Source: Candidatus Woesearchaeota archaeon | Lineage (GTDB): Archaea > Nanobdellota > Nanobdellia > Pacearchaeales > GW2011-AR1 | Length of the DNA stretch: 64,000 nt | Assembly: GCA_964547875.1 (NCBI GenBank) | Contig: CAZJPE010000001.1 | Span: 38,535 to 102,534, forward strand | Direction of reading: 5' to 3' | Shown: piece by piece, positions 1-64,000 of the stretch | Layout: every line of letters begins with the position of its first letter | Numbering within the stretch: position 1 is the first letter of the stretch | Notes under the pieces: model-generated | What the model saw: the letters and a program-made list of their open reading frames with translations, nothing else | Databases searched by the model: none | Told to the model about the DNA's origin: nothing | Position numbers and translations under genes: made by a program

Positions 1-1152
1 GGTATACAGGCTAATAGATGGTATTTTGTTGTTGGTACTTTTAATCGTACAACAGCAACGCTATATCTCGATGGCGTCTTGGTGAGTCAAAAAATAGGAT
101 CAAGAAATATTTTATATTCTGATGATTCGCTAGTTATTGGATATGAGCAACAAGGACCAAATCGAAATTATTTTAATGGCACAATTGACGAACTGAGAAT
201 ATGGAACAGAAGTTTATCCGCGGATGAGATTGAAGAGCAATACTATTCTAATTTATTTAAGTACGACGTTGATAAATGGAGTTTATATGTTAATCAAAAT
301 TTTATAGTAAATGGAACATACACATATCAGGCATTTGCTTCTAACATTCTTAATAATTGGGCTGCGACTGAAGAGCGAGTCTTGAATGTAAATGTTTCTT
401 ATTTAATTATTGATATCTCGGATTTAGGTTTTCAAAATATTCAACCTGGAAAAGCTGAATATGTAAATTTCTCTGTTCTTGTTTCTAATTATATTGGACA
501 GAATTTGATTAGGTTGAATGCGAGTTTTTCTAGGGGAAATATTGCTAGAACAAATGTATCTTGCGCCCGTGTTGCCGATGTTAGCTCAACAATTGCGAAT
601 TATTCTTGTAGTGTTGATATTTGGTATTTTGATCCTTCTGGGGAATGGAATGTCAGTGCTGATGTTAGGGATTCTGTTGGGAGAGTAGCTTATCGCAACG
701 AGATTTTTAACTTAATGTCAGAGGCTTTTATTTCGCATCAAGGTATTTTGTCTTATGGGAGTTTATTGCCGGGAGATACAAATATAATTAGAGATTTCTT
801 ATTGAATAATATAGGGAATGACGCGTTTAGCCAGATTAAAATTAAAGGAAGAAATCTTTTGCAGCAACCTTTTGGACCAAACATAATTCCATCAGTTAAT
901 TTTGCCGTTAGCGATATTAGTGCTTCGTCTTGTAGTGGAATTATTTTAGATCATGGCGTTGAGAAGACTGTAACAGGACTTACGTTGCAGGTCGGGAATA
1001 ATTCAATAAATACAAGAGACTCTAGTTCTGGACAAGAAGAATTATTTATCTGCCTTAAACAAGTTCCTATTGGCATACCTTCTGCAGAATACAAAGCGGG
1101 GCAGGCTAATACGTGGGAGATAACAACTATCCCTCCTCATACTTTTGCGTAA
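1..1152 (+). CDS. C-terminal part of a large secreted surface protein with a LamG/concanavalin-A-like lectin domain (5' partial; the frame is open back to position 1)
   Basis: Frame 1 is open from nt 1. Motif NRWYFVVGTFNRTTATLYLDGVLV...GTIDELRIWNRSLSADEI is a classic LamG/ConA-like pattern. Many N-x-S/T sequons. Confidence 0.6.
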   Translation, partial: GIQANRWYFVVGTFNRTTATLYLDGVLVSQKIGSRNILYSDDSLVIGYEQQGPNRNYFNGTIDELRIWNRSLSADEIEEQYYSNLFKYDVDKWSLYVNQNFIVNGTYTYQAFASNILNNWAATEERVLNVNVSYLIIDISDLGFQNIQPGKAEYVNFSVLVSNYIGQNLIRLNASFSRGNIARTNVSCARVADVSSTIANYSCSVDIWYFDPSGEWNVSADVRDSVGRVAYRNEIFNLMSEAFISHQGILSYGSLLPGDTNIIRDFLLNNIGNDAFSQIKIKGRNLLQQPFGPNIIPSVNFAVSDISASSCSGIILDHGVEKTVTGLTLQVGNNSINTRDSSSGQEELFICLKQVPIGIPSAEYKAGQANTWEITTIPPHTFA

Positions 1153-1276
1153 TTTTAATTACCTTTGATAAATGAATTTGTTGAATACAAATAAAATTCT
1201 TTAACGAAATGTTTATAAATGACGATGAATATTAAAGATTAGGTTTTATAAAGATAAAGAAAATCTTAAAAGAGGG

Positions 1277-2347
1277 ATGATGAAAAATAAAAAGATTATT
1301 TATATTGGATTTTTTGCAATTGTATTATTTGCGATGATTTCTTTTGTTAGCGCAGGGTTTGGTGATTGGATCAAAGGATTGTTTGGGGAGCCGCAGTTGG
1401 GGCCTTTTAATGCGACGGTTACGATTCAGAGCCTTCCGCCAAATATTGTTAGGATATTTAATGTGACTGATGATTTTGTAAGTAGCGGCGTTGATAGTGT
1501 TCTGCCTACACCTGATAGTGCTTCTAATGTGTATGTAACATTTTTGGCTGACGATCCAAATGGAAGAACAGACTTGCCTACTACTTTGACTATAGGAACT
1601 AATGTGGACCTCAATCTTACTTATTCCGGTGTAAGAGCTACTACTTCTAGTTATATTGGTTCATCAGCATCTGCAGATACTTGTGTTGAGGTTACTAATT
1701 GTGGCTCGTGTAGTTCTAATCAAAGGATGTATTTTTGTAACTTGTCATCAGCCATGCAATTTTATTATCAGCCTAATTTTACAGCTAATCTTTGGTTTAC
1801 TAGCACAAGAATAAGTGATATTACGCTTACTTTTGGGCCAGCTAATAATACATTTGGATTTACATATCGTGAACTTGCTGATGTTTTGAATATTGTTAAT
1901 CTGACATGGTATGGTATTTCTCCTTCAGGTACTAATCAGAAAGCTACTGATAATGTTACTCTTATTAACAAGGGTAATAGATTGCTTAAAAGTGTAAATA
2001 TAACTGCTTACAACCTTACAGGTTCTAATTATCCTGGTACTAAGGCGCTGATTCCTGCTAACACAATTAGGGCCAATGGCACGATCGGAACAGAGTGCAA
2101 TAGTATTGGCACAACAACTTTTTGGGAACATGCAGGATTAAATGTTACTATTGGCAATCTTGATTATGGACCTAGCGAACAAAGAAGTTTACATTTTTGC
2201 ATATTTCCTGCCTTAAATGCGCTTCCTGAATATGCCCCCGGGGGTTTGGATTTGGGTAATTCTCCATATACCGCTAGAGGGCCATTAGTTGGAGGAAACA
2301 TAAATCCTGCTACAGGAACATCTGATTGGAGGTTGCAGTTGGTATGA
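1277..2347 (+). CDS. Secreted/surface glycoprotein, hypothetical (N-terminal signal/TM)
   Basis: N-terminal KKIIYIGFFAIVLFAMISFVSA hydrophobic segment; sequon-rich, Thr/Ser/Asn-rich ectodomain. Confidence 0.5.
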   Translation: MMKNKKIIYIGFFAIVLFAMISFVSAGFGDWIKGLFGEPQLGPFNATVTIQSLPPNIVRIFNVTDDFVSSGVDSVLPTPDSASNVYVTFLADDPNGRTDLPTTLTIGTNVDLNLTYSGVRATTSSYIGSSASADTCVEVTNCGSCSSNQRMYFCNLSSAMQFYYQPNFTANLWFTSTRISDITLTFGPANNTFGFTYRELADVLNIVNLTWYGISPSGTNQKATDNVTLINKGNRLLKSVNITAYNLTGSNYPGTKALIPANTIRANGTIGTECNSIGTTTFWEHAGLNVTIGNLDYGPSEQRSLHFCIFPALNALPEYAPGGLDLGNSPYTARGPLVGGNINPATGTSDWRLQLV

Positions 2348-2910
2348 AAATTCAATATAGTATCAAAAATATATTTATCTTTATAGTAGGGACTATTTTT
2401 CTTATTTTGTTTAGTTCTTTTATTAGCGCCCTTACAGTCGCTGTTCCAGGCGATTTGAGTTTGTATCCTGGGCAGGTTTATGATACTGGCTTTGATATAA
2501 TGAATACGATTGGAGGGAGTGGTGATTTAGTCTTAGAAGCGCAATTTTCAGAGGGCTCTGAAATTGTTTCTTTCACTCAAGGGAATAGATTTGAAGTTCC
2601 CGGCGGGAGTTCAGTACCTGCTTTTGTAAGGTTTAGGATTCCAGCCAATGCAGCCCTAGGGACTATATATCCTATTAAGGTCGTATTTAAAACCGTATCT
2701 GAAGGAAAAGGAAGCGGGAGTGTTAGCTTTGTAGAAGACGTTGTCACAACATTTAAGGTTACAATAGTTGAGCAGTCAACAATAAGCGTTCAGCCTACCG
2801 CAGAGGCAGAAAAAGTCAGCGTATTTTCCAATGTATGGTTCTGGATTATAGTAATTATTATAATAGTTATAATTTTATGGCTTATTTTCAAGGTAAAGAA
2901 AAAGCAGTGA
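2344..2910 (+). CDS. Membrane-anchored surface protein (N-terminal signal, C-terminal TM anchor)
   Basis: GGAGGT 11 nt upstream of ATG 2344 (the ORF track extends to a TTG at 2326). C-terminal VWFWIIVIIIIVIILWLIFKVKKKQ anchor. Confidence 0.5.
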   Translation: MKIQYSIKNIFIFIVGTIFLILFSSFISALTVAVPGDLSLYPGQVYDTGFDIMNTIGGSGDLVLEAQFSEGSEIVSFTQGNRFEVPGGSSVPAFVRFRIPANAALGTIYPIKVVFKTVSEGKGSGSVSFVEDVVTTFKVTIVEQSTISVQPTAEAEKVSVFSNVWFWIIVIIIIVIILWLIFKVKKKQ

Positions 2911-2919
2911 TTTAATTTT

Positions 2920-3144
2920 ATGGCAGCTAAAATAAATTACATAGAAAAATTGATTGAATGGCATAAATACCCTATAAACGCATTTCTTCATCTTGTTGCA
3001 CTGATTATTTTAGTGATTGCCTTATGGTATCATAGCTGGATTGGGATTGTAATAGCGTTTGTTATTGCTTTAATAGGTCATTTGATTCAAGAAACATATA
3101 GCCATAAAGATAGAATTGACAAGCTTGAAAAGAAGAGAAGATGA
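2920..3144 (+). CDS. Small membrane protein (2 TM), hypothetical
   Basis: 74 aa, two hydrophobic helices. Confidence 0.4.
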   Translation: MAAKINYIEKLIEWHKYPINAFLHLVALIILVIALWYHSWIGIVIAFVIALIGHLIQETYSHKDRIDKLEKKRR

Positions 3145-3362
3145 GTGATAATCTTATTGGATTATAGAGAATTGAGTCCGCTTCGCTGACTTTGCAAGAT
3201 TAGCGGCTTTGCGTGAGTTTTAATCACATCTAGAAAAGTAAGACAATCTTCTAAAATTGTGTAAGATTATTCTTGCCGTTATTTATCCGTAATACCCTGT
3301 GATCTTGCCATAGTGATAAAGCTATAAGTTAACATAACTGACTATAGTAATTTATTACATTT

Positions 3363-4658
3363 TTAATTTTCTTCATAGATGAGGAGCCATTTCCATAGAG
3401 GCATAAATATTATTCCTCCCTCACTTTTTTCTATATTTCTTGTCAAGATTATCAAATCCTTTGTCTTTATTTTGAATTCCTTTTTAAAATCCATTAAACC
3501 ACTTATTTCCCTTTTGTTTATTTCGTCTGCATCTGTTACGTTTAAGGCGCTTAGGGAATTATCTTTATTCTTTATAATAAAATCAACTTCATTTTTGTTT
3601 TTCCAATAATAAATTTTTTTACTTCTTCTTTTAAGTTCGAGAAAAGTAAGGTTTTCTATTAATTTTCCTCTGTCTTCTGAAAATTTGAAACTTACTGCAT
3701 TTCTCAAGCCATTGTCAATACAATATACTTTAGATGCCCTTGTTTTTTGTTCTTTATAACTATAGGAGAAGTGCTCTAAAGTAAAAATTAGAAATGCTTC
3801 CTTACAATAAGATAGATATTCTTTTACTGTATCATACGCTATTTTAAGAACGTTTCTTATATTTCTTAGTGATATCAGAGAGGTAATACTAGTCATAAAA
3901 AATAATGTAATATCTCTTGTCTTTTGAGCATTCAAATCATAACGGTCAACAATGTCTTTATATATTATATCATCGAAATATTGCTCGAGTAATTTTATTT
4001 TGAAATCTGATGCCTTTGTAAGAACTTCTGGAAATCCTCCAAAATTTAGATAATCTCTAAGATATTTTAGTATTTTTATTTTAGTTGTTTCTAAAATTAT
4101 ACCTTTTCTAAGTTTTGCTTTGTCTATTTCTATATTATGAAAAAATAGAAATTCCTCAAAACTTAATGGAAATACCTCAAAAGTAATGTTTCTGCCTGTT
4201 AATAAAGTAGAATATTCTTTTTTTAAGAGATGAGAGCTAGAACCTGAAATAATAAATTTGTCATTTGATTTTAAGTCATATTTTTTTCTTATCCATAATT
4301 CCCAGCCTTCTTTTCTCTGAATCTCATCTAAAAAGATATATGCCTTTTTGTCTATATTGAGATATTGCCTATAACTTAGATAGAGGTCATCTAATGAGTC
4401 GTGTATAAGTTTCTTGTCTTCGCAATTTATAAAAAGTATTTGTTGTGGGGCAATTCCTTTTTTTAGTAAAGAGTCAATCATTTGATACATTAATGTGCTT
4501 TTTCCTGAACGCCTAACTCCGGTAATTATAGTTATTTCTTTTACGTTTATAGATTTAAGTAGGAGATTGTAAGATTTGCGTGATCTACCTTTTAATTCAG
4601 ATGTTACTTCTAGCTTCTCCCACCAAGGGTTCCATTCGTTGAGTTTCTCTATTTCCAT
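3363..4658 (-). CDS. AAA+ ATPase of the AAA_14/DUF4143 family
   Basis: Walker A GVRRSGKST; Walker B IFLDEIQ; 431-aa architecture typical of the archaeal COG1373-type ATPases. Confidence 0.75.
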   Translation of the reverse strand: MEIEKLNEWNPWWEKLEVTSELKGRSRKSYNLLLKSINVKEITIITGVRRSGKSTLMYQMIDSLLKKGIAPQQILFINCEDKKLIHDSLDDLYLSYRQYLNIDKKAYIFLDEIQRKEGWELWIRKKYDLKSNDKFIISGSSSHLLKKEYSTLLTGRNITFEVFPLSFEEFLFFHNIEIDKAKLRKGIILETTKIKILKYLRDYLNFGGFPEVLTKASDFKIKLLEQYFDDIIYKDIVDRYDLNAQKTRDITLFFMTSITSLISLRNIRNVLKIAYDTVKEYLSYCKEAFLIFTLEHFSYSYKEQKTRASKVYCIDNGLRNAVSFKFSEDRGKLIENLTFLELKRRSKKIYYWKNKNEVDFIIKNKDNSLSALNVTDADEINKREISGLMDFKKEFKIKTKDLIILTRNIEKSEGGIIFMPLWKWLLIYEEN

Positions 4659-4922
4659 TTTGTTACATTAAGATGTAACAAATAGTATATAAATGTTACG
4701 TTTTAGTGTAACTATAGTTTGAAGGTTGCGAAAACCGCTTCTAATAATTTTCTCTGAAGACTTACAAAAAACGCATGTTATCATTTTCACTCCTTCTCAT
4801 CGTGGAGGACATTTTATTATCAATCTATAGAAGACTTAATAGAATCTGTTGGATATATTGGCATAATAAGGATAACTTGGAAATACAAAAAGTATTAAAT
4901 ATCTCATTTCATTTTTTATCTC

Positions 4923-5603
4923 ATGAAAAGAGCAATTGTATTTTTGATTTTATTGTTAAATATAAATTTTTTTATTTCTTCTGTCAGCGCATTCGGAGTT
5001 GCAACTTTATATTCTGACAATTATCCTTTGAAAATGTATCCTGGAGAAACAAAAGAGACATTTTTTTTGTTGAGAAATGTTGTAGAGGGAGACGACGATG
5101 TTGTTATTAAGTCCGAACTTACGAGCGGGGCGGATATTGCCAAATTGATAGATGGGGCGAAGAGTTATGATGCCCCTTTTGGAAGCGAGATTGAAGTGCC
5201 TCTTAGCATAGAGATACCTAAAGAAGCAGTGATAGGGAGCGAGTATAGAATAGGGGCCATTTTCAGGCCAACTCCAACAAAGGTCGCAGGAGGAAATATT
5301 CAATTTATTATAAATATAGGAAAATCTTTTCCAGTTGTTATAATAGAGAAATCTAAACAAGCGAAGAAAGAGATTGAAACATATACAATAACACTTGAAG
5401 ATGATGGCGGAGTTGGAGGGGCATTTGCTCCGTTTATCAAGGGAGCAAAGGGTATTTGGCTCGGATTTATTTTTGGATTAATAGCAGGGATAATTATAGT
5501 GATAATGCTGATAATTTCTTTTACAATAAAAGCTGTAAAAAGAACTAGAGAATTAGCAGAAAACGATTTTATTCAGGCTGAGAATATTAGCAGACCATAT
5601 TAA
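4923..5603 (+). CDS. Surface protein with signal peptide and C-terminal TM anchor
   Basis: Signal peptide MKRAIVFLILLLNINFFISSVSA; C-terminal IWLGFIFGLIAGIIIVIMLIISF plus a basic tail. Confidence 0.5.
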   Translation: MKRAIVFLILLLNINFFISSVSAFGVATLYSDNYPLKMYPGETKETFFLLRNVVEGDDDVVIKSELTSGADIAKLIDGAKSYDAPFGSEIEVPLSIEIPKEAVIGSEYRIGAIFRPTPTKVAGGNIQFIINIGKSFPVVIIEKSKQAKKEIETYTITLEDDGGVGGAFAPFIKGAKGIWLGFIFGLIAGIIIVIMLIISFTIKAVKRTRELAENDFIQAENISRPY

Positions 5604-5868
5604 TGTTTTTTATTCATGTAGACTAGACCATAATTTTGTCTCTATACGAGATTTCGTTATTTTTGAAGATAAAATATCCCATCAAGATAACAATTATTAA
5701 GATTGCAAGCCAGAGAATAGCGGTTATTTTTTGATTCATGGAATGTTAAATCAGAGTTTATCTATAAATTTGCTCGTAAACGAAAGAAAATTACAACAAT
5801 TTAGATGACTTCATATTAACAGCTCACAATTCAGTAAGTCTTAAATAGATGATTTTATTATTTTAAGA

Positions 5869-7599
5869 ATGAAAAAAGAGTTGAATAAAAAACTGGTTTA
5901 TTTTGTTTTATCTTTTGTCTTTTTAATCTTAATTTTTGGTTTCATTTTTCCAGAAGTTTTCTTGAGATATTTTCTTATACCTGCTTTGTCTCCTTTTTTT
6001 CCTGATTACTCGCCTTTTAATGCTACTGTTACCTTAATTGGTTATTCTGCGCCTTTAATTATCAATTTATCTACGAGCATATTGGTATGCGAAGAAAGTT
6101 CTTTATCTCATTTCTTTAATGTTAGCGATTTAGATAGGAATCTTGTGGAAGTTTCTATTTCTCCTCTATCGCCTTTTTTTACAGAATTGATCAGTTCGCC
6201 TCCTATTGGAAGCAGCATATATACTGCGCGAATATTCTCTCCAATTTTGGGTAAAAATACAGTAGACAGAGCCTTAGGTTATAGAACCTATGCGAGGATA
6301 GTTTCTGCAAGAGATTCTACTAATTTAATCGATACGAAAGCGGTAGATATTATTGTGATAGAGATAAATAATAGGCCCTTTGTAGTTGGCATAGGCGTAA
6401 GGACAGTTTGGATGCAGGGAGATGACAGCACTTTTGAGCATCAACTCAATGTTTTTGATGTTGAAGACGGAAATCAAAATTCTGGAGATTTAACTTTTAA
6501 TTTAACATTTTTAGATAACTCCCCAATATTATTTAATATCAGCGCTAATGGGACAATGATATTTACGCCTAATGTTAGCGAGATTGCAGCAGGAGTCTAT
6601 AATCTTAGTGTTTATAATATTAGCGTGTGCGTGAAAGATAAGGGATTAAATAATATTCATCCTAACATAACTATTTGCGGGCAAGATGGAGGCTCAAATG
6701 AGGTTTGTCAGAATTTTAGTTTAACTATTACAGATGAAAATAGGGCGCCGATTATTACAACACATTATCCTTTGAACTTGAGTTTTAGTGCAGATGGAAT
6801 AAGTATTTTATATTTTAACATTACAACAAGGGATCCTGATGGAACAATTCCTGATGCTTATTGGTATGTTGATGATATTCTTAGGAACTATAGTTCAAGC
6901 AGCTTATTTTATGAGTTTTTGCATACATTTGGATGTGGTGTTTCTGGAAGGCATAATATTACTGCTTTAGTAACAGATGGTTTGCTTAATACTTCCCTAA
7001 CTTGGAATGCCAGCGTTCAAAATGTTGCTTGTCCATCACCTCAACAATCTGGAGGAGGCGGAGGCGGTTTTGAAAAATGTAATGAAAAATGGGCGTGCTT
7101 GGATTGGAATGTCTGCCAGAATGCAGAAGGTTCTTTCAGCTCTGGCTTAATATCAGGTGATGATTTTGACACTATAAAAGAAAATTGCAGACTTGATTTA
7201 TTTGGAGAGAATTGTGGATTGCAGATAAGGGGCTGTTATGACATAAATTCCTGCAAAACTAGTTCATTCAAGCCTGATGAGATAGGGCATTGCTATTATG
7301 TTGAGAATCCGAGTTGTAGCGATGGAGTTAAAAATTGTCATGATGAAACTTGTGAATTATTGATTGATTGCGGCGGGCCTTGTGACGCTTGTCCGACATG
7401 TTCAGATGGAAAAAGAAACCAGGGCGAGTTAGGAAAAGATTGCGGAGGACCATGTCCTTTGATATGTCCTTATAGACCGTCTCTATTTGCTATATTGAGA
7501 ATCCAATATATCTTTTTAGCTTTAATCTTATTGTTTTTGATAATAGTGGTAATACAAATAATCAGGTTTTATAGAGCGAGAAAGAAGATAACGAAATAA
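5869..7599 (+). CDS. Cys-rich membrane-anchored surface protein
   Basis: N-terminal TM; Gly6 linker; Cys-rich module with repeated DCGGPC; C-terminal TM plus RARKK tail. Confidence 0.5.
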   Translation: MKKELNKKLVYFVLSFVFLILIFGFIFPEVFLRYFLIPALSPFFPDYSPFNATVTLIGYSAPLIINLSTSILVCEESSLSHFFNVSDLDRNLVEVSISPLSPFFTELISSPPIGSSIYTARIFSPILGKNTVDRALGYRTYARIVSARDSTNLIDTKAVDIIVIEINNRPFVVGIGVRTVWMQGDDSTFEHQLNVFDVEDGNQNSGDLTFNLTFLDNSPILFNISANGTMIFTPNVSEIAAGVYNLSVYNISVCVKDKGLNNIHPNITICGQDGGSNEVCQNFSLTITDENRAPIITTHYPLNLSFSADGISILYFNITTRDPDGTIPDAYWYVDDILRNYSSSSLFYEFLHTFGCGVSGRHNITALVTDGLLNTSLTWNASVQNVACPSPQQSGGGGGGFEKCNEKWACLDWNVCQNAEGSFSSGLISGDDFDTIKENCRLDLFGENCGLQIRGCYDINSCKTSSFKPDEIGHCYYVENPSCSDGVKNCHDETCELLIDCGGPCDACPTCSDGKRNQGELGKDCGGPCPLICPYRPSLFAILRIQYIFLALILLFLIIVVIQIIRFYRARKKITK

Positions 7600-7705
7600 C
7601 GAATATTGCCAGCAATGCGTGAAGATATTTTACTCTACATTTAAAATATCGGGACAATGTTTATAAACTTGTTTTACTCTACATAATTGTTTTTAAAAGA
7701 GGATA

Positions 7706-10700
7706 ATGGTGCATAAAAGATACATAAAGATTAGGGGTAAAACTTATGGGCCTTATTATTACGAGTCTTATAGAGAAGGCAGTAAGGTAAAGAAGAGATA
7801 TCTTAAAATCCCGCATGAAAAAGAGCGTAGAGTAAAAAGCTTTTTGAATCAAAATAAAATAATTAATCTAAAATTGTTAATAATATTTTATCTTATTTTT
7901 ATTGTCATTTTGATGTTGCTTGCAATTAACAGATATTCTGCTCCATTTTTTTCTGAAAGAGAGGATAGAGCTGTATTATTGGCTCCGCCTGGAGCTTCTG
8001 TTGGAGCAAGCGATAACGCTAATTTGAGCATTTGGGATGATACAGACCTTGGGGAGAATAGGTTCAGTGGAATTTTAGTTAATTTTTATGCGAATTATAC
8101 TAATTCTGTTGGGAATGTAATAGACAATCTAAATGGAAATTGCCTGATAAGATATGATTATACTGGAGTTTATACGAATTATGATAATATGGTATATGAC
8201 ATTAATTCTTTATTGTGGAAAAGCAGTAGGACTTTTAATTACAAGGGAATTCATAATTTTGAAGTTGATTGCAGAAGTGATTTGGGAAATGTAAGCCTAA
8301 CTAATAATTTTGTTATTTCTAATTCAGAGCCTGACATAAAAGAGACGCCTGGCGGATCTCTTGATTTTGACAACAATATATTTAATAATGATATTTTAGG
8401 ATGTGTAGAAGATATTTTATGCCTATATAATATCTCGGCAAATGTCAGCGATCCTGATGTAAATGACATGCTTGTTTTTGATTACATTCCAGGGCCAAAT
8501 TCTACTTTAACTAATTTTGCCATAGATCCACAAACAGGCATTTTGAGCATAGATATAAATAAAGACGCCGATACAGGACAGAAAATAATAGAATTGACTG
8601 TAATTGACAGCGATGGAGCGAGAGACACTGCTACTTTGTCTGTGAGCATAACGCCTGTTAACGACGCTCCTGTTTTTATTAATCTGATTAATAAAAGCTT
8701 TAATATATCAATGCTATTTGAATATAACATTATTGCGAATGACGAAGAAGGCAATGTTCCATTTAGTTTCAACATAACTTTTTTAAGCTGCGAGACAGCC
8801 CAATGGTCTACGAGGACAAATTGCGAATTATTCAATACTAGTCAATATAGCGTCAATGGCACTGCAATAAATATAAGCTTTACTCCTTCAAGAAATGATG
8901 TTGGGAGCTATATAATTAATTTCAGCGTTAGTGATTCTGGAATACCAAGCGCGATTAGGAGCGAGATAATCAATTTTACTGTTCTTAATATAAATTCTGA
9001 GCCATGGTTTAGATATGTCTGCGATAATGAAAGGGAGGCTGTTGAGGATTTGGAATTTAATTGCTATATAAATGCGAGCGATATTGACGAGGTGAATAAT
9101 TTGACATTTAGTTCTAATGCGAATTGGTTTTTGGATTTTAAAAGCGTGATTGTAAATAGCACTACTAATTTTAATGGCTCTATTCTTGTTAACTTTACGG
9201 CGACAGATAAAAATGTAGGGAACTGGAGCATAAATGTTACAGTAAGGGATACTGGAATACCTATCATGCAGAATTCCAGCACATTTTATTTTTTTGTGGA
9301 CAATATTAACGATAGAGTTAAATTGCAAGATTTACCGACTATTACAGCATATACGAGCAATAATTATTCAGTATATATTAATGCTAGTGATGACGATTTG
9401 CTAATACCTGATAAAAATGTTTACAATGAGATTTTAAGTTTTTCTTCAAATGCGAGCTGGGTTTATATTAGTTCAGTTGGGATTGTTTCTGGGACAAATA
9501 TAACAAGGGCATTAATAGAATTCGATCCTAATAACGCACCAGGGAGCGGACAGCACGTTATTAATATCAGCACTAGTGATGCGAATGGTTTCTCAATAGA
9601 TTCAAAGATTTTAACTATAAATATTATAGGGAATTTTAAGCCGGTGTGGCTGAATCCTGCGGCGAATCATGTTTTGACAGAAGATAATGAATTTTATTTG
9701 AATTTGTCTGAGAATGTAACAGATCCTGAAGGAGACGCTATAAGTTTTAGCTTTAGTAGCGATACAGGCTTCCCATCGTTTTCACTAAACGCTGGAACAG
9801 GCGTGATTAATCTAACGCCTAGTGACATTGACGTTGGACAGCATATTGTTATTATTAATGCTTCAGATGTTGCAACACCAAGCCCATTTACATTTAATTT
9901 TAGTGTGAGCAATATTAACGATTTGCCTATTATAGAAACTCCTCTTCAAGGAAATAATGTCACGATAGATCTTAATTCTAATATGGAAATTATGGAAGAT
10001 AATAGAGTTGAAATATTTCTTTTTGTGAAAGATGAAGATCTAAAAATACCTCTTGGACAAAAGGATTTCTACAATGAGAACTTGGTTGTTAATTCAGTAA
10101 TAGAAGGGGCTAATAGCAATTTATTTAGTTTCGTTGAGCCAATATTTTTGCCGCCAGAAAGACTGATATTCTCTGCCATATTTACGCCGAAAAAGAGCGA
10201 TGTTGGCTTTTATAACGTAACTGTGAATGTGAGTGATGCAAGCGGCGCATTAGCAACCTTAAGCTTTAATTTGTCTATATTTGAGATTAATCATCCTCCT
10301 ACTTTTATTAATTTAACTGATCAGGCTACGATAATTGACAGAGAACTATTTTACAATATAGAAGCTTTTGACATTGAGGATGGCGATGACAGCACTGGCA
10401 ATTTAACCTATTCGTATAAATTCTTAGCTGATGGGAGAATGGATGATTTTATTGGAAATGACGAGAGAATATTCAATAAGACATCTGGAATTTTGAATGT
10501 GACATTTATCAATGGGCAGGGAGGCGCATATCATTTGAACATAAGTGTCAATGATTCCATAGGATTACAAAACACTGAAGATTTCTGGGTTTTTGTATAT
10601 GATTTGCCTATTATACTTTCGCCTCCTGCAAATTTTGTTTTCAATTTGAAAGAGGGGAATGCAACTAATCTTACCTTTGTTGCTAATTCCAGCGGGATCG

Positions 10701-11989
10701 GCAATTTAAGCTATCAGTTCTACATTAATGACAATTTAAGATATAGCACTATCTATTATGGGGATGGAACGCCAATTAAATGGATGGCAATTCCTGAATT
10801 TAGCGATGAAACATATGGTTTATTCGGGAATTTAACTTTAACTGTTTCTATTCCTAATTTTCTATATCTAAATAACTCTAGAACATGGAATGCAAATATA
10901 ACCCATGCAAATGCTCCAATTGGATTTCTAAATAATATCGGGGACAAACAGGGAATTTATGGAAAGGATATTGTAATAAATCTAAGCGAACATTTTTCAG
11001 ATTTTGACGCTTTTGATGTTTATTATAATCAGTCCGCCAGTTTTATTGTTAGGAGTAATGCCAATCAGAGTGCTATAAGCTATTCTGTCAGCAATTGGAT
11101 TTTGAGTTTAAGCGCTTCAAGCGCTGTTGTTGAAATATTAAACATAACAGGGAATGATTTGAACGGAGGTGTGATAATGACAAGTGCAATGAGCAATAAT
11201 TTTAAGGTTGAATTTATAGAGCCGATTAGTGTGCCGGTTCCAGTTCCAGAGCCAGTACCTGTGCCTGCTGGAGGAAGCGGAGGTTCAAGTACTGAGAAAC
11301 TTGTTTCTTTGAAAATAATTCATCCTGGGCCTGTTTCTGCTAAGAGAGGAGAGACTATAATACTGCCTATTGAAATTTTTAATGACGGCCCTACAACTCT
11401 TAATGGCATAGACATAGGGAGTTTGGTTGTAAAAGACGGAAAGATTAGAAACGAGTTTAATGTAAGCCTTAGCAAAAGACATATTGTGAGCCTGGCTAGC
11501 GGTGCGCGGGAGAATTTAACATTGACAGCAAACGTTGGTTTTGAGCTTGGATTGTTTGAAATAACTGTTAATGCGAGCGTTCAAGAGCCAAAATATTATG
11601 ATTGGGGAAAGATTTTCATTAATTTTGAAGAGGGAGAGACTGTTATTGAGAAGTTAGTATTTACAGAGGAATTTATTGTTGAGAATCCAGAATGCGCTGA
11701 AGTTAAAGAGCTTGTTGACGAATCCCGCGAGTACTTGGCGATAGGGGATTTTGATTCTGCGAGAGTTAAGTTAGACGAGGCGGCAGACGCCTGTAAGGAA
11801 GCAATATCTAAAAACTCTTTCTTTTCAGGGACAAGATTGAAAGCTAAATTACAAGACAAGATATTTATTTATCTATTTGTTGCAACGATATTGTCTGTTG
11901 TCTTGGGAATATCTTATTATGTTTTCAGGAGGAGGGCGCTTAAAAAAGCCTTGGAAGAGGTCAGCAAAATGAGTTTTGAGAAGACCTAG
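7706..11989 (+). CDS. Giant (1427 aa) cadherin-like repeat cell-surface protein, type II signal anchor plus C-terminal TM
   Basis: Repeated cadherin-like signatures TPVNDAPVF, INDLPIIET, NHPPTFIN. PVPVPEPVPVP-GGSGGS linker; C-terminal TM IFIYLFVATILSVVLGISYYVF plus RRR. Very high N-x-S/T density. Confidence 0.7.
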   Translation: MVHKRYIKIRGKTYGPYYYESYREGSKVKKRYLKIPHEKERRVKSFLNQNKIINLKLLIIFYLIFIVILMLLAINRYSAPFFSEREDRAVLLAPPGASVGASDNANLSIWDDTDLGENRFSGILVNFYANYTNSVGNVIDNLNGNCLIRYDYTGVYTNYDNMVYDINSLLWKSSRTFNYKGIHNFEVDCRSDLGNVSLTNNFVISNSEPDIKETPGGSLDFDNNIFNNDILGCVEDILCLYNISANVSDPDVNDMLVFDYIPGPNSTLTNFAIDPQTGILSIDINKDADTGQKIIELTVIDSDGARDTATLSVSITPVNDAPVFINLINKSFNISMLFEYNIIANDEEGNVPFSFNITFLSCETAQWSTRTNCELFNTSQYSVNGTAINISFTPSRNDVGSYIINFSVSDSGIPSAIRSEIINFTVLNINSEPWFRYVCDNEREAVEDLEFNCYINASDIDEVNNLTFSSNANWFLDFKSVIVNSTTNFNGSILVNFTATDKNVGNWSINVTVRDTGIPIMQNSSTFYFFVDNINDRVKLQDLPTITAYTSNNYSVYINASDDDLLIPDKNVYNEILSFSSNASWVYISSVGIVSGTNITRALIEFDPNNAPGSGQHVINISTSDANGFSIDSKILTINIIGNFKPVWLNPAANHVLTEDNEFYLNLSENVTDPEGDAISFSFSSDTGFPSFSLNAGTGVINLTPSDIDVGQHIVIINASDVATPSPFTFNFSVSNINDLPIIETPLQGNNVTIDLNSNMEIMEDNRVEIFLFVKDEDLKIPLGQKDFYNENLVVNSVIEGANSNLFSFVEPIFLPPERLIFSAIFTPKKSDVGFYNVTVNVSDASGALATLSFNLSIFEINHPPTFINLTDQATIIDRELFYNIEAFDIEDGDDSTGNLTYSYKFLADGRMDDFIGNDERIFNKTSGILNVTFINGQGGAYHLNISVNDSIGLQNTEDFWVFVYDLPIILSPPANFVFNLKEGNATNLTFVANSSGIGNLSYQFYINDNLRYSTIYYGDGTPIKWMAIPEFSDETYGLFGNLTLTVSIPNFLYLNNSRTWNANITHANAPIGFLNNIGDKQGIYGKDIVINLSEHFSDFDAFDVYYNQSASFIVRSNANQSAISYSVSNWILSLSASSAVVEILNITGNDLNGGVIMTSAMSNNFKVEFIEPISVPVPVPEPVPVPAGGSGGSSTEKLVSLKIIHPGPVSAKRGETIILPIEIFNDGPTTLNGIDIGSLVVKDGKIRNEFNVSLSKRHIVSLASGARENLTLTANVGFELGLFEITVNASVQEPKYYDWGKIFINFEEGETVIEKLVFTEEFIVENPECAEVKELVDESREYLAIGDFDSARVKLDEAADACKEAISKNSFFSGTRLKAKLQDKIFIYLFVATILSVVLGISYYVFRRRALKKALEEVSKMSFEKT

Positions 11990-12220
11990 AAAAATTTAAT
12001 ATAGTATAGAACAAATGATACGATGTAGAGAAGAGTGGGAAGAGAGAGTATTAACTAAGCCGGTTGATTCCGCATTTGAGAGATTGCGAGTGGACTCGAG
12101 AAAAGCAAGATATACTTTTGAATATGTAAACTCTTTAAGATATACAGGCTTTGATTATAGAAATTCAAAGAAAGTTTTAATAAGACAAAATTATTTACTA
12201 ATAAGATAAAAGAGAGGAAA

Positions 12221-13399
12221 ATGAAACATAAAGCTGAAGATTTAGAGAAAGAAGAGATTAGGGATAAAAGAGAAAGGAAGCATAAAAAGGAAAAGCATGC
12301 AGGGCGTCATATAGAACATAAAAAACCAGAACATCACGAGCATAAGCATGTTAAACATCCTAAAGAAGAGAAAGATAAAAATAAGAAAAAGATAGAAAAG
12401 CCTGAGAGCGAGGAGGTTCATGCCAAGGACGAAAGGCCTAATAACGCGGAGATGAATAGATATTCTGAATTTATTTTTAGGATGAAAAAGGAGATTGCAA
12501 AGGTTATTACAGGACAGGAAAAGATTATTGATAGCCTTATAATGGCTTTGCTTTGTGATGGGCATGTTTTGCTAGAAGGCGTGCCTGGAATTGCAAAGAC
12601 ACTGGCTGTGAGAACCCTTGGCATAGCGAGCGGGTGCAGTGTTAAGAGAATACAATTTACAGTTGACTTGCTACCCACAGACATAACCGGCATAACTACT
12701 TATACTCCTGGAAAGGGATTTGAGACTATTAAAGGGCCCATTTTTGCTAATTTTATAATTGCTGACGAGATTAATAGAAGTCCGAGTAAGACGCAATCTG
12801 CTTTGATTGAGGCAATGCAGGAAACGCAGGTTACAATAGGGAAAGAGACTTTTAAATTGCCAACTCCATTTTTTGTCATGGCAACTGAAAATCCGCTTGA
12901 GCAGAGCGGGGTTTATACTTTGCCAGAAGCGCAGATAGACAGGTTTCTTTTTAAATTGCTAATGGGATATCCTACATATAACGAAGAGAAGAAGATAATG
13001 GAGGAGAATATGACATTAAAGAAATTTGAGGAATTTAATATAAGAGCAGTAATTTCTCCTAACGATATTTTAAAGGTGCAGAAGTTAACTAAAAAAGTTT
13101 ATTTAGACGACAAAATAAAAAGATATATTCTTGATATTGTAAAAAGAACAAGGACAAAGGATTTTAAGTATGGAGAGTATATTGAATGGGGCAGTTCGCC
13201 GAGAGCGAGCATATCATTGTTTATAGCCTCTAAAGCGAAGGCTTTAATGAGCAGGAGAAATTTTGTTATTCCGTCTGATGTCAAGGCGATTGTGCATGAT
13301 GTTATGAGGCATAGGATTATTTTGAATTATAGGGCAAGGGCAGAGGGTGTTGATAGCGACAAGATAATAAATGAAATTCTGACTGTGGAAAATATTTGA
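12221..13399 (+). CDS. MoxR-family AAA+ ATPase with a His/Lys-rich N-terminal extension
   Basis: Walker A LLEGVPGIAKT; Walker B IIADEINRSPSKTQSALIEAMQE. The N-terminal ~80 aa are K/E/H low complexity (EHKKPEHHEHKHVKHP). Confidence 0.85.
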   Translation: MKHKAEDLEKEEIRDKRERKHKKEKHAGRHIEHKKPEHHEHKHVKHPKEEKDKNKKKIEKPESEEVHAKDERPNNAEMNRYSEFIFRMKKEIAKVITGQEKIIDSLIMALLCDGHVLLEGVPGIAKTLAVRTLGIASGCSVKRIQFTVDLLPTDITGITTYTPGKGFETIKGPIFANFIIADEINRSPSKTQSALIEAMQETQVTIGKETFKLPTPFFVMATENPLEQSGVYTLPEAQIDRFLFKLLMGYPTYNEEKKIMEENMTLKKFEEFNIRAVISPNDILKVQKLTKKVYLDDKIKRYILDIVKRTRTKDFKYGEYIEWGSSPRASISLFIASKAKALMSRRNFVIPSDVKAIVHDVMRHRIILNYRARAEGVDSDKIINEILTVENI

Positions 13400-13405
13400 G
13401 TTACA

Positions 13406-13711
13406 ATGAGAGAGATTGATGAATCTTATTTGGCAAGAAAAATTCGCGATATTTGCAGCGAATCTAAGTCTAATTTAGACATATTTACCTCTCTTGTTTC
13501 AGACAAGGGAGAAAAGGAATATAACAGGATTGATTACGAGGCTTTTTTCACTCATTTTATAGGCATGATAGAGACTATGACACTAATTAAACTTTATCAG
13601 TCAAATTTTAATAGAGAAAAATTTGGAGACATGAAGTTTCATTTAGAAGATTATATTGCAAAGACAAAGAAAAATTTAGTTGAAAGCCTATTGAAGAGGG
13701 AATATGATTAG
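13406..13711 (+). CDS. Hypothetical protein between MoxR and DUF58
   Basis: ORF only; its ends abut moxR and overlap the DUF58 gene. Confidence 0.35.
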   Translation: MREIDESYLARKIRDICSESKSNLDIFTSLVSDKGEKEYNRIDYEAFFTHFIGMIETMTLIKLYQSNFNREKFGDMKFHLEDYIAKTKKNLVESLLKREYD

Positions 13712-14606
13712 ACAAAAACTAAATGTTAATGTTCCAAGGGCTATTACTGAATTTGAGGCAGCTGCGAAGGAATTTGAATTAAAAGAAAAATTATATAGGA
13801 TTATTTTTCGGGGCAAGGGTTTAGAATTTGATAAGTATAGGGATTATGCTCCTGATGAGGATGCAACTAGTATAGACTGGAAGGCGAGCTTAAGGGCAAA
13901 TAAATTAATTGCCAAGCAGTACATAGAAGAGAGGGATTTGAATATTGTTTTTGTTTTTGATATCAGCGAAAACATGCTGTTGGGCTCTGCTGATAAATTG
14001 AAATGCGAGTATGCTGTAGAGATATTTGCAGCATTGGCTCATTTGATAATAAGCTCTAATGACCGAGTTGGGATTGTTCTTTTTGGCGATGAGATTAAAA
14101 ATTTTATACCTCCAAAAGGAGGAACAAATCAGTTTTTTAATATTGTTGACATACTATCAGATCCTTCCACATACAGCGGGGGATCAAGGATTGATAAATT
14201 ATTAAAATTTATTTTGGCGTATTTAGGGAAGAATGTAGATGTGGTTATTTTTATTTCTGATTTTATCAGGATGAATGACAGAGTTTTGAACGATTTATTT
14301 TTGGTTTCTCACAAATTTGAGAGCGTGGCGATAATGGTTAGAGATATGCTGGACAAAACTTTTCCTGAAATTGACAGAGAATTAGTAATAGAAGACCCTA
14401 TTACAAAAGAGCAGGTTCTTATAAATCCCAAGATGATAAAACAAATATACGAGAAAAGTGCATTAGAAAGGGATAGGGTTGTTAAAAGTATTTTTAGAAA
14501 AGCAAATATTGACCTTTTGGAATTAATGACAAATAAAACTTTTGCTTTTGATTTAGCAGGTTTTTTGAGCGAGAGGGCAAATATGGGAAAGAAATTTGGG
14601 AGATGA
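13704..14606 (+). CDS. DUF58 (vWA-like) protein, MoxR partner
   Basis: VFVFDISENM...DRVGIVLFGD...VVIFISDF, the typical DUF58 core; conserved gene order after MoxR. Confidence 0.75.
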   Translation: MIRQKLNVNVPRAITEFEAAAKEFELKEKLYRIIFRGKGLEFDKYRDYAPDEDATSIDWKASLRANKLIAKQYIEERDLNIVFVFDISENMLLGSADKLKCEYAVEIFAALAHLIISSNDRVGIVLFGDEIKNFIPPKGGTNQFFNIVDILSDPSTYSGGSRIDKLLKFILAYLGKNVDVVIFISDFIRMNDRVLNDLFLVSHKFESVAIMVRDMLDKTFPEIDRELVIEDPITKEQVLINPKMIKQIYEKSALERDRVVKSIFRKANIDLLELMTNKTFAFDLAGFLSERANMGKKFGR

Positions 14607-14934
14607 ATTTATGAAAGCTTTATGTCTGAAAGAGCCATGGGCGTCCATGATAAAGGGAGGAGTGAAAACAATAGAAACTAGAAAATGGAAAACAAGTTAC
14701 AGAGGAAAAATACTTTTATGTGCAAGCAAAAATCCAAAATCTTCAATTAGCGGCAATGCATTTGCGATTGCAGAATTAATTGATTGCAGAAAAATGATTG
14801 AGGAAGATGAGAAGTTAGCATGCTGTAAAGTTTATCCCAAAGCCAATTCATGGATATTAAAAAATATAAGAAACATTGAGCCATTTCCAGTTAAAGGAAA
14901 GTTAGGGTTATTTGAGATTAGTGAGGTTAATTAA
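14596..14934 (+). CDS. ASCH (PUA-like) domain protein
   Basis: MKALCLKEPWASMIKGGVKTIETRKWKTSYRGKILLCA matches ASCH domain starts. Confidence 0.6.
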   Translation: MGDEFMKALCLKEPWASMIKGGVKTIETRKWKTSYRGKILLCASKNPKSSISGNAFAIAELIDCRKMIEEDEKLACCKVYPKANSWILKNIRNIEPFPVKGKLGLFEISEVN

Positions 14935-15074
14935 ATGGTAATAGTAAAAAGAAAGAACAAATGGGTATTATTGACTAAAGATAAAAAGAAAAAGCTTGGA
15001 GAGTTTAGAACATATAAGGCAGCATTGAAGCGCGAGAGGCAGATAATTTTCTTTAAGAATATGAGATAACTAAT

Positions 15075-16025
15075 TTACACACGCTCACTTTTTAGGAGCG
15101 TGTCTAATAAATAAGTTCTTTTAATTAGAGTACCCACCTACGTTTACTTAGGAGGTGGGTACTATGTTACCTAGATGGTGTAATGAAGTCTATGACTTAA
15201 ATGTTGCGTTTTCTATAATGCGTAGGATAGTGCAGCAAAGTAAGATAGTGAAAGGAGGAAGAGGAGCTAAGCCGAAGCATAATCCGACAAAGTATGCTTT
15301 GACTCTTGCATTGAAAGAAATGCAAAATAGAAATCTAAGAGAAACAGAATGTCATTTAACGAAATATGTCTGCGACGAAAGAGTAGACCATTCTGTTCTT
15401 TCTTATTGGGAGAATAAAGAAGAAATGCCAATGATTATTGCTAAATTTATCAGCATAGCTGGAGCTATGCTCGATAAGGCCTTATCGTCGCTATTCAGCT
15501 TTGTTGATTCAACAAAATTTACGGGCTGGGATGTGAAAGAAATAAAATTGATAGAAGTAACTGTTTGCAATAGAATTGCAGATATGTCAGTTTATCCTGT
15601 TGGAATTAGCTTTCTTAGAAATGACGTCGTCTCTCCTGTCAGAGAAGCTGTTCCAAACGGAATAGGAAAGATAAAGGCAGACGCGTGGTACGATGAAATA
15701 GATACTATCAAGCATCTGTTTAAGATTGGGTATACGCCAATAATCTGCCCAAACAAAACTCGTTACAGAGGATTTTACAGAAGGAAAGCAAGAAAAATCT
15801 ATAGAATGCCTGAAAACAGATTAGCTTATAGGCAGAGAGGAAGAGGAGAAAGTATGTTCGGCAGTCTGACAAACGAGCATGGAGACAGATTAAAAGCAAG
15901 AAACGTAAATGCTATCAGAACAAGGATAGCGGCGAGGATATTCTGCTATCAGATAAAGTTATTGATACGGATTCAATTAGCACTAAATGTGCTAATTGTT
16001 AGACACGCTCACTTTTTAGAAAGCT
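15075..16025 (+). mobile_element. Insertion sequence with an IS4/IS5-superfamily DDE transposase; ends marked by the repeat acacgctcactttttag (15079-15095 and 16003-16019) with a palindromic core
   Basis: A direct 17-bp repeat at both ends. The left end forms a hairpin acacgctc/gagcgtgt. A second perfect 10-bp hairpin gtacccacct/aggtgggtac (15130-15162) overlaps the transposase RBS GGAGGTG. Exact termini are uncertain. Confidence 0.6.
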
Positions 16026-16048
16026 TTTTAAAGGGGGGGCGTAGATAG
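15164..16048 (+). CDS. DDE transposase (IS4/IS5-like, DDE_Tnp_1 type)
   Basis: D in FVDSTKF, D in KADAWYD, E in the YRQRGRGESMFGSLT motif (Y-2-R-3-E-6-x signature); ~295 aa. SD GGAGGTG lies 6 nt upstream of ATG 15164 (the track starts at GTG 15155). Confidence 0.7.
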   Translation: MLPRWCNEVYDLNVAFSIMRRIVQQSKIVKGGRGAKPKHNPTKYALTLALKEMQNRNLRETECHLTKYVCDERVDHSVLSYWENKEEMPMIIAKFISIAGAMLDKALSSLFSFVDSTKFTGWDVKEIKLIEVTVCNRIADMSVYPVGISFLRNDVVSPVREAVPNGIGKIKADAWYDEIDTIKHLFKIGYTPIICPNKTRYRGFYRRKARKIYRMPENRLAYRQRGRGESMFGSLTNEHGDRLKARNVNAIRTRIAARIFCYQIKLLIRIQLALNVLIVRHAHFLESFLKGGRR

Positions 16049-16051
16049 AAT

Positions 16052-16363
16052 ATGAAAGGAAAAATAATTTTGTTACTAAGCTCAATGCTTTTAGTTGGGC
16101 TTGCAGTTTTTGTTTCTGCTTCTATGAGCTGGCAAGGTAATGGACCTAATGTACCTTATAAAGTTGAACTTGAACTGAATAAAGGATGGAACATAATTGC
16201 AGGAACACTACCTGAAGATGGAATATTAAGTGATAGTGAAATTCAGGCATCAGACATTAAAGCAATGTGGTATTATTCTCCGAAAACCAAAGAATATAAG
16301 GTTTATATTAGACGAATTAAAAAGGCGTCCTGGCATTATAAAGTAACCCAGGACAGTTATTAA
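16052..16363 (+). CDS. Small secreted protein, hypothetical
   Basis: Signal peptide MKGKIILLLSSMLLVGLAVFVSAS. Confidence 0.45.
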   Translation: MKGKIILLLSSMLLVGLAVFVSASMSWQGNGPNVPYKVELELNKGWNIIAGTLPEDGILSDSEIQASDIKAMWYYSPKTKEYKVYIRRIKKASWHYKVTQDSY

Positions 16364-16461
16364 TATTACAATATTTCTCTACTTTAAAAATCCTTCGGTT
16401 GCCTGATTTTTTAAAATCTTCTTTTTTCTAAGGATTTTCGAAATAGCGCAAGTTTAATAAA

Positions 16462-16824
16462 GTGCTGGAGATAGAGATTAATATGAGATATCAGCTAGAC
16501 ATTAGGGGTGATGAATTCTTAGACTATGTTTTTGAAGGGCCTGATGATATTGCAGGCCTGATGAATTTTGCAAGCAGAATTGAGAAATTGAGGAATGTTG
16601 GATATAAATTTGCCGAACAGATATTATTGCCAGAATTCCTGAGTAGAAATAAAGTTCCAGAAGATATTGCAGAAGATGTGTGGATTCATATGGGTTATAT
16701 AAATAGAGAAGGTATTAATTCAGCTAGTTCGTATGAACAAATAGAAAAAATCGAGAGAGATTATAATTTAGGTAGAGGAAAGTTAATAGGGCTTTTAGAT
16801 GTGGCATTAGGTAAATACCCATAA
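16462..16824 (+). CDS. Hypothetical protein
   Basis: ORF only; acidic, no recognisable motif. Confidence 0.4.
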   Translation: MLEIEINMRYQLDIRGDEFLDYVFEGPDDIAGLMNFASRIEKLRNVGYKFAEQILLPEFLSRNKVPEDIAEDVWIHMGYINREGINSASSYEQIEKIERDYNLGRGKLIGLLDVALGKYP

Positions 16825-16838
16825 AATAAAGTAGAAAG

Positions 16839-17762
16839 ATGGTGTCAATAAGTTTTTTGTATCCGAGATATTTGTTTTTCTTATTTTTAATCCCCTTGTT
16901 TATTTTTATTCATATTGTTACATTAAGAGCTTCTAGGACTACTGCTTTAAAATTTGCGAATTTTGAGGCGATTGCGCGCATTAAGGGAGTTGATTTTTTT
17001 TCCAAGAATATTATAACCTTGTTTTTAAGTATTCTTATAATTTTTTTATTAGTTATGGCAGTTTCAGGATTGACTTTACATACAACTATTAAAGCAACTG
17101 ATTATTCTTTTGTTATAGCGTTAGATAGTTCAGAAAGTATGGGGGCTAATGATTTATTGCCAAATAGGATGGAGGCTGCTAAGAGAGCGGCTGTTGCTTT
17201 TATTGACGCACTTCCTATAACAACTAGAGTTGGAGTTATTTCTTTTTCAGGGAATGCTATTATTGAGCAGGATTTGACTGAGAGCAAAAGCTCTATGAAA
17301 AGCGCTGTAAATGAGGTGCAAATCAGCGAGATATCAGGGACAGATGTTTATGAGGCAGTTATCACAGGAACAAATTTGTTGAGCGCGGAGAATACAAAGG
17401 CGATTATTTTATTGAGCGATGGGCAGATAAATGTCGGGACAATTAATGACGCTATAGTTTACGCTAATGAGAATGATATTGTTGTGCATACAATTGCTAT
17501 TGGAACAGAAGAAGGCGGGGAAACTTCATATGGATTGTCAAAATTAGATGAAGATTCATTGAAAGCGCTTTCTTATAATACAAACGGGCAGTTTTTCAGG
17601 GCTTTGGATGAAAATGAACTTTCCAATTCTTTTAATGAAGCAATTGCAAAAACAGAAAGAAAAGTCGGAATTAATCTCGCTGATTACTTGCTTATTGCTT
17701 CTATTCTGCTGTTTGCCTTTGAGTATTATTTGATAAATAGCAGATATAGGAGATTGATTTAG
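16839..17762 (+). CDS. von Willebrand factor A domain membrane protein (BatA/BatB-like)
   Basis: Two N-terminal TM helices; MIDAS VIALDSSESM...SGT...LSDG; C-terminal TM. Neighbourhood with MoxR/DUF58. Confidence 0.75.
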   Translation: MVSISFLYPRYLFFLFLIPLFIFIHIVTLRASRTTALKFANFEAIARIKGVDFFSKNIITLFLSILIIFLLVMAVSGLTLHTTIKATDYSFVIALDSSESMGANDLLPNRMEAAKRAAVAFIDALPITTRVGVISFSGNAIIEQDLTESKSSMKSAVNEVQISEISGTDVYEAVITGTNLLSAENTKAIILLSDGQINVGTINDAIVYANENDIVVHTIAIGTEEGGETSYGLSKLDEDSLKALSYNTNGQFFRALDENELSNSFNEAIAKTERKVGINLADYLLIASILLFAFEYYLINSRYRRLI

Positions 17763-17942
17763 GGTTATTTTTTAGTAGTTACAAAATAAAATTCCTTTCT
17801 AATTGTGCTAAGATGAATTTGCTTTTTAATCCAGATCATATGTAATAAAATCAATATTTATATTCGATAAAAGATTACAATGATATATTAATAACAACTA
17901 AATAGAAACTTATTTAAAGCAAAATTAAAAGAGCATCTATGT

Positions 17943-19466
17943 CTAATCAAACAACTTAGAAACCCATCCACTAATTGTATTCCCAATCCAACTTCCAAGT
18001 TTTTGGAAGAAAAATCCTTCTCGCTCATACTCGCCAGAAACAGGACTAGAAGTGCCAGAACTGCTTCCGCTTGGCGATACGCTGGCAGTTCCAAAAGCAC
18101 TAGGCGACCTAGAAGCAGATGAAGTCACACTTCCTTTAGGCGTCTTAGTAGAAGATATTTTAGGTGAGGGTGATTTAGAGGCTGTGACAGAAGCGCTAGG
18201 AGCTCTAGATCCAGAAGGATAAGCACTAGGAGTTCTAATAGGTCTAGTAGCAAAAGGAATAGGAGATATCTGCGTAATAGGTAGAGAAACAACATCATTT
18301 CCCTCTTTGTCAGTAACTATAAGATCCTTAGCCCCTTCAACAATAGGAATTTTTAAATGAAAATCAATTGCGCTTCTCTCAAATATCTCACCCTCTATAC
18401 TACCCTCCTCGTCAGGCGTTTCTTTAGGTTTGTCCGTATATATATAATCTGAATTTTTATAAACCTCTCCTTCTATTCCAACAACATCATATTGTCCTTC
18501 TTTGTTTAATTCGTACAAAGGAGCGTCTGTAAATATCTCTTCATGATTAAATCCGCCAAGTGCAACCTTGCTTCCATCATTCAAGATAATGCTGTATGAC
18601 GAATCTCCTTGGCTGATTCTTCCAGCGCAACCACTTCGAACAGCCTTTCTAATGCTAAAATCACCATTAACCCGCTTCCCTTCTATAAGCCAATACCTCT
18701 CTTCTGAGCAATCTCGTCCTTTACTAATGGCTCTTCCCGTTATCCCAGAATTTGTATTCTTTGTTAGCTCCAATATTTTGTTCTCTATAACCCACTCGTT
18801 AAAATTTCCATAATTATCAACTCTTAAAGTGCGCATAACGCCCTCTTCTACAGAGCGGAAATAATCGTGGCGAGAACAGCCTTCGTAACAGCCATCATTC
18901 TTTCCAAAAAAATCCTCGCAATCAGCAGCGCAGTTCCCGGCAGAATTTTTCGGGATATTTGCAGGCACGTATTCTTCTGCCAAGCTGACAAAACTATGCC
19001 CGAACTCATGTGCCAACACGCTAAGGGGATGTCTCGTATTAATGCTCATAACATTTAGATAAGTAGAACTTCTAAAATTTGTATTGTAATCATCGTTCAA
19101 TATCACAATCTGATCATTAGGGCATGAAGCTGCTTTTACAATTAACTCGCGCGAATAGCAAAACAAAGCAATATTATTATAAAGCTCACAAGGAGGCTTA
19201 TAATTAATATAATAAAAATTAAATCTTTCTCTGAAACCATTTACTGGCTCTAAATTAAGAAAATAATCAGTATATTTCTCTACATCATCTTTATTATCTG
19301 CAAAAAAAACGAGAGAAATTGCGTTATCGCCTGATTCTCTTATGATATTACACTCCTCCAGTCCATAACTGTCGGGGCTTAGATAAGCTCTCCAAAAAAA
19401 TAAAAAAACCAATCCAACAATAGCAACTAAAGCAAGAAAAATCCATAAAAAAATTAACTTTCTCAT
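17943..19466 (-). CDS. Secreted zinc metallopeptidase (HExxH) with S/P-rich linker and C-terminal W-rich tail
   Basis: N-terminal signal/TM; HEFGHSFVSLAEEY zincin motif; long Ser/Pro/Thr-rich linker; terminal FQKLGSWIGNTISGWVSKLF. Confidence 0.6.
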   Translation of the reverse strand: MRKLIFLWIFLALVAIVGLVFLFFWRAYLSPDSYGLEECNIIRESGDNAISLVFFADNKDDVEKYTDYFLNLEPVNGFRERFNFYYINYKPPCELYNNIALFCYSRELIVKAASCPNDQIVILNDDYNTNFRSSTYLNVMSINTRHPLSVLAHEFGHSFVSLAEEYVPANIPKNSAGNCAADCEDFFGKNDGCYEGCSRHDYFRSVEEGVMRTLRVDNYGNFNEWVIENKILELTKNTNSGITGRAISKGRDCSEERYWLIEGKRVNGDFSIRKAVRSGCAGRISQGDSSYSIILNDGSKVALGGFNHEEIFTDAPLYELNKEGQYDVVGIEGEVYKNSDYIYTDKPKETPDEEGSIEGEIFERSAIDFHLKIPIVEGAKDLIVTDKEGNDVVSLPITQISPIPFATRPIRTPSAYPSGSRAPSASVTASKSPSPKISSTKTPKGSVTSSASRSPSAFGTASVSPSGSSSGTSSPVSGEYEREGFFFQKLGSWIGNTISGWVSKLFD

Positions 19467-19597
19467 GCCTTTTTAACACATAACAATCTTTTAAATGTAT
19501 CACATTATCCTTTAGATAAAAATAAGACACTTTATAATCTTTAGATAGTTGCAACAATTTTGTAAATACGATTGAGCTTACGAAAAAATAATTTTAA

Positions 19598-21343
19598 TTA
19601 ATAAATGCATCTCAAATTATCAGTGTTAACATAATCATAGCCTTCTAGAGGATAAGGATACGAAAGCTGCACTCGTCCGAATATATAACCTAAAGTATGT
19701 ATGGGATCTGTAAGATTAATTCTCCCATCATCATCTGAATCAGCTGCATCCATACAATCTATCCCAGAGCCATTAAATAAATAAAGTAATGTCTTAATCG
19801 GGTCTGAAATATCTATGGTTTTATCATTATTCGCATCTGCTCTGATAAATTTCCTCGGGCATTGGATTCTATCCTCTAATATTTCTCCCTCTAATGAACA
19901 AAAAACTGCTGCCAGCGTGTCAATTCTCGGAAATACCAAGCCATTTCCCTCGTCTGTTACAGGAACTCCGGTTGTCTTTAAAATATTAACAATTTCATCA
20001 TATTTAAGATTAGGATTTACTTGTTTCATCAATGCAATTGTCCCAGAAACGTGAGGCGCAGCTGCTGACGTTCCTGCACCGCCCTCATATCCCCCATTTA
20101 ATGTTGTTGATCTAATATCAGCTCCTGGTGCCATCATATCCAAAATATCAGCACTATTAGAGAAACACGAAACTTTATCTCGTGTTGCATTCTCTGTGCA
20201 TCGCTCTAAACATTCTCTAGTATTAACATCTCTTTCAACGCAAAAATTAACTTGACCTAGATTAGTGTCATAAACAGCTCCGACTGAAATAGCATTTAAA
20301 GAGCATGCAGGAGAATTAATGCCATTCTTAAAACCATCATTACCTGATGCAATAACAAAAGGAAGATTAAAAGAATAAGCTCTATTTATAACAGAATCCA
20401 TCCAAGTTGGACAATTTGATGAATTATAATTCCCAAAGCCGATACTCATACTCAAAACATCTATCTCAAATTCATCCTTATTATCAATACACCAATCACT
20501 ACCTGCTATCATAGTAGAGGCAGAGCAATCAACATCGCATACTTTTATAGCAAGCAATTTCGCATTTGGAGCAACTCCAATTACGCCTCCATTAGCAGCA
20601 GCAATTCCTGCGACATGTGTTCCGTGACCATATATAGCATCAGGATCAGCATCATTATTAACAAAATCATATCCTCCAATCACTTTACAATCTGCTCCAA
20701 AACATCCTCCTAAATCAGGATGAGTATAATCAATTCCGTCATCTATTATAGCTATAACCTGCCCATCACCCTTTATATTTATTGAATTAATCTCCATTCT
20801 ATGGGCGTCATCTGCATTAATCAGAGGAACGCTCTGCGCTAAAGATGTATGAAAAACACTATCTAAATAAACAGATTTTACATTATTATCATTATTCAAT
20901 TTCTTCAAACCATTTAGAGTTATCTCGCCTGCAAATCCAGGAATTGTTTTATATTTAAATCTAAGAGAGAAATCAGAATCAGATAATTCAGATAAAACGC
21001 TATCCTCTTTAATCCTTATCTTTTCTTTATATTCTTTAAACTTATCTTTATTAAATTCCTCATCATGCAATTCAACAATAACGCGAATATAATTTTCTCC
21101 TTTTATTTTATCAAAAATCTCTGACTCTATTTTTGAATTCATGCCAACAATCTGCTCTAAATTATCTCCTTTTTCTCTAATTTCTATCTTAGTATTTTGC
21201 TTTAAATAATCAGTCTTTATATTATCATGTTCCTGAGATAAAGCATAAGAAGATAATCCTCCTAAAACTAGAGGAATAGATATTGTCCTCCCTAACAAGT
21301 ACATTCTTTCTTTTATTTTTTCTAAATATCTCATATCTTTCAT
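19598..21343 (-). CDS. Subtilisin-like serine protease (S8) with C-terminal dockerin-like Ca-binding module
   Basis: Catalytic triad contexts DDGIDYTHPDL / HGTHVAGIAAA / GTSAAAPHVSG. C-terminal DANNDKTIDISDPIKTLLYLF and DSDDDGRINLTDPIHTLGYIF resemble a type-I dockerin duplicated segment. Confidence 0.85.
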   Translation of the reverse strand: MKDMRYLEKIKERMYLLGRTISIPLVLGGLSSYALSQEHDNIKTDYLKQNTKIEIREKGDNLEQIVGMNSKIESEIFDKIKGENYIRVIVELHDEEFNKDKFKEYKEKIRIKEDSVLSELSDSDFSLRFKYKTIPGFAGEITLNGLKKLNNDNNVKSVYLDSVFHTSLAQSVPLINADDAHRMEINSINIKGDGQVIAIIDDGIDYTHPDLGGCFGADCKVIGGYDFVNNDADPDAIYGHGTHVAGIAAANGGVIGVAPNAKLLAIKVCDVDCSASTMIAGSDWCIDNKDEFEIDVLSMSIGFGNYNSSNCPTWMDSVINRAYSFNLPFVIASGNDGFKNGINSPACSLNAISVGAVYDTNLGQVNFCVERDVNTRECLERCTENATRDKVSCFSNSADILDMMAPGADIRSTTLNGGYEGGAGTSAAAPHVSGTIALMKQVNPNLKYDEIVNILKTTGVPVTDEGNGLVFPRIDTLAAVFCSLEGEILEDRIQCPRKFIRADANNDKTIDISDPIKTLLYLFNGSGIDCMDAADSDDDGRINLTDPIHTLGYIFGRVQLSYPYPLEGYDYVNTDNLRCIY

Positions 21344-21629
21344 AATGTATTAATATTATTTAAACCTTGCTGTTACTTATAAGTAAGTATGTTATTATTT
21401 AATAGGGGAAGTAAATAAGTTTAGCAAGAGTCCAAAATAATGTTCTAAATTTACTTCATAAGTATAACTATTATTTTTAATTACCAACTAAAACCCACGA
21501 CGATAAAAATATTTTATGTTAACTACCATCAAAATACGCTGTCAATTATTTTAGAAAGGGATTAATGTCACTTACTATTTCTATTTAGTTATTATTAATA
21601 TATCTTTGTAATCTTAGAGAAGTTTTAAT

Positions 21630-22706
21630 CTATACCTTTATCAAAACAATTTCACTAGTAAACCATCCTGTAATGGTTTTAGTAAGCCATCCAACAAGTC
21701 TTTGATAAAATGGCTTCTCTCCTGCAGGAGAAAAACTAATAGGGCTTCCTGATCCTGAAGGGCTACCTGACGCTGAAGGGCTACCTCCAGCACCACCGCC
21801 AGAACCACTGCCAGAACCAGAATCAGGAGGAGGCGCAGGCGAACTTGGTGATTCAGATCCGCTGGAACTTGTTCCTCCACCACCTCCCACACTTTCAGGA
21901 ATACATACTCCGCTTGAGCAAAGATTGCTTGCACATTCTCCCGGGGAATCACATTTATATCCTAAATCACAGCTTAATTCTGAAGAATCATCTCCTGGAG
22001 GATTATTATTACAATCAATTCTCGTTTTCGGTAAAACACACAATCCACCTAAATATTTAAGTCCCTGACAACAATCACGACTATTCGGCGCATAACTTCC
22101 AGCAGTTGCACAACTGATTTGACAAACATAGGTTCTTTCGCTAGAGCCCCAACACCAATCAGTTTTACACTCTTGAGAACAATCACACTCTACTCCACTA
22201 GTACAATCAAGATTATCATCACATTGTGAAATAGGATTATTCTCACAAACAATTTCAGAGCCTCTATATTGCTCAAGCCTATCCTCTTCTGTACTATCTT
22301 CAACATCTCGTGAACTATCGTCAATTACCTCATTTGCTTCACTTGACTCATCACTAGCTTCTCCAGCACCTTGCCCACTCCCACTTCCTCCTGCAGGAGA
22401 AAAACTCTCGTCAAAAGCCAAATAAGCAACAAACTCTCGCCCATCTAATATATCAACTACTCCATCCTCATTAACATCTGCGTTCTCTCTGCAATTCAAT
22501 CCTTCTCCACGAAAATATCCATTAATATGCGTTATGTCATTCTCATCAATTCTGCCATCACCATTGGCATCACCCTTTAAATCAGTACATCTTGGTATAT
22601 GTCTAAAATAATAAATACTTCCAGAAGCTACAATTACAAATAAAACTATTCCAAAAATAATAAAAATATTTTTATATCTGTTTGATGAATCTACCTCTCT
22701 TTTCAT
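21630..22706 (-). CDS. Surface protein with dockerin-like repeats, Cys-rich module, G/S-rich linker and C-terminal W-rich tail
   Basis: N-terminal TM; DANGDGRIDENDITHINGYF and DVNEDGVVDILDGREFVAYL dockerin-like segments; a module with more than 20 Cys; terminal FYQRLVGWLTKTITGWFTSEIV. Confidence 0.55.
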   Translation of the reverse strand: MKREVDSSNRYKNIFIIFGIVLFVIVASGSIYYFRHIPRCTDLKGDANGDGRIDENDITHINGYFRGEGLNCRENADVNEDGVVDILDGREFVAYLAFDESFSPAGGSGSGQGAGEASDESSEANEVIDDSSRDVEDSTEEDRLEQYRGSEIVCENNPISQCDDNLDCTSGVECDCSQECKTDWCWGSSERTYVCQISCATAGSYAPNSRDCCQGLKYLGGLCVLPKTRIDCNNNPPGDDSSELSCDLGYKCDSPGECASNLCSSGVCIPESVGGGGGTSSSGSESPSSPAPPPDSGSGSGSGGGAGGSPSASGSPSGSGSPISFSPAGEKPFYQRLVGWLTKTITGWFTSEIVLIKV

Positions 22707-22808
22707 ATTTTATTTAACATATCTTGTTTTAAATATTTTTCCCCCAATGCTTTTGTTGACTTAAAGGGTGATATTCTTGCTTAAGCAAAAATATCTTATC
22801 TTAATTGA

Positions 22809-23018
22809 ATTAATATAGGAATCTTTTCCCATCCATACTATCCTCAAGACAAAGGCAAGGTAGAAAGAACAATAAGAAATTTAGTTGAAGAGTTTATTGT
22901 TTTGCTTAAACATTTTCCAGAATGGCTCAATGGAAAGCTGGAAGAATGGCAAGAATGGTACAATACGAAACGATTTCATAGAGGGATAAAAACATATCCC
23001 TCTCTTTTGTTTTTTTAA
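22809..23018 (+). pseudogene. C-terminal remnant of an rve-type (retroviral-integrase fold) transposase
   Basis: FSHPYYPQDKGKVERTIRNLVEEF...WYNTKRFHRGIKTYPS is the HPxxPQxxGxVER...YNxxRxH signature of the rve catalytic C-terminus. No N-terminal part upstream (stop at 22806). Confidence 0.55.
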
Positions 23019-23104
23019 GTTGGGAAGTTTACTTAACATAATAATGCATTGTTGCGTTGTCGGGACTTTTTATGGAGTATTTTAAAACCCTGATTAAATA
23101 AAAG

Positions 23105-24025
23105 TTAATTTTCAGTTTTGTTTTCCTTATTAGTATTCAAAATAATGACAAAATTACTTATTGCTGAGAATTCTTTGAACATATCTAAAAAGAAATGAAT
23201 AACAACAGGATTTTTCTCTTTTAGGATTTCTAAAGAATCTTCGCTTATTGTTTCCCTTTCATCCAAAAAAGATTTAATTTTTATCATATCTTGGTTCTGA
23301 TAAGCACTCATAAGTTCTTGATAAAAATCTTTAGTCTTCTTTATTAAATTGATTTCGATTTCATTAAATTTTAAATTATTAGTTTTTGCATACTTATATG
23401 AGTAAATTATTGATCTTGAAATATTAAAGAGTCCTATTAAAAAATTATAAGCGTATTTCGAGGTATTCTTACCAAAAACTAAATTTTTGTTTATTGATCT
23501 TTTTGAGAGATTAATAAGTTTCGTTACAACTTTGTGTATCTCTAAAGTTTCATCAAAATTTGAATAACTTTTTTTCTCAATATCCTCAATAAAATAATCA
23601 AATTGCGAAAGAATTTGAAATAAAATTCTTTTTAAATTGCTCTCAAATTCTATTGTATCAATTGACGCTACGGCCTTTATTATGCAATATTTTGGATTAC
23701 TTTCAACAATTTCAAAGCCTGTAAGTTCAGCTAACACTTTTCTGATCAGCGATAATTGTTTTTGTTCAGTATAATTTATTTTGATTTCATCAAATCCATA
23801 TGTATAAAGATGAGAAAGAATCCGATTAATATACCATTCTTTTTCATTGGAAAGATTTATTTCAATTGACGAAAACTTTGTTTTTTCTGGACTTATAATT
23901 AATCCTCTTTCGGAAATATCTATGTTTAAGAATTGTCCTTTTTGTATGTTATTGCTTTTAACCCATTTTGATGGCAGCGACAAACTTAACGTGCTGTTCC
24001 CGTGCTGAACTATCTTTCTTTTCAT
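23105..24025 (-). CDS. AbrB/SpoVT-type DNA-binding domain protein with helical C-terminal (PhoU-like) region, putative regulator
   Basis: N-terminal KIVQHGNSTLSLSLPSKWVKSNNIQKGQFLNIDISERGLIISP swapped-hairpin motif. The PhoU assignment of the remainder rests on architecture only. Confidence 0.5.
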   Translation of the reverse strand: MKRKIVQHGNSTLSLSLPSKWVKSNNIQKGQFLNIDISERGLIISPEKTKFSSIEINLSNEKEWYINRILSHLYTYGFDEIKINYTEQKQLSLIRKVLAELTGFEIVESNPKYCIIKAVASIDTIEFESNLKRILFQILSQFDYFIEDIEKKSYSNFDETLEIHKVVTKLINLSKRSINKNLVFGKNTSKYAYNFLIGLFNISRSIIYSYKYAKTNNLKFNEIEINLIKKTKDFYQELMSAYQNQDMIKIKSFLDERETISEDSLEILKEKNPVVIHFFLDMFKEFSAISNFVIILNTNKENKTEN

Positions 24026-24135
24026 TGATTTATCAGATGCGCCATAATATATAAATCTTCCGTAAACATATATTTATATACAAATTGTTGATATAAACAC
24101 CAAAAGTATATATTTACCCCTATCTTTATAATTCT

Positions 24136-24843
24136 ATGAGCATAAATCTGCCCCAAATAAATTATGGAAAATTGAAAGGGAGAATTAAAGATGAGAAAAA
24201 TATTGTTTACTATAGAAGAGGATTTGAAGAGCTATCCTTGAATGTAACAAATGCCTGTCCTAATGCTTGTGCATTTTGCATACGTGACAGAGATCAAGGA
24301 TGGGGTGTTTCCAATTTATATCTTTCCAGAGATCCTAGTGTCGAAGAAATCATACAGGCCTATGATGAAGAATCTAAGAGGATTTTAGCTCTGGGAATCG
24401 ATCTTAAAAAAATAAAAATTTGTGGATATGGGGAGCCAATACTTAGGTTTGAAGACCTGAAACCAATCACAAGACATATCAGAGAAAGAGGCAGAAATGA
24501 TAATCTAGAAATACAGATTACAACTACAGGCTGGCCTTATTTTAGATTTATTAGCCCAGATGTGGGAAGAATTAGCGAGCTTAAAGAGGCAGGGGTATCT
24601 CACATCTATCTTAGTGTTAATGCGTTAGACAAAAAAAACTATGATAAATTAGTAAGACCAGGGGTTAATGAAATTGATAATGATGCTTTTAGTGATGCTT
24701 TAAGATTTGGCGAATGGGCAAAAGAAGCAGGCCTTGATGTTACCTTGGGATTTATAAGACTTGGAAAAATAACTGATGAAGAAGTAAAATCGTTTGCTGA
24801 AAGATATGAGATGAAATATAGATTACGAGATTTTGAGGAGTAA
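24136..24843 (+). CDS. Radical SAM domain protein
   Basis: CPNACAFC (CxxxCxxC) cluster near the N-terminus. Confidence 0.7.
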   Translation: MSINLPQINYGKLKGRIKDEKNIVYYRRGFEELSLNVTNACPNACAFCIRDRDQGWGVSNLYLSRDPSVEEIIQAYDEESKRILALGIDLKKIKICGYGEPILRFEDLKPITRHIRERGRNDNLEIQITTTGWPYFRFISPDVGRISELKEAGVSHIYLSVNALDKKNYDKLVRPGVNEIDNDAFSDALRFGEWAKEAGLDVTLGFIRLGKITDEEVKSFAERYEMKYRLRDFEE

Positions 24844-24845
24844 AA

Positions 24846-25613
24846 ATGGAAGAAACATATGTTAAAGATTATTTCAGTAGGACGAGGACAGTTTCCTCTT
24901 GGTGGGAACCAGAAACAGGCGATAAATCACATATTTTTGCAAGAGAGATTAAAGTACTGGAGAAAATGTTAGATGAGGAAGAGGCAGCTGATGCCCTAGA
25001 TATTGCCTGTGGAAAGGGAAGAGTCTCAAAGATGCTAAACCGAAGAAGGTTAAAAACTATTTCTTTAGACATTTCTCAAGAAATGCTTGATATTGGTTAC
25101 CAGAGAGGCGATATTATCAATCCACAAAAGGGGGATGGAGAAGATTTACATTTTGATGATAAATCTTTTGATGTAGTTACTTGTATTGATGCTCTAGTCC
25201 ACTTTCCAAACTATAAAAAAGCGATTAGTGAAGCTCATCGGGTTCTTAGACCAAATGGTGTTTGCCTCTGTACAACTAGTAATCCTTATGATTTAGGATT
25301 TATTCCGAGAGTCATATCAAAAGGGATAAGGGCAATTTCTAATGGGGAATCAAGTAGTAAAGGAGAAGGAATATTTAGATACATAGCTCCAAGTGAGATG
25401 AGAAGATCCTTAATAAATCAGGGATTTCAAATAGAAGGAGAAGCAAAACTAGGAGTTTTGGCTCCAGTTGAAATTAAAGGTAATAATGGAAAAGATTTCC
25501 ACTTAATTTCGGAATCATTCTCAAGAAGATATGATAACTTAGATAGACTATTAGAGAGAATTCCTGTAATTAATCAATTGGCAATACTTTCAGTTTACAA
25601 AGCAAGAAAATGA
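24846..25613 (+). CDS. Class I SAM-dependent methyltransferase
   Basis: Motif I LDIACGKGRVS; acidic motif II DVVTCIDAL. Confidence 0.75.
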   Translation: MEETYVKDYFSRTRTVSSWWEPETGDKSHIFAREIKVLEKMLDEEEAADALDIACGKGRVSKMLNRRRLKTISLDISQEMLDIGYQRGDIINPQKGDGEDLHFDDKSFDVVTCIDALVHFPNYKKAISEAHRVLRPNGVCLCTTSNPYDLGFIPRVISKGIRAISNGESSSKGEGIFRYIAPSEMRRSLINQGFQIEGEAKLGVLAPVEIKGNNGKDFHLISESFSRRYDNLDRLLERIPVINQLAILSVYKARK

Positions 25614-26542
25614 TCTCAATAATTATTTCGGCCCATAATGAAGAAAAGAACATAAAAAATATGCTTGAGGATGTAATAAAAGAAATGGATTTATTAGGAG
25701 AAGATAGTGAACTATTAATCGGGTTGAGTGGTTGTACCGACAAAACAGAAGAAATTGCAAGAGTTATGATAAAGAAGCATAAGCAAAAACCCCTAATTGT
25801 AAAAACTCCTTTAGGCAAGATTAATTCTCAAAAGAGAATTATTCAGTTAGTAAATAAAAAATCTTGGGGAATTTTATTTTTAGATTGTGATGTACGGCTA
25901 AAAAAATATGCAATAAGGAATATAGTAGCAGATGCCAAAAAATATCAAAAAGTAAAAATGTTTTATGCGAAAGAAATTCCACTTCCAAGAAAGAGTATTT
26001 TTTATAATATAATAAATGTTAGAACATTAAATCCAGACTACGTAATAGCAAAAGAAAACGTATCTGACTTTCATCCGTATATAAAGAATAAGAATAAAAA
26101 ATTCTTTTCAACGGGAGGTATGTATCTCATAAGAAAAGGGATTTATGACGTTGATGGAAAAACTATTGGCGATGATAGTTATTTGACTCATTCTATCTAC
26201 TATAGATTTGGTGTTGGAACTATTAAACAAACAGAGAATGCAATTGTTTATTATCAACCGGTTTATACCTTTAGAAGTTGGATAAAGAAATGGAAGAGAA
26301 TATGGAGTGATATAAACAATTTATATTCATATCATCCTGAATTTAAATACTTGGAAAAATATATGAAACTAAAAATAGATTTCAAAAAGCTCATCAAAGA
26401 AGGAAAAATAAAATTGATCATTTACTTTTCTCTTGAACGAACATGGAATAATATTGGAGGATTTATCTTTAGAAAATTCCTTCTTGATAAAGAAAATAAA
26501 TGGGACCAATTAAAAGATACTAAAGAGGTAGTATTGAAATGA
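25610..26542 (+). CDS. Family 2 glycosyltransferase
   Basis: N-terminal MISIIISAHNEEKNI, typical GT2 start; DxD-like LDCDV. Confidence 0.7.
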   Translation: MISIIISAHNEEKNIKNMLEDVIKEMDLLGEDSELLIGLSGCTDKTEEIARVMIKKHKQKPLIVKTPLGKINSQKRIIQLVNKKSWGILFLDCDVRLKKYAIRNIVADAKKYQKVKMFYAKEIPLPRKSIFYNIINVRTLNPDYVIAKENVSDFHPYIKNKNKKFFSTGGMYLIRKGIYDVDGKTIGDDSYLTHSIYYRFGVGTIKQTENAIVYYQPVYTFRSWIKKWKRIWSDINNLYSYHPEFKYLEKYMKLKIDFKKLIKEGKIKLIIYFSLERTWNNIGGFIFRKFLLDKENKWDQLKDTKEVVLK

Positions 26543-27135
26543 AAACAATCTTGATAGAAGGAACTGAATTAAGTGGGAAAACAACACTCGCAAAAAGCGT
26601 TAGACAAAGATTGACAAACGAAGGATTTAGCATCGTTATTAATTCGGGCCCAATAAATAAGACTTCAAGGTTGGTAAATACTCCATTAAATATGGCTAAA
26701 AAAATACACTCACCCTCCATTAAAGAATTCTTATACACTTTAAGTTTGATTACAGATAGAGATCCAAAAGAAAGTTACCCTGAAGTTGATTTTTTTATGC
26801 AAGAAAGATACTTTCCAAGCGTAATAGCTTATTCAAAAGTGTTTAATTCTTTTGGAGTTAATAGATATGTTGGCGATTATCTTCAACGATTCTATCCTTC
26901 TTTTGATATTAATATTTTAGTTAAAACTAGTTTAGAAACAAGATTGGAAAGAATTAAAACTAGAAATGTAAAAACTAAGTTAGATAAGATTATTGAAGAA
27001 AAACCACAACTTGCATCGGATTTAGAAAGAGAAATTCAGAGAGTTTTATGCAAAGAAAGAAACTATTTTGAGTTAAATACTGATGAAATGGACATTGATG
27101 AAGCAACAGAGGAAATTTATAGGAGGATAATATGA
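26539..27135 (+). CDS. P-loop nucleoside/nucleotide kinase-like protein (dTMP-kinase-like)
   Basis: ILIEGTELSGKTTLAK Walker A at the N-terminus as in Tmk/dNK family; ~200 aa. Confidence 0.5.
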   Translation: MKTILIEGTELSGKTTLAKSVRQRLTNEGFSIVINSGPINKTSRLVNTPLNMAKKIHSPSIKEFLYTLSLITDRDPKESYPEVDFFMQERYFPSVIAYSKVFNSFGVNRYVGDYLQRFYPSFDINILVKTSLETRLERIKTRNVKTKLDKIIEEKPQLASDLEREIQRVLCKERNYFELNTDEMDIDEATEEIYRRII

Positions 27136-27740
27136 ATATCCTAGTTGTTGGAGCACATCCTGATGATTATGAATTAGGGATGGGAGGAACTATAAAAAAA
27201 TATTTCACAGAAGGGCATAACATAATTTCGATTATTATGTCAAATGGAGAAGCTATAGGAAATACTAATGAGCGAGTAAAGGAGGCAAAAAAATCTGCCA
27301 AATTCTTAGGGATAAATACAATTTATTTTTTAAATTTTAAAGATACAAAGATAAGTTCAGGCATAGAGTCGATTAAGAAAATTGAACAAATCATTAAAAA
27401 ACATAAAATAGATAGGATATATACCCATTCATTAAGAGATACACACCAGGACCATAGGAACACTTGTCTGGCTGTTCTTTCCGCAGGAAGAAATGTGGAA
27501 CAGATATTATTTTTTGAATCTCCTTCGTCAGATTTGGATTTTAGACCAACATTCTTTATTGATATTTCCAGTTACTTAAAAGAGAAGATAAATTCATTAA
27601 AAATATATAAGTCTCTATTAAAATTAAAAAAGAGGTATCTAGAAATTAAAGCAATAATAGATAGCGCTTCCTTTAGAGGATATCAAAGCAACCTAAAATA
27701 TGCAGAATGTTTTGAAGTTTTTAGGTTTATAGAAAAATGA
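27132..27740 (+). CDS. PIG-L/LmbE family N-acetylglucosaminyl deacetylase
   Basis: MNILVVGAHPDDYELGMGGTI is the AHPDDE/LGxGG hallmark. Confidence 0.8.
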   Translation: MNILVVGAHPDDYELGMGGTIKKYFTEGHNIISIIMSNGEAIGNTNERVKEAKKSAKFLGINTIYFLNFKDTKISSGIESIKKIEQIIKKHKIDRIYTHSLRDTHQDHRNTCLAVLSAGRNVEQILFFESPSSDLDFRPTFFIDISSYLKEKINSLKIYKSLLKLKKRYLEIKAIIDSASFRGYQSNLKYAECFEVFRFIEK

Positions 27741-28435
27741 AAATAACAATACACCAACCAAATTTCTTACCTTATCTAGGATTTTTTGATAAATGTGATT
27801 ATGCAGACATATTGGCCTTATATGATTCTACACAATTTAAAAAAAACGATTATCAAAATAGAAATAAAATTAAGGGAAAGGATGGATGGTTCTGGTTGAC
27901 AATTCCAGTTAATTACAATTTTGGTGATGTAATAAATGAAGTAAAGATTGATAACTCAAAAGAATGGAAAAAAGACCATATAAAATCATTAGAAACATGT
28001 TATTCGGGTTCAAAATACTTTAATCAGTACTTTCCAAAAATAAGAGAAATCTATGAAAAAAATTGGAATTTTATATCAAACTTTAATATAGAATTAATTA
28101 AGTTTGTGCTTAATGAGTTGGGAATAAAATGTAAAGTTGTTTTATCTTCAGAACTAATGATTAAAGATGATAGAACCGAGGCTCTAATTGAAATATGTAA
28201 AAAGTTAAAATCAACAGGGTATGTTTCTGGAAAAGATGGAAAAAAATATTTGGAGGTAAAATCATTTAAAAAAGAAGGATTGACTATAGAATTTCAAAAT
28301 TATCAGCATCCTGAATACAATCAGAAATTTGGAGAATTTAAACCTTATATGTGTATATTGGACTTACTATTTAATGAAGGACCGAATAGTTTAAAAGTAA
28401 TAAGAGATGGGAGATATTATGAAAGCGAATGTTAG
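27737..28435 (+). CDS. WbqC-like family protein (glycan biosynthesis)
   Basis: MKITIHQPNFLPYLGFFDK...DYQNRNKI...WLTIPV matches WbqC family (PF08889) starts. Confidence 0.7.
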   Translation: MKITIHQPNFLPYLGFFDKCDYADILALYDSTQFKKNDYQNRNKIKGKDGWFWLTIPVNYNFGDVINEVKIDNSKEWKKDHIKSLETCYSGSKYFNQYFPKIREIYEKNWNFISNFNIELIKFVLNELGIKCKVVLSSELMIKDDRTEALIEICKKLKSTGYVSGKDGKKYLEVKSFKKEGLTIEFQNYQHPEYNQKFGEFKPYMCILDLLFNEGPNSLKVIRDGRYYESEC

Positions 28436-28853
28436 AGTTTCAGGCATTGTCTTTAAAGAAGGAAAAGTGGTTTTGGTCAAACATGAAAACAAACACAATG
28501 GAATTTATTATCTTCTTCCAGGAGGAGGATTAGAACGGGATGAAACAATTGAAGAATGTGCAATAAGAGAAGTTAAAGAAGAAATAGGATTGGATGTTAA
28601 GATTAAGTTTTTTGCATATTATGAAGATGTAGTTAGTGAAGATGACCACACATTACATTTAATTTTTAGATGTGAGATTATTGGGGGAAAAGTTGAGAAC
28701 TTGGACCCAGATAAGAAAGTTAAAGATATAGTTTTTATGAATGAAGAAGAATTTAAGAAAGTAAAATTTTTTCCAGAAAAACTTAAAAAAACTCTTTTTT
28801 CAGAAAAAGATAATGGTCTTCCACTATCTTTAGGAAAAACCTCCTTCTCATAA
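28407..28853 (+). CDS. NUDIX hydrolase
   Basis: Nudix box GGGLERDETIEECAIREVKEEIGL. Confidence 0.8.
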   Translation: MGDIMKANVRVSGIVFKEGKVVLVKHENKHNGIYYLLPGGGLERDETIEECAIREVKEEIGLDVKIKFFAYYEDVVSEDDHTLHLIFRCEIIGGKVENLDPDKKVKDIVFMNEEEFKKVKFFPEKLKKTLFSEKDNGLPLSLGKTSFS

Positions 28854-28856
28854 TAT

Positions 28857-29552
28857 TTATTTTTTAGTAGCTTTAATTATCAATATATCCCCAAAAAGGA
28901 AAGGTCTATTTTTAGGAAACATAAAAATAGATAAAATTCTATAGGACATATCTGAAATAAAATTTAATACGGCATAACCAAATTTTTTAAAGAAATTATC
29001 TCTATCCATATAATAAAAAGTGTATCCAAAGGTTCTATTTGTGGTTATTTTATTTATCTTAAAATCATATTTCTCTAGTAAAAAGATAATTTCTCTCCAA
29101 TATAATGGATGAATGTGCAGAGAACCCTTATTTCCAAATTCATTTTCTTGAAACCAATGAAATTCTGATCTAAATAGAAACTGAAATCTTGATTTTACAT
29201 TCTGGATATTTGGGGTGGTTATTATAAGTTGCCCATTCTTCCTTATCACCCTACTTAGTTCTTTTATGAATATTGCAGGATTTTCTAGATGCTCAATTAC
29301 TTCAATAGATATTATTTTATCAAAAAAAGAATTATTAAACGGAATATTATTATTGAAATTTGCTTTCTTGAATGGAATTTTTAATCTGAATCTATTCGGG
29401 TCAATGTCACAAGCATATACATTGCCATCCCTATTAACTAATTGTTCTGTAAACGAACCTTTTCCGGCACCACAATCTAAGACTTTCTCGCCTTTTATAT
29501 TTCCTAGCAATTCAAGTACTTTTTCATGTGTTCCTTTTGATGCTCCCATCAA
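28857..29552 (-). CDS. Class I SAM-dependent methyltransferase
   Basis: Motif I VLDCGAGKGSFT; motif II VYACDID. Confidence 0.75.
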   Translation of the reverse strand: MMGASKGTHEKVLELLGNIKGEKVLDCGAGKGSFTEQLVNRDGNVYACDIDPNRFRLKIPFKKANFNNNIPFNNSFFDKIISIEVIEHLENPAIFIKELSRVIRKNGQLIITTPNIQNVKSRFQFLFRSEFHWFQENEFGNKGSLHIHPLYWREIIFLLEKYDFKINKITTNRTFGYTFYYMDRDNFFKKFGYAVLNFISDMSYRILSIFMFPKNRPFLFGDILIIKATKK

Positions 29553-29591
29553 TTGAATGGGCTTTCGAGAATTTAAATTACTTTCTAATTA

Positions 29592-29770
29592 TACCTTACT
29601 CATCTTAATCAAATCCAACCATTTATTCTTACTTAACTCTAAATTTGGAATAGCTAGCTCATAAGGACAGCAACCTATTCCTTGGTGTTTTCTTATGAAG
29701 TTATAATAGATTTCATATCCTTTCATAATTGCAGATGCAGATTCAATGCAACATAATAAAAGGGTTTAAA
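29592..29770 (-). pseudogene. Second C-terminal remnant of an rve-type transposase
   Basis: Minus-strand translation ...SASAIMKGYEIYYNFIRKHQGIGCCPYELAIPNLE shows the YNxxRxHqgIg..P integrase C-terminal signature. Short; no upstream catalytic part. Confidence 0.4.
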
Positions 29771-29956
29771 TACTCTTTAATATATTATCTTTCATGAAAA
29801 ATCTAATAAGGATTATCAGTATTTTTAGTATGATTAATTTGAATAGTTGTATTAGAGGAATAGATTATAATAACGTTGTAGTGATGAAAAAATAGAAAGT
29901 TTTAAAAGCATATTCTTACCTCAAAATATATTAAGAAAAGACACTTAATATATAAA

Positions 29957-31168
29957 ATGACTCTTGAAGACCAATTAAATGAACTTAGAAGAGGAACAGT
30001 AGACATTCTCACAGAAGAAGAATTAGTCAGAAAACTAAAACAAAATAGACCTCTTAATGTTAAATTTGGAGTTGACCCTACAGCTCCAGATATTCATCTT
30101 GGCCATACTGTACCTTTACAAAAATTGAAACAATTTCAAGACTTGGGGCACAGTATACAACTTATTATTGGGGATTATACGGCAATGATTGGCGACCCTA
30201 GCGGAAGAACTGAGACAAGACCAACGCTAAGTAGAGAAGAAATAGAAAGTAATATGGAAACCTATCAAAGACAAGTCTTTAAGGTTTTAGACCCTGATAA
30301 AACTAATTTGATATATAATAGCCAGTGGTTAGAAAAATTTTCTGGAACTGATGTTATTAAATTAGGTTCAAAATATACTGTTCAGCAACTTTTGCAAAGG
30401 AGAGATTTTGGAGAAAGAATAAAACAAAATAGACCTCTTAATGTTACCGAATTGTTATATCCTCTTCTCGTTGGCTATGATTCTATACACCTTAGAAGCG
30501 ATGTAGAAATTGGAGGAACTGATCAATTATTTAATTTTATGGCAAGCAGAGAAATACAAAAAGCATATGGGCAGGAACCAGAAGTAATTATAACACTTCC
30601 TTTGCTTGAGGGGGTAGATGGCGTAAGGAAGATGAGTAAAAGTCTTGGAAATGCTATAGGTGTAAGTGATGATCCTAATGACATGTATGGAAAAATAATG
30701 TCTATATCTGATGATTTAATGTTAAAATATTATGAGTTATTATCTGAAACTCCTCTAGAAGAATTTCAAGAAATTAGAGCAGCTATTGCTTCTGGAAATG
30801 TAAACCCTATGAAATATAAACAAAGATTAGCAAGGGAAATAGTCTCAAGATATCATGGACAAAATTTTGCAATATCTGCTGAAGAAAGATTTAATGGGGT
30901 GCATAGAAAAAGAGATACGCCAAGCCAATTGGAAGAGGAGATAATAAAGTACTCTGCGCATGAAGAAAAACTTCCAATTGTTACAGTCCTCAGGCAAATT
31001 GGAAGAGCAAAATCTAACAGTGAAGCTAGAAGGCTTATAGAACAAGGAGGAGTAAAGTTGGGTGGAGAGGTTATAAATGACATTAATTACTTTGTTTCTC
31101 CTCAAGATGGTCAAGTTGTTCAAGTTGGAAAAAGGTATTTTAGAAGGTTAAAATATGAAACAGACTAG
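29957..31168 (+). CDS. tyrS: Tyrosyl-tRNA synthetase, bacterial type (with C-terminal S4 domain)
   Basis: GVDPTAPDIHLGHTVPL (HIGH) and VRKMSKSLGN (KMSKS); colinear with bacterial TyrRS; C-terminal S4-like RRLIEQGGVKLGGEVIND. Confidence 0.8.
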   Translation: MTLEDQLNELRRGTVDILTEEELVRKLKQNRPLNVKFGVDPTAPDIHLGHTVPLQKLKQFQDLGHSIQLIIGDYTAMIGDPSGRTETRPTLSREEIESNMETYQRQVFKVLDPDKTNLIYNSQWLEKFSGTDVIKLGSKYTVQQLLQRRDFGERIKQNRPLNVTELLYPLLVGYDSIHLRSDVEIGGTDQLFNFMASREIQKAYGQEPEVIITLPLLEGVDGVRKMSKSLGNAIGVSDDPNDMYGKIMSISDDLMLKYYELLSETPLEEFQEIRAAIASGNVNPMKYKQRLAREIVSRYHGQNFAISAEERFNGVHRKRDTPSQLEEEIIKYSAHEEKLPIVTVLRQIGRAKSNSEARRLIEQGGVKLGGEVINDINYFVSPQDGQVVQVGKRYFRRLKYETD

Positions 31169-31215
31169 TATTAATAAACAGATTTATAAATAAGTTTTTA
31201 TTTATCTAAATTAAG

Positions 31216-32349
31216 ATGGATTTCAAAGAAAAATTTGATTTAATAAAAAGGAATACTGAAGAAATTATGACTGAAGAAGATTTGAAAGTTCTTTTAGAGA
31301 GTGGAATTAAAGTTAAACATTATATTGGTTTTGAGATTTCTGGAAAGATTCATCTAGGTACGGGATTAATGTGCATGTCAAAAGTTAAAGACTTTATGGA
31401 TGCAGGAATTGATTGTTCAATTTTTTTAGCTGATTGGCATAGCTGGATAAATGATAAGCTTGGAGGAGATAGAGAAACAATAAAGAGAGTTGCTGGAGGA
31501 TATTTCAAAGAAGGGTTAAAAGCTAGTTTGAAATGTTTTGGAGGAAATCCTAATAAACTAAAATTTGTTCTAGGATCAGATTTATATCATAATAATGATG
31601 ATTATTGGTCCACTATGATAGAAGTTAGTAAAAATACTTCTCTTTCGAGGATGCAGAGAAGCATAACAATTATGGGAAGAAAAGAAGGAGGTTCAGTAGA
31701 TTTTGCAAAGTTGATCTATCCCCCTATGCAAGTTGCAGATATTTTTATCCAAGGAATAAATCTACCTCATGCGGGATTAGATCAAAGAAAAGCACAGGTT
31801 ATTGCAAGAGATGTTGCATTAAAAATAAAAAATAAACCTTTGTTAAATAAACAAAATGAATCAATGAAACCTGTTGCAGTTCATCATCATTTGATATTAG
31901 GGTTAGGGGAGCCACCAGTATGGCCCGTTCCAAAAGATCAACTCCAAGAACTGTGGCCTGCTCTAAAAATGAGTAAATCGAAACCAGATACATGTATATT
32001 TATTCATGATTCACCCGATGAGATTAGAAGAAAAATAAAACAAGCATTTTGTCTGGAGGGTGAAACAAAATTTAACCCCATTCTTGATTGGACAAAATAC
32101 CTTATTTTTAGAGATACGAACCCAAAATTAGAAATTAAAAGACCAGAAAAATTTGGTGGGAATATTACTTATACCTCCTATGAAAAGTTAGAAAGGGATT
32201 TTGCTGAAAAAAATCTTCACCCAATGGATTTGAAAAATGCAGTGGCAGAAAAATTAATCCAAATTCTTGAGCCAGCAAGGAAGCATTTTGAACAACCAAG
32301 GGTTAAAAAAATGCTTGAAGAGTTAGAGCAAATGATAATAATTAGATAA
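31216..32349 (+). CDS. Tyrosyl-tRNA synthetase, archaeal/eukaryotic type (HIGH motif degenerate to HLGT)
   Basis: Near-colinear with archaeal TyrRS: IKRNTEEI...YIGFEISGKIHLGTG, LADWHSWIN, KMSKSKP, IKRPEKFGGNITYTSYEKLERDFAEKNLHPMDLKNAVAEKLIQILEP. Recall-based comparison. Confidence 0.7.
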   Translation: MDFKEKFDLIKRNTEEIMTEEDLKVLLESGIKVKHYIGFEISGKIHLGTGLMCMSKVKDFMDAGIDCSIFLADWHSWINDKLGGDRETIKRVAGGYFKEGLKASLKCFGGNPNKLKFVLGSDLYHNNDDYWSTMIEVSKNTSLSRMQRSITIMGRKEGGSVDFAKLIYPPMQVADIFIQGINLPHAGLDQRKAQVIARDVALKIKNKPLLNKQNESMKPVAVHHHLILGLGEPPVWPVPKDQLQELWPALKMSKSKPDTCIFIHDSPDEIRRKIKQAFCLEGETKFNPILDWTKYLIFRDTNPKLEIKRPEKFGGNITYTSYEKLERDFAEKNLHPMDLKNAVAEKLIQILEPARKHFEQPRVKKMLEELEQMIIIR

Positions 32350-32370
32350 TACTCAACTAAAAAGAGGTAA

Positions 32371-32889
32371 AATGGAAATTAAAAAGATAATCTTTGATAA
32401 AAAATATTATAGTTCTCTTATGAAGGAATTTGGTTATAATCCTTTAGAATTTGAAAAAATTAATTTTTCACTGGGAAATTTAAAAAAGACGACCTTCAAA
32501 GAATGTGGTTATGTCATCATGAAGGGGATAGTTTTGCTAGAGATCTAAAAAGAGGAAGAAAGCAGGATAAAACTTTACAACAAGCTATAAGACTCACAAA
32601 ACCAGGTGGCAAAATAATTGTTCTTGGAGTATTTGAAAAGAATTTTTTTGGTAAAATTCTTTTAAGAGATCTTTTTTATAAAGAAATAGAAATTATTGGC
32701 TCAAATTCTTATGGTTTTTTTAATGGGAAAAATGAATTTGCTATGGCAATAAGTTTGTTGAGAAAATTAAAAACAAGATTTTCAAAAATTATAACTCATA
32801 TAATCCCATTAAAAAACTTTAAAGAAGGATTAAACTTGATAAAAGATAAAAAAGATTCTGGAGTTATAAAAATAATATTAAAACCATGA
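32371..32889 (+). pseudogene. Decayed C-terminal fragment of a medium-chain (zinc-type) alcohol/threonine dehydrogenase
   Basis: Only the C-terminal Rossmann-end segment LTKPGGKIIVLGV...IEIIGSNSYG...ITHIIPLKNFKEGLNLIKDKKDSGVIKIIL is present. A frame break separates it from the short upstream ORF 32371-32500. Confidence 0.45.
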
Positions 32890-33005
32890 GTAAAATTAGA
32901 TGTTTTATATTTGACCAAGATGGCACTTTTTACCCAGAGGATAGTGAACTCACGAATACCTTAAGAAATAAAACAAAATTTCTAAATATCCCATCTTCTT
33001 TTTAA
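32886..33005 (+). pseudogene. N-terminal 39-aa stub of a HAD-superfamily hydrolase
   Basis: MSKIRCFIFDQDGTFY carries the HAD motif I DxDGT, then a stop after 39 codons. Confidence 0.35.
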
Positions 33006-33089
33006 GCTCTTCATGCTATTTAAACTTTGCTATCACTTGAGCGTGAGAAAAATAAGTTCTATAGTAAATACAATTAACTTACAGGTTGA

Positions 33090-33365
33090 TTATTGGTTAA
33101 TCAGTTTTCCTTCAAGATCTTCTTCGTTTTCTTTATTCTCTTTTACTTGTTGAGCAGTATTTTGCTCTTCTTGATTCTCGGAAAGTTTTATAGCATATGG
33201 CTGCTTTTTGTAATTAGCCCCCATAGAATTTATATCTTCTTTTATTCCAGTATACATTCTCTCGCCTAAACGGCAAAAACCTTCTCCTGTGCGCATCATA
33301 AAATTACAGCCTGTCATGGATAGCGCTCCAGCGAGTGCAACATGTGTTAAGGTTTTATATTTCAT
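33090..33365 (-). CDS. Small lipoprotein-like secreted protein
   Basis: LAGALSMTGC lipobox-like signal end; acidic C-terminus. Confidence 0.4.
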   Translation of the reverse strand: MKYKTLTHVALAGALSMTGCNFMMRTGEGFCRLGERMYTGIKEDINSMGANYKKQPYAIKLSENQEEQNTAQQVKENKENEEDLEGKLINQ

Positions 33366-33472
33366 ATTTTTGTTATCACTTTATAGTTTTTAAATGTTTC
33401 GTTTTTGCTTTGAATTTTTTATTTTTATAAAGCACTTTAGATTAGTTAAAAAAGGAAGATCGGACTTTTTAT

Positions 33473-34315
33473 TTAACCGGTAATTGACTTTATAAGTCTG
33501 GCCCCTTTTGCTATTTCTTGCACAAGGTCAATAATTTTGAAACGATCCCTTACATATTCATTCACTATTTTTTTTATCGTTTCTCTAAATAGGTCTAATT
33601 TTTCTATGTTTTCCTTGTTCTTATTTATCTCTGCGAGCGTGTAGGTTTGCTTAAATATTCTTTGCAATTCTTTATAAGCATCTCTTATTTTTTCTTCGTC
33701 TATTTGGGACAACTCTTTTGCTATTTTATCTGCTTCCGGCAAATGAGGAAGCAAAAATTGCGAATATTGTTTTAAGTCTGCTGATTGCTCTTGCGGTTTT
33801 GTTTTCTCTGTTAGGAGCATTTTGGGAGCCATAGGCTTAATTTCTTCTTGTATCGTCATTTCTTTTAATTTTGGATGCTCTTCATTAATTATATTCTCCA
33901 ATTCGTCAAGAAGAATCTTTATTTTATCTTTATTTATTCTCTCTCCTGAATATAATATTTCCAGCATTTTCTTACAGAATATCGCAAGTCTATCTTTCTT
34001 TTTTTCCTTGAAAATTCGTATCATTTCAGAGTAATCTAAATTAGAATCTAATTTGAAATTTTCAAGAAAGAAATTTCTGGCAAATAAATCAATTGAATTT
34101 AATAAAATCTCTGGTGGCTTATTAGAATTTTTCAATTCATTTAAATTTTTTTTTAGAAAATCTTCTTCTTCATCTACTAATTCTTTTATGTTAACTTTTT
34201 TCTTCAGCTTTCTATTGACGAAAAACAGCGTTATTATAACAATTAGAAGAATTAAGGAGAAAACTCCCAATAATATTATCTTGGGCGTCAGAAATGAGCT
34301 TATATTTAATGCCAT
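33473..34315 (-). CDS. Membrane-anchored coiled-coil protein, hypothetical
   Basis: N-terminal TM IILLGVFSLILLIVIITLFFV; K/E-rich helical remainder. Confidence 0.45.
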   Translation of the reverse strand: MALNISSFLTPKIILLGVFSLILLIVIITLFFVNRKLKKKVNIKELVDEEEDFLKKNLNELKNSNKPPEILLNSIDLFARNFFLENFKLDSNLDYSEMIRIFKEKKKDRLAIFCKKMLEILYSGERINKDKIKILLDELENIINEEHPKLKEMTIQEEIKPMAPKMLLTEKTKPQEQSADLKQYSQFLLPHLPEADKIAKELSQIDEEKIRDAYKELQRIFKQTYTLAEINKNKENIEKLDLFRETIKKIVNEYVRDRFKIIDLVQEIAKGARLIKSITG

Positions 34316-34460
34316 GATTCACCTCTTTAAAAGATATACATTTTTATATATAAAAACTTACTGATTCATAGTTATAAAGATTTAGTAAACCTCGAGGAAC
34401 AAAGTTCCTTGATGGCCATCAAGATTCAGGGAATCTTGAGGTCTTTTAGCAAAGTGGGGG

Positions 34461-34835
34461 TTGCTTCGCAACAACATTATGAAAATAAGAGTTGAGCATT
34501 CTGGGAGAAATTTAGAATTAGATGTTAAAAGAGTTGGATTTTTTTCCAGAGGCATGGGATTAATGTTTAAGTTTAGGAATACAAATAATTTGCTATTTGA
34601 ATTTGAGAGAGAGGTTAAAATTCCTTTTCACTCCCTGTTTGTGTTTTTTCCTTTTCTTGCTATATGGCTCGATTCAAAAAACAAGGTTTTAGAGGCTAGA
34701 ATTGTCAAGCCATTTTGTTTTAATGTAAAGCCTAAAACAAGATTTAGAAAAGTTATTGAGCTCCCTTTAAATTCAAAGAATGCGAAAATAATTGAATTTT
34801 TTATTCGAAAGAATAATCTTCACGATGATTTTTAA
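34461..34835 (+). CDS. DUF192-like protein
   Basis: SRGMGLMFKFRN...LLFEFE...IWLDSKNKVLEARIVKPF resembles the DUF192 (COG1430) core. Confidence 0.5.
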   Translation: MLRNNIMKIRVEHSGRNLELDVKRVGFFSRGMGLMFKFRNTNNLLFEFEREVKIPFHSLFVFFPFLAIWLDSKNKVLEARIVKPFCFNVKPKTRFRKVIELPLNSKNAKIIEFFIRKNNLHDDF

Positions 34836-35217
34836 ATAGTATTTCTTCATATTTAGTTATTATTATATCTGGATATTTTTGCTGGTATATAACATGGGCA
34901 AATTCTTCAGCATCTTCTTCTCTACAGAATCCGTATTCAATATTACAACATTTAAGATCTATTATCGAACCTTCTGAATTATTTGTAGATATTACATATG
35001 TGTCTACTGACCTTTGTGCTAAGATTTCTTTATTGCTTAGAACGAATACGTAATATCCCAACCATCTGGATGCTTTCTGTTTAATTTTGGATATGTTGCT
35101 TTTTGATAATCCATAAACCTGATAGAATTTCTCCCAATTAACTGATCTTACCTTGTTATTTACATCATATTTTACTAACTCTGATAATCTTGGGATAGGT
35201 ACGTTTTTTTGCTGCAT
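34801..35217 (-). CDS. Hypothetical protein
   Basis: ORF only. Confidence 0.4.
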   Translation of the reverse strand: MQQKNVPIPRLSELVKYDVNNKVRSVNWEKFYQVYGLSKSNISKIKQKASRWLGYYVFVLSNKEILAQRSVDTYVISTNNSEGSIIDLKCCNIEYGFCREEDAEEFAHVIYQQKYPDIIITKYEEILFKNHREDYSFE

Positions 35218-35337
35218 TAGTCATTCATGAATATTTCATTTTTAAATCTTTTCACAACTATTTTTTTCGTTAAAGGAAAGATTTAAATATTTGTTTTATT
35301 TAATAAAGTTGATAATATAATTTTAAAGGAGGTTGAA

Positions 35338-35463
35338 ATGGGAAAGGTTATTGTAAGAAATGTGGTAAAGAGAAAGCATGGTTATCTTTACTATGTTGAT
35401 GGGCACGGGAATGTTTGTGAAGCAAAGATGGCCCGTGGCGGACGAAAGAAAAAGAAGAGATAG
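35338..35463 (+). CDS. Candidate small basic protein (41 aa), not in the ORF track
   Basis: Strong SD AAGGAGGT 5 nt upstream of ATG. MGKVIVRNVVKRKHGYLYYVDGHGNVCEAKMARGGRKKKKR. Sits upstream of kae1 behind an AT-rich region. Confidence 0.35.
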   Translation: MGKVIVRNVVKRKHGYLYYVDGHGNVCEAKMARGGRKKKKR

Positions 35464-35643
35464 GTTTCTATTCTGTTTTTTATTTTTTTATTTTTGATAT
35501 TTTTTAGGAGATATTGTATTATTTAACTTAAAAAAGACAATAAAAATAAATTATTTTCTTAATATATTACTCTTATTATTTTCTACTAACATTCTTATTA
35601 GAGGATTAGGGCATTTATTCTTCATATCTCTCTAATACTTAGT

Positions 35644-35651
35644 TTTATAAA
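35644..35651 (+). promoter_or_regulatory. Putative archaeal TATA box (TTTATAAA) ~22 nt upstream of the kae1 ATG, suggesting a leaderless transcript
   Basis: TTTATAAA at the expected archaeal distance from the start codon. Confidence 0.35.
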
Positions 35652-35672
35652 CATTTTTATTATTAAACTGGG

Positions 35673-36641
35673 ATGATTTTGGGAATTGAATGCACTGCAC
35701 ATACTTTTGGAATTGGAATTGTTTACAATGGAAAGATATTGGCTAATGTGATAGACATGTATATTACAGATAAAGGAGGGATTGTACCTAATGAGGGCGC
35801 GAGGCATCATAGAAATGTTGCAGGGAGAGTTTATCTTGAGGCATTGAGCAAGGCCGGAATTAACGAGAAAGATATTAACGCGATTGCTATTTCTAATGCT
35901 CCAGGGTTAGCTCCTTGCTTACATGCAGGAATGGATTTTGCTAGAAGGAAAGCTAAAGAATTGAAACTGCCTTTAGTTGGAGTTAATCATTGTATTGCTC
36001 ATTTAGAGATAGGGAGGAGTCTTGGCGCTTTTAATCCTGTTTTGCTATATGCTTCTGGAGCTAATACGCAGATTATTGCTTTTGCATCTGGAAAATACAG
36101 AGTTTTTGGAGAGACTTTAGATATTGGAATTGGAAACTTTATTGATAAATTTGCCCGCCATGCTGGAATAGGATTTCCAGGAGGACCTAAGATTGAGAAA
36201 GAGGCTGTTGGAGGAAATTATATTGAACTGCCTTATTCTATAAAAGGAATGGACGTTTCATTTTCAGGGATGCAGACTAAATTGCAGCATCTTTATGATA
36301 AAAAAATTAGTTTAAAGGATTTAGCATTTTCATTGCAGGAGACTGCTTTTGCAATGCTTGTTGAGGCAGCTGAAAGGGCAATGGCTCATACCGGGAAGAA
36401 TGAATTGGTTTTAGGAGGAGGGGTTGCGTGCAATTCCCGTCTGCAAGAGATGTGCGAGATTATGTGTAAAGAGCGCGGAGCTAAATGCTTTTGTCCTGCT
36501 CGCGAGCTTCTTAGTGACAACGGGGCAATGATAGCGTTTACGGGAGAAATAATGTTCAATTCGGGGATTAGCGAGGGAATTGATAAAATTGAGATTAAGC
36601 CTCGTGAAAGAACAGACGACGTTATTGTGAGATGGAGATGA
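35673..36641 (+). CDS. kae1: tRNA N6-adenosine threonylcarbamoyltransferase Kae1 (KEOPS catalytic subunit); not fused to Bud32
   Basis: MILGIECTAHTFGIGIV start; metal-binding HCIAHLEIG; ASKH-fold motifs GGGVACNSRLQ; ~322 aa. Confidence 0.85.
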   Translation: MILGIECTAHTFGIGIVYNGKILANVIDMYITDKGGIVPNEGARHHRNVAGRVYLEALSKAGINEKDINAIAISNAPGLAPCLHAGMDFARRKAKELKLPLVGVNHCIAHLEIGRSLGAFNPVLLYASGANTQIIAFASGKYRVFGETLDIGIGNFIDKFARHAGIGFPGGPKIEKEAVGGNYIELPYSIKGMDVSFSGMQTKLQHLYDKKISLKDLAFSLQETAFAMLVEAAERAMAHTGKNELVLGGGVACNSRLQEMCEIMCKERGAKCFCPARELLSDNGAMIAFTGEIMFNSGISEGIDKIEIKPRERTDDVIVRWR

Positions 36642-36874
36642 ATTATTTTGCTATTTTTAATCTGATTGGAGATGCTAAATTTTATTATTGTGACGATAAA
36701 GATAAAAGAAATTCTCAAGAATTTGACACAAGTCCTGGAAGCCTTGTTTTATTAAGGGGTGCGAAAAATAAAGATGAGCAACGATATAGACCATATCACT
36801 ATATAATGCCTATGAAAAGCGAGAGATTATCGTTAAATGTAAGGAAAAAATCAGAATTATTTAGTTCTACTTAA
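36632..36874 (+). CDS. Hypothetical small protein
   Basis: ORF only. Confidence 0.3.
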   Translation: MEMNYFAIFNLIGDAKFYYCDDKDKRNSQEFDTSPGSLVLLRGAKNKDEQRYRPYHYIMPMKSERLSLNVRKKSELFSST

Positions 36875-36919
36875 TAAAAATTCCCAAAGATTTAAATATA
36901 AGTTATACAATGTATAACT

Positions 36920-37144
36920 ATGACAGTTATAGAGGCGAGGGTAAAAAAATGGGGAAACTCATTTGGAATAATTATTCCCAGCGAGGCTGTTGCAAACAAC
37001 AACATAAGAGAGAATGAAAATATAAAGATATTAATAATTAAAGATTCTAGAAAGGTCTTGAAAGAAACATTTGGCTTGCTAAAGGGAAAGATAAAAAAAC
37101 CAACACAACAAATAAAAGATGAACTCAGACGAGACTTATACTAA
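36920..37144 (+). CDS. AbrB/MazE-type antitoxin (VapB-like)
   Basis: VKKWGNSFGIIIPSEAV swapped-hairpin motif; overlaps the downstream PIN gene. Confidence 0.6.
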   Translation: MTVIEARVKKWGNSFGIIIPSEAVANNNIRENENIKILIIKDSRKVLKETFGLLKGKIKKPTQQIKDELRRDLY

Positions 37145-37514
37145 TCAGGGAGAGTCTTTTTTCTTTGATAGTTATGCTTTTTTTGAGATTCTTAAGGCTA
37201 ATAAAAATTATAGTAAATACGAAAATGCAGAAATTGTTACTACAAAACTTAATCTTTTTGAGCTTTATTTAGGTATCCTAAGGGAGAAAGGTGAATCTGA
37301 AGCTAAAGAAGTTTTGGAGTTATATTATCCATTTGCAGTAGATTTTGATGAAAATACTATTGAGGAAGCAGCAAAATTAAAAAATCAATTGAACAAAAGA
37401 AATATTTCAATGACTGATTGCATTGGCTATGTTTTAGCTAATAAGTTAGGGATCAGATTCCTTACAGGAGACAAGGAATTTGAGAATTTAGAGAATGTAG
37501 AATTTGTCAAATAG
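37119..37514 (+). CDS. PIN-domain toxin (VapC-like)
   Basis: Acidic quartet contexts FFDSYAF / LFELY / SMTDCIGY / TGDKEF. Confidence 0.65.
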   Translation: MNSDETYTNQGESFFFDSYAFFEILKANKNYSKYENAEIVTTKLNLFELYLGILREKGESEAKEVLELYYPFAVDFDENTIEEAAKLKNQLNKRNISMTDCIGYVLANKLGIRFLTGDKEFENLENVEFVK

Positions 37515-37682
37515 CTTAATAATTCTGGCTTCAGGAATACTATCAGAATCATCTTGCATGACAAAGCAAGATTATTTTATTTTGAGAGAATTAAATGATA
37601 ATATCCACGCAGAAAGCCTTAAAAACAGAAGATATTTAAAGAGATATTTACTTAATAATATAAATTAAAGAAGAGGTTATAG

Positions 37683-40646
37683 ATGACAGAAAGAAAATTA
37701 ATTAAATTTATTTTGTCTAGTTTTATAATAGTTGTTTTAGTATTTTCTATTCCCGGAGTTATTGCCCCCTCACATCCTGATAATATAGATTTTATAATAG
37801 AAGATGTCGATACTATTATATATTATGAATGTGGAAGTATTGATGGCGCAATTGCTTCTTCAATTTCACATGACATGGGGATTCCTTCTTTTTGTGGCGA
37901 ACATGATTTGGTTCATGAAGATTTTTTAACTGAATTTAAAGATGATGGCTTATACGCAAATGTAAATAGAGTTGTTATTCTCGGTGGCGAGGCTGTTGTT
38001 CCTAGTGAAGTTCAGCAGGTTTTAGATATACATGGAGAAGTTGTTGGAGGATATGATACTTATAGAATAGAAGGAACAACTGCAACAGGAACTGCTGTTG
38101 AAGCTATTGAATATTTTTATGGTCCAGAGATGCTACAAGAAGTTACATTAGTTGCTTATGAAGGAGATTCTAATTCTGATTACAATGAAGTTCTGCATTT
38201 AGCTGCAGAATCAGATGGAGGTATTATTATTCCTGTTCCATCTGATGCTAATGGTTTGCCTGCGGAGGTTGTTGAAACTTTAGATACAATTAACCCAGAT
38301 GAAAGTATGACTATTAATATAATAGGAGATTTTGAGCAAGAAGCAATTGTAAAAGATGACATCCAAGAAATAGGAGCTGTAGTAGAAACAGAAATAGACG
38401 GAACTAATCCTGAGGTTGTTGAAGAGCAAGTAGAAGAGTTAGTAATAGAAAATATTCAGCCTGGAGAGTCAGTTGATATAGTTTATGTTGAAGAGGGAAG
38501 CCAGCCTCCTGTTGTGCAAGATGAAATAGTTATATTTTATACAGATGAAAATAATGATGGTATAGATGACGAAAGCGGAAGCGCTTTAGACGACATTGGA
38601 GTAGGATTATATAATGAGTTAATTGAAAAAGGAGCAAGCGTAGATGATATTAAATGTACTGGCAGTCATACTTCTGTTTGGGCTGATTTTGAGGTAGAAA
38701 TAGAGGGAAGAGGAGAGTTAGTTGAGGTGGTAGAATATACAAATGCAGAAGATTTAATTGGAATTGAGCTGACTACTGATAAGGAACAGGCGGAAGAGAT
38801 TTCTAATGAATTTAAAGAAGAGGAAGATGAATGGGCAGAATTAGCAGAACAGCATAAGGCAGAATTTGGAGCAGCACTGCCTTCTATGATTGAGCAGTTT
38901 AAGGCGTATTATATTGAAATAAAAGATACATTATCTCCAGAGGCTTTGGAACTAGCTAATAAAATAATAGACGAGGGAAATAAAGGGGATTCTGTAGCGC
39001 AATGGCAATTAATGCATGCTTTTGCTAATTCTTATGAGCATGAAGAATACGTTGAGAATTGCCATACTGATGAGGCTTGCAGAAACGAACATGTAGAGAT
39101 GGAATATTTGAATACTGAAGATGCTCTTGTTGAATTTGTTGGAACTGATAGGGCTGGAGAAATTACTAATTTAGATTTTGGAACTAAGGTTAAATTATTG
39201 GGGATGGATGATTTTGTCCCTCCTACGCCTGAAGAAGAAAGTGCGTTTAAGGCAGATATAACTGAAATCTTAGCAACCGGAGCAAGCATAGAGAGTTTAC
39301 CAGCTGAATATGTTAATGAAGTTAAGGGAGAGGCTTATTCTATATATGCTGAAGAATTGAAGAGCGAATATGAGGCAGCCGGTAGGACAACTGAAGCAGC
39401 TGCTTTAACTCCTGAAGAAGTAGCGAGAATATTTGATGATAGATTAGTTGTTGAGAGTGAGGCTTATTTGTCTGGACTTGTAAGCCATGAAGATTTTGCA
39501 GACCCTGCTAAGAGGGCAGAGACTATGGCAAAGATGGAGAGTATTCATAGCGAATTTGAGAGCAAAGGCGTTACAGAAAATTATTATTTGACACCTGAAT
39601 ATTGGAAAGAGGCTTATAATAAATATACTACAGATGGGACTTTGCCAGAGAATTTTGTTAAAGAATGCGAAGCAGCTGTATCTAGTTATAGGACATGGGA
39701 AGAAGCTTATCCAGGGGTTTCTTATGATCCTCGTGACTCATTCTATAATGCAAAGACCGGACAGTTTAGTTATACAGATCATGAAAATAGGGTTGTGTCA
39801 GGAGTTTATGACGGAACTGAAGGAACTTACACATTTACTAATGAAAATGGCGAATTAGTGCAGGGAACTGATGTAGGAGAGGTGAATAAGTATACAGGCG
39901 ATTATGGAGGATGGACTTTTGATAAAAGCTCTGGCTCATGGAAAGGACCAGGCGGAGAGACATATATACCCCCATCTGTTTATAATCCTGTTACAGGAAC
40001 ATATGATTACCACCCTTCTTCAGGCGAACATAGCGATGTCGATGGTTATATTTATCAATGGGGAAGCAAGGGACTTTCTGGAGGAATTTATACTGGGCCA
40101 GGCTCGGCATGGACTGCTCCTGAAGGATGGACACAGAGTTCTGATGGAACATGGACAAGTTCTGATGGACAGACATATTCTGCAAGCACATCTTATTATA
40201 GTCATTCTGGCAGCGAAGGATTTAAGAGCAGTGGAGAGGTATGGACACAGAGTTCTGATGGAACATGGACAAGTTCTGGAGGAGCAACTTATTCTGGCTA
40301 TCACGATAGTGGATCTTATAGTTATGTTTCTCCTTCTGGCGAGAGTTATAGTGGAGGAACATATAGTGGTAGCGAAACCGGGACATATGGCCCAGCAGCA
40401 GGTACAACACAGATAGATCCCTCGGGAAATACATGGACACAGAGTTCTGATGGAACATGGACAAGTTCTACTGGGGAAACATCTAGTGTGGGAACATCTA
40501 CTGGAGGAACAACAACATCCGGGACGACAGATAGTGGAGGTGGATCTGCTCCTAGCGGTGGGGATGGTGGCGGTGGAATGACAGGACATGCAATATATGA
40601 CTCTTCGTTAACAAGAAGCTGGTTAGGTAGATGGCTTTTGGGCTAA
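37683..40646 (+). CDS. Large (987 aa) highly acidic secreted protein with C-terminal WTQSSDGTWTSS repeats
   Basis: Signal/TM start; Glu/Asp-rich; repeats near 40125-40500; terminal SWLGRWLLG. Confidence 0.6.
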   Translation: MTERKLIKFILSSFIIVVLVFSIPGVIAPSHPDNIDFIIEDVDTIIYYECGSIDGAIASSISHDMGIPSFCGEHDLVHEDFLTEFKDDGLYANVNRVVILGGEAVVPSEVQQVLDIHGEVVGGYDTYRIEGTTATGTAVEAIEYFYGPEMLQEVTLVAYEGDSNSDYNEVLHLAAESDGGIIIPVPSDANGLPAEVVETLDTINPDESMTINIIGDFEQEAIVKDDIQEIGAVVETEIDGTNPEVVEEQVEELVIENIQPGESVDIVYVEEGSQPPVVQDEIVIFYTDENNDGIDDESGSALDDIGVGLYNELIEKGASVDDIKCTGSHTSVWADFEVEIEGRGELVEVVEYTNAEDLIGIELTTDKEQAEEISNEFKEEEDEWAELAEQHKAEFGAALPSMIEQFKAYYIEIKDTLSPEALELANKIIDEGNKGDSVAQWQLMHAFANSYEHEEYVENCHTDEACRNEHVEMEYLNTEDALVEFVGTDRAGEITNLDFGTKVKLLGMDDFVPPTPEEESAFKADITEILATGASIESLPAEYVNEVKGEAYSIYAEELKSEYEAAGRTTEAAALTPEEVARIFDDRLVVESEAYLSGLVSHEDFADPAKRAETMAKMESIHSEFESKGVTENYYLTPEYWKEAYNKYTTDGTLPENFVKECEAAVSSYRTWEEAYPGVSYDPRDSFYNAKTGQFSYTDHENRVVSGVYDGTEGTYTFTNENGELVQGTDVGEVNKYTGDYGGWTFDKSSGSWKGPGGETYIPPSVYNPVTGTYDYHPSSGEHSDVDGYIYQWGSKGLSGGIYTGPGSAWTAPEGWTQSSDGTWTSSDGQTYSASTSYYSHSGSEGFKSSGEVWTQSSDGTWTSSGGATYSGYHDSGSYSYVSPSGESYSGGTYSGSETGTYGPAAGTTQIDPSGNTWTQSSDGTWTSSTGETSSVGTSTGGTTTSGTTDSGGGSAPSGGDGGGGMTGHAIYDSSLTRSWLGRWLLG
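40129..40480 (+). repeat. Three near-identical 36-nt copies (tggacacagagttctgatggaacatggacaagttct) encoding WTQSSDGTWTSS
   Basis: Copies at ~40129, ~40243 and ~40436 seen directly. Reverse-strand ORFs here (40020-40589) are spurious Cys/Ser-rich mirror frames. Confidence 0.6.
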
Positions 40647-40692
40647 GAATAAACAATTAGATGTTACAGGTCTGTTTTTAGCTATCAAATAA

Positions 40693-41079
40693 ATGGTGCA
40701 AAAATTTATAAACTATTATTTTAATCATATTCTAATTAAACAAACCAATGAAGTTTATACTGAGGAAATGACAGACTTCTATAGAATCGTTGAAGAAGCC
40801 AGAAAGACCGGCAAGATTGACAAGGGAACTAACGAGGTTACCAAAGCAATTGAGCTTGGAGTAGCAAAGGCAGTATTTTATGCGGCAGATGTTTCCCCTA
40901 AAGAGATTATTACCCATCTGCCAGCGCTATGCAAGGAAAAAGGCATTCCGTGCGTTCAAGTTGACTCTAAGCAAAAGCTTGGAATTGCTGCAGGGATTTT
41001 AGTTGGAACAGCTTCTGTTGCCATTATTAATGCAGGCTCAACAGACAAAGATATTGCGCATTTAAAGGAAAAGAAATAA
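40693..41079 (+). CDS. rpl7ae: Ribosomal protein L7Ae
   Basis: [47 protein letters not shown] matches the L7Ae/L30e core. Confidence 0.85.
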
Positions 41080-41080
41080 G

Positions 41081-41347
41081 ATGGTATCTGACTTGACTAA
41101 AAAATTTGATGGAAATTCATTAGCGAGTATAGGAAATATTCTTAATGCTAAATTTAGTATCGCTGATCATAGAAAATTTCATGAACTAAGACTAAGAAAT
41201 GATAATAAAGTAATTGGCATTTTAACAGGTTGCTCTAGGACAGGTATTTCAAGAGAAAGCTTTGCTCACAGGAAAAATATTGTTGAATGTTATCTTGCTT
41301 ATGACTCTAAGGGTAATTATTTAGGAGGTTTAGAGTCATTATTTTAA
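41081..41347 (+). CDS. Hypothetical protein
   Basis: ORF only. Confidence 0.35.
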   Translation: MVSDLTKKFDGNSLASIGNILNAKFSIADHRKFHELRLRNDNKVIGILTGCSRTGISRESFAHRKNIVECYLAYDSKGNYLGGLESLF

Positions 41348-41353
41348 TTAAAA

Positions 41354-41644
41354 ATGGCAAAGCAACAAAAAGGAACTAAGGACAAAGCATCTGAAGGAAA
41401 AAGCAGCATTGAAAGATTTACCAGCGGAGAGGCTGTCAATGCTTTAGTTGAAGAATTCGTCGGAAGAACAGGAGGAAGAGGAGAAGTAACGCAAGTAAAA
41501 GTAAAAGTTCTAGATGGTAGAAATAAAGGCAAGAGCATGAGAAGGAATGTTAAAGGGCCTGTAAAAATAGGAGATTTAGTAACATTAAGAGAGACTGAAA
41601 TTGAAGCCAGAAGGATTAAGGGCATGATAGGAAGGAGCATGTAA
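41354..41644 (+). CDS. rps28e: Ribosomal protein S28e (with N-terminal extension)
   Basis: [46 protein letters not shown] matches the S28e core. Confidence 0.8.
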
Positions 41645-41645
41645 A

Positions 41646-41924
41646 ATGGCTCGAAAATCAAATAGAATGATAGAAGGATATTTTGGTTTAAGTATAGATT
41701 TAGATGATTATCTTGTAATGAGAGATGGAGGAATATATGAATATTTTAGTAAAGATAGAACAAATGGATTTACTCTTGTTACGCCTATTAAAATGGCGCC
41801 CAATTATAAAAGTGAAATGGAATACCTAAGAAAGTTATTTACACAACGCGCATTAATATTGAGAGAATTTGTTGATTATGAAAATAAAATAGAAGGATTT
41901 TCGTGGAGGATGCGAGAGAGATAA
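41646..41924 (+). CDS. Hypothetical protein within the L7Ae-S28e-L24e block
   Basis: ORF only. Confidence 0.4.
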   Translation: MARKSNRMIEGYFGLSIDLDDYLVMRDGGIYEYFSKDRTNGFTLVTPIKMAPNYKSEMEYLRKLFTQRALILREFVDYENKIEGFSWRMRER

Positions 41925-41925
41925 A

Positions 41926-42105
41926 ATGGTGAAATGCGTGTTTTGCGGGAAAGACGAGTATGCTTTTAAGGGGCTTCATTTAATCAGGAATGACGGCACA
42001 ATTAATTATTTTTGCTCAAGCAAATGCAGATTAAACGCTTTGAAATTAAAGCGGGACAAGCTTAAGGTCAAGTGGACAGCTGCTTTTAGAGAGAAGAAAC
42101 GATAG
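41926..42105 (+). CDS. rpl24e: Ribosomal protein L24e (59 aa; below the ORF-track size cutoff)
   Basis: MVKCVFCGKDEYAFKGLHLIRNDGTINYFCSSKCRLNALKLKRDKLKVKWTAAFRE zinc ribbon, typical L24e. Confidence 0.8.
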   Translation: MVKCVFCGKDEYAFKGLHLIRNDGTINYFCSSKCRLNALKLKRDKLKVKWTAAFREKKR

Positions 42106-42252
42106 AGAGTTACATAGATTAGACGATATTTTATTAATAATTATTGACTTGCCAATAGTTTTTATTTGATTAGGCATTAATCTTAGAAACTAGGAAACTT
42201 TAAGAGTAAAGTAAGGTAAACTTCGTTTATCGACGATAAAACTGGGTAAAGG

Positions 42253-42260
42253 TTTATAAA
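42253..42260 (+). promoter_or_regulatory. Putative TATA box upstream of gyrB
   Basis: TTTATAAA ~34 nt upstream of ATG 42294. Confidence 0.3.
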
Positions 42261-42293
42261 TGGGATTGAATTTTTGATTTATCAAAGATAAAA

Positions 42294-44183
42294 ATGACAG
42301 ACAAAAAAGATTATTCTGCAGAGAAGATTCAAGTATTAGAGGGGCTTGAAGCAGTTCGCAAACGTCCTGCTATGTATATAGGCAGCACTGGCAAGAGTGG
42401 ATTGCATCACCTAGTTTACGAAGTTGTTGATAATTCTGTTGACGAGGCAATGGTTGGATATTGTACAGAGATTGAAGTTATCTTGAATAAAGACGGAAGC
42501 GTGACTGTTATTGATAATGGTAGAGGCATTCCAGTTGATGTACATCCCATTTATAAAAGGCCTGCTTTAGAAATTGTCGTGACTAAATTACATGCTGGCG
42601 GGAAGTTTGACAAAGGAGTATATAGTGTATCAGGAGGCTTGCATGGAGTTGGAATAAGCGTAGTTGCTGCTTTATCCAAGCACATGGAAGTTATTGTAAA
42701 AAGAGGGGGCAAGAAATACAAGCAAGAATATAAAATCGGAAAGCCATTATATGACGTAAAAGTTGTTGGAGAGTCTTCAAAAGACGAGAGAGGGACAGAG
42801 GTTAGTTTTCTTCCTGATGATAGCATTTTTTCTGTTAGCAAATTTGATTTTTCTGTCTTAGAGACAAGATTTAGAGAGATTGCCTTTTTGAATAAAGGAT
42901 TGAAAATAATTTTGAAGGATGAAGCAACTGAAAAAAAAGAGGTATTTTGCTATGAAGGAGGCATTGTAGAATTTGTCAAATGGCTTAACAAGTCAAAGGA
43001 GTCTTTGCATAAAGCTATTTATTATTTAAAAGAAGACAGCGGAGTTATAGTTGAGTGCACTGTTCAGTACAATTCTGGCTATCAAGAGAATGTTTTGGGA
43101 TTTGTAAACACAATTAACACAGTAGAGGGGGGAACTCATATTATTGGCTTTAAGACTGCTTTGACAAGAGCGATTAATGATTATGCAAATAAGAATAAAT
43201 TGCTTAAGGATGGAAATTTAACTGGAGATGATGTCCGCGAGGGATTGACTGCTATTATTTCTACTAAAGTTCCAGAGCCGCAATTTGAGGGGCAGACAAA
43301 GACTAAATTAGGGAATAGCGAAATTAAAGGAATTGTTGATAAGATAAGCATGGCGGCTTTATCTGAATTTTTTGAGGAAAATCCTCCTATTGCAAGAAGG
43401 ATTGTTAATAAAGCATTAGAGGCGCAGAAAGCAAGAGATGCTGCGAAAAAAGCTAAAGAGCTAGTTAGGAGAAAGAGCGCATTTGGAGGGGGAGGTTTGC
43501 CTGGCAAATTAGCTGATTGCTCTGATAAAAAAGCTGAGAATACAGAATTATTTATTGTTGAGGGAGATAGCGCAGGAGGTTCGGGGAAACAGGCAAGAAA
43601 TAAAGAAAATCAAGCTATACTGCCTTTGAAAGGAAAGATATTAAATGTGGAGAAAGCAAACGCTGTGAAAGTATTGAGCAATGAAGAAATTTCTTCATTG
43701 ATTACTGCAATCGGGACAAGCATGGGCGAGCAGTTTGACATAACAAAATTAAGATATTCAAAAATAATTATTATGACTGATGCTGATGTTGACGGGGCGC
43801 ATATTAGGACTTTGTTGTTGACTTTTTTCTACAGATTTGTGCCTGACTTGGTTAAGAATGGAAATATCTACATTGCTGTCTCGCCTTTGTATAGAGTGAG
43901 AAAGAGAGGAGACCATTATATTTATTCTGACGAAGAGCTTAAGGAGATTAAGCAGAAGCTAGGGCATAATATTGACGTGCAGAGGTTTAAGGGACTTGGT
44001 GAGATGAATCCCCAGCAATTATGGGAGACAACTATGAATCCCAGAACAAGATTGCTGAAAAAAGTAACTGTTGAAGACGCTGCGCTGGCAGACGAGGTAT
44101 TTTCAAGATTAATGGGCGATGATGTTGAAGCGCGCAGGCAGTTTATTGCTTCTCGCGCGCATGAAGCAGAGGTGGATATTTGA
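42294..44183 (+). CDS. gyrB: DNA gyrase subunit B
   Basis: GLHHLVYEVVDNSVDEA (GHKL ATPase), EGDSAGG, PLKGKILNVEKA, KGLGEM (TOPRIM); 629 aa. Confidence 0.9.
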   Translation: MTDKKDYSAEKIQVLEGLEAVRKRPAMYIGSTGKSGLHHLVYEVVDNSVDEAMVGYCTEIEVILNKDGSVTVIDNGRGIPVDVHPIYKRPALEIVVTKLHAGGKFDKGVYSVSGGLHGVGISVVAALSKHMEVIVKRGGKKYKQEYKIGKPLYDVKVVGESSKDERGTEVSFLPDDSIFSVSKFDFSVLETRFREIAFLNKGLKIILKDEATEKKEVFCYEGGIVEFVKWLNKSKESLHKAIYYLKEDSGVIVECTVQYNSGYQENVLGFVNTINTVEGGTHIIGFKTALTRAINDYANKNKLLKDGNLTGDDVREGLTAIISTKVPEPQFEGQTKTKLGNSEIKGIVDKISMAALSEFFEENPPIARRIVNKALEAQKARDAAKKAKELVRRKSAFGGGGLPGKLADCSDKKAENTELFIVEGDSAGGSGKQARNKENQAILPLKGKILNVEKANAVKVLSNEEISSLITAIGTSMGEQFDITKLRYSKIIIMTDADVDGAHIRTLLLTFFYRFVPDLVKNGNIYIAVSPLYRVRKRGDHYIYSDEELKEIKQKLGHNIDVQRFKGLGEMNPQQLWETTMNPRTRLLKKVTVEDAALADEVFSRLMGDDVEARRQFIASRAHEAEVDI

Positions 44184-44749
44184 CTATGAAATGTGAAAAT
44201 ATGGACGAAAGAGAGATTAGAGATAGAGTGAAGGATGCAGTAGATTATCTAGCTCCAAATTTCGATTTAAAGAAAAGTAGCATAACTACTCTTGATGTTT
44301 TAATAATGTCTCTTCCTAGACATAATTATGCCACTTTTAATGATCTAGCGCACATTCTTTGTTTTGATCTTGAGCAATTTTTATATGATACCTCTCAAAC
44401 AGATTGTCAAAATGATATATTAAATCTTATATGTGGGGAAGAAGCAGCGCATTATTTAGATTTAAATAGCTCGGGAGATATTTATAAAGTTATTTTACTT
44501 GAGTCTTGTAAAACAGCCAGATTTGTTTCAGAAACAATTGGGCATTATGGGGGACTAATTTATTCTAATAAGGATATTAATTCTTGTTTTTTCGGTTTAG
44601 ACGCTAGAGCCCCAGGAGTTATAGGAGAGGCTTATAAATCTGCAGATAAAATTTTTGAGACTTATAGAGCAGAAAGGTTTAGAGATATTGTTCAAATAAA
44701 TAATTTAATTAAACGATATGAAAAAATTGGAGAGCTAATGGGAAAATAA
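44180..44749 (+). CDS. Hypothetical protein between gyrB and gyrA (overlaps both ends)
   Basis: 189 aa, no recognisable motif. Start overlaps the gyrB stop (ATGA); its stop is 1 nt before the gyrA ATG. Confidence 0.45.
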
Positions 44750-44750
44750 A

Positions 44751-47700
44751 ATGACAGAAGAAAATAACGAAAAGAAAATTGACGAAGCGATTGAGGAAAA
44801 GGAAAGAGAGAGAAGGAAGAAGGACATGATTGAGAATGGCGTTCAGGGAACTGAAATAGTTGAGGAGATGGAAAAATCTTACATTGATTATGCGATGTCT
44901 GTGATTGTGCAAAGGGCGCTGCCTTCTGTTGAAGATGGCTTGAAACCAGTGCATAGAAGAATTTTGTATTCAATGGAGCAGCTTGGGCTTGATGCTTCAA
45001 AGCCTACAAAAAAATCTGCTACTATTGTAGGAGATGTTATTGGAAAATATCATCCTCATGGAGACATTGCTGTTTATGATGCGCTTGTTAGATTAGCGCA
45101 GGATTTTTCTTTGCGCTATCCTCTTGTGCATGGGCAAGGAAATTTTGGCTGCTTCACAGCAGATACAAAAGTTAAACTTGCTGATGGCAGAGATTTATCT
45201 TTTATTGAGTTGATTGAAGAAAACAATAATGGGAAAAGGAATTTCACATTTACAATAGATAATGGCATTGTTAAAATAGCAGAAGTAAAAAATCCTAGAA
45301 TGACTAAAAAAAATGCAGAGATTATGAAAGTTTTTCTTGATAATGGTCAGGAAATCAAATGTACATTAAATCATTTATTTATGTTAAAGGATGGAAGCTA
45401 TAAAGAAGCAAGAAATCTAAAATCTGGGGACTCGTTGATGCCTCTTTATACGAAACTATCTACTGAAACTGACAGCCTAAAGAATCCAAAAACCATTGGC
45501 TATTCGATGATATTTCAGCCAAAATTAAAATCTTGGAATTTTATTCATATATTGGCTGATGAGTGGAATTTAGATAATAAAATATATGCAGTAAATTCTG
45601 GCAGAATAAGACATCACATTGATTTTAATAAGTTAAATAATAATCCTATAAATATCAAAAGAATGCATTGGAAAGAGCATTGGCAGACACATTACAATTT
45701 AACTTCTTCAAGACATAAAAATGATTTAGATTATAGAAAGAAATTGGAAGAGGGAAGGAGAAGGTTTTGGAGCGACGCTAAAAATCGAGAAGTTTATTCT
45801 CAAAGAATGACTGAAAGAAATTTAGAGAATTGGAAAAAAAGCAGTTATAGAGAAGAAAAACGCATTCAACTTAGTGAAATTAATAAAAAATATTTTAAAG
45901 AGAATCCAGAAGCTATAGAAATAATAAGAAAAAGAGCTTCTATAACTATGAAAAAAATGTGGGAAATTCCAAGATATAAAGAACTTTTTCATGAAAAAAT
46001 TGTCGCTTCTAATAAAAATAGAAAATCAAATCTAACTGGAAAAAAGAAATTTTTAAAGATATGTAATTATTTGCTGACTAAGAATTTACCATTAACAAAA
46101 GAAAATTTTGAAAATATTAGACAAAATATTTTTGGAATAAAAAGCTTTACCAGTTGGAATCATGGAATTAAAAAACATTTTAATGGAGATAAAAATTTAA
46201 TTTTAAATGAATTAAATGGGAATCATAAGGTTGTAGATATAGAATTTATCAATCAACATACTAGCGTTTACGATCTAACAATTGATGATACGCATAATTT
46301 TGCCCTTTCGGCAGGGATTTTTGTGCATAATTCATTAGACGGAGATTCAGCTGCAGCCTATAGATATACAGAAGCACGATTGAGTAAAATCTCTCAAGAG
46401 CTTTTGGCAGACATTGACAAAGAAACTGTCAAGATGAATCCGAATTTTGATAATTCTACAAAAGAACCAGAGACATTGCCTGCTAAACTGCCTAATCTCT
46501 TACTAAATGGGGCGACTGGAATAGCAGTCGGCATGGCTACTAACATACCTCCGCATAATTTGATAGAGTTGTGCGATGCTATTATTGCGTATATTGACAA
46601 TTCAGATGTCAGTATAGATGAACTTTTGCAGATTGTTAGAGGACCTGATTTTCCAACTGGAGGACATGCAATGGGGCCTGGAATTTTAGAGATGTACAAA
46701 ACAGGAAAAGGAAGGATAGTCATGAGAGCTAGAACCTCAATAGAGGAGAAAAAGGGAAGAGAAAACATAATTGTTACAGAGATTCCTTATATGGTTAACA
46801 AGGCAGAGCTGGTTAAGGATATTGCGAGGCTTGCAAGCGAGAAGAGATTGTCTGACATTTCTGACATATGGGATGAATCTGCAAAGGGAAAGATAAGAAT
46901 TGTTATCGAATTGAAGAAAGGCGTTGATTCAAAATATACGATAAACAGATTATACAAATTGACTAATATGCAGACTAATTTTGACGCTAATGTTTTAGCC
47001 TTGGTTGGCAAACAGCCGAGAGTGCTGAATTTGAGGGATGTTATTGTTGAGTATGTTAAATACAGAAGAATGATTGTTACTAATAGAAGTAAGTTTGAAT
47101 TGAAGAAAGCAGAAGATAGATTAGAAATTGTTCTCGGATTATTGATAGCCTTAAAGAATATAGATAGCATTGTTGAGCTTATAAAAAAGAGCAAGACAGT
47201 CAGCGAAGCGCATGAAGGGCTTATGAAGAAATTTGATTTTAGCGACAGACAGGCAAGGGCTGTTTTAGAGACGAAATTGCAGCAGCTTACTTCATTAGAG
47301 CACACAAAATTAAAGGAAGAGGAGCAGAAGCTGAAAGAGACAATAGAATATCTGAAAAATGTTTTGGGCTCTGACAAAGAGATTTTGAAAATTATCAAGA
47401 AAGAGGTTAATGAGCTGAAGAAGGAATATGGAGATGAGAGGAGGACTAAGATCGTGAGAAAGATTGATGAAATTTCTGAAGGCGACTTGATTGAGAAAAA
47501 AGACGTTGTTGTTATGCTGACAAATTCTGGATATATCAAGAGAGTTGATCTTAAGACTTATAAAGAGCAGAAAAGAGGAGGGGCAGGCGTTATGGGTACG
47601 GGATTAAAGGATGATGATTTTGTGAGAAAGATGATTAGCTGTTCAACTCATGATTATTTGCTGTTCTTTACAAAAAGAGGCAGAGTTTACTGGCTTAAGG

Positions 47701-48464
47701 CGCATGACGCTCCTGCTGCAGAAAGACAGGGTAAAGGAAGAAGCATTGCAAACTTACTGAATTTAAGAGAGGAGGCAATTGCCAATGTTATGGCTATTAC
47801 TAACTTTGAATCTGGGTATTTAATGTTTGCTACAAAATTAGGAATTGTGAAGAGGCTGCCTTTAAAGGATGTTTCTAATCCCAGAAGCACGGGAGTTAGA
47901 ATAATGAATCTGCCTGCTGACGGGAGTGACGAGATAATTAATGTCAGCAGAGTAGAGGATGGGCAGGAAGTATTGATTATCACAAAGAAAGGACAGGCTA
48001 TTAGATTTAATTCCAATGATGTTAGGGCTATGGGTAGAGCGAGTTATGGAGTCAAAGGAATTGATTTAGCAAAGAATGATTTAGTTGTTTCTTTAATGGC
48101 TGTTCCTAAAGATGGAAAGACAACTGTTCTAACACTAACGGAAAAGGGATTTGGGAAGAGGTCTGATATTGTGGAATATAGAAAAACTGCGAGAGCTGGA
48201 AAGGGCGTTATTAATTTAAAGACAAATGACAAGACAGGAAGCGTTATTGCATCTGTAGCTGTGAATGACAAAGATTCTGTTATTATTACTACAACAAAAG
48301 GCAATATTATAAGAATTCCAATGAAGGACTTGAGGGTTATGGGGCGAGCAACTCAGGGAGTGAGAGCTGTAAAGCTCAAGGAAGGAGATAAGGTTGCCGA
48401 TGTTGTTCGAGTCCCTGTAATGATTGAAGACTCTCGTTTTGCTGATATGTTTAGTAATCTTTAA
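44751..48464 (+). CDS. gyrA: DNA gyrase subunit A interrupted by an in-frame intein (extein ~843 aa)
   Basis: [23 protein letters not shown], catalytic Tyr in [32 protein letters not shown]-terminal beta-pinwheel repeats. A 394-aa insertion sits between GQGNFG and SLDGDS. Confidence 0.9.
45150..46331 (+). mobile_element. Intein (394 aa) with HNH-type homing endonuclease inside gyrA
   Basis: Starts with Cys ([13 protein letters not shown], block A); block [13 protein letters not shown]-like [24 protein letters not shown]; blocks [24 protein letters not shown] followed by Ser+1. Confidence 0.85.
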
Positions 48465-48786
48465 TAATATTTTTATATGCGGATTTTGTAGCAGAAAGAT
48501 GGATAATGATAAGGAATTAAGACTTTTAAGAAGAGCGAGAGAAGTTAAGGAGTCCTTAAATAGATTTGGTAGGAGATGCGATGACGCTGAGAAGATATTG
48601 GAATTGGGTAGGACTAGAGAAGGATTAGATAGGCTTTCTGAATTATCAGAAAGGGATAGAGATTATTCAATTAGATATAATCATTATGTTTATCATTGCA
48701 CTTATCCAGAGGGTTCAGAGAAGGATGCTGTTGAGTACGCGGAAAAATCTGTTGAGAATTTATTAAAAATAAAGAATAAAGAATAA
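48424..48786 (+). CDS. Hypothetical protein (the track start is a TTG overlapping the gyrA end; a later ATG at [10 protein letters not shown] is possible)
   Basis: ORF only; the N-terminal hydrophobic stretch exists only with the TTG start. Confidence 0.35.
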
Positions 48787-48789
48787 AAT

Positions 48790-49173
48790 TTAGTGCTTTG
48801 ATACTGCCCATTTTCCAGGACCGCTTAAAGCAATTGTTATCAAGCCTGCTATTCCTATCAGATGAAAAAATGAGTTGCTTGAAGTAATTCCTCCATTCGG
48901 AACAACTACGAGAATCCACGCTACTGCTAGAATTATGGCCAATGGCCATGTTGTATATTTAGTTTTATAGCCTATAAGGATTAATGCGCCGAAAACAGTC
49001 TCCGAAAGGATTAAAAGCCATCCGAAGAAAGAAGGCAATGGAAAGCCTAATCCTCCAAGCATGCCAATCACTTGATCAGGGCCCATGAACTTTTTTATTC
49101 CTGCTATCAGGAATAAAAGGCCTATAACAACTCTTAACAGAGTATGGCCAAGTATGTGTTTGTCTGATGTCAT
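48790..49173 (-). CDS. DoxX-family membrane protein
   Basis: LLRVVIGLLFLIAGIKKF and four TM helices typical of DoxX. Confidence 0.6.
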   Translation of the reverse strand: MTSDKHILGHTLLRVVIGLLFLIAGIKKFMGPDQVIGMLGGLGFPLPSFFGWLLILSETVFGALILIGYKTKYTTWPLAIILAVAWILVVVPNGGITSSNSFFHLIGIAGLITIALSGPGKWAVSKH

Positions 49174-49400
49174 GTTTTATCCTCCTTTCATTTTTTATTT
49201 GAATAGAAATTGCTTTAAATAGTTTACGGAAATGTTGTTCACTTTATAGCTTAACATCTCTATAAGATTTTTTATTATTAATAGAAGTTCCTTTTAATTT
49301 CAAGATTCTCTATCATTATGAACCATTAACTATATTGTTTCATTAATTATCAAATGTAAACTATGTTAAGTTAGAAGGTTTACTTTACAGGAAACTCTAA

Positions 49401-49850
49401 TTAATATTTCCAATTATAATATCCTGCGAGAGTTTCGTAACGAGGCTCGTAGTAATATGATTTCGTGTAAGCGTTAAAATTGTTGTCGTAATCTCTATCA
49501 TAATAATTGTAAGGCATTTTATACCTCCAATTTGAATAAGAGGGATAGGAATATTTGTATAAAGGCGCTCTGGGATAAGGCCTGTAATAATAATCGCCAT
49601 AATATTGGTTATAATCTCTTTCTATAGTTGTTCTCCTTGTTGTTGAAAGATATATCTTTTCTCTTCCCCATGGGTAATAATTTGTATAGTATTCTTTGTC
49701 ATAGGAATATGATGTTTTTCTGTAATCGTCATCATAATTGCTGTAACCATAGCTATGAGGAGGATAGTAATAGGAATAGCCTGCTGATGCTAAATTAAGG
49801 GAAAATAGCGCTGTTAAGAGTATCACTGCAAAGAGATATTTTTTGCTCAT
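49401..49850 (-). CDS. Secreted, extremely tyrosine-rich low-complexity protein
   Basis: Signal peptide MSKKYLFAVILLTALFSLNLASA. The mature part is ~30% Tyr (YSYYYPPHSYGYSNYDDDY...), rich in D/R/N/P, no Cys. Confidence 0.5.
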   Translation of the reverse strand: MSKKYLFAVILLTALFSLNLASAGYSYYYPPHSYGYSNYDDDYRKTSYSYDKEYYTNYYPWGREKIYLSTTRRTTIERDYNQYYGDYYYRPYPRAPLYKYSYPSYSNWRYKMPYNYYDRDYDNNFNAYTKSYYYEPRYETLAGYYNWKY

Positions 49851-49946
49851 ATATTTTAGTATAAGTTTTTATATTTAAATCTTGTTTACTACTTTTTTTG
49901 ATGATATTTCAATAAAATTTAAATAAAAAGCTTTAAGCAAAATATT

Positions 49947-50207
49947 ATGTTTGATGAAAAAAGGAGAGAATATAGTTTTGAGGAAGTAACTGAAATAATT
50001 AATGTAAAAGAGAGATATAACAGAATGACGGATAGTTGTTTAAAAGTGATTGGTAGGAGTAATAATATTGATGGAGCATTTTTGGGTGAGATTTATACTT
50101 ATAGGAACGAATTAGGGAAATATCCTAAATTTTTCCCTTTATATAAGGAGCAATTTGAGCCAGTAGCTGATAGAGCAATAAATATCCTGAAGGAGAGAAA
50201 GAATTAG
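49947..50207 (+). CDS. Hypothetical protein
   Basis: ORF only. Confidence 0.35.
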   Translation: MFDEKRREYSFEEVTEIINVKERYNRMTDSCLKVIGRSNNIDGAFLGEIYTYRNELGKYPKFFPLYKEQFEPVADRAINILKERKN

Positions 50208-50235
50208 TTAGATTTATATAACAGAAATTGTATTA

Positions 50236-50460
50236 ATGAAAATGTTGAAAAGGAGCGTGACAATTGAGTTAGACGAGAGAGTTGTTTCAAGGCTTCAAAG
50301 GAGGGCAAAGCGAAATATGCTTTCTTTAAGGGAATTAATAGAAGATATTATAAGGAGAAGCGCTGTCTCTTCTGGCGGGGCATCCATCAGCGGGGATTCA
50401 GACGACGCTCTCGTAAGCATATTCAGCAGAAAAACTAAGGCAAGGAAAAAATGGCGATAG
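50236..50460 (+). CDS. Ribbon-helix-helix (CopG/Arc-like) DNA-binding protein
   Basis: KRSVTIELDERVVSRLQRRAKRNMLSLRELIEDII beta-strand plus two helices. Confidence 0.5.
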   Translation: MKMLKRSVTIELDERVVSRLQRRAKRNMLSLRELIEDIIRRSAVSSGGASISGDSDDALVSIFSRKTKARKKWR

Positions 50461-50732
50461 ATACGATTGTGATATCAGCGAGCCTTGGCGCATTAGGCGG
50501 GCTGACAAGAGGAATTGTAGGCTTGCTGAAAGCATTGTCCCTTAGGCGAAGAATTATATGGAATTACTGGCTTATTACAGTTGTTATAGCAACAATAATA
50601 GGAACATTTGTCGGCGTTGTTTTTGATTTTGATTATCGGCTTTCTTTGCTTTCTGGCTATGCAGGCTCGGATATATTAGAGGGAATTTACAAAAGCTTTA
50701 AAGTCCAAAAGGTTTATACAAAGCAGAAATAA
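50451..50732 (+). CDS. Small membrane protein (2-3 TM)
   Basis: Hydrophobic helices; overlaps the RHH gene end. Confidence 0.4.
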   Translation: MAIDTIVISASLGALGGLTRGIVGLLKALSLRRRIIWNYWLITVVIATIIGTFVGVVFDFDYRLSLLSGYAGSDILEGIYKSFKVQKVYTKQK

Positions 50733-51024
50733 ATGTTTTAAGCATAATAAAAATAAGGAGTAAAAATATAAGATAGCAGATATTATGCGTGGATGGGATA
50801 AGAAATTTAATTCTAAGAAGTAACTTCAATTTTATAGCAAAAGACTAAAATAATTTATCGGTTTGTCTTTTGCTACATCAAGAATAAAATTCTTGAGGCC
50901 ATCAAGAACAGAGTTCTTGAGGTATTCGAGAGAACAAAAAGCTTGGTTAATTATTTTGGTCTCTCTTTATAATCAAAAATTTTTATTAATAAGATTTAAA
51001 AACGCATTTACTTTTTATTTTCGT

Positions 51025-51096
51025 GCTCCAATAGTTTAGTGGCTAGAACATGCGCCTGTCACGCGCAAGGCCCGAGTTCGATTCTCGGTTGGGGCG
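51025..51096 (+). tRNA. tRNA-Asp (anticodon GTC), 72 nt, no encoded CCA
   Basis: Acceptor GCTCCAA/TTGGGGC (one G-U pair), D-arm GTTT-AGTGGCTA-GAAC, anticodon arm TGCGC-CTGTCAC-GCGCA, 4-nt variable, T-arm CCGAG-TTCGATT-CTCGG, discriminator G. Confidence 0.85.
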
Positions 51097-51131
51097 TAAT
51101 CCACCAGAACGGTTATTTGAAAGATTATTAT

Positions 51132-51374
51132 TCATTTTTCTTTTAACTTTAATTTTGCTTGAGTTGTGAATTCAAGCCATCGTTTATAATAATAAGTTAA
51201 TATTCCTGGAATTCCTCCGATATACAAAAATATCTTCGAAAAGGTGTTTTGTGTATTCATAAAGGCATCTATAATTGCGCCAACACTAAACATACCTATT
51301 AAGATTACTGCAGGAGCAGCAAAGAAATAAAATATTAACTCTCTAATTCCTTCTTGATATTCGTGTTCTTTCAT
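51132..51374 (-). CDS. Small membrane protein
   Basis: 80 aa, two TM helices. Confidence 0.35.
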   Translation of the reverse strand: MKEHEYQEGIRELIFYFFAAPAVILIGMFSVGAIIDAFMNTQNTFSKIFLYIGGIPGILTYYYKRWLEFTTQAKLKLKEK

Positions 51375-51673
51375 TTTTTTTCATCTCTGGGCTTTTCTAT
51401 TTTTATTATTTTAAATAAATTGTTATTGTCCATTCTTTTAAGTTCTGGCGTTGGTTCCCATACAATTATAGGATTGTCTGTATTCTTTCCAAGCATAAAA
51501 GGCTTTACTAAGCCAGCTTCTTGAAATTCATTAATTATCCTTTCTGTCATATGATTATTAGTTTCTAAAGCATTTGTTATTTGACTACCAGTTACTGGTG
51601 AGCCAGCATTTACAATAAAATCCTTTGCTTCTTTTCTTAATCTAAACCTTTCGTCATTTTCAATCATTGGCAT
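51371..51673 (-). CDS. Hypothetical protein with possible winged-helix
   Basis: GSPVTGSQITNALETNNHMTERIINEFQEAGLVK HTH-like segment. Confidence 0.4.
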   Translation of the reverse strand: MPMIENDERFRLRKEAKDFIVNAGSPVTGSQITNALETNNHMTERIINEFQEAGLVKPFMLGKNTDNPIIVWEPTPELKRMDNNNLFKIIKIEKPRDEKK

Positions 51674-51722
51674 AGAAATAAGAGATAAATTTAGTTTAAA
51701 TGTTTTTGGATAATGTCCAAAA

Positions 51723-52679
51723 TTAGATTTTACTTCTCCAATTTATAGGGCAACTTATTTCTGGTAAGTCAGAATATTCTTGTTTCCAAATCTCGTCGCA
51801 TAAATTATCTGTGGATGAATCATTATAAACACATATATTTAATTTGTAACATTTATTCTCCTTCTCAAAGGCGCATCCTGGGCAATCTAATAGAAGAGTA
51901 AACGTCCTTAACCCATTTTTAATTTCTCTTCTTCCTTCTTCACATCTTTCATATACGGTGTCAAAATCATCTCCATAACTACTACAATTTTGATGCCATA
52001 AATATAATTGAATAAAACCATGACTAAGTGGGTTCAGGCTAAATTCTTCGTAACCTTTACGTGCTTTGTAAGTTTTATCTTCATCTATGATGTAAAAATT
52101 CATATATCCTGTTGGTCTTTGTCCATTGTTTACAACTTTAAAATTCAAAGTATTATCTCTATGATTAAAACTCCCGTCTTGATTGTGTTGAATTGAGGCT
52201 AAATGAAAAGTGGCGCGGGCATAACCATTTGTTAGAGCTACTTCTATGTTAGGACTAATTGTCGGACTACTTTCTTTTTGCAGATTAAAGATTTGATAAT
52301 TAAAAAATATTGTAGTAACAAGGCTAATAACAGCTACGATAGCCATTACTATTGTAGCCAACTTCGTTGTTTCATTTCTTTTTCTATTGGTCTCTATAAG
52401 CTTAAGTTTAGTTAAGTAATCTATTCCTTTCGGAGTAATTGTTATCTCATCTATTCCCATTAGCCACGAATCTAATTTGTATCTTCCAGTTGGAGCTATA
52501 CGGCTTTCTGGAAGTACAATATCAATTTTTCCTGTATCTTTTAAATATCTAAGAATCTGAGAAAATTCTCCATCAAGAGAATGTAATCCTACTTCTTTTC
52601 TCAATTTTTCTGCATAATAAAATTTAGGATATGCTACTTCCAATAGCTTTAAAATTTTAATAATGGATTTTCTATCCAT
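51723..52679 (-). CDS. Membrane protein with N-terminal wHTH-like domain, one TM and a Cys-containing extracytoplasmic domain
   Basis: N-terminal IIKILKLLEVAYPKFYYAEKLRKEVG...LRYLKDTGKI; TM LATIVMAIVAVISLVTTIFF. Confidence 0.45.
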   Translation of the reverse strand: MDRKSIIKILKLLEVAYPKFYYAEKLRKEVGLHSLDGEFSQILRYLKDTGKIDIVLPESRIAPTGRYKLDSWLMGIDEITITPKGIDYLTKLKLIETNRKRNETTKLATIVMAIVAVISLVTTIFFNYQIFNLQKESSPTISPNIEVALTNGYARATFHLASIQHNQDGSFNHRDNTLNFKVVNNGQRPTGYMNFYIIDEDKTYKARKGYEEFSLNPLSHGFIQLYLWHQNCSSYGDDFDTVYERCEEGRREIKNGLRTFTLLLDCPGCAFEKENKCYKLNICVYNDSSTDNLCDEIWKQEYSDLPEISCPINWRSKI

Positions 52680-52719
52680 AAAATTTAAAATAAATAAAGG
52701 TATAAAAATTTATAGTAAT

Positions 52720-52959
52720 TTAACGCTTTACATAGTGTCTAAACCTATCATCTTCTGGATTTATACATTTGACAAAGCCTATTTTCTCTAATATTAATAA
52801 AACTCTGCTTATAGAACTTCTATGTTTATTTAATTCCTTAGCTAATTCTGTTGCTGTTTTTGGCCTATCTAAAGCTTCTAAAATTACTCTTCTAAGTTTG
52901 CCTTTCTTGAGAAATATCTCTTTCTTTAATTCTTTTTTCATAAAGAAATAGCGTAACAA
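52720..52959 (-). CDS. ArsR/HTH-type small transcriptional regulator
   Basis: RRVILEALDRPKTATELAKELNKHRSSISRVLLILEKIGFV winged-helix. Confidence 0.55.
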   Translation of the reverse strand: MLRYFFMKKELKKEIFLKKGKLRRVILEALDRPKTATELAKELNKHRSSISRVLLILEKIGFVKCINPEDDRFRHYVKR

Positions 52960-53021
52960 TAATTTAAAGGCGAGAGTAACTTTAGCGTAACATTTTTATA
53001 TTATAAAAATTTGGTTAATTC

Positions 53022-53498
53022 ATGGAAAAACAAGAATCTTGGTTTAACAGGCATCCGATATTGACAACTATCTTAATAATTTTTGCATTGCTAATTATTT
53101 ACTCAGTAATTCGAAGTGATAATAATGAGTCACATACTGATAAAAGTGCAAATATAGAAGATGTGAACCAACAAGATAATACACAAAGTAATTCTTTAGC
53201 TACATGGCATGAAATAAAGAGATTTGAGGGTAGTGGGATAAAAGATACCGATACATTTAACATCCCTTTAAATGAATGGAGAATTTCTTGGGATACTAAG
53301 CCTCGTGAAGATGTATATGGAACCTGGCCTTCAAATTTCGCTATATATGTTTATAGCGATGATGGGCAATTAGTAGATGTGGTTGCGAATGTTGTCGGTT
53401 ATAGTAAAGATTCTACAATTATGAGAGGTGCTGGGAATTATTATCTAGGGATTAATAGCGGCCAACCATATATAATATTAATAGAAGCTAAATATTAA
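53022..53498 (+). CDS. Secreted/anchored hypothetical protein
   Basis: N-terminal TM ILTTILIIFALLIIYSVI. Confidence 0.4.
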   Translation: MEKQESWFNRHPILTTILIIFALLIIYSVIRSDNNESHTDKSANIEDVNQQDNTQSNSLATWHEIKRFEGSGIKDTDTFNIPLNEWRISWDTKPREDVYGTWPSNFAIYVYSDDGQLVDVVANVVGYSKDSTIMRGAGNYYLGINSGQPYIILIEAKY

Positions 53499-53532
53499 AT
53501 ATTAATTTTCAATTAAAGATATTTCGCTCCAT

Positions 53533-54606
53533 CTATATTTCATTTTTCTCGCGCATATAATCTATTCCTTCCCTTAAACTTACATTTATTCCATCATTTT
53601 CAAATAAACCACGAATTATTTTACCATCATGTCTAAAATGGCTGTTATCATGGGCAATATCTCCAGAATTTTCATTAAAAGAGTAATATAATAATAAGCT
53701 TTCATCATGTATATTTCCAAGCGGACTATTATCTGTATATCTCCCAGTAGTAAATAGAGAAGAAACTTCTGCATCATTTAATGAGGCGTTATAAATTCTG
53801 AATTCGTCTAAACTGCCTGGAACAGTTTGTTCTGTTTCAGTGTTCCAATCCCCAATTTTACCAGGATTAATAGCTCCCACAGCCAAGAAATTTTCAAAAT
53901 CATGAAAGTCATAAAATTCCATTCTTCTGTTTTTTCTTATAACAGCGCTATCAATTGGCTGTTTTTTACCATCTATATATATTGCAAGATAGCCCAAATT
54001 TGGTTTTGCGGTAAGAACAATGTGGTGCCATTCTCCATCTGAAATATTAATATGGCCATGCGTAGCGCCCCTTAATTCACTTCCAAATTCATCTCTTAGA
54101 TTAAAAGCAATATAATTTGTTGTCTGTCCAGTATAATCAATATGCGCGCTCACATTATCGTTTAAATATGCAGAGAACATAGTATCCGTGTCATCACCAT
54201 TTTGTGTTCCAAACGGAGTCCAAACTTCTGTTGTATTTGTCGAATTAACCCAAAAAGAAACAGTAATATTTGTAGATTCTAAATTACTTCCTAAACCTTC
54301 TATAAGTCCTGCATTAATATGCGTCTTAAAATCTCCATCAAGAAATATCCATGTTTGATTTTTCGCAATCAATTCAAAACCGCCCTCATAGAATTTAGTA
54401 AGATTATTTATTATTGCCTCTTTATAAAGAATTTTTTCTCCGTTTTCTTTAATAAAATAGATTTTAATTTTATTTATATCTTTTTCATTTTCGCCATTTT
54501 CTGAAACAGAAAAACCAGTGATTTTACTTTTTAAAAAGAGAATAATAAACCCTACTAATATTAAAATCATTAGGATTATTGTAATTAAATAGAATCTTTT
54601 ATTCAT
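53533..54606 (-). CDS. Signal-anchored LamG/ConA-like domain protein, last gene downstream of the toxin array
   Basis: N-terminal TM; HGHINISDGEWHHIVLTAKPNLGYLAIYIDGKKQ...GSLDEFRIYNASLNDAEVSSLF LamG pattern. Confidence 0.6.
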   Translation of the reverse strand: MNKRFYLITIILMILILVGFIILFLKSKITGFSVSENGENEKDINKIKIYFIKENGEKILYKEAIINNLTKFYEGGFELIAKNQTWIFLDGDFKTHINAGLIEGLGSNLESTNITVSFWVNSTNTTEVWTPFGTQNGDDTDTMFSAYLNDNVSAHIDYTGQTTNYIAFNLRDEFGSELRGATHGHINISDGEWHHIVLTAKPNLGYLAIYIDGKKQPIDSAVIRKNRRMEFYDFHDFENFLAVGAINPGKIGDWNTETEQTVPGSLDEFRIYNASLNDAEVSSLFTTGRYTDNSPLGNIHDESLLLYYSFNENSGDIAHDNSHFRHDGKIIRGLFENDGINVSLREGIDYMREKNEI

Positions 54607-54808
54607 TTTCCAAATAAATTATTTAGATTTATATATTCTTTGTCTTTTTCACAGATATTATATTCTAATGTTTATAGCAATTATATTAAGATTTTCATAA
54701 TCTAAAGAATATTTTTAAGTAGAGTTCGTCATTATAATTATCTTCTAATAAAAGAGGTGTTTAGATAAATTCATTATCTTTTTGATTTATTAGGGTTTGC
54801 ATTTTGAA

Positions 54809-55366
54809 TTAATCAATAATTAAAAAGTAAAAAATTATAGAAAGTAATATAAAAATAATTAATGGAATAATTATATAATATTTTAGCCTTGTTTTAGACA
54901 ATTTAATTAAATAAGCTCCTAAGAAAATTAAGAACAGGGGAGATAGTAAGGGCATCAAAAAGATTTGAGAATAATATAATATTCCTAATATTCCAGATAA
55001 AGGACGAAGAATGATTGGCTCAAAATAAATAATTGAGAAAAGAAAAAGAATAATAACTCCAGAAATTAGCGAAGTGATTCCCATGTGTTTTAATGATTTT
55101 TCTTCTCTTTCTTCAAATTTTATATTAGCTTTAAATTTAATAAATAAGAAAAATGTTATTATAGGTATGCTAGTTATTAGTAAATTCAAAAAATACCATT
55201 CAAATCCGCCCTCATGAGAGATTGAATTGATCCAAATAAAAAAATGTAGCATTCCAAATACTATACTCGTTATTAATAAAATCCAATATCTTATTCTAGG
55301 TAATTTTCTCTTTGGCTTAGCCATCTTAGTGCTTAGATTATTTTTATTTTTATCTCCATTTATCAT
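54809..55366 (-). CDS. Multi-TM membrane protein, candidate immunity protein for toxin 55369-56343
   Basis: 185 aa, 5-6 hydrophobic helices; starts 3 nt after the toxin stop. Confidence 0.5.
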   Translation of the reverse strand: MINGDKNKNNLSTKMAKPKRKLPRIRYWILLITSIVFGMLHFFIWINSISHEGGFEWYFLNLLITSIPIITFFLFIKFKANIKFEEREEKSLKHMGITSLISGVIILFLFSIIYFEPIILRPLSGILGILYYSQIFLMPLLSPLFLIFLGAYLIKLSKTRLKYYIIIPLIIFILLSIIFYFLIID

Positions 55367-55368
55367 CT

Positions 55369-56343
55369 TTATTTCCTACCTTCATAGGCATATATGACTC
55401 CGTCTGGCCCGGGATCTTCAGTTTTACTATAAGGTTTAGAAAACCAAGAACTAATCTGTTCTAAATATGAGTTTTTTGATAAAGAATCTATTGGTTTTGC
55501 TTCGCTATTTTCACTACTGGATTTTTCAAGCTCATCTCCAATATATTCAATTATATTGTTTTTCGTTGTTTTAATATTTTCACGTTTGAAATCAAAAATT
55601 AAATGTTTTATATGCTCCTTCTTTGTTGTTCCCCAATCAGGTCCTCCTTGATGTATTGTATCTCCAAAAACATGCAAATATCTTCCTGCTCCGTTGTCTC
55701 CTCTTCGATATGCTTGAACAAATTTCTGTGCATTTTGCCGGAGTATATTTTCCATATTTTCATTACTAATATCAGAAGCAAGGTGAAAGAATCTATGATT
55801 TTCAGTTTCGGTGTACGAGCGCAAAGGAGGAATGTCTGGTGTAATGGAATCCCATGCTAGTTTAAGCGACTCAATTCTTCCAAATCCCAGTTCTCTACTA
55901 GCGCCATATGTCCCTATAAAATGTATGTCAACTGTTGATTTTCCTGTCGGGTCTGTATATCTATACGGATTATTAAGCACATAAGAATAACAATTCAATG
56001 CCTGAGGATTATAAATATCTGGCTTGATTGTATCACATTGTGTAAACAACTTGATAAATGAACTATAATACCTCGCACCTAAATAATCTAAATCAACTAA
56101 CTTATCTCTCTCCTTGCCAGCAAACAAAAATCTACTTAATTCCAATCCAGAATAAATCTCTCCAAACGGCAAATAAAACTCTTCCTCAACAACATCTCCT
56201 GTCTGATTTGTAACTAATGTTGTGCTGCCTAAATGGTCATCATGATAAAATGTCTTTGCGCCTGAATTGTCTTTCTTCGCAATTAATTTATCATTCGCAT
56301 AATAATATGTTTCATTGAGGATAGTTCCGCTCATTATTTTCAT
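55369..56343 (-). CDS. Orphan RHS-tip toxin module (starts directly at the conserved tip, no N-terminal domain) with a C-terminal toxin domain of unknown activity
   Basis: MKIMS-GTILNETYYYANDKLIAKKDNSGAKTFYHDDHLGSTTLVTNQTGDVVEEEFYLPFGE...DLDYLGARYY...ALNCYSYVLNNPYRYTDPTGK is the RHS repeat-associated core ending; tail KPYSKTEDPGPDGVIYAYEGRK. Confidence 0.7.
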   Translation of the reverse strand: MKIMSGTILNETYYYANDKLIAKKDNSGAKTFYHDDHLGSTTLVTNQTGDVVEEEFYLPFGEIYSGLELSRFLFAGKERDKLVDLDYLGARYYSSFIKLFTQCDTIKPDIYNPQALNCYSYVLNNPYRYTDPTGKSTVDIHFIGTYGASRELGFGRIESLKLAWDSITPDIPPLRSYTETENHRFFHLASDISNENMENILRQNAQKFVQAYRRGDNGAGRYLHVFGDTIHQGGPDWGTTKKEHIKHLIFDFKRENIKTTKNNIIEYIGDELEKSSSENSEAKPIDSLSKNSYLEQISSWFSKPYSKTEDPGPDGVIYAYEGRK

Positions 56344-56352
56344 TTTAGGGTT

Positions 56353-56709
56353 TTATTTTTCATCAACTAATTTTTCTTTCTCTAATATTTCTTTTAATTC
56401 CTTCTTTAATATTGGAATATCTTCATTAATTGTCTTCCAAATTATCCCAATATCAACACCAAAATAATGATGTATCATTTTATCCCTCATCCCTACTATT
56501 TTCTTCCATTCAATATTTTTATATTTATCAATAAATTCCGATGTTAGATTTTTAGCTGCTTCGCCTATTACTTCTATTCTCCTTATAGTAGCGTCCAATA
56601 TATCTCTATTATTCTCAAAATCTCTCTTTGAAAGATTCTTTATAGATTTTTCAATAAGGGTTATATTATCAAGTATATGACTAATAAATACTAAAGGATT
56701 CTTTCTCAT
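56353..56709 (-). CDS. HepT-like (DUF86) toxin of a HepT/MNT module
   Basis: RDKMIHHY gives the Rx4HxY catalytic motif; 118 aa. Confidence 0.8.
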   Translation of the reverse strand: MRKNPLVFISHILDNITLIEKSIKNLSKRDFENNRDILDATIRRIEVIGEAAKNLTSEFIDKYKNIEWKKIVGMRDKMIHHYFGVDIGIIWKTINEDIPILKKELKEILEKEKLVDEK

Positions 56710-56987
56710 ATTATCCTAATTTCCTCTTTAAGTATAGATTTCCTTAATAATGGATTTATTCCTTTATAAGTAAGCAAATCTACTTTTTTCTTTAGTTTTC
56801 TATTTAGTTCCATTTCTAATTCTATCAAACTCAATAAGCCTCCATTGAATTCTATTAAAATATCAATATCGCTATTTTTTTTAGCCTCGCCCCTTGCATA
56901 ACTGCCAAAAATTCCTGCCTTAGGTATATGATATTTTTTTAAGGTGCCTTTAATTTTTGATTTTATCTTGCTTATTTCATTTACCAT
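56706..56987 (-). CDS. MNT minimal nucleotidyltransferase antitoxin
   Basis: GIFGSYARGEAKKNSDIDILIEF = GSxxRG...DxD nucleotidyltransferase motif; 4-nt overlap with HepT. Confidence 0.8.
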   Translation of the reverse strand: MVNEISKIKSKIKGTLKKYHIPKAGIFGSYARGEAKKNSDIDILIEFNGGLLSLIELEMELNRKLKKKVDLLTYKGINPLLRKSILKEEIRII

Positions 56988-57074
56988 ATTATCCTATGAA
57001 ATTGATATTTTTTATATCTTTGGGATTTCCCATCAGGTTGTATAAACCTAAATAAAGTAGAAGGCTCATAATAT

Positions 57075-57554
57075 CTAATTTCCAGAATTATCTTTCTTTG
57101 CAACTAATTTACCATTTGCGTAATAATAAGTTTCATTTAATATTGTTCCATTGCTGTAACGAACTTGAATGAAATTGTCACTTATCTTATTTCTAAAATC
57201 AACAAATTCATCATAGATTATGTTTCTAAATCCAAAATCATAATTTTCATTATGAAATATAAAATGCAAAGAAATTCCTTGATTTAACCAATAGATATTT
57301 TGTTCTTCGTCATAAATGTAACCACTATCAAAATTTTTATCAGAATTATTTAATCCATAAATTGAGAATGTCAAACATTCTCCTAAAATATTATTTGTTA
57401 AATTATTTGAATGACAGATTATAGTGGATTGTGAATAGAAGTCTATTGTGTCGTTCCTTTCAGAGTTCTCTATGTTGTTTTGGGCAAGTGAGAGATTTAA
57501 TAATATGAGAATTAGGAAAATTGCTAAAATTATTTTTGGTAGATTAATATTCAT
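57075..57554 (-). pseudogene. Truncated toxin gene: Sec signal peptide plus N-terminal domain, ending 20 residues into the RHS-tip motif
   Basis: MNINLPKIILAIFLILILLNLSLA signal; ends ISDNFIQVRYSNGTILNETYYYANGKLVAKKDNSGN then stop, i.e. the same tip segment other array members continue through. Confidence 0.55.
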
Positions 57555-57559
57555 TTTTA

Positions 57560-57823
57560 TTATATAATCATTAAAATTATTATTGCTATAATGATGAGAG
57601 ATATGCCTATTCCTGTAGCAGAATTTTTACTTGTTGGTGCGCCCCTAATCCATGCTTTTTTAGTTTTTATAGATTTTACGCCTCCATGTAAAAGCCATAC
57701 GCCAAATAATATTAAGATAATACTATATAAATTAACTTCTTTAAAAGAATAAGATTTTATGAATCCAATTATAAAATATATTAAGTCATATAACCAAATA
57801 AAATTACTTTTCTTTTTCACCAA
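57560..57823 (-). CDS. Small 2-TM membrane protein, candidate immunity for toxin 57827-59182 (non-ATG start)
   Basis: 87 aa; two TM helices; no ATG available near the start (TTG/GTG); starts 3 nt after the toxin stop. Confidence 0.45.
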   Translation of the reverse strand: MVKKKSNFIWLYDLIYFIIGFIKSYSFKEVNLYSIILILFGVWLLHGGVKSIKTKKAWIRGAPTSKNSATGIGISLIIIAIIILMII

Positions 57824-57826
57824 TTT

Positions 57827-59182
57827 TTATATACAGGACATTATAACCCCACATCCTCCTCTGTTGTTATTACTTCTTGACTGTTCTTTATTAGATTTTG
57901 AAGATATTGCATTATTTAAATTTCTTCCGCCTCTATTCGATTGTGAGTTAGAGTTTGTTTGTTTATTGGAAGAATCTACCGTTCCTTTAAATATAGATTC
58001 TCCAAATTCAGAATATCCAGATTGTGCTGTTTGAGATATCGCTTCGCTAAATGTAGCTTTTCCTAATTGTGAGGATGGATAAAATTGGCCAGGCGTTCTT
58101 CTTATTATGCCAGGAAGAGAACTTTGCGAGATTCTTGATGAAATTACAGAATTAAAAACGGCGGATGTTAAAATATCTCTGCCTGAAATCTCATTATACC
58201 CTCTTCCTTCCACTAAAGTCTCTTGAGCAAACTCTTGTCCAGCACCAATGCCTGCTAATGCTGTTGTTCTAATAGCAGTGCCAACACCTGCTGTTGCAAT
58301 ACTTCTAAGCCCACCACTAGCTATAGCCGCTACTGTTGTTCCAGGAGAAATTAGTATACTTGCAGCAGTCGCTCCACCAGCAATCGTTCCAGATAACACA
58401 GCTTTGCCTATATCCCCAGTTTGCTGATAAGTAATATAACCTTGGATGCCTCCTATGACTATTGCGGGCACAGCAACAACCAAGACAGGAATGTTTCCTG
58501 TCTCATCCGTATACTTATACGGATTATTCAAAACATAAGAATAACAATTCAATGCCTGTGGATTATAAATATCTGGCTTTATTGTATCACATTGAATAAA
58601 TAGACTAGCAAATGGATTATAATACCTTGCGCCCAAATAATCTAAATCAACTAACTTATCCCTTTCCTTGCCTGCAAACAAGAATCTGTTTAGTCCAAGA
58701 CCTGAAAATATCTTTCCGAACGGCTCATAGAAATTCTCTTCTACAATATTGCCAGATTGATTTGTTACTAATGTAGTGCTACCTAAATGATCTCCATGAT
58801 AATAATTCTTACTTCCAGAATTGTCTTTCTTAGCAACAAGTTTATCATTGGCATAGTAATAAGTTTCATTTAATATAGTTCCATTAGAATATCTAATTTG
58901 AATAAAATTATCAGAGATATAATAAGTAGTTGCGTTAATGCCTGTGCTATAATCATAATCTGCCTTCTTAACCCTATTTCCTTCTGCATCATAAGCATAT
59001 TGCTCTATTAATCTTCCATTTGTTGAGTTAGTTATTTTTGTTAATTGGTTAAATCCATCATAAGTATAGTTTTTATCAAATCCTGAAATGAGATTGCCAT
59101 TTGGGTCATAAGGAAAAGGAGTCCAGATAATTTCTCCTTCCTCAATATAATTATCTTCTTTCTGTATTGTTATGAGTTTCAT
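57827..59182 (-). CDS. YD-repeat/RHS-tip polymorphic toxin with glycine-zipper (membrane-active) C-terminal domain
   Basis: N-terminal MKLITIQKEDNYIEEGEIIWTPFP; YD repeats YTYDGFNQL / YAYDAEGNRV; RHS tip ...YYHGDHLGSTTLVTNQSG...DLDYLGARYY...NNPYKYTDETGN; then IPVLVVAVPAIVIGGIQG...TIAGGATAASILISPGTTVAAIASGG; tail RGGCGVIMSCI. Confidence 0.75.
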   Translation of the reverse strand: MKLITIQKEDNYIEEGEIIWTPFPYDPNGNLISGFDKNYTYDGFNQLTKITNSTNGRLIEQYAYDAEGNRVKKADYDYSTGINATTYYISDNFIQIRYSNGTILNETYYYANDKLVAKKDNSGSKNYYHGDHLGSTTLVTNQSGNIVEENFYEPFGKIFSGLGLNRFLFAGKERDKLVDLDYLGARYYNPFASLFIQCDTIKPDIYNPQALNCYSYVLNNPYKYTDETGNIPVLVVAVPAIVIGGIQGYITYQQTGDIGKAVLSGTIAGGATAASILISPGTTVAAIASGGLRSIATAGVGTAIRTTALAGIGAGQEFAQETLVEGRGYNEISGRDILTSAVFNSVISSRISQSSLPGIIRRTPGQFYPSSQLGKATFSEAISQTAQSGYSEFGESIFKGTVDSSNKQTNSNSQSNRGGRNLNNAISSKSNKEQSRSNNNRGGCGVIMSCI

Positions 59183-59691
59183 TTCTTAATATTTTTATAT
59201 TTCTTAAATAACCCTCCTACTATTAATACAACAAATATGTATTGTAAGGGATAAATTATTAAAAACGATAGAATCCCAAAAAAATCAACCAAATCTGTAT
59301 AGGAACTTGGATCATAGGGTATAGTTGATTTATTAGCCAAATAAAAGCCAATATTGTTGGCTATTTCGGCTGTTATTCCTATTGGAATCAACATAAATAC
59401 CAACACACTTAAAAATATAAAATGAAAATTATACTTTATAGGTTTCAAATAAGGTATTAAAGTTATTAGATTATGTAATAAATAAAGAGGAATTAAAACT
59501 AAAATAAAGCTTCCTAATATTATCTCTTCTAAACCACTAGAACCAAGAACAGAGAGATATATTTCACTATATTGAAATAGGTAATTTGTAATAAACCAAA
59601 CTATTGCCGTTGATAAAATGATAGAGAAAGAAAGATAAACTATCAATTTCAGCTGATTTCCTATAATATCTTTTATGTTATTTTTTTTCAT
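59179..59691 (-). CDS. Multi-TM membrane protein, candidate immunity for toxin 59693-61051
   Basis: ATG 1 nt after the toxin stop (the track extends to GTG 59700); 4-5 TM helices. Confidence 0.5.
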   Translation of the reverse strand: MKKNNIKDIIGNQLKLIVYLSFSIILSTAIVWFITNYLFQYSEIYLSVLGSSGLEEIILGSFILVLIPLYLLHNLITLIPYLKPIKYNFHFIFLSVLVFMLIPIGITAEIANNIGFYLANKSTIPYDPSSYTDLVDFFGILSFLIIYPLQYIFVVLIVGGLFKKYKNIKK

Positions 59692-59692
59692 C

Positions 59693-61051
59693 TTATGCAC
59701 AACTCATGATTTTGCCACATCCTTTATTTCTACTACCTTCAGATTTATCTTTATTATATGGTTTTTCAACTATTCTTTTATCATAGTTATATGTTTTATC
59801 TATTCCTGGAGAAATTGCCCAAGGAGATAGATCTCCCTTAGGAAAACTACTGCCTGCATTTTCTGTAGCAGTTCTTGCGAAAACATTTGAATTAGATCTA
59901 CTGCTACCTACTTTAGGGTTGAGAACATACGGCACCTTCGCTTCATTCAATTTGTTTCCTTCTGCTATAATATCATTAATAAATTCTGTATCTGTCTTTC
60001 CTTCTGGCGTATTCAATAATACATTGCTATATTCTTTAGTTCCTCCTGTTTTCTCCACATTCTTTCCAAATTGCAAAATACTATTAGGATTAAAAATTCC
60101 ATCTGAAGCATATGCCCCTAAATTGAAGTTGGTTTCTCCTCTAAAGTCTTCCGGATTATCAGGTATAACATTAAAGTAAGAATGAGTAGTATGACTTGTA
60201 ACAAAATTAGAGACCACTCTAAGAAAAAGAATATCACTATTTGCATATTGATTATTTATACTTCTTGTAACTAAATAAACCTCCTTGCCATTTGGGTCTA
60301 TGTATTTATAAGGATTGTTAAGCACATAGGCATAATGATTTAGATTTTGTGGGTTGAATATATTAGCTATCATAGAATCAGGAGAAATAAACATCCTCAT
60401 AATTGAAGCCTGATAATACCTTGCTCCATAATAATAAATATCAACTAATTTATCAAACTCTTGAGCCGTGAATAAATATCTTGAACTTTCACTTCCACTA
60501 TACACATCACCAAACGGCAAATAAAACTCTTCTTCTGTAATATTTCCTGTTTGATTAGTTACTAATGTAATAGAACCCAAGTGGTCAGAATGATAATATG
60601 TCTTTGCACCGCTATTATCTTTCTTTACAATTAATTTATCATTTGCATAGTAATATGTTTCATTTAATATTGTTCCGTTTGTATAGCGGATTTGAATGAA
60701 ATTGTCGCTAATGTAATAGGTTGTTTGATTATTTCCTGTTGTGTAATCATATTCTACTTTCTTTATTCTGTTGCCATCAGCATCATACCTATATTCTGCT
60801 ATAACATTTCCTGTGGCATTCTTCTTTCTAACTGAAGATAATTGATTGAATGGATCATACTCGTAATATTTGCCAAGTCCTTTTATTAAATTTCCATTTG
60901 CGTCATAAGTCATATCTGTGTTATAAGTTAAGAGATTTTCGTAATCTAAGGCGTATTCTAGATAGAGTTCTTCTTCGCTATTATATTTATTTTCTGATAA
61001 AAACGGCGTCCAGATTAGTATGTTATTTTTTGGGTTTGTTAGGATTTGCAT
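59693..61051 (-). CDS. YD-repeat/RHS-tip polymorphic toxin, C-terminal toxin domain of unknown activity
   Basis: N-terminal MQILTNPKNNILIWTPFL; YD repeats MTYDANGNL / YEYDPFNQL / YRYDADGNRI; RHS tip to NNPYKYIDPNGK; ~200-aa unique C-terminal domain; tail EKPYNKDKSEGSRNKGCGKIMSCA. Confidence 0.75.
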   Translation of the reverse strand: MQILTNPKNNILIWTPFLSENKYNSEEELYLEYALDYENLLTYNTDMTYDANGNLIKGLGKYYEYDPFNQLSSVRKKNATGNVIAEYRYDADGNRIKKVEYDYTTGNNQTTYYISDNFIQIRYTNGTILNETYYYANDKLIVKKDNSGAKTYYHSDHLGSITLVTNQTGNITEEEFYLPFGDVYSGSESSRYLFTAQEFDKLVDIYYYGARYYQASIMRMFISPDSMIANIFNPQNLNHYAYVLNNPYKYIDPNGKEVYLVTRSINNQYANSDILFLRVVSNFVTSHTTHSYFNVIPDNPEDFRGETNFNLGAYASDGIFNPNSILQFGKNVEKTGGTKEYSNVLLNTPEGKTDTEFINDIIAEGNKLNEAKVPYVLNPKVGSSRSNSNVFARTATENAGSSFPKGDLSPWAISPGIDKTYNYDKRIVEKPYNKDKSEGSRNKGCGKIMSCA

Positions 61052-61052
61052 T

Positions 61053-61304
61053 TTAAATAAAAGTCAGATATATTCCTAAAATGATTAAAATAATACCTAT
61101 ACAAATGCCTAATGGAGCAAAAAACTTTCTTATAATATTTGCCGCTTTATCTTCGCCAAAAATTTTTCTCCAAATAAAAGCTTTTGGGCTTTTCTTGACA
61201 TAATTCTCTAGAAACTTTTTATCTTTAATGGCTTTTGTCGCATAATAAAAGTTTATTACACCAGCTAATAAAATTAATAAAGAATAAGTGTTAAATTTAA
61301 TCAT
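61053..61304 (-). CDS. Small 2-TM membrane protein (extra/orphan immunity-like gene)
   Basis: 83 aa; sits between the barstar-like gene and the next toxin. Confidence 0.4.
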   Translation of the reverse strand: MIKFNTYSLLILLAGVINFYYATKAIKDKKFLENYVKKSPKAFIWRKIFGEDKAANIIRKFFAPLGICIGIILIILGIYLTFI

Positions 61305-61348
61305 ATTTATATTAGTTTTATTAAGTTTAAAAGTTTTTGTTTTTATTC

Positions 61349-61642
61349 TTATTTCTCAATCTTAAATTTTACATGATATTTATGATTTCTTATTATTTCA
61401 AGTATATTTTTTAAGAATTCTTCAGGCAATTCTTTTTTTGATTTATCAAAGTTTCTCCAAACTAAAATTATCTTTTCTTTGAACTCAAATTGGTATCCTC
61501 CATATAGGATATCGTCAAAAGCATCATAGTTTCTACCAAAACCTTTAAAATCATTAGTCAGCACACTTACTATCTCGTCATAAAATCCTTTTATATCATG
61601 AAAATTTTCTCCATCTATAATAAAAGTCTTTATTTTCTTCAT
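61349..61642 (-). CDS. Barstar-like RNase inhibitor (immunity protein)
   Basis: IIDGENFHDIKGFYDEIVSVL...FGRNYDAFDDIL...IILVWRNFDKSKKELPEEFLKNILEII is colinear with barstar ([21 protein letters not shown]...YGENLDALWDCL...LVLEWRQFEQSKQ). Confidence 0.8.
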   Translation of the reverse strand: MKKIKTFIIDGENFHDIKGFYDEIVSVLTNDFKGFGRNYDAFDDILYGGYQFEFKEKIILVWRNFDKSKKELPEEFLKNILEIIRNHKYHVKFKIEK

Positions 61643-62688
61643 TTCTTTTTAGAACCTCCAAAAACATTTTTAATCTTATCTACGATTTTAGTAAATGAAC
61701 TCTTTTCGTAATGCTTATCAGTATAATATGTTTCTCCGCCCTTACCAGTTATAACTCTTTCTGGATTTTTTCTACTAGTTACATCATGAGTTGTATAATA
61801 ACCTAGTTCTTGTTTTGGAAGTGCGCCCTCTACATTCTTAAATTCATGGGGTCTTAGCCCATCAGTCTTTCCACTTTGTATTTTATTAATTGTATCTTGG
61901 ACACTTTGAGGCAAATCGGATAACTTGGTTTCCTTTAATTTATCCGCGACATTTTCTGCGCCCTTCAAAGCATCTCCCACCTTCTCCCCGGTCTTAGCCA
62001 AATCAGCCACATCACTAACTCTATCAATTCCTTTAGCAACTCTAAATCCTGCCCCTAATCCAGTTACAAAAGGCAAGGCTGCTCCTGCAACATCTAAACC
62101 AAGAGCAACATAATTGGCAGAATTGTCAGGATCTTGAATAATGCTATAAATATCATATCCGATAAATCCTACATCGGCAACAGTTTCTATATAATGCCCA
62201 GTACCATCTTTGTATTTGTAGGGATTGTTTCTTGCATAATTATAACAGTTTAATTGTTGAGGATCGTAAATATCTGGCTTAATTGTATCACACTGTATAA
62301 ACAACCTCATAATAGAAGCTTGATAATACCTCGCCCCATAATAATACAAGTCAACAAGCTTATCAAACTCTTGAGCTGTGTATAAAAACCTAGATAATCC
62401 AGCTCCAGATAGTATATCGCCAAAAGGACCATAAAAGTTTTCTTCAACAATATGCCCACTCTGATTAGTAACTAAACTCGTACTACCTAAATGGTCTCCA
62501 TGATAAAATGTTTTTGCTCCTGAATTATCCTTTTTAGCAACTAATTTATCATTGGCGTAATAATATGTTTCGTTGAGAATTGTTCCGTTAGTGTTCTCAT
62601 CATTTAAAATATATTCCATATAAAATTCTTCTTGTGGCATTTGTGTCCAGATGAACTCGTTATCTTTTTCTATAATAATAGTTATCAT
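61639..62688 (-). CDS. RHS-tip polymorphic toxin with C-terminal barnase/RNase Sa-T1 family ribonuclease domain
   Basis: N-terminal MITIIIEKDNEFIWTQMP; RHS tip; C-terminal LPQSVQDTINKIQSG...FKNVEGALPKQELGYYTTHDV...ERVITGKGGETYYTDKHYEKSSFTKI aligns with RNase Sa (FQNRESVLPTQSYGYYHEYTV...RRIICGEATQEDYYTGDHYATFSLI). Confidence 0.8.
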   Translation of the reverse strand: MITIIIEKDNEFIWTQMPQEEFYMEYILNDENTNGTILNETYYYANDKLVAKKDNSGAKTFYHGDHLGSTSLVTNQSGHIVEENFYGPFGDILSGAGLSRFLYTAQEFDKLVDLYYYGARYYQASIMRLFIQCDTIKPDIYDPQQLNCYNYARNNPYKYKDGTGHYIETVADVGFIGYDIYSIIQDPDNSANYVALGLDVAGAALPFVTGLGAGFRVAKGIDRVSDVADLAKTGEKVGDALKGAENVADKLKETKLSDLPQSVQDTINKIQSGKTDGLRPHEFKNVEGALPKQELGYYTTHDVTSRKNPERVITGKGGETYYTDKHYEKSSFTKIVDKIKNVFGGSKKK

Positions 62689-63074
62689 TTTTTATCTACA
62701 TTTCTTAATTTTCTCATTAATTTAACAATTCCAAGACCTAAATAAAATCCAATTAATAAACCTGCTATTTTAATAACTAAAAAATCTCCCCAATAATATT
62801 TTAATAATTGCCAAGATATGATGGCTAGTAATATAGAAAATAACAATTCTCTTTCGTTAAGTGAGTTTTTGTTCATTTTAAAAAAGCCCCTTCCTTCTTT
62901 GGAATAGATTATCGATGTTACTAAAAATCCAAAGAATATACCGAGTATCATAATAATTGATCCAAAAATTATAATAAAGACTGGGCTACGCTTGCCTATG
63001 ATAGAGGCACCAATCGCAAGAATCAAAAAAGCAATCCCATACATTATTATTGTAACTATTTTTTCTTTATCCAT
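62685..63074 (-). CDS. 3-4 TM membrane protein, candidate immunity for toxin 63077-64000+
   Basis: The ATG (MDKEKIV...) lies 2 nt after the toxin stop; its end overlaps the next toxin start (ATGA). Confidence 0.5.
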   Translation of the reverse strand: MDKEKIVTIIMYGIAFLILAIGASIIGKRSPVFIIIFGSIIMILGIFFGFLVTSIIYSKEGRGFFKMNKNSLNERELLFSILLAIISWQLLKYYWGDFLVIKIAGLLIGFYLGLGIVKLMRKLRNVDKK

Positions 63075-63076
63075 TT

Positions 63077-64000
63077 TTATGCACAACTCATAACTTTATT
63101 GCAACCTCCATCTTGATTTTTTTCTGCTAAATTACTGCCTTTATTTATAGGTTTACTTCCATATCCATAAATTACACCATCAGGACCAGGATCTTGAGTC
63201 CTACTGAATGGTTTATTGAAGTTATATTCATTATAATAATCTTGTAACGTATTTTCTTTTATAAGTTTTGTGTTATCTAATTTCTCTTTTTCAAAATCTT
63301 CATCAGGTTCTCTATCTAATTCTCCAAAATCAAAAATAGGATATCCTTTACTCCACTGATAAGCTACTCCAACTTTTGCCAATATATTTGGATCATTAAG
63401 TCCCTGTGTAATAGGGTCGCCTTTTATAAAATTAGTAGTTATTTGGGTTGTTACAGTTTCTGTTATGATGGGGGCACCAACAGTTGCTATTGATGAACCT
63501 CCTGAAAGAATACCTGCTACAACAGTAGCTCCTGCAACTCCTCCTCCAGCCAAACCTGCGACAGCGGAATCTGTAATGTCCACCCAAGTAGCTTGCGGAT
63601 TATTTGCTGTATTAATGGCTCCTATAATCGCTCCAATGACAGCTCCCCCAACAACTATACTCGCCACAGTAATTGTTATCGGGTCTATTAAATTTCCACT
63701 CTCATCAGTATATTTGTAGGGATTATTCAAGACATAACTATAACAATTCAATGCCTGAGGATTATAAATATCTGGCTTAATTGTATCGCATTGAGTGAAT
63801 AATCTCATAATTGACGCTTGATAGTAACGAGCGCCATAATAATACAAATCAATAGCCTTGTCCAATTCCTTAGCTGTATAGAGGAATCTGCTTAATTCAG
63901 GCCCTATAAAGATATCTCCGAATGGACCATAGAAATTCTCTTCTGTTATATTCCCTGTCTGATTTGTCACAAGCGTTGTTGAACCAAGATGATCTGGATG
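63077..64000 (-). CDS. RHS-tip polymorphic toxin with glycine-zipper C-terminal domain (5' part outside window)
   Basis: Frame open to the window edge (…HPDHLGSTTLVTNQTGN…); RHS tip to NNPYKYTDESGN; ITITVASIVVGGAVIGAIIGAI...VAGLAGGGVAGATVVAGILSGG; tail KPFSRTQDPGPDGVIYGYGSK...GGCNKVMSCA. Confidence 0.7.
   Translation of the reverse strand, partial: HPDHLGSTTLVTNQTGNITEENFYGPFGDIFIGPELSRFLYTAKELDKAIDLYYYGARYYQASIMRLFTQCDTIKPDIYNPQALNCYSYVLNNPYKYTDESGNLIDPITITVASIVVGGAVIGAIIGAINTANNPQATWVDITDSAVAGLAGGGVAGATVVAGILSGGSSIATVGAPIITETVTTQITTNFIKGDPITQGLNDPNILAKVGVAYQWSKGYPIFDFGELDREPDEDFEKEKLDNTKLIKENTLQDYYNEYNFNKPFSRTQDPGPDGVIYGYGSKPINKGSNLAEKNQDGGCNKVMSCA

What the first reader, a model, noticed from the sequence alone, without database searches (positions are those of the whole stretch)
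54809..64000. Tightly coupled array of five or more short YD-repeat/RHS-tip polymorphic toxin genes, each with its own immunity gene, in a DPANN-like archaeon
On the minus strand the order is: toxin(63077+), membrane immunity, barnase-type toxin, barstar-like immunity, an 83-aa membrane protein, toxin, membrane immunity, glycine-zipper toxin, membrane immunity, a truncated signal-peptide fragment, MNT, HepT, an orphan tip toxin, membrane immunity. Every toxin carries the RHS repeat-associated core ending (YYHxDHLGS...PFGE...GARYY...NxYxYVxNNPYxYxDPxG), but the genes are only 324-452 aa with 0-3 YD repeats. That is far too short to build the RHS shell of bacterial or eukaryotic Rhs/teneurin proteins. 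Adjacent genes overlap by 4 nt (ATGA) or sit 1-3 nt apart, so the array looks like one translationally coupled polycistron rather than a main gene followed by displaced orphans. The C-terminal domains differ in every copy, and the tip is conserved at protein level but only ~80% at DNA level. This points to long-term diversifying maintenance of a contact-dependent or secreted toxin arsenal in an organism with no known T6SS/T5SS/CDI machinery. A mini-RHS toxin family with its own delivery determinants (see the N- and C-terminal motif findings below) would be new.
Basis: partly seen in the sequence, partly recalled or inferred. Interest (0 to 1): 0.9.

Follow-up and report, generated by a model that had tools for sequence, protein, structure and literature searches.

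The report
Split RHS toxin cocoon with swappable tips
The short toxin genes are real, but each is only the small closing piece of a toxin capsule whose large shell gene lies just past the window edge, so this is a two-gene variant of a known toxin class in a tiny archaeon, not a shell-less new toxin.

Summary
The gene array exists as described. All five toxin ORFs carry a significant RHS core (TIGR03696, E 1e-14 to 1e-17). A barnase/barstar pair and an MNT/HepT pair are confirmed. The candidate immunity genes encode membrane proteins.

The window cuts the locus. On the 290-kb source contig, the first "toxin" is the C-terminus of a 1122-aa signal-peptide protein. Directly upstream lies a 1520-aa TcB-like protein (signal peptide, SpvB-like N-terminus, FG-GAP propeller, TcdB_toxin_midN, YD repeats) with no RHS core.

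Single-polypeptide relatives in bacteria and some archaea are colinear with this large protein followed directly by a tip. In two of them the gap at the join is under 10 residues. The short genes are therefore the small half of a split TcdB/TcaC-type RHS cocoon.

About 20 of 21 loci with signal-peptide tips encode a separate TcB-like gene within 10 kb, or a fused one in two loci.

The array mixes several states:
- three intact tips without a signal peptide, sharing a lineage-specific N-terminus;
- one truncated orphan;
- one decayed gene;
- one dead cassette stub.

The copies are old: synonymous divergence (dS) is at least 1 and dN/dS is 0.1-0.2.

Verdict: a new variant of a known kind, of moderate interest. 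Assembly of the two halves into one cocoon is inferred, not shown.

The parts
63077..64000 (-). The 3' end (last 308 codons) of the 1122-aa main tip gene. The full protein has a signal peptide or anchor, a LamG domain and Ig-like domains, 3 YD repeats, the RHS core, a Gly-rich hydrophobic C-terminal domain and a Cys tail. The gene continues to window-equivalent 66445.
   Evidence: contig locus L001 4607-7975. TIGR03696 E 9e-15 and E 3e-14 on the full protein. Laminin_G_3 E 5e-24.
62685..63074 (-). 129-aa membrane protein, the candidate immunity gene for the main tip. It lies 2 nt after the main gene and overlaps the next gene by 4 nt.
   Evidence: Three predicted membrane helices.
61639..62688 (-). 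349-aa tip without a signal peptide. It has the N-terminal MITIIIEKDNEFIWTQMP motif, one YD strand, the RHS core and a barnase-type RNase.
   Evidence: TIGR03696 E 1.5e-14. PF00545 E 5e-11. Motif.
61349..61642 (-). Barstar-type immunity protein (97 aa).
   Evidence: PF01337 E 8e-14.
61053..61304 (-). 83-aa small membrane protein of unknown role, possibly an orphan immunity gene.
   Evidence: One C-terminal membrane helix.
59693..61051 (-). 452-aa tip without a signal peptide. It has the MQILTNPKNNILIWTPF N-terminus, 3 YD repeats, the RHS core, a rare unassigned C-terminal domain and the Cys tail GCGKIMSCA.
   Evidence: TIGR03696 E 7e-17 and RHS_repeat E 1.6e-5. The C-terminal domain has one homolog among 5.8 billion proteins and no PDB match.
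59179..59691 (-). 170-aa membrane protein, the candidate immunity gene.
   Evidence: Four predicted membrane helices.
57827..59182 (-). 451-aa tip without a signal peptide. It has an N-terminus ending in IIWTPFP, 3 YD repeats, the RHS core, a Gly/Ala-rich hydrophobic C-terminal domain and the Cys tail GCGVIMSCI.
   Evidence: TIGR03696 E 2e-15. In the AF2 model, residues 20-215 are confident and form a beta sheet plus plug. Foldseek matches them to Rhs, teneurin and TcC shells.
57560..57823 (-). 87-aa membrane protein with a TTG start, the candidate immunity gene. A homolog follows the closest relative of the 451-aa tip in locus L004.
   Evidence: L004 11602-11895, also starting MVKKKS. Two membrane helices.
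57032..57554 (-). Decayed tip gene of the signal-peptide class. It keeps the signal peptide, a Cys-containing N-domain and the last YD strand, then a stop codon. A frame-shifted core remnant (RYYEPSTLFRFIQPD) follows.
   Evidence: Its N-terminal class is shared with P0006, P0010, P0050, P0063 and P0082. 75% DNA identity to L002 10709-11090.
56353..56987 (-). MNT (56706-56987) and HepT (56353-56709) toxin-antitoxin pair, sitting where the rest of the decayed gene should be. A similar pair lies at the distal end of the related array in L004.
   Evidence: PF01909/PF18765 E about 1e-17 and PF01934 E 4e-27. L004 15813-16464.
55369..56343 (-). 324-aa 5'-truncated orphan tip. It starts inside the last YD strand, has no signal peptide and no IWTP motif, and carries the RHS core and an unassigned C-terminal domain ending in DPGPDGVIYAYEGRK.
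   Evidence: TIGR03696 E 2.4e-15. No PDB or Pfam identity for the C-terminal domain.
54809..55366 (-). 185-aa membrane protein, the candidate immunity gene for the orphan.
   Evidence: Six predicted membrane helices.
54700..54802 (-). Dead stub of one more cassette without a signal peptide (MQTLINQKDNEFI*). The conserved Trp codon TGG has become TAA. The stub marks the distal end of the array.
   Evidence: L001 16250 onward, 78-83% identical to the cassette starts in L002 and L004.

Best explanation
The region is the distal two-thirds of a polymorphic-toxin locus of the known TcdB/TcaC (SpvB-propeller-RHS) class, carried by a DPANN-type archaeon. In this locus the cocoon gene is split in two.

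Shown:
- A 1520-aa exported large subunit lies just outside the window. It has a signal peptide, a SpvB-like N-terminus, an FG-GAP propeller, a TcdB_toxin_midN domain and about 600 aa of YD repeats, and it has no RHS core.
- Tip genes follow it. Each supplies only the last three YD repeats, the aspartyl-protease plug (the RHS core) and a variable toxin domain. Each is followed by its own immunity gene.
- Single-chain relatives are colinear with the large subunit followed directly by a tip. The break lies between the motif '..HAPxRI' and the first 'YxYDxNGN'. One fused relative carries a ~95-aa insert at the same point.
- In most relatives the tip has its own Sec-type signal peptide, placed so that the mature N-terminus starts at the break point.

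Inferred:
- After Sec export, a tip docks edge-to-edge onto the open end of the large subunit.
- The plug closes the cocoon around the toxin domain.
- The two conserved aspartates cut the toxin free.
- The propeller end mediates release or target contact, as in TcB-TcC.
- One shell gene can therefore be armed with several ~1.3-kb cartridges, which is an economical design for a ~1-Mb genome.

States within this array:
- The first tip (1122 aa, with a signal peptide) is the one clearly equipped for export.
- The 349-, 452- and 451-aa genes are intact and under purifying selection, but they have no signal peptide. They share a lineage-specific N-terminus (MQTLTxQKxNEFIWTPxP). How or whether they reach the shell is unknown.
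- The 324-aa gene is a truncated orphan.
- The 159-aa ORF and the stub are remnants.

The immunity genes (barstar and small membrane proteins) protect the producer and probably also act against neighbours' toxins.
For: - **Locus structure.** On the source contig, a 1520-aa protein (FG-GAP_3, TcdB_toxin_midN E 8e-23, RHS_repeat E 8e-20, DUF6443) overlaps by 4 nt a 1122-aa protein, whose C-terminus is the window's first toxin.
- **Division of the core.** TIGR03696 is absent from three large subunits and present in the three genes that follow them.
- **Colinearity with fused relatives.** The large subunit, residues 1-1512, aligns to residues 7-1464 of a 1909-aa Scalindua protein, and the tip, residues 23-230, aligns to residues 1474-1672 of the same protein. 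In the 2516-aa Methanolapillus protein the large-subunit match ends at 2111 and the tips start at 2115-2118.
- **Tip is a shell fragment.** It aligns only to the last ~200 residues of solved shells. The AF2 model is confident for residues 20-215 and matches ~210 residues of Rhs, teneurin and TcC structures at rmsd 3.3-4.5 A, covering 8-26% of the target.
- **Catalytic residues.** D199 and D226, the Asp of the two DPxG-like motifs, are invariant in 32 family members. This matches the motif description in PMC8636562.
- **Linkage.** A TcB-like gene is adjacent in every locus fetched through protein hits (L001, L002, L004, L006, L007, L008). Overall, about 20 of 21 loci with signal-peptide tips have one within 10 kb. 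In two of these (L032, L047) it is a fused full-length gene.
- **Family regularity.** 47 of 99 scorable homologs have a signal-peptide-like N-terminus with the core starting at a median of residue 132. Their median length is 436 aa.
- **Age and selection.** dS is at least 1 or saturated, and dN/dS is 0.09-0.23.
Against: - No direct evidence shows that the two proteins bind. Complex prediction was not possible with the tools at hand.
- Both halves carry signal peptides, so assembly and toxin encapsulation would have to happen outside the cell. This has not been shown for any RHS system. For Tc toxins, I recall that the B and C subunits need co-expression in one cell (own knowledge, not checked here).
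- Three of the four short genes in this window have no signal peptide, so they could not meet an exported shell as encoded.
- The 349- and 324-aa genes lack the three YD repeats and would leave a gap in the sheet.
- In two loci (L032, L047) a signal-peptide tip sits next to a fused, already closed main gene. There, tips may act alone or may be leftovers.
- No TcA-like translocator was found in the window or the fetched loci.
- Signal peptides were judged by a hydrophobicity rule and by eye, not by a trained predictor.
Confidence: 0.68

Rival explanations
1. Self-sufficient mini-RHS toxins. The ~430-aa proteins are secreted and act alone. The three YD repeats plus the plug serve only as a self-cleaving carrier, and the neighbouring TcB-like protein is a separate adhesin or toxin.
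For: - Most family members have their own signal peptide and a very regular length.
- In L032 and L047 a signal-peptide tip lies beside a complete fused gene that would not need it.
- One locus (L010) shows no TcB-like gene in the 12 kb available.
Against: - The tips are exactly colinear with the end of fused proteins, with no overlap and gaps under 10 residues.
- The partner genes lack precisely the part the tips supply.
- The two gene types are linked in about 20 of 21 loci.
- The tip model is an open sheet fragment, not a closed domain.
Confidence: 0.17
2. Classical main gene plus silent orphans. Only the 1122-aa gene makes a working toxin. The downstream short genes are reserve cassettes, kept mainly because their immunity genes are useful. 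They become active only when recombination in the shared YD/core region joins them to the main gene's 5' part.
For: - There is a main gene with a signal peptide followed by copies without one.
- The 324-aa gene starts mid-repeat. The 159-aa ORF and the stub are decayed.
- Homologs with many different truncation points exist elsewhere.
- This layout is well known for bacterial Rhs loci (PMC3150448, listed; details from own knowledge).
Against: - The three intact short genes share a dedicated N-terminal peptide and start codon. This peptide is conserved across three contigs, is always N-terminal, and is never found inside main genes.
- The copies share only 62-79% DNA identity, with exact runs of 11-39 nt, which is poor substrate for homologous recombination.
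- dN/dS of 0.1-0.2 shows long selection on the protein, although that selection could have acted in earlier hosts.
Confidence: 0.35
3. The split is decay or an assembly error. On this reading the ancestral fused gene was broken by a nonsense or frameshift change, and the locus is no longer functional.
For: Some parts of the array are clearly decayed.
Against: - The same split, with a signal peptide on the downstream gene, recurs in independent assemblies and lineages: Nanoarchaeota, Pacearchaeota, Woesearchaeota, Methanosarcinales, one Patescibacteria MAG and one Nitrospirae MAG.
- All the large ORFs are intact.
Confidence: 0.03

Closest known systems
TcdB/TcaC-type RHS polymorphic toxins (Zhang et al. 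2012, PMC3482391). One polypeptide carries a signal peptide, SpvB domain, integrin-like beta-propeller, RHS repeats and a C-terminal toxin, followed by immunity genes and cassettes. Reported in many bacteria and in Euryarchaeota (Methanosarcina).
   Same: The domain set and order are the same once the 1520-aa protein and a tip are joined. Both have an N-terminal signal peptide, variable C-terminal toxins (barnase here, colicin D and REase in relatives), downstream immunity genes and orphan cassettes.
   Different: Here the polypeptide is split just before the last three YD repeats. The small part usually has its own signal peptide and sometimes extra surface domains. The host is a DPANN archaeon.
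TcB-TcC cocoon of insecticidal Tc (ABC) toxins from Photorhabdus and Yersinia (PDB 4O9X, 4IGL, 6H6E).
   Same: Both are two-gene cocoons. The large subunit carries the SpvB-like N-terminus, FG-GAP propeller and TcdB mid domain. The second subunit carries the RHS core and a hypervariable toxin. Several alternative toxin-bearing genes can serve one large-subunit gene.
   Different: - 97% of bacterial TcC proteins are 851-1050 aa and supply about 650 aa of shell (PMC7861908). These tips supply about 200 aa.
- Both archaeal halves have signal peptides, whereas I recall Tc subunits assembling in the cytoplasm (own knowledge).
- No TcA partner was found.
- Immunity genes are present here. As far as I recall they are absent from insecticidal Tc loci (own knowledge).
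Enterobacterial Rhs main gene with displaced orphan rhs-CT/rhsI modules (Poole et al. 2011, PMC3150448; further details from own knowledge).
   Same: Both have a main gene followed by same-strand toxin-tip and immunity pairs that share the core-encoding region. Truncated orphans and decayed pieces lie at the distal end.
   Different: Three of the downstream genes are not 5'-truncated fragments. They have their own conserved start and N-terminal peptide. The copies are far more diverged than I recall for typical enterobacterial orphans. Delivery is not by T6SS.
Sec-exported RHS toxins of Gram-positive bacteria (WapA of Bacillus subtilis, and Streptococcus suis, PMC12704120).
   Same: Both use a signal peptide to export an RHS toxin, have a downstream immunity gene, and use no injection apparatus.
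   Different: As far as I recall, WapA is one long polypeptide with a full shell and a cell-wall-binding region (own knowledge). Here the protein is split and has TcB-like propeller domains.

Membership tests
RHS/YD-repeat polymorphic toxin | RHS repeat-associated core domain (TIGR03696) directly before the variable C-terminal domain | tested here: met
   53-62 bits against a cutoff of 32.5 in all five toxin ORFs.
RHS/YD-repeat polymorphic toxin | The two aspartates of the DPxG-type self-cleavage motifs are conserved | tested here: met
   D199 and D226 are invariant in the 32-sequence alignment. The motif definition comes from PMC8636562. Cleavage itself was not tested.
RHS/YD-repeat polymorphic toxin | A YD-repeat strip long enough to form a closed shell within the same polypeptide | tested here: not met
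   The tips have 0-3 YD repeats. They align to the last ~200 residues of shells with 840-1000-aa strips. The missing part is encoded by the separate 1520-aa gene.
RHS/YD-repeat polymorphic toxin | Variable C-terminal toxin followed by a cognate immunity gene | tested here: met
   The barnase/barstar pair is identified by HMM. The other C-terminal domains are all different and each is followed by a membrane-protein gene. Toxicity and neutralisation were not tested.
TcdB/TcaC-type polymorphic toxin (Zhang 2012) | Signal peptide, SpvB domain and integrin-like beta-propeller N-terminal to the RHS repeats | tested here: met
   The 1520-aa protein has an N-terminal hydrophobic segment, FG-GAP_3 at E 6e-15 and TcdB_toxin_midN at E 8e-23. 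PF03534 SpvB is on record for the homologs in L006 and L007.
TcdB/TcaC-type polymorphic toxin (Zhang 2012) | Delivery module and toxin on one polypeptide | tested here: not met
   There are two genes with a 4-nt overlap, and the second has its own signal peptide. Fused relatives exist in other genomes.
Tc (ABC) toxin complex | TcA translocator encoded with the TcB and TcC genes | tested here: not met
   No TcA-type domains appear in the window ORFs or in the genes flanking the locus. The rest of the genome was not searched.
Tc (ABC) toxin complex | TcC subunit of about 850-1050 aa contributing about 650 aa of shell | tested here: not met
   The shell-plus-plug part of a tip is about 200 aa. 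The size norm comes from PMC7861908.
Tc (ABC) toxin complex | The B and C subunits form one closed cocoon around the toxin domain | not testable with these tools
   This needs complex prediction or experiment. Only colinearity with fused relatives and gene linkage support it.
Rhs main/orphan array | Downstream copies are 5'-truncated pieces of the main gene's core region without their own N-terminal module | tested here: inconclusive
   Met for the 324-aa ORF, the 159-aa remnant and the stub. Not met for the 349-, 452- and 451-aa genes, which have a conserved N-terminus of their own that is absent from main genes.
Integron-like cassette array | Integrase next to an array of cassettes bounded by structured recombination sites | tested here: not met
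   A tyrosine-recombinase-like gene lies 1.8 kb upstream of the large subunit. However, the conserved 50-nt cassette start shows no obvious inverted repeat by eye, is confined to one lineage, and coincides with a coding N-terminus.

The most novel reading that the evidence does not exclude
DPANN archaea, and a few other small-genome lineages, use a cocoon that assembles from two separately made proteins. One exported TcB-like shell subunit is closed outside the cell by any of several small, separately exported cartridge subunits. Each cartridge brings three YD repeats, the self-cleaving plug and a different toxin. If true, this would be the smallest known cocoon-closing unit and the first case of an RHS shell loaded after export. 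The shared C-terminal Cys tail (GCGKIMSC) and the IWTP N-terminus could then be loading or exit signals.
Probability: 0.4. Interest if true: 0.75.

Novelty: new variant of a known kind. Interest (0 to 1): 0.55.

Why it matters
Little is known about how episymbiotic DPANN archaea attack or compete with other cells. A compact, modular RHS weapon would be a concrete candidate.

The split point also offers a natural experiment. It asks how an RHS cocoon is closed and how the toxin gets inside, because the closing piece is a separate ~200-residue module that could be mixed and matched in vitro. The same property could make it a minimal cargo adaptor for engineered Tc or Rhs capsules.

For genome annotation, hundreds of proteins named "RHS repeat-associated core domain-containing protein" of about 430 aa in archaeal MAGs are probably small subunits. 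They are neither fragments nor stand-alone toxins.

Tried and rejected
1. **Junction as a recombination target in the main gene.** I tested whether the conserved 50-nt start of the cassettes without a signal peptide is copied inside the main genes, which would let recombination graft a signal peptide onto them. Local alignments of seven junctions against three main genes scored at or below the level of shuffled controls. The IWTP motif never occurs internally. Rejected.

2. **Frameshift fusion with the upstream immunity gene.** In L002 and L004 the immunity ORF reads into the junction in another frame, giving the tail NANPNKPKRK. In the window the upstream genes stop before, or 4 nt into, the next gene, so no conserved fusion is possible. 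Not pursued.

3. **Integron-like cassettes.** See the membership test. Rejected.

4. **Spread of the junction.** An exact-pattern scan of metagenome contigs found only two contigs, both from Hainich groundwater samples, as is L003. The N-terminal class is therefore narrow.

5. **Identity of the C-terminal domains of the 452- and 324-aa tips.** Pfam, NCBIfam and PDB sequence searches gave nothing significant. A protein search found one homolog only. AF2 gave pLDDT below 50 for the 451-aa tip's C-terminal domain.

6. **MNT-HepT as a simple insertion with target duplication.** The flanking 69-nt segments are diverged, and the upstream gene carries an internal deletion. This is a replacement or decay event, not a clean insertion.

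7. **Literature gap.** The archaeal polymorphic-toxin survey by Makarova et al. 2019 (mBio; PMC6509191) is not held in the library. I could not check whether it already describes the split.

8. **Structure or complex prediction of the 1520-aa protein.** Not attempted. It exceeds the 1200-aa limit and lies outside the window.

Full report
**Observation.** The RHS repeat-associated core model TIGR03696 hits all five toxin ORFs at E 1e-14 to 1e-17, well above its cutoff. YD-repeat models hit the 452- and 451-aa proteins. The 349-aa protein ends in a barnase-type RNase (PF00545, E 5e-11), and the next ORF is a barstar (PF01337, E 8e-14). MNT and HepT are confirmed. The ORFs after each toxin have 1-6 predicted membrane helices. 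Gene spacing is tight, mostly a 4-nt overlap or 1-5 nt, with exceptions of 9, 44 and 87 nt.

**Host organism.** The window encodes an archaeal Kae1 (TIGR03722, 423 bits against a cutoff of 375). The nearest homologs of the toxins that carry names come from Nanoarchaeota, Pacearchaeota, Woesearchaeota and Micrarchaeota MAGs, followed by Methanosarcinales. G+C is 27-38%. "DPANN-like archaeon" is therefore reasonable.

**The window cuts the locus.** An exact look-up of the 452-aa protein found the source contig, ENA ERZ27284378 k139_317676, 290 kb long. I checked the mapping base for base. The "toxin 63077+" is the last 308 residues of a 1122-aa protein. That protein has an N-terminal hydrophobic signal or anchor, a LamG domain and Ig-like domains, then three YD repeats, the core and the toxin. 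A 1520-aa protein overlaps its start by 4 nt. The 1520-aa protein has a signal peptide, a SpvB-like N-terminus, an FG-GAP propeller, TcdB_toxin_midN (E 8e-23), DUF6443 and about 600 aa of YD repeats, but no TIGR03696 core. This is the domain set of TcB from Tc toxins. It also matches the "TcdB/TcaC" class of polymorphic toxins defined by Zhang et al. 2012, which that paper already reports in Euryarchaeota (PMC3482391).

**What the short proteins are.**
- The conserved part of a tip (residues ~23-230) aligns only to the last ~200 residues of solved Rhs, teneurin-like and TcC shells. Examples are 953-1151 of the 1152-residue 8H8A chain and 2049-2161 of the TcdB2-TccC3 fusion.
- An AF2 model built on 32 homologs is confident for residues 20-215 (pLDDT 72-97). 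It shows about 15 beta strands.
- Foldseek matches those residues to the same structures at rmsd 3.3-4.5 A, but they cover only 8-26% of each target.

**Colinearity with fused relatives.** This is the key comparison.
- A scan of one genome per species returned 79 loci. In most bacterial loci and some archaeal ones, the TcB-like part and the tip are one polypeptide of 1700-3400 aa.
- The 1520-aa protein (residues 1-1512) aligns to residues 7-1464 of a 1909-aa Scalindua protein. The tip (23-230) aligns to residues 1474-1672 of the same protein.
- In a 2516-aa Methanolapillus protein the large-subunit match ends at 2111, and tips start at 2115-2118.
- The break falls between '..HAPxRI' and the next 'YxYDxNGN'.
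- A 2045-aa archaeal protein carries a ~95-aa insert at exactly this point. This suggests a permissive, probably exposed, site (inference). It is the same site where the 1122-aa protein carries its LamG and Ig-like domains.
- The large protein and a tip therefore add up to one complete cocoon protein, with no overlap and almost no gap.

**Linkage between tips and large subunits.**
- All six loci reached through protein hits have a TcB-like gene next to the tip genes.
- Counting the genome-scan loci as well, about 20 of 21 loci with a signal-peptide-bearing tip encode a TcB-like gene within 10 kb. In two of these (L032, L047) the TcB-like part belongs to a fused full-length gene rather than a separate one.
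- The split form dominates in DPANN. It also occurs in some Methanosarcinales, one Patescibacteria MAG and one Nitrospirae MAG.
- Among the 120 best homologs, my regular expression found the core in 99. Of these, 47 have a signal-peptide-like N-terminus with the core at a median of residue 132 and a median length of 436 aa. After signal-peptide removal, the mature end would lie at the break point.

**Mechanism (inference).** The tip docks on the open end of the exported large subunit. The plug closes the barrel around the toxin. The two invariant aspartates (D199 and D226; motifs as described in PMC8636562) release the toxin. The propeller end handles exit or target contact, as in TcB-TcC.

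The weak points of this mechanism are:
- there is no binding evidence;
- assembly would have to occur after export;
- no TcA-like partner was found;
- two loci have a signal-peptide tip beside an already complete fused gene.

**The array itself is heterogeneous.**
- The 349-, 452- and 451-aa genes have no signal peptide. They share an N-terminus, MQTLTxQKxNEFIWTPxP.
- That N-terminus and its ~50-nt coding sequence recur at cassette starts in two other Nanoarchaeota-type contigs. It is always N-terminal and is absent from main genes. An exact-pattern scan found it in only two further metagenome contigs. So these three genes are not random fragments of the main gene. Their export route, if any, is unknown.
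- The 324-aa gene begins inside the last YD strand and is a classical truncated orphan.
- The 159-aa ORF is the 5' part of a signal-peptide-class tip. After its stop, a frame-shifted piece of the core (RYYEPSTLFRFIQPD) runs up to the MNT-HepT pair, which has replaced the rest of that gene.
- Just below the stated start of the finding, a further cassette start survives with its Trp codon mutated to a stop.

**Age of the copies.** Over the shared 128 codons, the five copies are 62-79% identical in DNA and 65-83% identical in protein. dS is at least 1 or saturated, dN/dS is 0.09-0.23, and the longest exact runs are 11-39 nt. The copies are old and were selected as proteins. This selection could have acted partly in earlier hosts, so it does not prove that the copies without a signal peptide are expressed here.

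**Comparison with known systems.**
- The locus works like a TcdB/TcaC-type RHS polymorphic toxin with immunity genes and orphan cassettes. It resembles TcB-TcC in being a two-gene cocoon.
- It fails the one-polypeptide criterion of the TcdB/TcaC class.
- It fails the TcA-partner and TcC-size criteria of Tc toxins. 97% of TcC proteins are 851-1050 aa (PMC7861908).
- I found no paper describing the split in DPANN. The most relevant survey (Makarova et al. 2019) could not be read, so prior description cannot be excluded.

**Verdict.** The "shell-less mini-RHS without delivery machinery" reading arose because the window edge cut the locus. What remains is a gene-fission variant of a known toxin class, with unusually small cartridge subunits, widespread in DPANN archaea. 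I rate it a new variant of a known kind, interest about 0.55. It would rise to about 0.75 if assembly of the two halves after export is shown.

Noticed in passing
window 51024-51097 (tRNA-Asp), and beyond the window end at window-equivalent 74104-74115 (L090 6890-6901): The last 12 nt of tRNA-Asp (TCGGTTGGGGCG) recur as a direct repeat about 90 nt upstream of a tyrosine-integrase-like gene (406 aa, L090 6987-8207). That gene lies 1.8 kb before the 1520-aa shell gene. The whole RHS system may therefore sit on a ~23-kb integrated island. Its G+C is 30-31% against 33% in the rest of the window. A 12-nt match alone is weak evidence.
   Followed up: partly
window 29957-31168 and 31216-32349 (+): Two tyrosyl-tRNA synthetase genes lie in tandem. 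One is bacterial-type with an S4 C-terminal domain (TIGR00234, 368 bits). The other is archaeal-type (NF006330, 433 bits).
   Followed up: no
C-termini of the toxins at window 63077-63110, 59693-59725 and 57827-57860 (-): Three unrelated toxin domains end in the same Cys tail, GC(G/N)(K/V)(I/V)MSC(A/I). Relatives end in CGCGCSMSCPKK, GCGFTMSCGSGCGSFMSCGH or GCGKIMSCSI. In several a DPGPDGV(I/A)Y.YG motif precedes the tail, and the 324-aa orphan keeps that motif without the Cys part. A shared peptide after the toxin domain is unusual for polymorphic toxins, and its role is unknown.
   Followed up: partly
L002 6530-6564, 8390-8423 and 12770-12803; L004 9995-10032: In related arrays the immunity ORF reads about 30 nt into the conserved cassette start in another frame. 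Unrelated immunity proteins therefore end in the same tail (NANPNKPKRK or similar). The DNA junction, not the protein tail, is what is conserved.
   Followed up: partly
window 61362-61396 (-) (L001 9656-9690) compared with L004 12069-12103: The last ~12 codons of the barstar gene (IIRNHKYHVKFK) are 91% identical in DNA to the 3' end of an unrelated 75-aa membrane-protein gene in L004. This looks like a second kind of shared cassette boundary.
   Followed up: no
window 44751-48464 (+): DNA gyrase subunit A is interrupted by an intein. The gyrB gene lies upstream at 42294-44183.
   Followed up: no
window 53533-54606 (-) and 79-1152 (+): Further LamG-domain (Laminin_G_3) proteins are encoded here. 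One lies directly after the array and has an N-terminal hydrophobic segment. The same domain sits in the 1122-aa main tip.
   Followed up: no
L012 (Patescibacteria MAG JBBTTO010000002.1) and L023 (Nitrospirae MAG JACRPZ010000064.1): The same split layout, with a ~430-aa signal-peptide tip and a separate TcB-like gene, appears in two bacterial MAGs. One is from the ultra-small CPR group. This hints at transfer between episymbiotic lineages, or at mis-binning.
   Followed up: no

Follow-up and report, generated by a model that had tools for sequence, protein, structure and literature searches.

In a clade of DPANN archaea (annotations: Nanoarchaeota, Pacearchaeota or Woesearchaeota), several RHS (TcC-like) toxins carry a translated, modular C-terminal extension that is exchanged among toxin bodies without detectable similarity, is under selection at the protein level and occurs only on toxins with membrane-embedded ORFs in the immunity position. 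This tail has three parts: a junction motif (KP[YF]SxTxDPGPDGVIYxY here, in relatives often [NQ]EEG[SG]G[RK][RK] or PGPSG-type), a spacer of ~12-60 residues that is rich in S/G or S/N/K and without sequence constraint, and a terminal C-x4-5-C unit, a hydrophobic heptapeptide between two cysteines with the consensus G-C-G-x-x-M-[ST]-C and 0-4 residues after it.

Toxin ends in the window

The toxin ORFs T1, T2, T3, T4 and T6 of the window (the whole stretch of 64,000 nucleotides analysed) were translated from the minus strand, and all peptides quoted in the original prediction were recovered. The shared tail it described is real: three RHS toxin ORFs end in G-C-x-x-[IV]-M-S-C-[AI]-stop, and KP[FY]SxTxDPGPDGVIYxY is present in two, T1 and T6. 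A back-translated pattern of the cysteine motif matched the window three times (57827-57856, 59693-59722 and 63077-63106; 0.00 expected from 100 shuffles) and the DPGPDGVIY pattern twice (55390-55416 and 63167-63193; shuffled expectation 0.00).

63077-63970, minus: T1, ORF passing the window end, terminates in NKPFSRTQDPGPDGVIYGYGSKPINKGSNLAEKNQDGGCNKVMSCA-stop
63077-63703, minus: C-terminal toxin domain and tail of T1, belonging to the main RHS/TcC-like gene
63161-63214, minus: T1 tail element 1, junction motif KPFSRTQDPGPDGVIYGY
63107-63160, minus: T1 tail element 2, low-complexity, polar K/N/S-rich spacer GSKPINKGSNLAEKNQDG
63077-63106, minus: T1 tail element 3, terminal C-x5-C ring G-C-N-K-V-M-S-C-A-stop
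61639-62688, minus: T2, orphan barnase-type toxin (Pfam PF00545), terminates in KIVDKIKNVFGGSKKK-stop, without cysteine tail
59693-61051, minus: T3, ORF terminates in EKPYNKDKSEGSRNKGCGKIMSCA-stop
59693-60295, minus: T3 orphan toxin domain and tail, enzyme-like body of unknown kind
59693-59767, minus: T3 tail, EKPYNKDKSEGSRNK spacer, then G-C-G-K-I-M-S-C-A-stop (59693-59722)
57827-59182, minus: T4, ORF terminates in NNNRGGCGVIMSCI-stop
57827-58504, minus: T4 orphan toxin domain and tail, Gly-zipper-like
57827-57976, minus: T4 tail, S/N/K/Q-rich spacer of ~40 aa (start approximate), then G-C-G-V-I-M-S-C-I-stop (57827-57856)
55369-56343, minus: T6, ORF terminates in SKPYSKTEDPGPDGVIYAYEGRK-stop
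55369-55950, minus: T6 orphan toxin domain, unknown body, tail element 1 only
55369-55437, minus: T6 tail, KPYSKTEDPGPDGVIYAYEGRK-stop

The main RHS gene, which ends in T1, encodes 1122 aa, extends past the window end and comes after a TcB-like gene (TcdB_toxin_midN, FG-GAP). Its Rhs_assc_core domain lies upstream of the toxin domain, which begins after NNPYKYTD and has a hydrophobic, Gly/Ala-rich body. Conserved motifs mark the T3 body (THSYF, PDNPEDF, TPEGKTDTEF, NSNxF), and the T4 family includes P0019, P0089, P0140 and the main gene of L085. T6 and P0001 carry the junction motif alone; in L169 the T6-type junction motif (DSGQDGVIYAYEGR) runs on into a cysteine pair. Residues S/G/N/Q/K/T/P make up 57% of the spacer composition across the last 70 to 9 residues. 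T2 served as the internal comparison for the tail-bearing toxins; the barnase-type toxin, said originally to lack the tail, is indeed without its cysteines but has a short basic extension past the barnase fold.

Conservation and recurrence of the tail

It had been proposed that conservation of the tail lies on the protein and is not residual nucleotide homology, and the synonymous codon changes within the motifs bear this out. The Ser codon differences claimed for the three window copies (AGT, AGT and TCC) hold, and across all copies the Ser of M-S-C is encoded by AGT, AGC or TCC, with Gly and Cys codons varying too. Between T1 and T6, 7 of the 9 DPGPDGVIY codons differ synonymously, the L169 and L086 copies differ again, and the copies of the whole T1 junction motif in T6, P0001, L086 and L169 likewise vary by synonymous codons. 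In the T4 family alignment C218, G219 and C224 are invariant, and the terminal C-G-x-x-x-x-C is conserved after an unconserved spacer. Since its copies differ by synonymous codons, the tail is under protein-level selection.

Ends of the form C-x4-5-C-x0-4 were found in 17 of 122 distinct archaeal-type toxin C-termini versus none of 82 others, mostly bacterial (Fisher p = 1.3e-4), and the tail was seen in at least 9 separate samples or MAGs. Among the distinct C-x5-C units (n = 17), M is present in 13 and S/T in 13; in P0096, P0108 and P0114 the unit stands in tandem, giving four cysteines. About nine toxin bodies, mutually unrelated by BLAST, carry the tail, and the bodies of T1, T3, T4 and T6 show no mutual BLASTP similarity, as the original prediction held. 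Ends also change within a family: the T3 and P0104 bodies have the cysteine tail and their homologue P0088 a basic end instead, and the L082 main gene, P0098 and P0103 have it while P0016, with the same body, ends basic. The tail recurs in homologues and in non-homologues from other genomes, and is thus no duplication artefact.

Within all DNA examined, 20 of the 927 ORFs of at least 150 aa end in the tail motif and 19 of these 20 are RHS toxin ends, in a DNA sample enriched for RHS loci, which limits the genome-wide reach of this restriction; within the sequences examined, the tail is limited to RHS toxin ends. In described RHS and polymorphic systems the toxin domain itself forms the extreme C-terminus (PMC3482391), and a shared tail is as unusual for polymorphic toxins as first supposed. 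No Pfam or NCBIfam model, signal models included, matched it. The tail adds, past the toxin domain, a module common to different toxin bodies that neither collection covers.

Membrane ORFs and the proposed role of the paired cysteines

The ORFs in the immunity position of the window toxins are listed below.

62685-63074, minus: ORF after T1, called from an ATG that lies 2 nt past the T1 stop and gives 129 aa; 3 membrane segments were predicted on a longer 133-aa reading from an upstream TTG
61349-61642, minus: Barstar-type soluble immunity gene for T2 (Pfam PF01337), no membrane segment
59179-59691, minus: ORF after T3, called from an ATG that lies 1 nt past the T3 stop and gives 170 aa; 4 membrane segments were predicted on a longer 173-aa reading from an upstream GTG; homologue of the ORF after P0104
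57560-57823, minus: short membrane ORF after T4, 87 aa, TTG start, 2 membrane segments, absent from the gene calls
54809-55366, minus: ORF after T6, 185 aa, 5 predicted membrane segments

The short ORF after T4 may be decayed, because its match to the 156-160 aa ORFs that follow T4 homologues covers just their C-terminal half. All 15 tail-bearing toxins with known context are followed by multi-pass membrane ORFs. With membrane segments called by a simple hydropathy rule and downstream ORFs taken as putative immunity genes by position, at least one segment was predicted for 10 of 10 ORFs after tail-bearing toxins, versus 5 membrane and 13 soluble after tail-less ones (p = 2.5e-4; p = 0.0016 after collapsing by family), and membrane ORFs lie downstream in all of 5 further tail-bearing loci. 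Partners of tail-less toxins, the barnase type included, are mostly soluble, and most tail-bearing bodies are hydrophobic and Gly/Ala-rich. The cysteine ring is dispensable for the membrane-type class, since P0016, the 519-aa orphan in L169 and P0088, which are membrane-type toxins, end in a basic tail.

Cysteines in the 17 tail-bearing toxin domains all fall within the last 19 residues, and their count is always 2 or 4. In 6 of 7 full-length proteins examined, which have signal-peptide-like N-termini, each cysteine lies 4-33 residues (mostly 4-10) from a partner; the seventh, the main protein of L169, has a close tail pair and, outside the tail, two cysteines 34 residues apart. A DsbA-like protein is encoded in one tail-bearing genome. 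AlphaFold2 models were of too low confidence to be informative on structure (pLDDT 31 and 36).

The original prediction had suggested an export signal, a lipidation site or an anchor; the data favour instead a paired-cysteine ring specific to membrane-acting cargo, probably closed by a disulfide. Because it is found only on toxins with putative membrane-protein antidotes, the tail probably helps membrane-attacking toxins to work, as judged from sequence. Our tentative proposal is a tethered end-piece, closed by a disulfide, that is specific to membrane-acting cargo and has converged on the frog Rana box. The two cysteines would form a ring on the secreted toxin, and the tethered ring would engage the membrane or envelope, or stabilise the cargo, at the target membrane. 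Tc-toxin cargo exits the TcB-TcC cocoon C-terminus first (bioRxiv 10.1101/590430), and if RHS cargo leaves its shell in the same way, the ring would meet the target first. Its working would resemble that of the Rana box by convergence, not homology. The source habitats, groundwater among them, may be anoxic, a point against a disulfide, and the body of the T3 family looks enzyme-like and not pore-forming, a point against the membrane reading.

The same exit order (bioRxiv 10.1101/590430) would also suit an exit or translocation leader, in which a C-terminal end-piece, cysteine ring or basic amphipathic, engages a TcB/TcC-like gate or channel for any toxin type. A TcB-like gene adjoins the RHS gene in L001 and L169 and lies just downstream in L166, L167 and L168, cargo length is uniform (~190-240 aa), cysteine and basic ends interchange within one toxin family, and 33 of 105 archaeal-type ends satisfy a crude basic-end rule, versus 8 of 82 others. 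However, a general delivery signal would not predict a cysteine tail confined to toxins with downstream membrane ORFs, many ends in the clade match neither type, spacer length varies about five-fold and a TcA-like partner was not found, and we regard a leader as unlikely. The large upstream gene of L082 encodes an NHL-repeat protein without demonstrated TcB likeness.

We give a rather smaller chance to a modification or processing site, with the cysteines carrying a lipid, a thioether link or a metal, or with the distal tail cleaved (for example at an EEGSGRR-type dibasic junction) into a small cyclic peptide. The tiny motif with invariant C, M and S/T, the many tails with a dibasic junction motif and the tandem four-cysteine forms speak for it, as does what we take to be a superficial likeness to Cys-rich peptide precursors. 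Against it, the eight neighbourhoods examined held no recurring radical-SAM, lanthipeptide, prenyl- or acyl-transferase or dedicated peptidase gene, the cysteine is off the CaaX position in most copies, and no signal model matched in Pfam or NCBIfam.

It is improbable that the tail is a docking handle to which membrane immunity proteins, or a common small partner, bind in the producer, despite its strict co-occurrence with membrane ORFs and although small two-helix ORFs of one family and a common C-terminal helix motif recur after several tail-bearing toxins. Immunity to polymorphic toxins is specific to the toxin body, the downstream ORFs form several families that follow the body and not the tail, and weak BLAST links among them are unreliable because membrane proteins have hydrophobic composition in common. 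Slightly less credible still is a neutral hitch-hiker, a lineage-specific appendage spread by cassette recombination without a function of its own: the tail is confined to one archaeal clade (0/82 other ends) and dispensable in some homologues (P0088, P0016, P0001), but homologues of ~40-45% identity keep the motif next to a spacer that has wholly diverged, change within the motifs is only synonymous and the cysteine count is always even.

Least credible by far is an RNA or DNA signal, the tail codons holding a ribosome-binding or reinitiation signal for the immunity gene or a homology arm for cassette exchange. T1 and T3 have 15 identical bases in common (ATGAGTTGTGCATAA) with an ATG 1-2 nt later, an upstream GGAGG is present in T1, T4 and L082, and in tail-less cassettes the final GG codons coincide with a Shine-Dalgarno-like GGAGG/GGGGG 8-11 nt before the next start (in T2, GGAGGT 11 nt before the overlapping start). 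Nevertheless, synonymous changes run throughout both motifs, including Ser AGY to TCC, stop-to-start distance ranges from 1 to ~40 nt in differing frames, GGAGG is missing in T3, L085 and L086 and elsewhere lies 27-30 nt from the immunity start, and a homology arm between toxin and immunity gene would split the pair. Translational reinitiation, raised earlier as an alternative, is not supported as the cause of conservation: the Ser codon switch and the GGAGG pattern speak against it, tight coupling (overlap to 5 nt) is found in the tail-less cassettes T2 and T6 as well, and related tails lie 40 nt from the next start.

Comparison with known systems

In eukaryotic YD-shell proteins (teneurin), the TCAP likewise closes the chain as a short conserved peptide, after a toxin-derived domain and preceded by a basic processing-like site; it has no sequence similarity to the archaeal tail, lacks a cysteine ring and acts in signalling in animals. 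Class IIb microcins (MccE492) are Gly-rich membrane-active toxins followed by a Ser/Gly-rich C-terminal tail for targeting, not killing, but that tail is Ser-terminated, without a cysteine pair and siderophore-modified by dedicated enzymes, none of which were found near the archaeal tail loci. PGF-CTERM, PEP-CTERM and LPXTG are likewise conserved extreme C-terminal motifs on secreted proteins after a low-complexity linker; these sorting signals, however, combine a transmembrane helix with a basic end and are spread over many protein families, whereas the archaeal end-piece, 7-9 residues long and without a helix, was met on RHS toxins only.

The Rana box of brevinins, esculentins and nigrocins also places two cysteines, with four or five residues between them, at the extreme C-terminus of membrane-active, often Gly-rich peptides, and nigrocin CGLxGLC resembles archaeal CGVIMSC and CFGGLFC (PMC6280737). 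It is eukaryotic and without homology to the archaeal tail; the frog peptides are short, cationic and without a long spacer, while the archaeal carrier is a 200-aa RHS cargo whose disulfide we infer. What the Rana box does in these frog peptides is itself a matter of dispute. Finally, the Rhs_assc_core, YD repeats, variable C-terminal toxin, adjacent immunity gene, downstream orphan array and TcB-like neighbour are all those of RHS/TcC polymorphic toxins with orphan cassettes, to which the archaeal toxins add a module common to different bodies.

Layout of the RHS locus

Pfam and NCBIfam matches identified an RHS polymorphic-toxin locus on the minus strand, from ~55.3 kb to the window end, in DNA of ~31% GC content; the names attached to its relatives include Nanoarchaeota, Pacearchaeota and Woesearchaeota, which makes the organism an archaeon of DPANN type. 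The locus belongs to a metagenomic contig of 290 kb (ERZ27284378 k139_317676), of which 21 kb surrounding it are called L001 below. The features of RHS/TcC-like polymorphic toxins are present (core domain, YD repeats and shell, downstream putative immunity gene and orphan cassettes), as is the Tc toxin BC cocoon feature of a TcB-like gene adjoining the main RHS gene. The RHS repeat-associated core (TIGR03696) matched directly before the variable C-terminal domain in toxin ORFs T1, T3, T4 and T6 and in six relatives (E 1e-15 to 1e-22), and terminates in NNPYKY[TV]D. In addition, YD/RHS repeats (PF05593) matched T3 and T4, and TEN_YD-shell matched the main gene. The locus comprises a barnase/barstar pair and four further cassettes, with a small, putatively immunity-encoding ORF 0-5 nt past each stop.

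63077-63970, minus strand: T1, last part of the 1122-aa main RHS gene (Laminin_G_3 and YD shell)
Upstream of the main RHS gene: TcB-like gene, 1520 aa, with FG-GAP_3 (weak), TcdB_toxin_midN, RHS_repeat (faint) and DUF6443
Downstream of T1: the complete orphan cassettes T2 (barnase type, followed by barstar), T3, T4 and T6, four in all
57075-57554, minus strand: T5, a truncated fragment in the orphan array
56353-56987, minus strand: toxin-antitoxin pair within the orphan array, made up of a HepT-like protein (118 aa) and an MNT nucleotidyltransferase (93 aa) and flanked by the T5 fragment and T6
44751-48464, plus strand: GyrA gene with an intein (Intein_splicing domain inside DNA_topoisoIV, from domain matches)

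Judged by eye rather than by family search, TcB-like N-terminal sequence also occurs in two related RHS loci (L167 and L168), and inspection of the window's large ORFs turned up no TcA translocator partner. Measured between the core end (NNPYKYxD) and the stop, the toxin domains of the related proteins (P-numbers) and loci fell narrowly at ~190-240 aa, whatever the toxin type and with or without the tail described below, and this narrow cargo length fits a size limit imposed by a shell. The T5 fragment (57075-57554, minus strand) and several orphan cassettes of relatives (P0001; L086 13284-14603; L169 10713-12275) open with their own signal-peptide-like segment, e.g. MNINLPKIILAIFLILILLNLSLAQNN, and few YD repeats precede their core. 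It may be that some orphans are not silent spares and are expressed independently, as small secreted toxins with an RHS core.

A modular tail and its distribution

The original prediction was of a conserved tail behind unrelated toxin domains, and translation recovered every quoted peptide in place. The back-translated cysteine motif gave three matches and DPGPDGVIY two in the window, against 0.00 expected from shuffles in each case. As claimed, the conservation lies in the protein: 7/9 codons of DPGPDGVIY differ synonymously between T1 and T6, Ser of M-S-C is encoded once by TCC and twice by AGT, and codon choice varies for Gly and Cys as well. BLASTP found no similarity among the four bodies (T1, T3, T4, T6). 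Only the RHS core was recognised in the Pfam and NCBIfam searches and the tail remained unmatched; it is undescribed in these libraries.

The tail consists of three parts: a junction motif (here KP[FY]SxTxDPGPDGVIYxY; in relatives [NQ]EEG[SG]G[RK][RK], often with PGPSG), a spacer of ~12-60 residues made up to 56-85% of S/G/N/Q/K/T/P with zero conserved positions, and a cysteine-bracketed heptapeptide at the terminus. The resemblance of PYxxTxDPG to the core end NPYKYTDPxG raised the idea of a second RHS autocleavage site, which found no support, as a profile of 163 core ends scored the motif in no tail; a stray YD repeat was dismissed, RHS_repeat being unmatched in the T1 toxin domain. Alignment of the T4 family showed a conserved body, a non-conserved spacer and invariant C218, G219 and C224 at the end. 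Clustering of the toxin bodies minus their last 60 residues yielded ~9 unrelated tail-bearing groups. Moreover, the end can differ between homologues: T3 and P0104 carry the cysteine tail, whereas P0088, 67% identical to T3, instead ends in SGIFKKLLNLFKG; the L082 main gene, P0098 and P0103 carry it, and P0016 has an N/Q spacer with a basic Phe/Arg-rich end.

C-terminal ends of tail-bearing relatives (each followed by the stop, except the L169 main gene)
Protein or locus; toxin body; end
P0019 / L082 orphan; T4 homologue; GGCGVLMSCP
L085 main gene; T4-type; GVCGVVMSCL
P0089; T4 homologue; RGCGKIMSCSI
P0104; T3 homologue; GGCGVFMTCY
L086 / P0091; different; HPGSDGVAYGSGG...CGCGCSMSCPKK
P0096, P0108, P0114; different; tandem ring, e.g. 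GCGFTMSCGSGCGSFMSCGH
P0098; different; GGCGSYMTCI
P0103; different; GGNCGVNLNCI
P0029, P0042; different; W[WY]CFGGLFC
L082 main gene; different; GGGCLWIFCWGG
L169 main gene; different; DSGQDGVIYAYEGR, then a cysteine pair

As the L169 motif runs on into a cysteine pair, the T6 tail appears to be a shortened form. The tandem ring (GCGFTMSC-GSG-CGSFMSC-GH and similar, four cysteines) of P0096, P0108 and P0114 lies at L169 7920-7981, L166 7110-7167 and L167 5345-5402.

An exhaustive HMM search for the RHS core end supplied an unbiased sample of the clade, from which we took the distinct toxin C-termini of 120 aa or more. A C-x4-5-C-x0-4 end was found in 17/122 archaeal-type C-termini, i.e. those following an NNPYxYxD core end, versus 0/82 others, mostly bacterial (Fisher p = 1.3e-4). 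Looser variants (C-x3-C, C-x7-C or farther from the end) lift the archaeal share to ~1/5, and the consensus of 17 distinct C-x5-C units is G-C-G-x-x-M-[ST]-C. RHS toxin ends account for 19/20 occurrences of the terminal motif. A scan of genome representatives (~18 archaeal and ~60 bacterial loci) found the tail in none, with only a loose variant, LCTGICVKS, in L017; archaeal representatives beyond this narrow lineage thus lack the tail, and it is not a general archaeal RHS feature. An IMG/VR scan with the back-translated motif gave 0 matches, and a word-index search with the tail alignment alone, a query too short for that method, gave one candidate and nothing scored; the concatenated T3, T6 and T4 toxins returned at least four matches, including the informative P0088 and P0089. 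A duplication artefact would leave the motif absent from homologues elsewhere, but both homologues and non-homologues in other samples bear the tail. The tail is real, translated, modular and lineage-specific, a lineage-restricted yet widespread module.

Many tail-less toxins of the archaeal clade terminate in a basic amphipathic piece (KIVDKIKNVFGGSKKK, ILQKVKSFFGGK, SGIFKKLLNLFKG, GIFNRIRNFFRNR); examples are the T2 end at 61639-61690 of the window, L086 8950-8999, 10170-10217 and 14555-14603, and many P-series matches. By a crude rule (an aromatic residue and at least three K/R among the last residues), such ends make up 33/105 archaeal-type ends versus 8/82 others, and may represent a second kind of C-terminal end-piece.

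It had also been proposed that the nucleotides of the tail serve reinitiation of the immunity gene. The 0-5 nt stop-to-start distance is common to all window cassettes, with or without a tail, so that termination-reinitiation coupling is plausible but no property of the tail. The next start lies ~40 nt off where the tail is of the CFGGLFC or CLWIFC kind; T3, L085 and L086 lack GGAGG, which elsewhere stands 27-30 nt from the immunity start. On the codon evidence and this variable spacing we rejected the idea that the tail acts in ribosome binding or reinitiation, and equally that it is an arm for recombination. In the tail-less ends FGGSKKK, FFGGK and KGGDK (window 61639-61660 and 55369-55385; L086 toxin ends), the final two Gly codons overlie GGAGG/GGGGG 8-11 nt before the next start, and this apparent protein motif is thus probably in part an embedded ribosome-binding site. 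Directly past the stop of two CFGGLFC-type toxins (L082 11276-11320, L085 4599-4640) we observed an ATG with GGAGG[GT] 12 nt before it, opening a short ORF (MEKERSKMEGLIKN / MESQKSRIRSLLKN). This ORF runs in a different frame across the start called for the membrane ORF, and it may be a small coupling ORF or a product of chance.

Cysteines, toxin bodies and downstream ORFs

The cysteines of the 17 tail-bearing toxin domains all fall within the last 19 residues, always two or four per domain, while 80/105 other archaeal-type toxin domains are cysteine-free. The tail cysteines are 4-5 residues apart and the last stands 0-3 residues from the end (17/17). Close pairing extends to the whole proteins: in six of seven full-length RHS proteins each cysteine is 4-33 residues from a partner, mostly 4-10, the exception being the L169 main protein, where non-tail cysteines 294 and 328 lie 34 apart and the tail pair is close. 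Main genes inspected for pairs were those of L001, the locus of this contig (main gene at 2738-6106), L166, L167, L168, L170 and L082; the T1 protein has pairs 139/143, 590/600, 886/901 and 1115/1121, and L166 has six close pairs. N-terminal pairs recur at like positions in five proteins (~40/45, 75/80, 190/195). The full-length proteins begin with signal-peptide-like segments, and one tail-bearing genome encodes a membrane-anchored DsbA-like protein. This gene and one in the window may bear on extracellular thiol chemistry:

L170 6003-6797: the DsbA-like protein, of thioredoxin fold and with a CPFC site, encoded 3 kb away from the gene that bears the tail
Window ~48790-49173 (L001 20010-20393): MauE/DoxX-family membrane protein, ~6 kb beyond the array

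From the even counts, the local pairs, the signal-like N-termini and the DsbA-like gene we infer local disulfides, which would close the seven-residue end into a ring.

Furthermore, a hydropathy rule applied to the first ORF past each toxin called a membrane ORF behind 10/10 tail-bearing toxins, versus 5 membrane and 13 soluble ORFs behind tail-less toxins of the same clade (p = 2.5e-4; p = 0.0016 after collapse to families). Three of the five tail-less membrane cases (T6, L017, L094) have tail-like ends. Membrane ORFs also follow the toxin in another five loci with the tail, bringing the total to 15/15. Toxins with recognisable cytoplasmic targets, among them barnase (next to barstar) and colicin D (next to its immunity protein), lack the cysteine tail and are paired with soluble proteins. 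The tail is linked to cargo whose immunity position is occupied by membrane ORFs. Tail-bearing bodies are mostly Gly/Ala-rich and hydrophobic, the exception being the T3 family, which resembles an enzyme. Pfam, NCBIfam and PDB sequence searches returned nothing on the identity of the T3 and T6 bodies, and AlphaFold2 models were no help here (pLDDT 31 in the T3/T6 attempt; the T4 model was also poor). Immunity of the CPBP/CaaX-protease type was rejected, Pfam being unmatched in four downstream ORFs, as was a common immunity partner recognising the tail: where membrane ORFs are linked by BLAST, the links track the families of the toxins or are too weak to rely on. The ORF behind T4 is shorter than its counterparts in homologues:

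57560-57823, minus strand: ORF after T4, 87 aa, TTG start, not called as a gene

Its match to the 156-160 aa membrane ORFs behind T4 homologues (L082, L085) is confined to their C-terminal half, and the cassette may hold a decayed immunity gene next to an intact toxin ORF.

Possible function and comparison with known systems

We tentatively favour a role of the tail at the target envelope. The terminal cysteines would close by a disulfide into a hydrophobic ring on a flexible tether, the spacer, and the ring would help membrane-acting cargo to engage the envelope or to survive there. The ring would probably also lead the exit from the shell. Cargo of Tc toxins exits the TcB-TcC cocoon C-terminus first (bioRxiv 10.1101/590430) and, with a TcB-like neighbour here, the ring may emerge first. 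The same C-terminus-first exit and the TcB-like gene adjoining the RHS gene speak for a general exit leader, which we consider a good deal less probable; it is the main rival, or a complement, to a purely membrane-directed role.

A comparably doubtful reading is that the extreme C-terminus of archaeal RHS cargo is an address label, an end-piece that emerges from the shell ahead of the rest and decides the cargo's destination, or that enzymes modify the ring or set it free as a cyclic peptide. A small set of interchangeable end-pieces would then serve different cargo, the cysteine ring for membrane-acting toxins and the basic amphipathic end for others. If true, polymorphic toxin systems would contain a module concerned with delivery that has so far gone unrecognised. 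A simple modification or processing site is more unlikely still, as no radical-SAM, SPASM or lanthipeptide-synthetase domain occurs in eight neighbourhoods; on the same result a Cys-rich RiPP precursor (SCIFF, ranthipeptide, lanthipeptide) was rejected. CaaX prenylation was discarded, the last cysteine being at -1 to -4, mostly -2, and at -4 only in the L082 main gene, where W-G-G follows, and a PGF-CTERM/PEP-CTERM sorting signal likewise, with no NCBIfam or Pfam match on the tail, a piece too short for the helix, and near-confinement to RHS toxin ends.

To our knowledge, cell-cell weaponry of DPANN archaea is almost unstudied. The spacer followed by a terminal G-C-G-x-x-M-S-C offers a simple sequence marker for membrane-acting cargo in these archaea and, if the tail governs exit or targeting, it could be used for steering engineered RHS or Tc cargo. 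The usual scheme of polymorphic toxins is a delivery part, a toxin domain and the stop, and a conserved post-toxin module swapped among unrelated toxins extends it; in the reference survey, which mentions few archaeal systems, the toxin domain is the extreme C-terminus (PMC3482391).

Among known systems the tail has its closest working analogue, by analogy and not homology, in the Rana box that frog antimicrobial peptides carry, in which two disulfide-joined cysteines stand 4-5 residues apart with the second C-terminal, and which in nigrocin reads CGLxGLC on a Gly-rich membrane-active peptide (PMC6280737). All 17 tails share this spacing, with the second cysteine at or near the C-terminus. The carrier of the Rana box is membrane-active; the bodies here are mostly Gly/Ala-rich and hydrophobic, with membrane ORFs downstream, yet the T3 body resembles an enzyme. 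The cysteine ring at the C-terminus may have been invented a second time here, independently of the frog peptides.

Follow-up and report, generated by a model that had tools for sequence, protein, structure and literature searches.

Orphan modules of Rhs and CDI loci are usually viewed as silent stores of spare tips that are reshuffled by homologous recombination. In the Rhs/YD systems that carry orphan rhs-CT/immunity arrays (Rhs, WapA, and TcB-TcC; Zhang et al. 2012, PMC3482391), a main gene is followed by tandem cassettes, each joining a conserved core tip to a variable toxin at the C terminus, with a small immunity gene downstream (for instance, barstar for an RNase); the conserved block is able to support recombination, and truncated or dead cassettes lie distally. 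Archaeal polymorphic-toxin systems have been predicted, without experimental characterization (PMC8416519). HepT/MNT pairs, which form the type VII HepT/MntA system, are among the most abundant archaeal toxin-antitoxin families and are recognized by the motifs GSX10DXD in MNT and RX4HXY in HepT, and MNT neutralizes the RNase HepT enzymatically, through AMPylation of the Tyr in the HepT motif, within the producing cell (Yao et al. 2020, PMC7641770). Our literature search, whose coverage did not extend to Makarova et al. 2019 (mBio; on polymorphic toxins of archaea), returned no paper on toxin-antitoxin modules in Rhs/CDI orphan arrays. At the locus described here, a toxin-antitoxin pair lies within such an array in an archaeon, and we judge the locus to be a scar left by recombination among archaeal polymorphic-toxin cassettes, in which a toxin-antitoxin passenger of a recurrent kind is lodged.

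The locus was studied within a 64-kb window, by which we mean the whole stretch of DNA that was analyzed, and all of its features described below lie on the reverse strand, with the genes packed tightly. It shares with the Rhs/YD arrays the main gene with tandem cassettes, the cassette plan, the recombination-prone conserved block, and the dead cassettes at the distal end. The upstream part of the array (57560 to 63970) contains the C terminus of a main 1122-aa Rhs protein and three orphan/immunity cassettes, namely, orphan 1, for which the pairing of an RNase with barstar was confirmed, orphan 2, and orphan 3, and past the window end the array runs on into a gene for a TcB-like 1520-aa protein. 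Contig L001 places the TcB-like 1520-aa protein and the 1122-aa protein, which has the same C-terminal tip as the orphans, upstream on the same strand. Repeat families D1 to D5 connect the Rhs modules, and a six-module alignment is conserved through NNPY[KR]YTDxxG and diverges completely after it. At the other side, a dead leader of a further orphan (54690 to 54801; MQTLINQKDNEFI, a stop codon, TPLLLEDNYNDELYL..., frameshifted after; repeat family D6), recognized by comparison with the intact leaders of orphans 1 to 3 and of L016, marks the distal end of the array. The region around HepT/MNT is best explained as the decaying distal end of a Rhs/YD polymorphic-toxin cassette array, and its assignment to the distal part of a Rhs orphan array is supported.

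In contrast to bacterial Rhs arrays, this one apparently belongs to a DPANN archaeon: the host is a low-GC, tiny-genome archaeon whose relatives carry the label Nanoarchaeota (DPANN), and it is probably DPANN itself. The main gene is split here into the TcB-like 1520-aa protein and the 1122-aa protein, the latter containing a LamG domain and a signal/TM segment of its own; the orphans have their own ATG and a conserved leader; a second class of cassettes combines a novel N-domain with a signal peptide of the Sec type; the end of the core reads NNPYKYxDxxG instead of the canonical PxxxxDPxGL, which had no literal match in the core-end motif of the modules; and the cassettes have a toxin-antitoxin module in their midst. 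The left junction of this module is no assembly artifact, since positions 56770 to 58543 of the window have a 100% identical counterpart in L003 (SRR8863434), a Logan assembly made independently. The right junction (HepT to orphan 4) lies outside L003, and its support comes from the 290-kb contig, from a second large contig reported to have the same arrangement, and from analogous junctions in relatives.

Upstream of the module lies a 159-aa open reading frame (57075 to 57554), which had been described as a truncated signal-peptide toxin gene and which indeed has intact homologues in related contigs. It encodes a predicted signal peptide (MNINLPKIILAIFLILILLNLSLA, followed by QNN), an N-domain that extends to about residue 123, and a stretch of 36 aa from the conserved YD/tip block, and its C terminus reads ...NGTILNETYYYANGKLVAKKDNSGN-stop. 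A phmmer search with residues 1 to 123 found 10 homologues of the N-domain (E 1e-8 to 7e-37), several of which are intact family members of 391 to 610 aa in related archaeal contigs, with tip, toxin, and immunity gene; among the N-domain homologues found, no intact member has MNT/HepT beside it. One intact homologue, P0008, matches the fragment over its residues 1 to 187 (60% identity, E 4e-69, tblastn) and matches again, in another frame, with its residues 250 to 264 (80% identity, E 8e-6, tblastn), the latter at a frameshifted Rhs-core remnant, RYYEPSTLFRFIQPD (57032 to 57076), just upstream of MNT. Roughly 62 codons, corresponding to P0008 residues 188 to 249, are absent between ...DNSGN, after which the frame of the fragment ends, and this remnant, which ends in ...FIQPDGK and is followed by neither a toxin nor an immunity gene. 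The remnant is 82% identical at the DNA level (37/45 nt) to the intact signal-peptide-type gene of L008 and gives a weak match to TIGR03696 (E 0.037). Judged by these comparisons, the 159-aa open reading frame is a pseudogene, the 5' remnant of a member of a signal peptide/N-domain/Rhs tip/toxin family, and the core remnant appears to belong to the same pseudogene; alternatively, the latter could be a left arm brought in by the toxin-antitoxin unit, not the core of the resident gene.

The preliminary description had noted that this fragment and the 324-aa open reading frame at 55369 to 56343 (orphan 4) contain the same segment, with HepT/MNT between them. We found this to be correct, with a Pfam-confirmed pair and with the 23-codon segment GTILNETYYYAN.KL.AKKDNSG at 57081 to 57149 (copy 1, GTILNETYYYANGKLVAKKDNSG) and at 56260 to 56328 (copy 2). 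The stated identity of about 80%, with mostly synonymous differences, likewise agrees with our count of 56/69 identical nucleotides (81%) and 10 synonymous against 2 nonsynonymous codon differences. A repeat of 23 aa flanking the pair is therefore present, but it is neither that short nor confined to the flanks: the fragment has 36 aa in common with the other modules (ISDNFIQVRYSNGTILNETYYYANGKLVAKKDNSGN; 92% to orphan 3), and the segment is found in all five Rhs modules in the window, with all ten pairwise identities between 77 and 87%. The fragment and orphan 4 do not stand out from the other pairs of modules, so that the segment is an array-wide repeat and not peculiar to the HepT/MNT flanks; it is simply the tip block that every cassette has. 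The earlier view that there is no target-site duplication stands as well, because the two flank copies (81%) are no closer than other pairs of tips, and this does not fit a transposon or insertion sequence with a duplicated target. Neither a recombinase nor inverted repeats nor a target duplication was found at the locus, the 50- to 64-kb region contains no inverted repeats and no transposase, and no neighboring open reading frame has an integrase-like Pfam match; the repeats are coding tips.

The module itself is a block of 688 bp (56337 to 57024) that comprises an upstream region, both genes, and the 3' tail of HepT. The antitoxin gene comes first (MntA-type MNT, 93 aa, 56706 to 56987; PF01909/PF18765, E 2e-16 to 2e-17) and overlaps by 4 nt the gene of the HepT toxin (118 aa, 56353 to 56709; PF01934, E 3.6e-27). 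The conserved motifs of both MNT (GSYARGEAKKNSDID) and HepT (RDKMIHHY) are intact. A second MNT-HepT locus, at 7686 to 8373 of contig L021, is 85% identical over 690 aligned positions (blastn and global alignment) and has a non-Rhs, housekeeping context, flanked by the genes of a methyltransferase and a radical-SAM protein; the tetranucleotide composition of L021 correlates with that of the window at r = 0.985. With both catalytic motifs intact and dN/dS at 0.10 to 0.17 relative to L021 and L025, which indicates purifying selection, the pair looks functional. Ahead of the MNT ATG, 37 nt of conserved sequence belong to the unit itself, including a AAAGATATAAAAAAT box (57007 to 57021, at -34 to -20 of the MNT ATG) that the left-junction alignment shows to be conserved in the window, L021, and L025 and that is a candidate for the promoter of the unit, of the archaeal TATA/BRE type. 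We also considered the stretch between FIQPD and the MNT ATG as a decayed core (NPKDIKNINF resembling NPQSLNRYSY) and rejected this, as the upstream region of the L021 unit shows homology to it from 57024 downwards. PADLOC assigned MNT to the candidate system PDC-S09 only and matched none of the other proteins, and the 64-kb window holds no further MNT/HepT copy. In domain content, motifs, overlapping small genes, antitoxin-first order, and purifying selection, the proteins are thus no different from the described type VII system; what is unusual is their position between two Rhs tips, one truncated at its 3' end and the other at its 5' end, and the fact that the downstream open reading frame starts in the tail of the unit. 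The unit occupies the slot of the toxin and immunity gene of the dead cassette and of the leader of the next cassette.

That next cassette, orphan 4, has the Rhs tip from about 56328, a core at residues 57 to 134, and a C-terminal domain of 190 aa. The core matches TIGR03696 at profile positions 1 to 75 of 76 (E 2.4e-15, 56.8 bits, cutoff 32.5) and is complete, ahead of the variable C terminus. It had been proposed that the orphan keeps its own ATG, and this was not borne out: the N terminus reads MKIMSGTILNETYYYANDKLIAKKDNSGAKTFYH, and the ATGAAAATAATG start falls within the block whose homologue in L021 is the 3' tail of the HepT unit, so that MKIM derives from the tail and Rhs homology begins only at codon 5 to 6. 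The ATG is located 9 nt past the HepT stop, in the same frame as HepT. From this homology, the start of orphan 4 is seen to be chimeric, and its cassette is cut at the 5' side just inside the conserved tip block. The C-terminal domain had no homologue in a search of 5.8e9 proteins (clusters), and its single-sequence AF2 model reached a pLDDT of 44. Two nucleotides after the orphan 4 stop begins a 185-aa open reading frame (54809 to 55366), which is very hydrophobic, with several membrane-spanning segments as judged by eye, and had no match in Pfam or PADLOC; from its position only, it is the putative immunity gene of orphan 4.

The order truncated tip, MNT, HepT, and tip relic is also present in L025/26/27 (HepT 82% identical to that of the window), L032 (62%), and L004/L005 (45%), so that HepT/MNT between truncated Rhs tips recurs in at least three HepT lineages (the window clade, L032, and L004/L005), as assessed from seven HepT contexts and a quick NJ tree of a protein of ~115 aa, with L004 as the outgroup. 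In this tree, the Rhs-flanked HepTs fall into different lineages, and their nearest examined relatives (L028, L023, and L033) are not in Rhs contexts, which argues that the association arose more than once. Even the non-Rhs locus in L021 has an exact 21-nt Rhs-tip relic (AATGATAAATTAGTTGCTAAA) directly 3' of HepT; matches reached at most 16 nt in 3000 shuffles and at most 15 nt in 177 control windows of real sequence, and the flanks of three other non-Rhs HepT loci contain no such relic. Because the left junctions differ at every locus (FIQPDGK, FGDI, and GDVVN), one event followed by decay is indistinguishable from several events. It is unlikely that the window and L004/L005 pairs are orthologues, with MNT and HepT only 38% and 45% identical, with more than 120 database clusters closer, and with L004 well separated in the NJ tree. 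Nor did we find support for coinheritance of the unit with its right arm: the first 60 tip nucleotides of orphan 4 are 92% identical to the left tip of L025 versus only 78% to the L025 relic beside HepT, and there is therefore no direct sign that unit and right arm moved together.

It could be argued that a single gene with signal peptide, tip, and toxin was split by insertion of HepT/MNT and that a duplicated 69-nt target has since diverged to 81%, as the same 23 codons lie on both flanks in the same orientation, and there is no toxin in the fragment and no leader in the orphan. The fragment, however, extends beyond the segment in common, to a core remnant of its own (57032 to 57076), which resembles signal-peptide-type genes (LFRFIQPD), unlike the core of orphan 4 (RYYSSFIKLFTQCDTIKPD; KLFTQCD), and orphan 4 is therefore not the missing half of the fragment; the overlap expected would be about 120 codons and not 23, the segment is equally similar in all five modules, and the orphan 4 tip is 78% identical to that of orphan 3 over 139 aa at the protein level. 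A split gene is thus largely refuted and is very improbable. The same remnant bears on the earlier proposal of recombination between cassettes, which is right in that HepT/MNT sits at the junction of two different cassettes but not in that its flanks would be one recombination product or the halves of a gene. Equally hard to credit is the idea that HepT was a Rhs payload, once fused with MNT as its immunity protein to the core of the fragment. The unit does lie roughly where a toxin/immunity pair would come after a core, HepT shares its frame with orphan 4, and nucleases are frequent Rhs payloads (as in the RNase of orphan 1 and the colicin D toxin of P0008); yet the antitoxin-first order is the reverse of toxin then immunity gene, the unit opens with its own 37 nt of upstream sequence and the MNT ATG without fusion to a core, it is also found alone in housekeeping contexts, MNT neutralizes HepT by an enzymatic route within the producing cell (PMC7641770), and in none of the loci examined is a HepT domain fused in frame after the Rhs core-end motif.

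If these were instead ordinary, separate functional genes, the 159-aa product would be a small secreted protein in its own right, with the fragment, MNT, HepT, and the orphan forming a normal conserved operon, for which one can cite the tight packing on one strand, the recurrence of the arrangement in L004/L005 (a fragment homologue, then MNT-HepT), and the good conservation of the N-domain, with 16 invariant columns, two Cys among them, and a confident AF2 model (pLDDT 80). Relatives with the same order and intact frames had in fact been named as the observation that would make these normal separate genes. The order tip, MNT, HepT, and tip is seen in relatives, but their flanking frames are truncated at differing points: the fragment homologues stop in the tip at 159, 182, and 209 aa, and that of L006 simply runs on in another frame. 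Together with the intact family members of 391 to 610 aa that have toxin and immunity gene, the frameshifted core remnant in the window copy, and the low identity of the L004 MNT/HepT pair to that of the window, this makes an operon of normal genes improbable. A meaningless association, in which array ends act as gene graveyards for any small mobile module and HepT/MNT came to lie next to Rhs tips without mechanistic or selective significance, we hold to be unlikely. It would agree with the abundance of HepT/MNT in archaea (PMC7641770), with close relatives in many unrelated contexts, with left junctions that differ at every locus, and with the further NTase/HEPN modules that cluster nearby in L032 and L033. 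What speaks against such a chance passenger is that Rhs tips are found on both sides in 4 of the 7 HepT contexts examined and as a relic in a fifth, while a Rhs array makes up ~1% of such a genome, and that L025 and L032, whose HepTs belong to different lineages, have their right junction at one and the same module boundary, (Y)ISDNFIQ.

The reading that we consider rather probable is that of a decaying distal Rhs array in which a dead cassette, the 688-bp MNT-HepT unit, and a 5'-cut next cassette follow each other, the unit having entered or been retained by tip recombination and now being cassette-like, kept by addiction, with its promoter feeding orphan 4. The unit would have come in, or stayed, via recombination in or beside the tip repeats common to all cassettes and may now act as one more cassette. 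It would persist since deletion mediated by the repeats would set HepT free, an argument made by analogy, and by the same kind of reasoning transcription of orphan 4 and of the immunity gene downstream probably starts from its promoter. Toxin-antitoxin cassettes in chromosomal (super)integron arrays reportedly counteract the repeat-mediated loss of cassettes. The present locus resembles these in that an addiction module sits in a long array of direct-repeat, recombination-prone cassettes; unlike integrons, it apparently has no integrase, attC, or attI, its repeats are coding Rhs tips, and a stabilizing effect is suggested by analogy.

Going further, we can tentatively entertain as possible that HEPN/MNT modules are regular cassettes of archaeal Rhs arrays, located at the module boundary upstream of the tip block (the leader/N-domain position), that they spread between arrays and genomes by means of the tips as homology arms, that they guard the distal array by addiction, and that an orphan toxin/immunity pair that would otherwise be silent obtains its transcription from their promoter and its start codon from their 3' tail. 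A real association would tie two kinds of conflict system to each other: parts of the polymorphic-toxin arsenal could be stabilized, and perhaps activated, by toxin-antitoxin modules, and tip repeats could serve as a vehicle for toxin-antitoxin mobility.

The archaeal polymorphic-toxin cassettes documented here are concrete and testable, and they include a secreted class that has a new N-domain. For the N-domain of about 100 aa, the best hit of Foldseek against the PDB reached only E 0.09 and TM 0.31. Among its intact members, P0008 carries a colicin D toxin with a colicin immunity protein, and P0011 carries an RNase toxin with barstar.

The MNT-HepT unit, a 688-bp block (56337-57024, minus strand) lodged between a 159-aa Rhs fragment (57075-57554, minus strand) and the tip-plus-toxin module orphan 4 (55369-56343, minus strand), is self-contained, with defined boundaries, and, judging from its sequence, looks functional. 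Type VII toxin-antitoxin pairs are marked by the motifs GS-X10-DXD in MNT and RX4HXY in HepT (PMC7641770), and the pair in the window (MNT, 56706-56987; HepT, 56353-56709; both minus strand) has both motifs and Pfam matches; by these marks, it is a standard type VII pair, an ordinary HepT/MntA system. The closest HepT, 84% identical and accompanied by a 93-aa MNT, belongs to locus L021, a different contig from the same metagenome, where genes for a methyltransferase and a radical-SAM protein flank the pair. The DNA of the two copies is homologous from 57024 down to 56337 (85% over 690 aligned positions). This homology sets in 37 nt before the MNT ATG, and its upstream part holds a conserved box, AAAGATATAAAAAAT, at -34 to -20 of that ATG, which we infer to be a candidate TATA/BRE promoter of a leaderless transcript. 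Compared with L021 and with the groundwater locus L025, MNT and HepT give dN/dS values of 0.10-0.17 at dS 0.6-0.9, substitution patterns by which the pair is judged to be under purifying selection and the duplication not to be recent.

At its other end, the homology with L021 passes the HepT stop codon and ends within ATGAAAATAATG of orphan 4, and Rhs homology in orphan 4 starts only at (S)GTILNE, so the toxin-antitoxin unit donated the orphan's start codon; the view in the preliminary description that the orphan keeps its own ATG had to be abandoned. HepT of L021 is 8 codons longer (...RRNLKNKKE), with a sense codon where TAA (56353-56355) closes HepT sooner in the window, and this TAA lies in the same frame as the orphan 4 ATG (56341-56343), separated from it by 9 nt (AAC CCT AAA). 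Orphan 4 is a 5'-truncated but otherwise intact cassette, with a chimeric start and a complete TIGR03696 core, followed by a 185-aa membrane ORF (54809-55366, minus strand), its putative immunity gene.

The two ends quoted earlier for the fragment and orphan 4 are both present in the sequence, and their copies of the tip segment (57081-57149 and 56260-56328) agree at 56/69 positions (81%); of the codons that differ, 10 do so synonymously and 2 non-synonymously, in line with the ~80% identity and mostly synonymous differences first reported. A shared 23-aa segment does lie in both flanks, but what the fragment shares with other modules is 36 aa, not 23. Moreover, the 23-codon block occurs in 5/5 in-window modules, and since all ten pairwise identities fall at 77-87%, nothing sets apart the two copies on either side of HepT/MNT. 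The fragment-MNT junction itself is real, as the window sequence across 56770-58543 recurs with 100% identity in an independently produced assembly (L003).

A full HMMER scan with fragment residues 1-123 found 10 homologues, several of them complete (391-610 aa, with signal peptide, ~100-aa N-domain, 0-2 YD repeats, Rhs core, and toxin), and each complete gene is followed by an immunity gene. Homologue P0008 (520 aa), from a Nanoarchaeota MAG in which it lies close to where an Rhs array ends (L008/L009/L020), carries a colicin D toxin and precedes a colicin-immunity protein; P0011 and a gene in L016 pair an RNase toxin with a following barstar, and L014/L015 holds two complete genes of the family in tandem. 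None of the intact family genes examined has MNT/HepT next to it. P0008 residues 1-187 align with the fragment ORF at 60% identity (E 4e-69), and residues 250-264 (RYYQASNLFRFIQPD) match RYYEPSTLFRFIQPD at 57032-57076, in another frame directly past the fragment's stop, where the DNA of this core remnant matches at 37/45 nt. This pattern indicates a loss of ~62 codons together with a shift of frame, and the alignments identify the 159-aa ORF as a pseudogene derived from a real gene family. A single gene split into fragment and orphan 4 is excluded, because the fragment has its own signal-peptide-type core remnant and orphan 4 therefore cannot be its missing C-terminal half. The preliminary description had also allowed that intact frames in related genomes would make these normal separate genes, a reading contradicted by truncation points in the tip that vary among relatives (P0002, 182 aa, runs on in a different frame; P0003, 209 aa, ends at ...ESRVLNI) and by the fact that intact, longer homologues exist.

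In alignment A2, 16 positions of the fragment's N-domain (57186-57554; ~100 aa) are invariant, two of them Cys. Its AF2 model, a confident one (pLDDT 80), predicts long beta-hairpins and a C-terminal helix, with no significant fold match in PDB (best E 0.09, TM 0.31) and no match in Pfam or NCBIfam.

Directly after HepT, L021 carries a leftover piece of tip, AATGATAAATTAGTTGCTAAA, a 21-nt exact match to the NDKLVAK tip codons at window 62533-62553 that differs from three other in-window tips by 3 mismatches each. By chance, 0.03 such matches are expected, and the longest exact match in controls was 16 nt (3000 flank shuffles) or 15 nt (177 real L021 control windows); the flanks of three other non-Rhs HepT loci hold no comparable relic. 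Three further loci have a window-like layout. In L025/26/27 (Hainich groundwater; HepT 82% identical to that of the window), an orphan tip truncated at ...FFLLFGDI* is followed by 36 nt, MNT, HepT, the relic YISDNFIQVRITNNTIYNETYYYANDKLVAKKD..., and unrelated genes. L032 (HepT 62% identical) has a toxin end, an immunity gene, and a tip truncated at ...NQSGDVVN* before MNT and HepT, and then the relic FIQLLYSNGTILNYTYYYAN, an HTH-NTase gene with a HEPN gene, and another tip. In L004/L005 (HepT 45%, MNT 38% identical), the signal-peptide-family fragment P0003 precedes MNT, HepT, and a 57-aa mini-fragment in which a different signal peptide is fused directly to tip sequence, YHPDHLGSTSLVTNQSGDIVEEE; MNT-HepT and mini-fragment are bracketed by a 77-nt direct repeat (74% identical, 18-nt exact core CTTTTTGTCTGGAAGATA; L004 2971-3047 and 3894-3970, equal to L005 10765-10841 and 11688-11764). 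The NTase/HEPN modules seem to cluster: a winged-HTH/NTase fusion and HEPN gene stand directly after the L032 tip relic (2064-3217), L025/L026 shows only the HTH-NTase at a contig end (L026 715-1185), and such a module is found close to the L033 HepT pair as well (123-1203).

In a HepT NJ tree, the window, L021, L025, and P0020 form a tight clade, with L032 and L004 elsewhere, and the examined tree neighbours of the latter two (L033, L028, L023) have non-Rhs contexts, so the association of HepT/MNT with tip fragments probably arose at least three times. Right junctions in the tight clade are nested: that of L025 starts from YISDNFIQ, and those of the window and L021 lie 30 nt and 75 nt deeper, respectively, a pattern that fits one ancestral junction, since eroded; left junctions differ at every locus. 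The HepT-tip junction lies at (Y)ISDNFIQ in both L025 and L032, and the same point joins the signal-peptide N-domain to the tip in the window fragment, marking it, at the sequence level, as a natural module boundary.

Our results lead us to propose that, through recombination within the tip repeats or next to them, the unit displaced the toxin and immunity gene of the upstream cassette and the leader of the downstream one; it may instead have been imported along with a left arm containing the FIQPD remnant. The cassette upstream of the unit is dead, and the unit's promoter would probably drive transcription of orphan 4 and its putative immunity gene. A repeat search and annotation of neighbouring ORFs found no recombinase or terminal repeats near the unit. 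In integron arrays, toxin-antitoxin cassettes persist since their loss frees the toxin, and by analogy the unit might persist among 80-90% identical direct repeats, where deletions losing it would free HepT. Gene order, the unit's possession of an upstream region of its own, and its stand-alone paralogues all contradict the alternative in which HepT is an Rhs payload. We consider a purely accidental passenger unlikely, while granting it some probability because only seven HepT contexts were examined. Our literature search found no description of toxin-antitoxin modules that repeatedly lie between fragments of Rhs tips and supply an orphan with its start codon.

The array belongs to the Rhs/YD polymorphic-toxin loci, among which its main locus, divided into a TcB-like and a tip-carrying part, its orphans with leaders, and its signal-peptide/N-domain cassette class are unusual archaeal features. 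Relatives carry the NCBI label 'Nanoarchaeota archaeon', and archaeal genes, e.g., STT3 and prefoldin, are present on related contigs, from which we judge the host to be most probably a DPANN archaeon. Within the window, its genes are tightly packed and co-directional on the minus strand up to the window end, and inspection of the 290-kb parent contig (ena:ERZ27284378:k139_317676; L001, L002) placed its start outside, at a 1520-aa TcB-like protein with TcdB_toxin_midN, FG-GAP, RHS repeats, and DUF6443, whose N-terminus is a signal-like segment. This gene overlaps by 4 nt that of the 1122-aa main Rhs protein (N-terminal signal/TM segment, LamG domain, ~4 YD repeats, Rhs core, toxin), and the main locus, split in two genes (L001 1685-9612, just past window position 64000), resembles the two-gene TcB/TcC arrangement, here in an apparent DPANN archaeon; each of the short orphans might partner the single shell protein.

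Downstream of the 1122-aa gene follow, all on the minus strand, an immunity-like ORF (62685-63086), orphan 1 (61639-62688; PF00545 RNase) and its barstar (61349-61642), orphan 2 (59693-61051) with a membrane ORF, and orphan 3 (57827-59182) with an 87-aa ORF, after which comes the fragment. Each of orphans 1-3 starts with an ATG of its own (62688, 61051, 59182), which directly adjoins the end of the gene before it or overlaps it, and carries a conserved leader, M..[IL]T..K.N..IWTP, also seen in orphans of other genomes (L016 3716-, P0004); judging from this layout, they look like mini-genes coupled in translation, as opposed to silent tips lacking a promoter. At the array's distal end, the last immunity gene is followed by a dead leader copy (~54690-54801, minus strand), broken by an in-frame stop and a frameshift. 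Three otherwise unrelated toxin domains in the window share a C-terminal motif, GC[GN][KV][IVT]MSC[AIL]-stop, at the 3' ends of their ORFs (63077-63106, 59693-59722, and 57827-57856, all minus strand; as GGCNKVMSCA, GCGKIMSCA, and GGCGVIMSCI); it also closes a toxin in L016 (~1042-1071) and stands alone as a 33-aa ORF after an immunity gene in L004 (1213-1314), and it could be a cassette 3' boundary (recombination arm) or a processing/lipidation signal. Just past the array end, a 357-aa protein (53533-54606, minus strand) with an N-terminal TM/signal segment and Laminin_G_3, a domain type in common with the 1122-aa protein, may be a remnant or accessory of the Rhs system. A tRNA-Asp gene (51024-51097, plus strand) lies 3.6 kb past the array's distal end, and a 1237-aa GyrA homologue (44751-48464, plus strand) contains an intein (PF14890).
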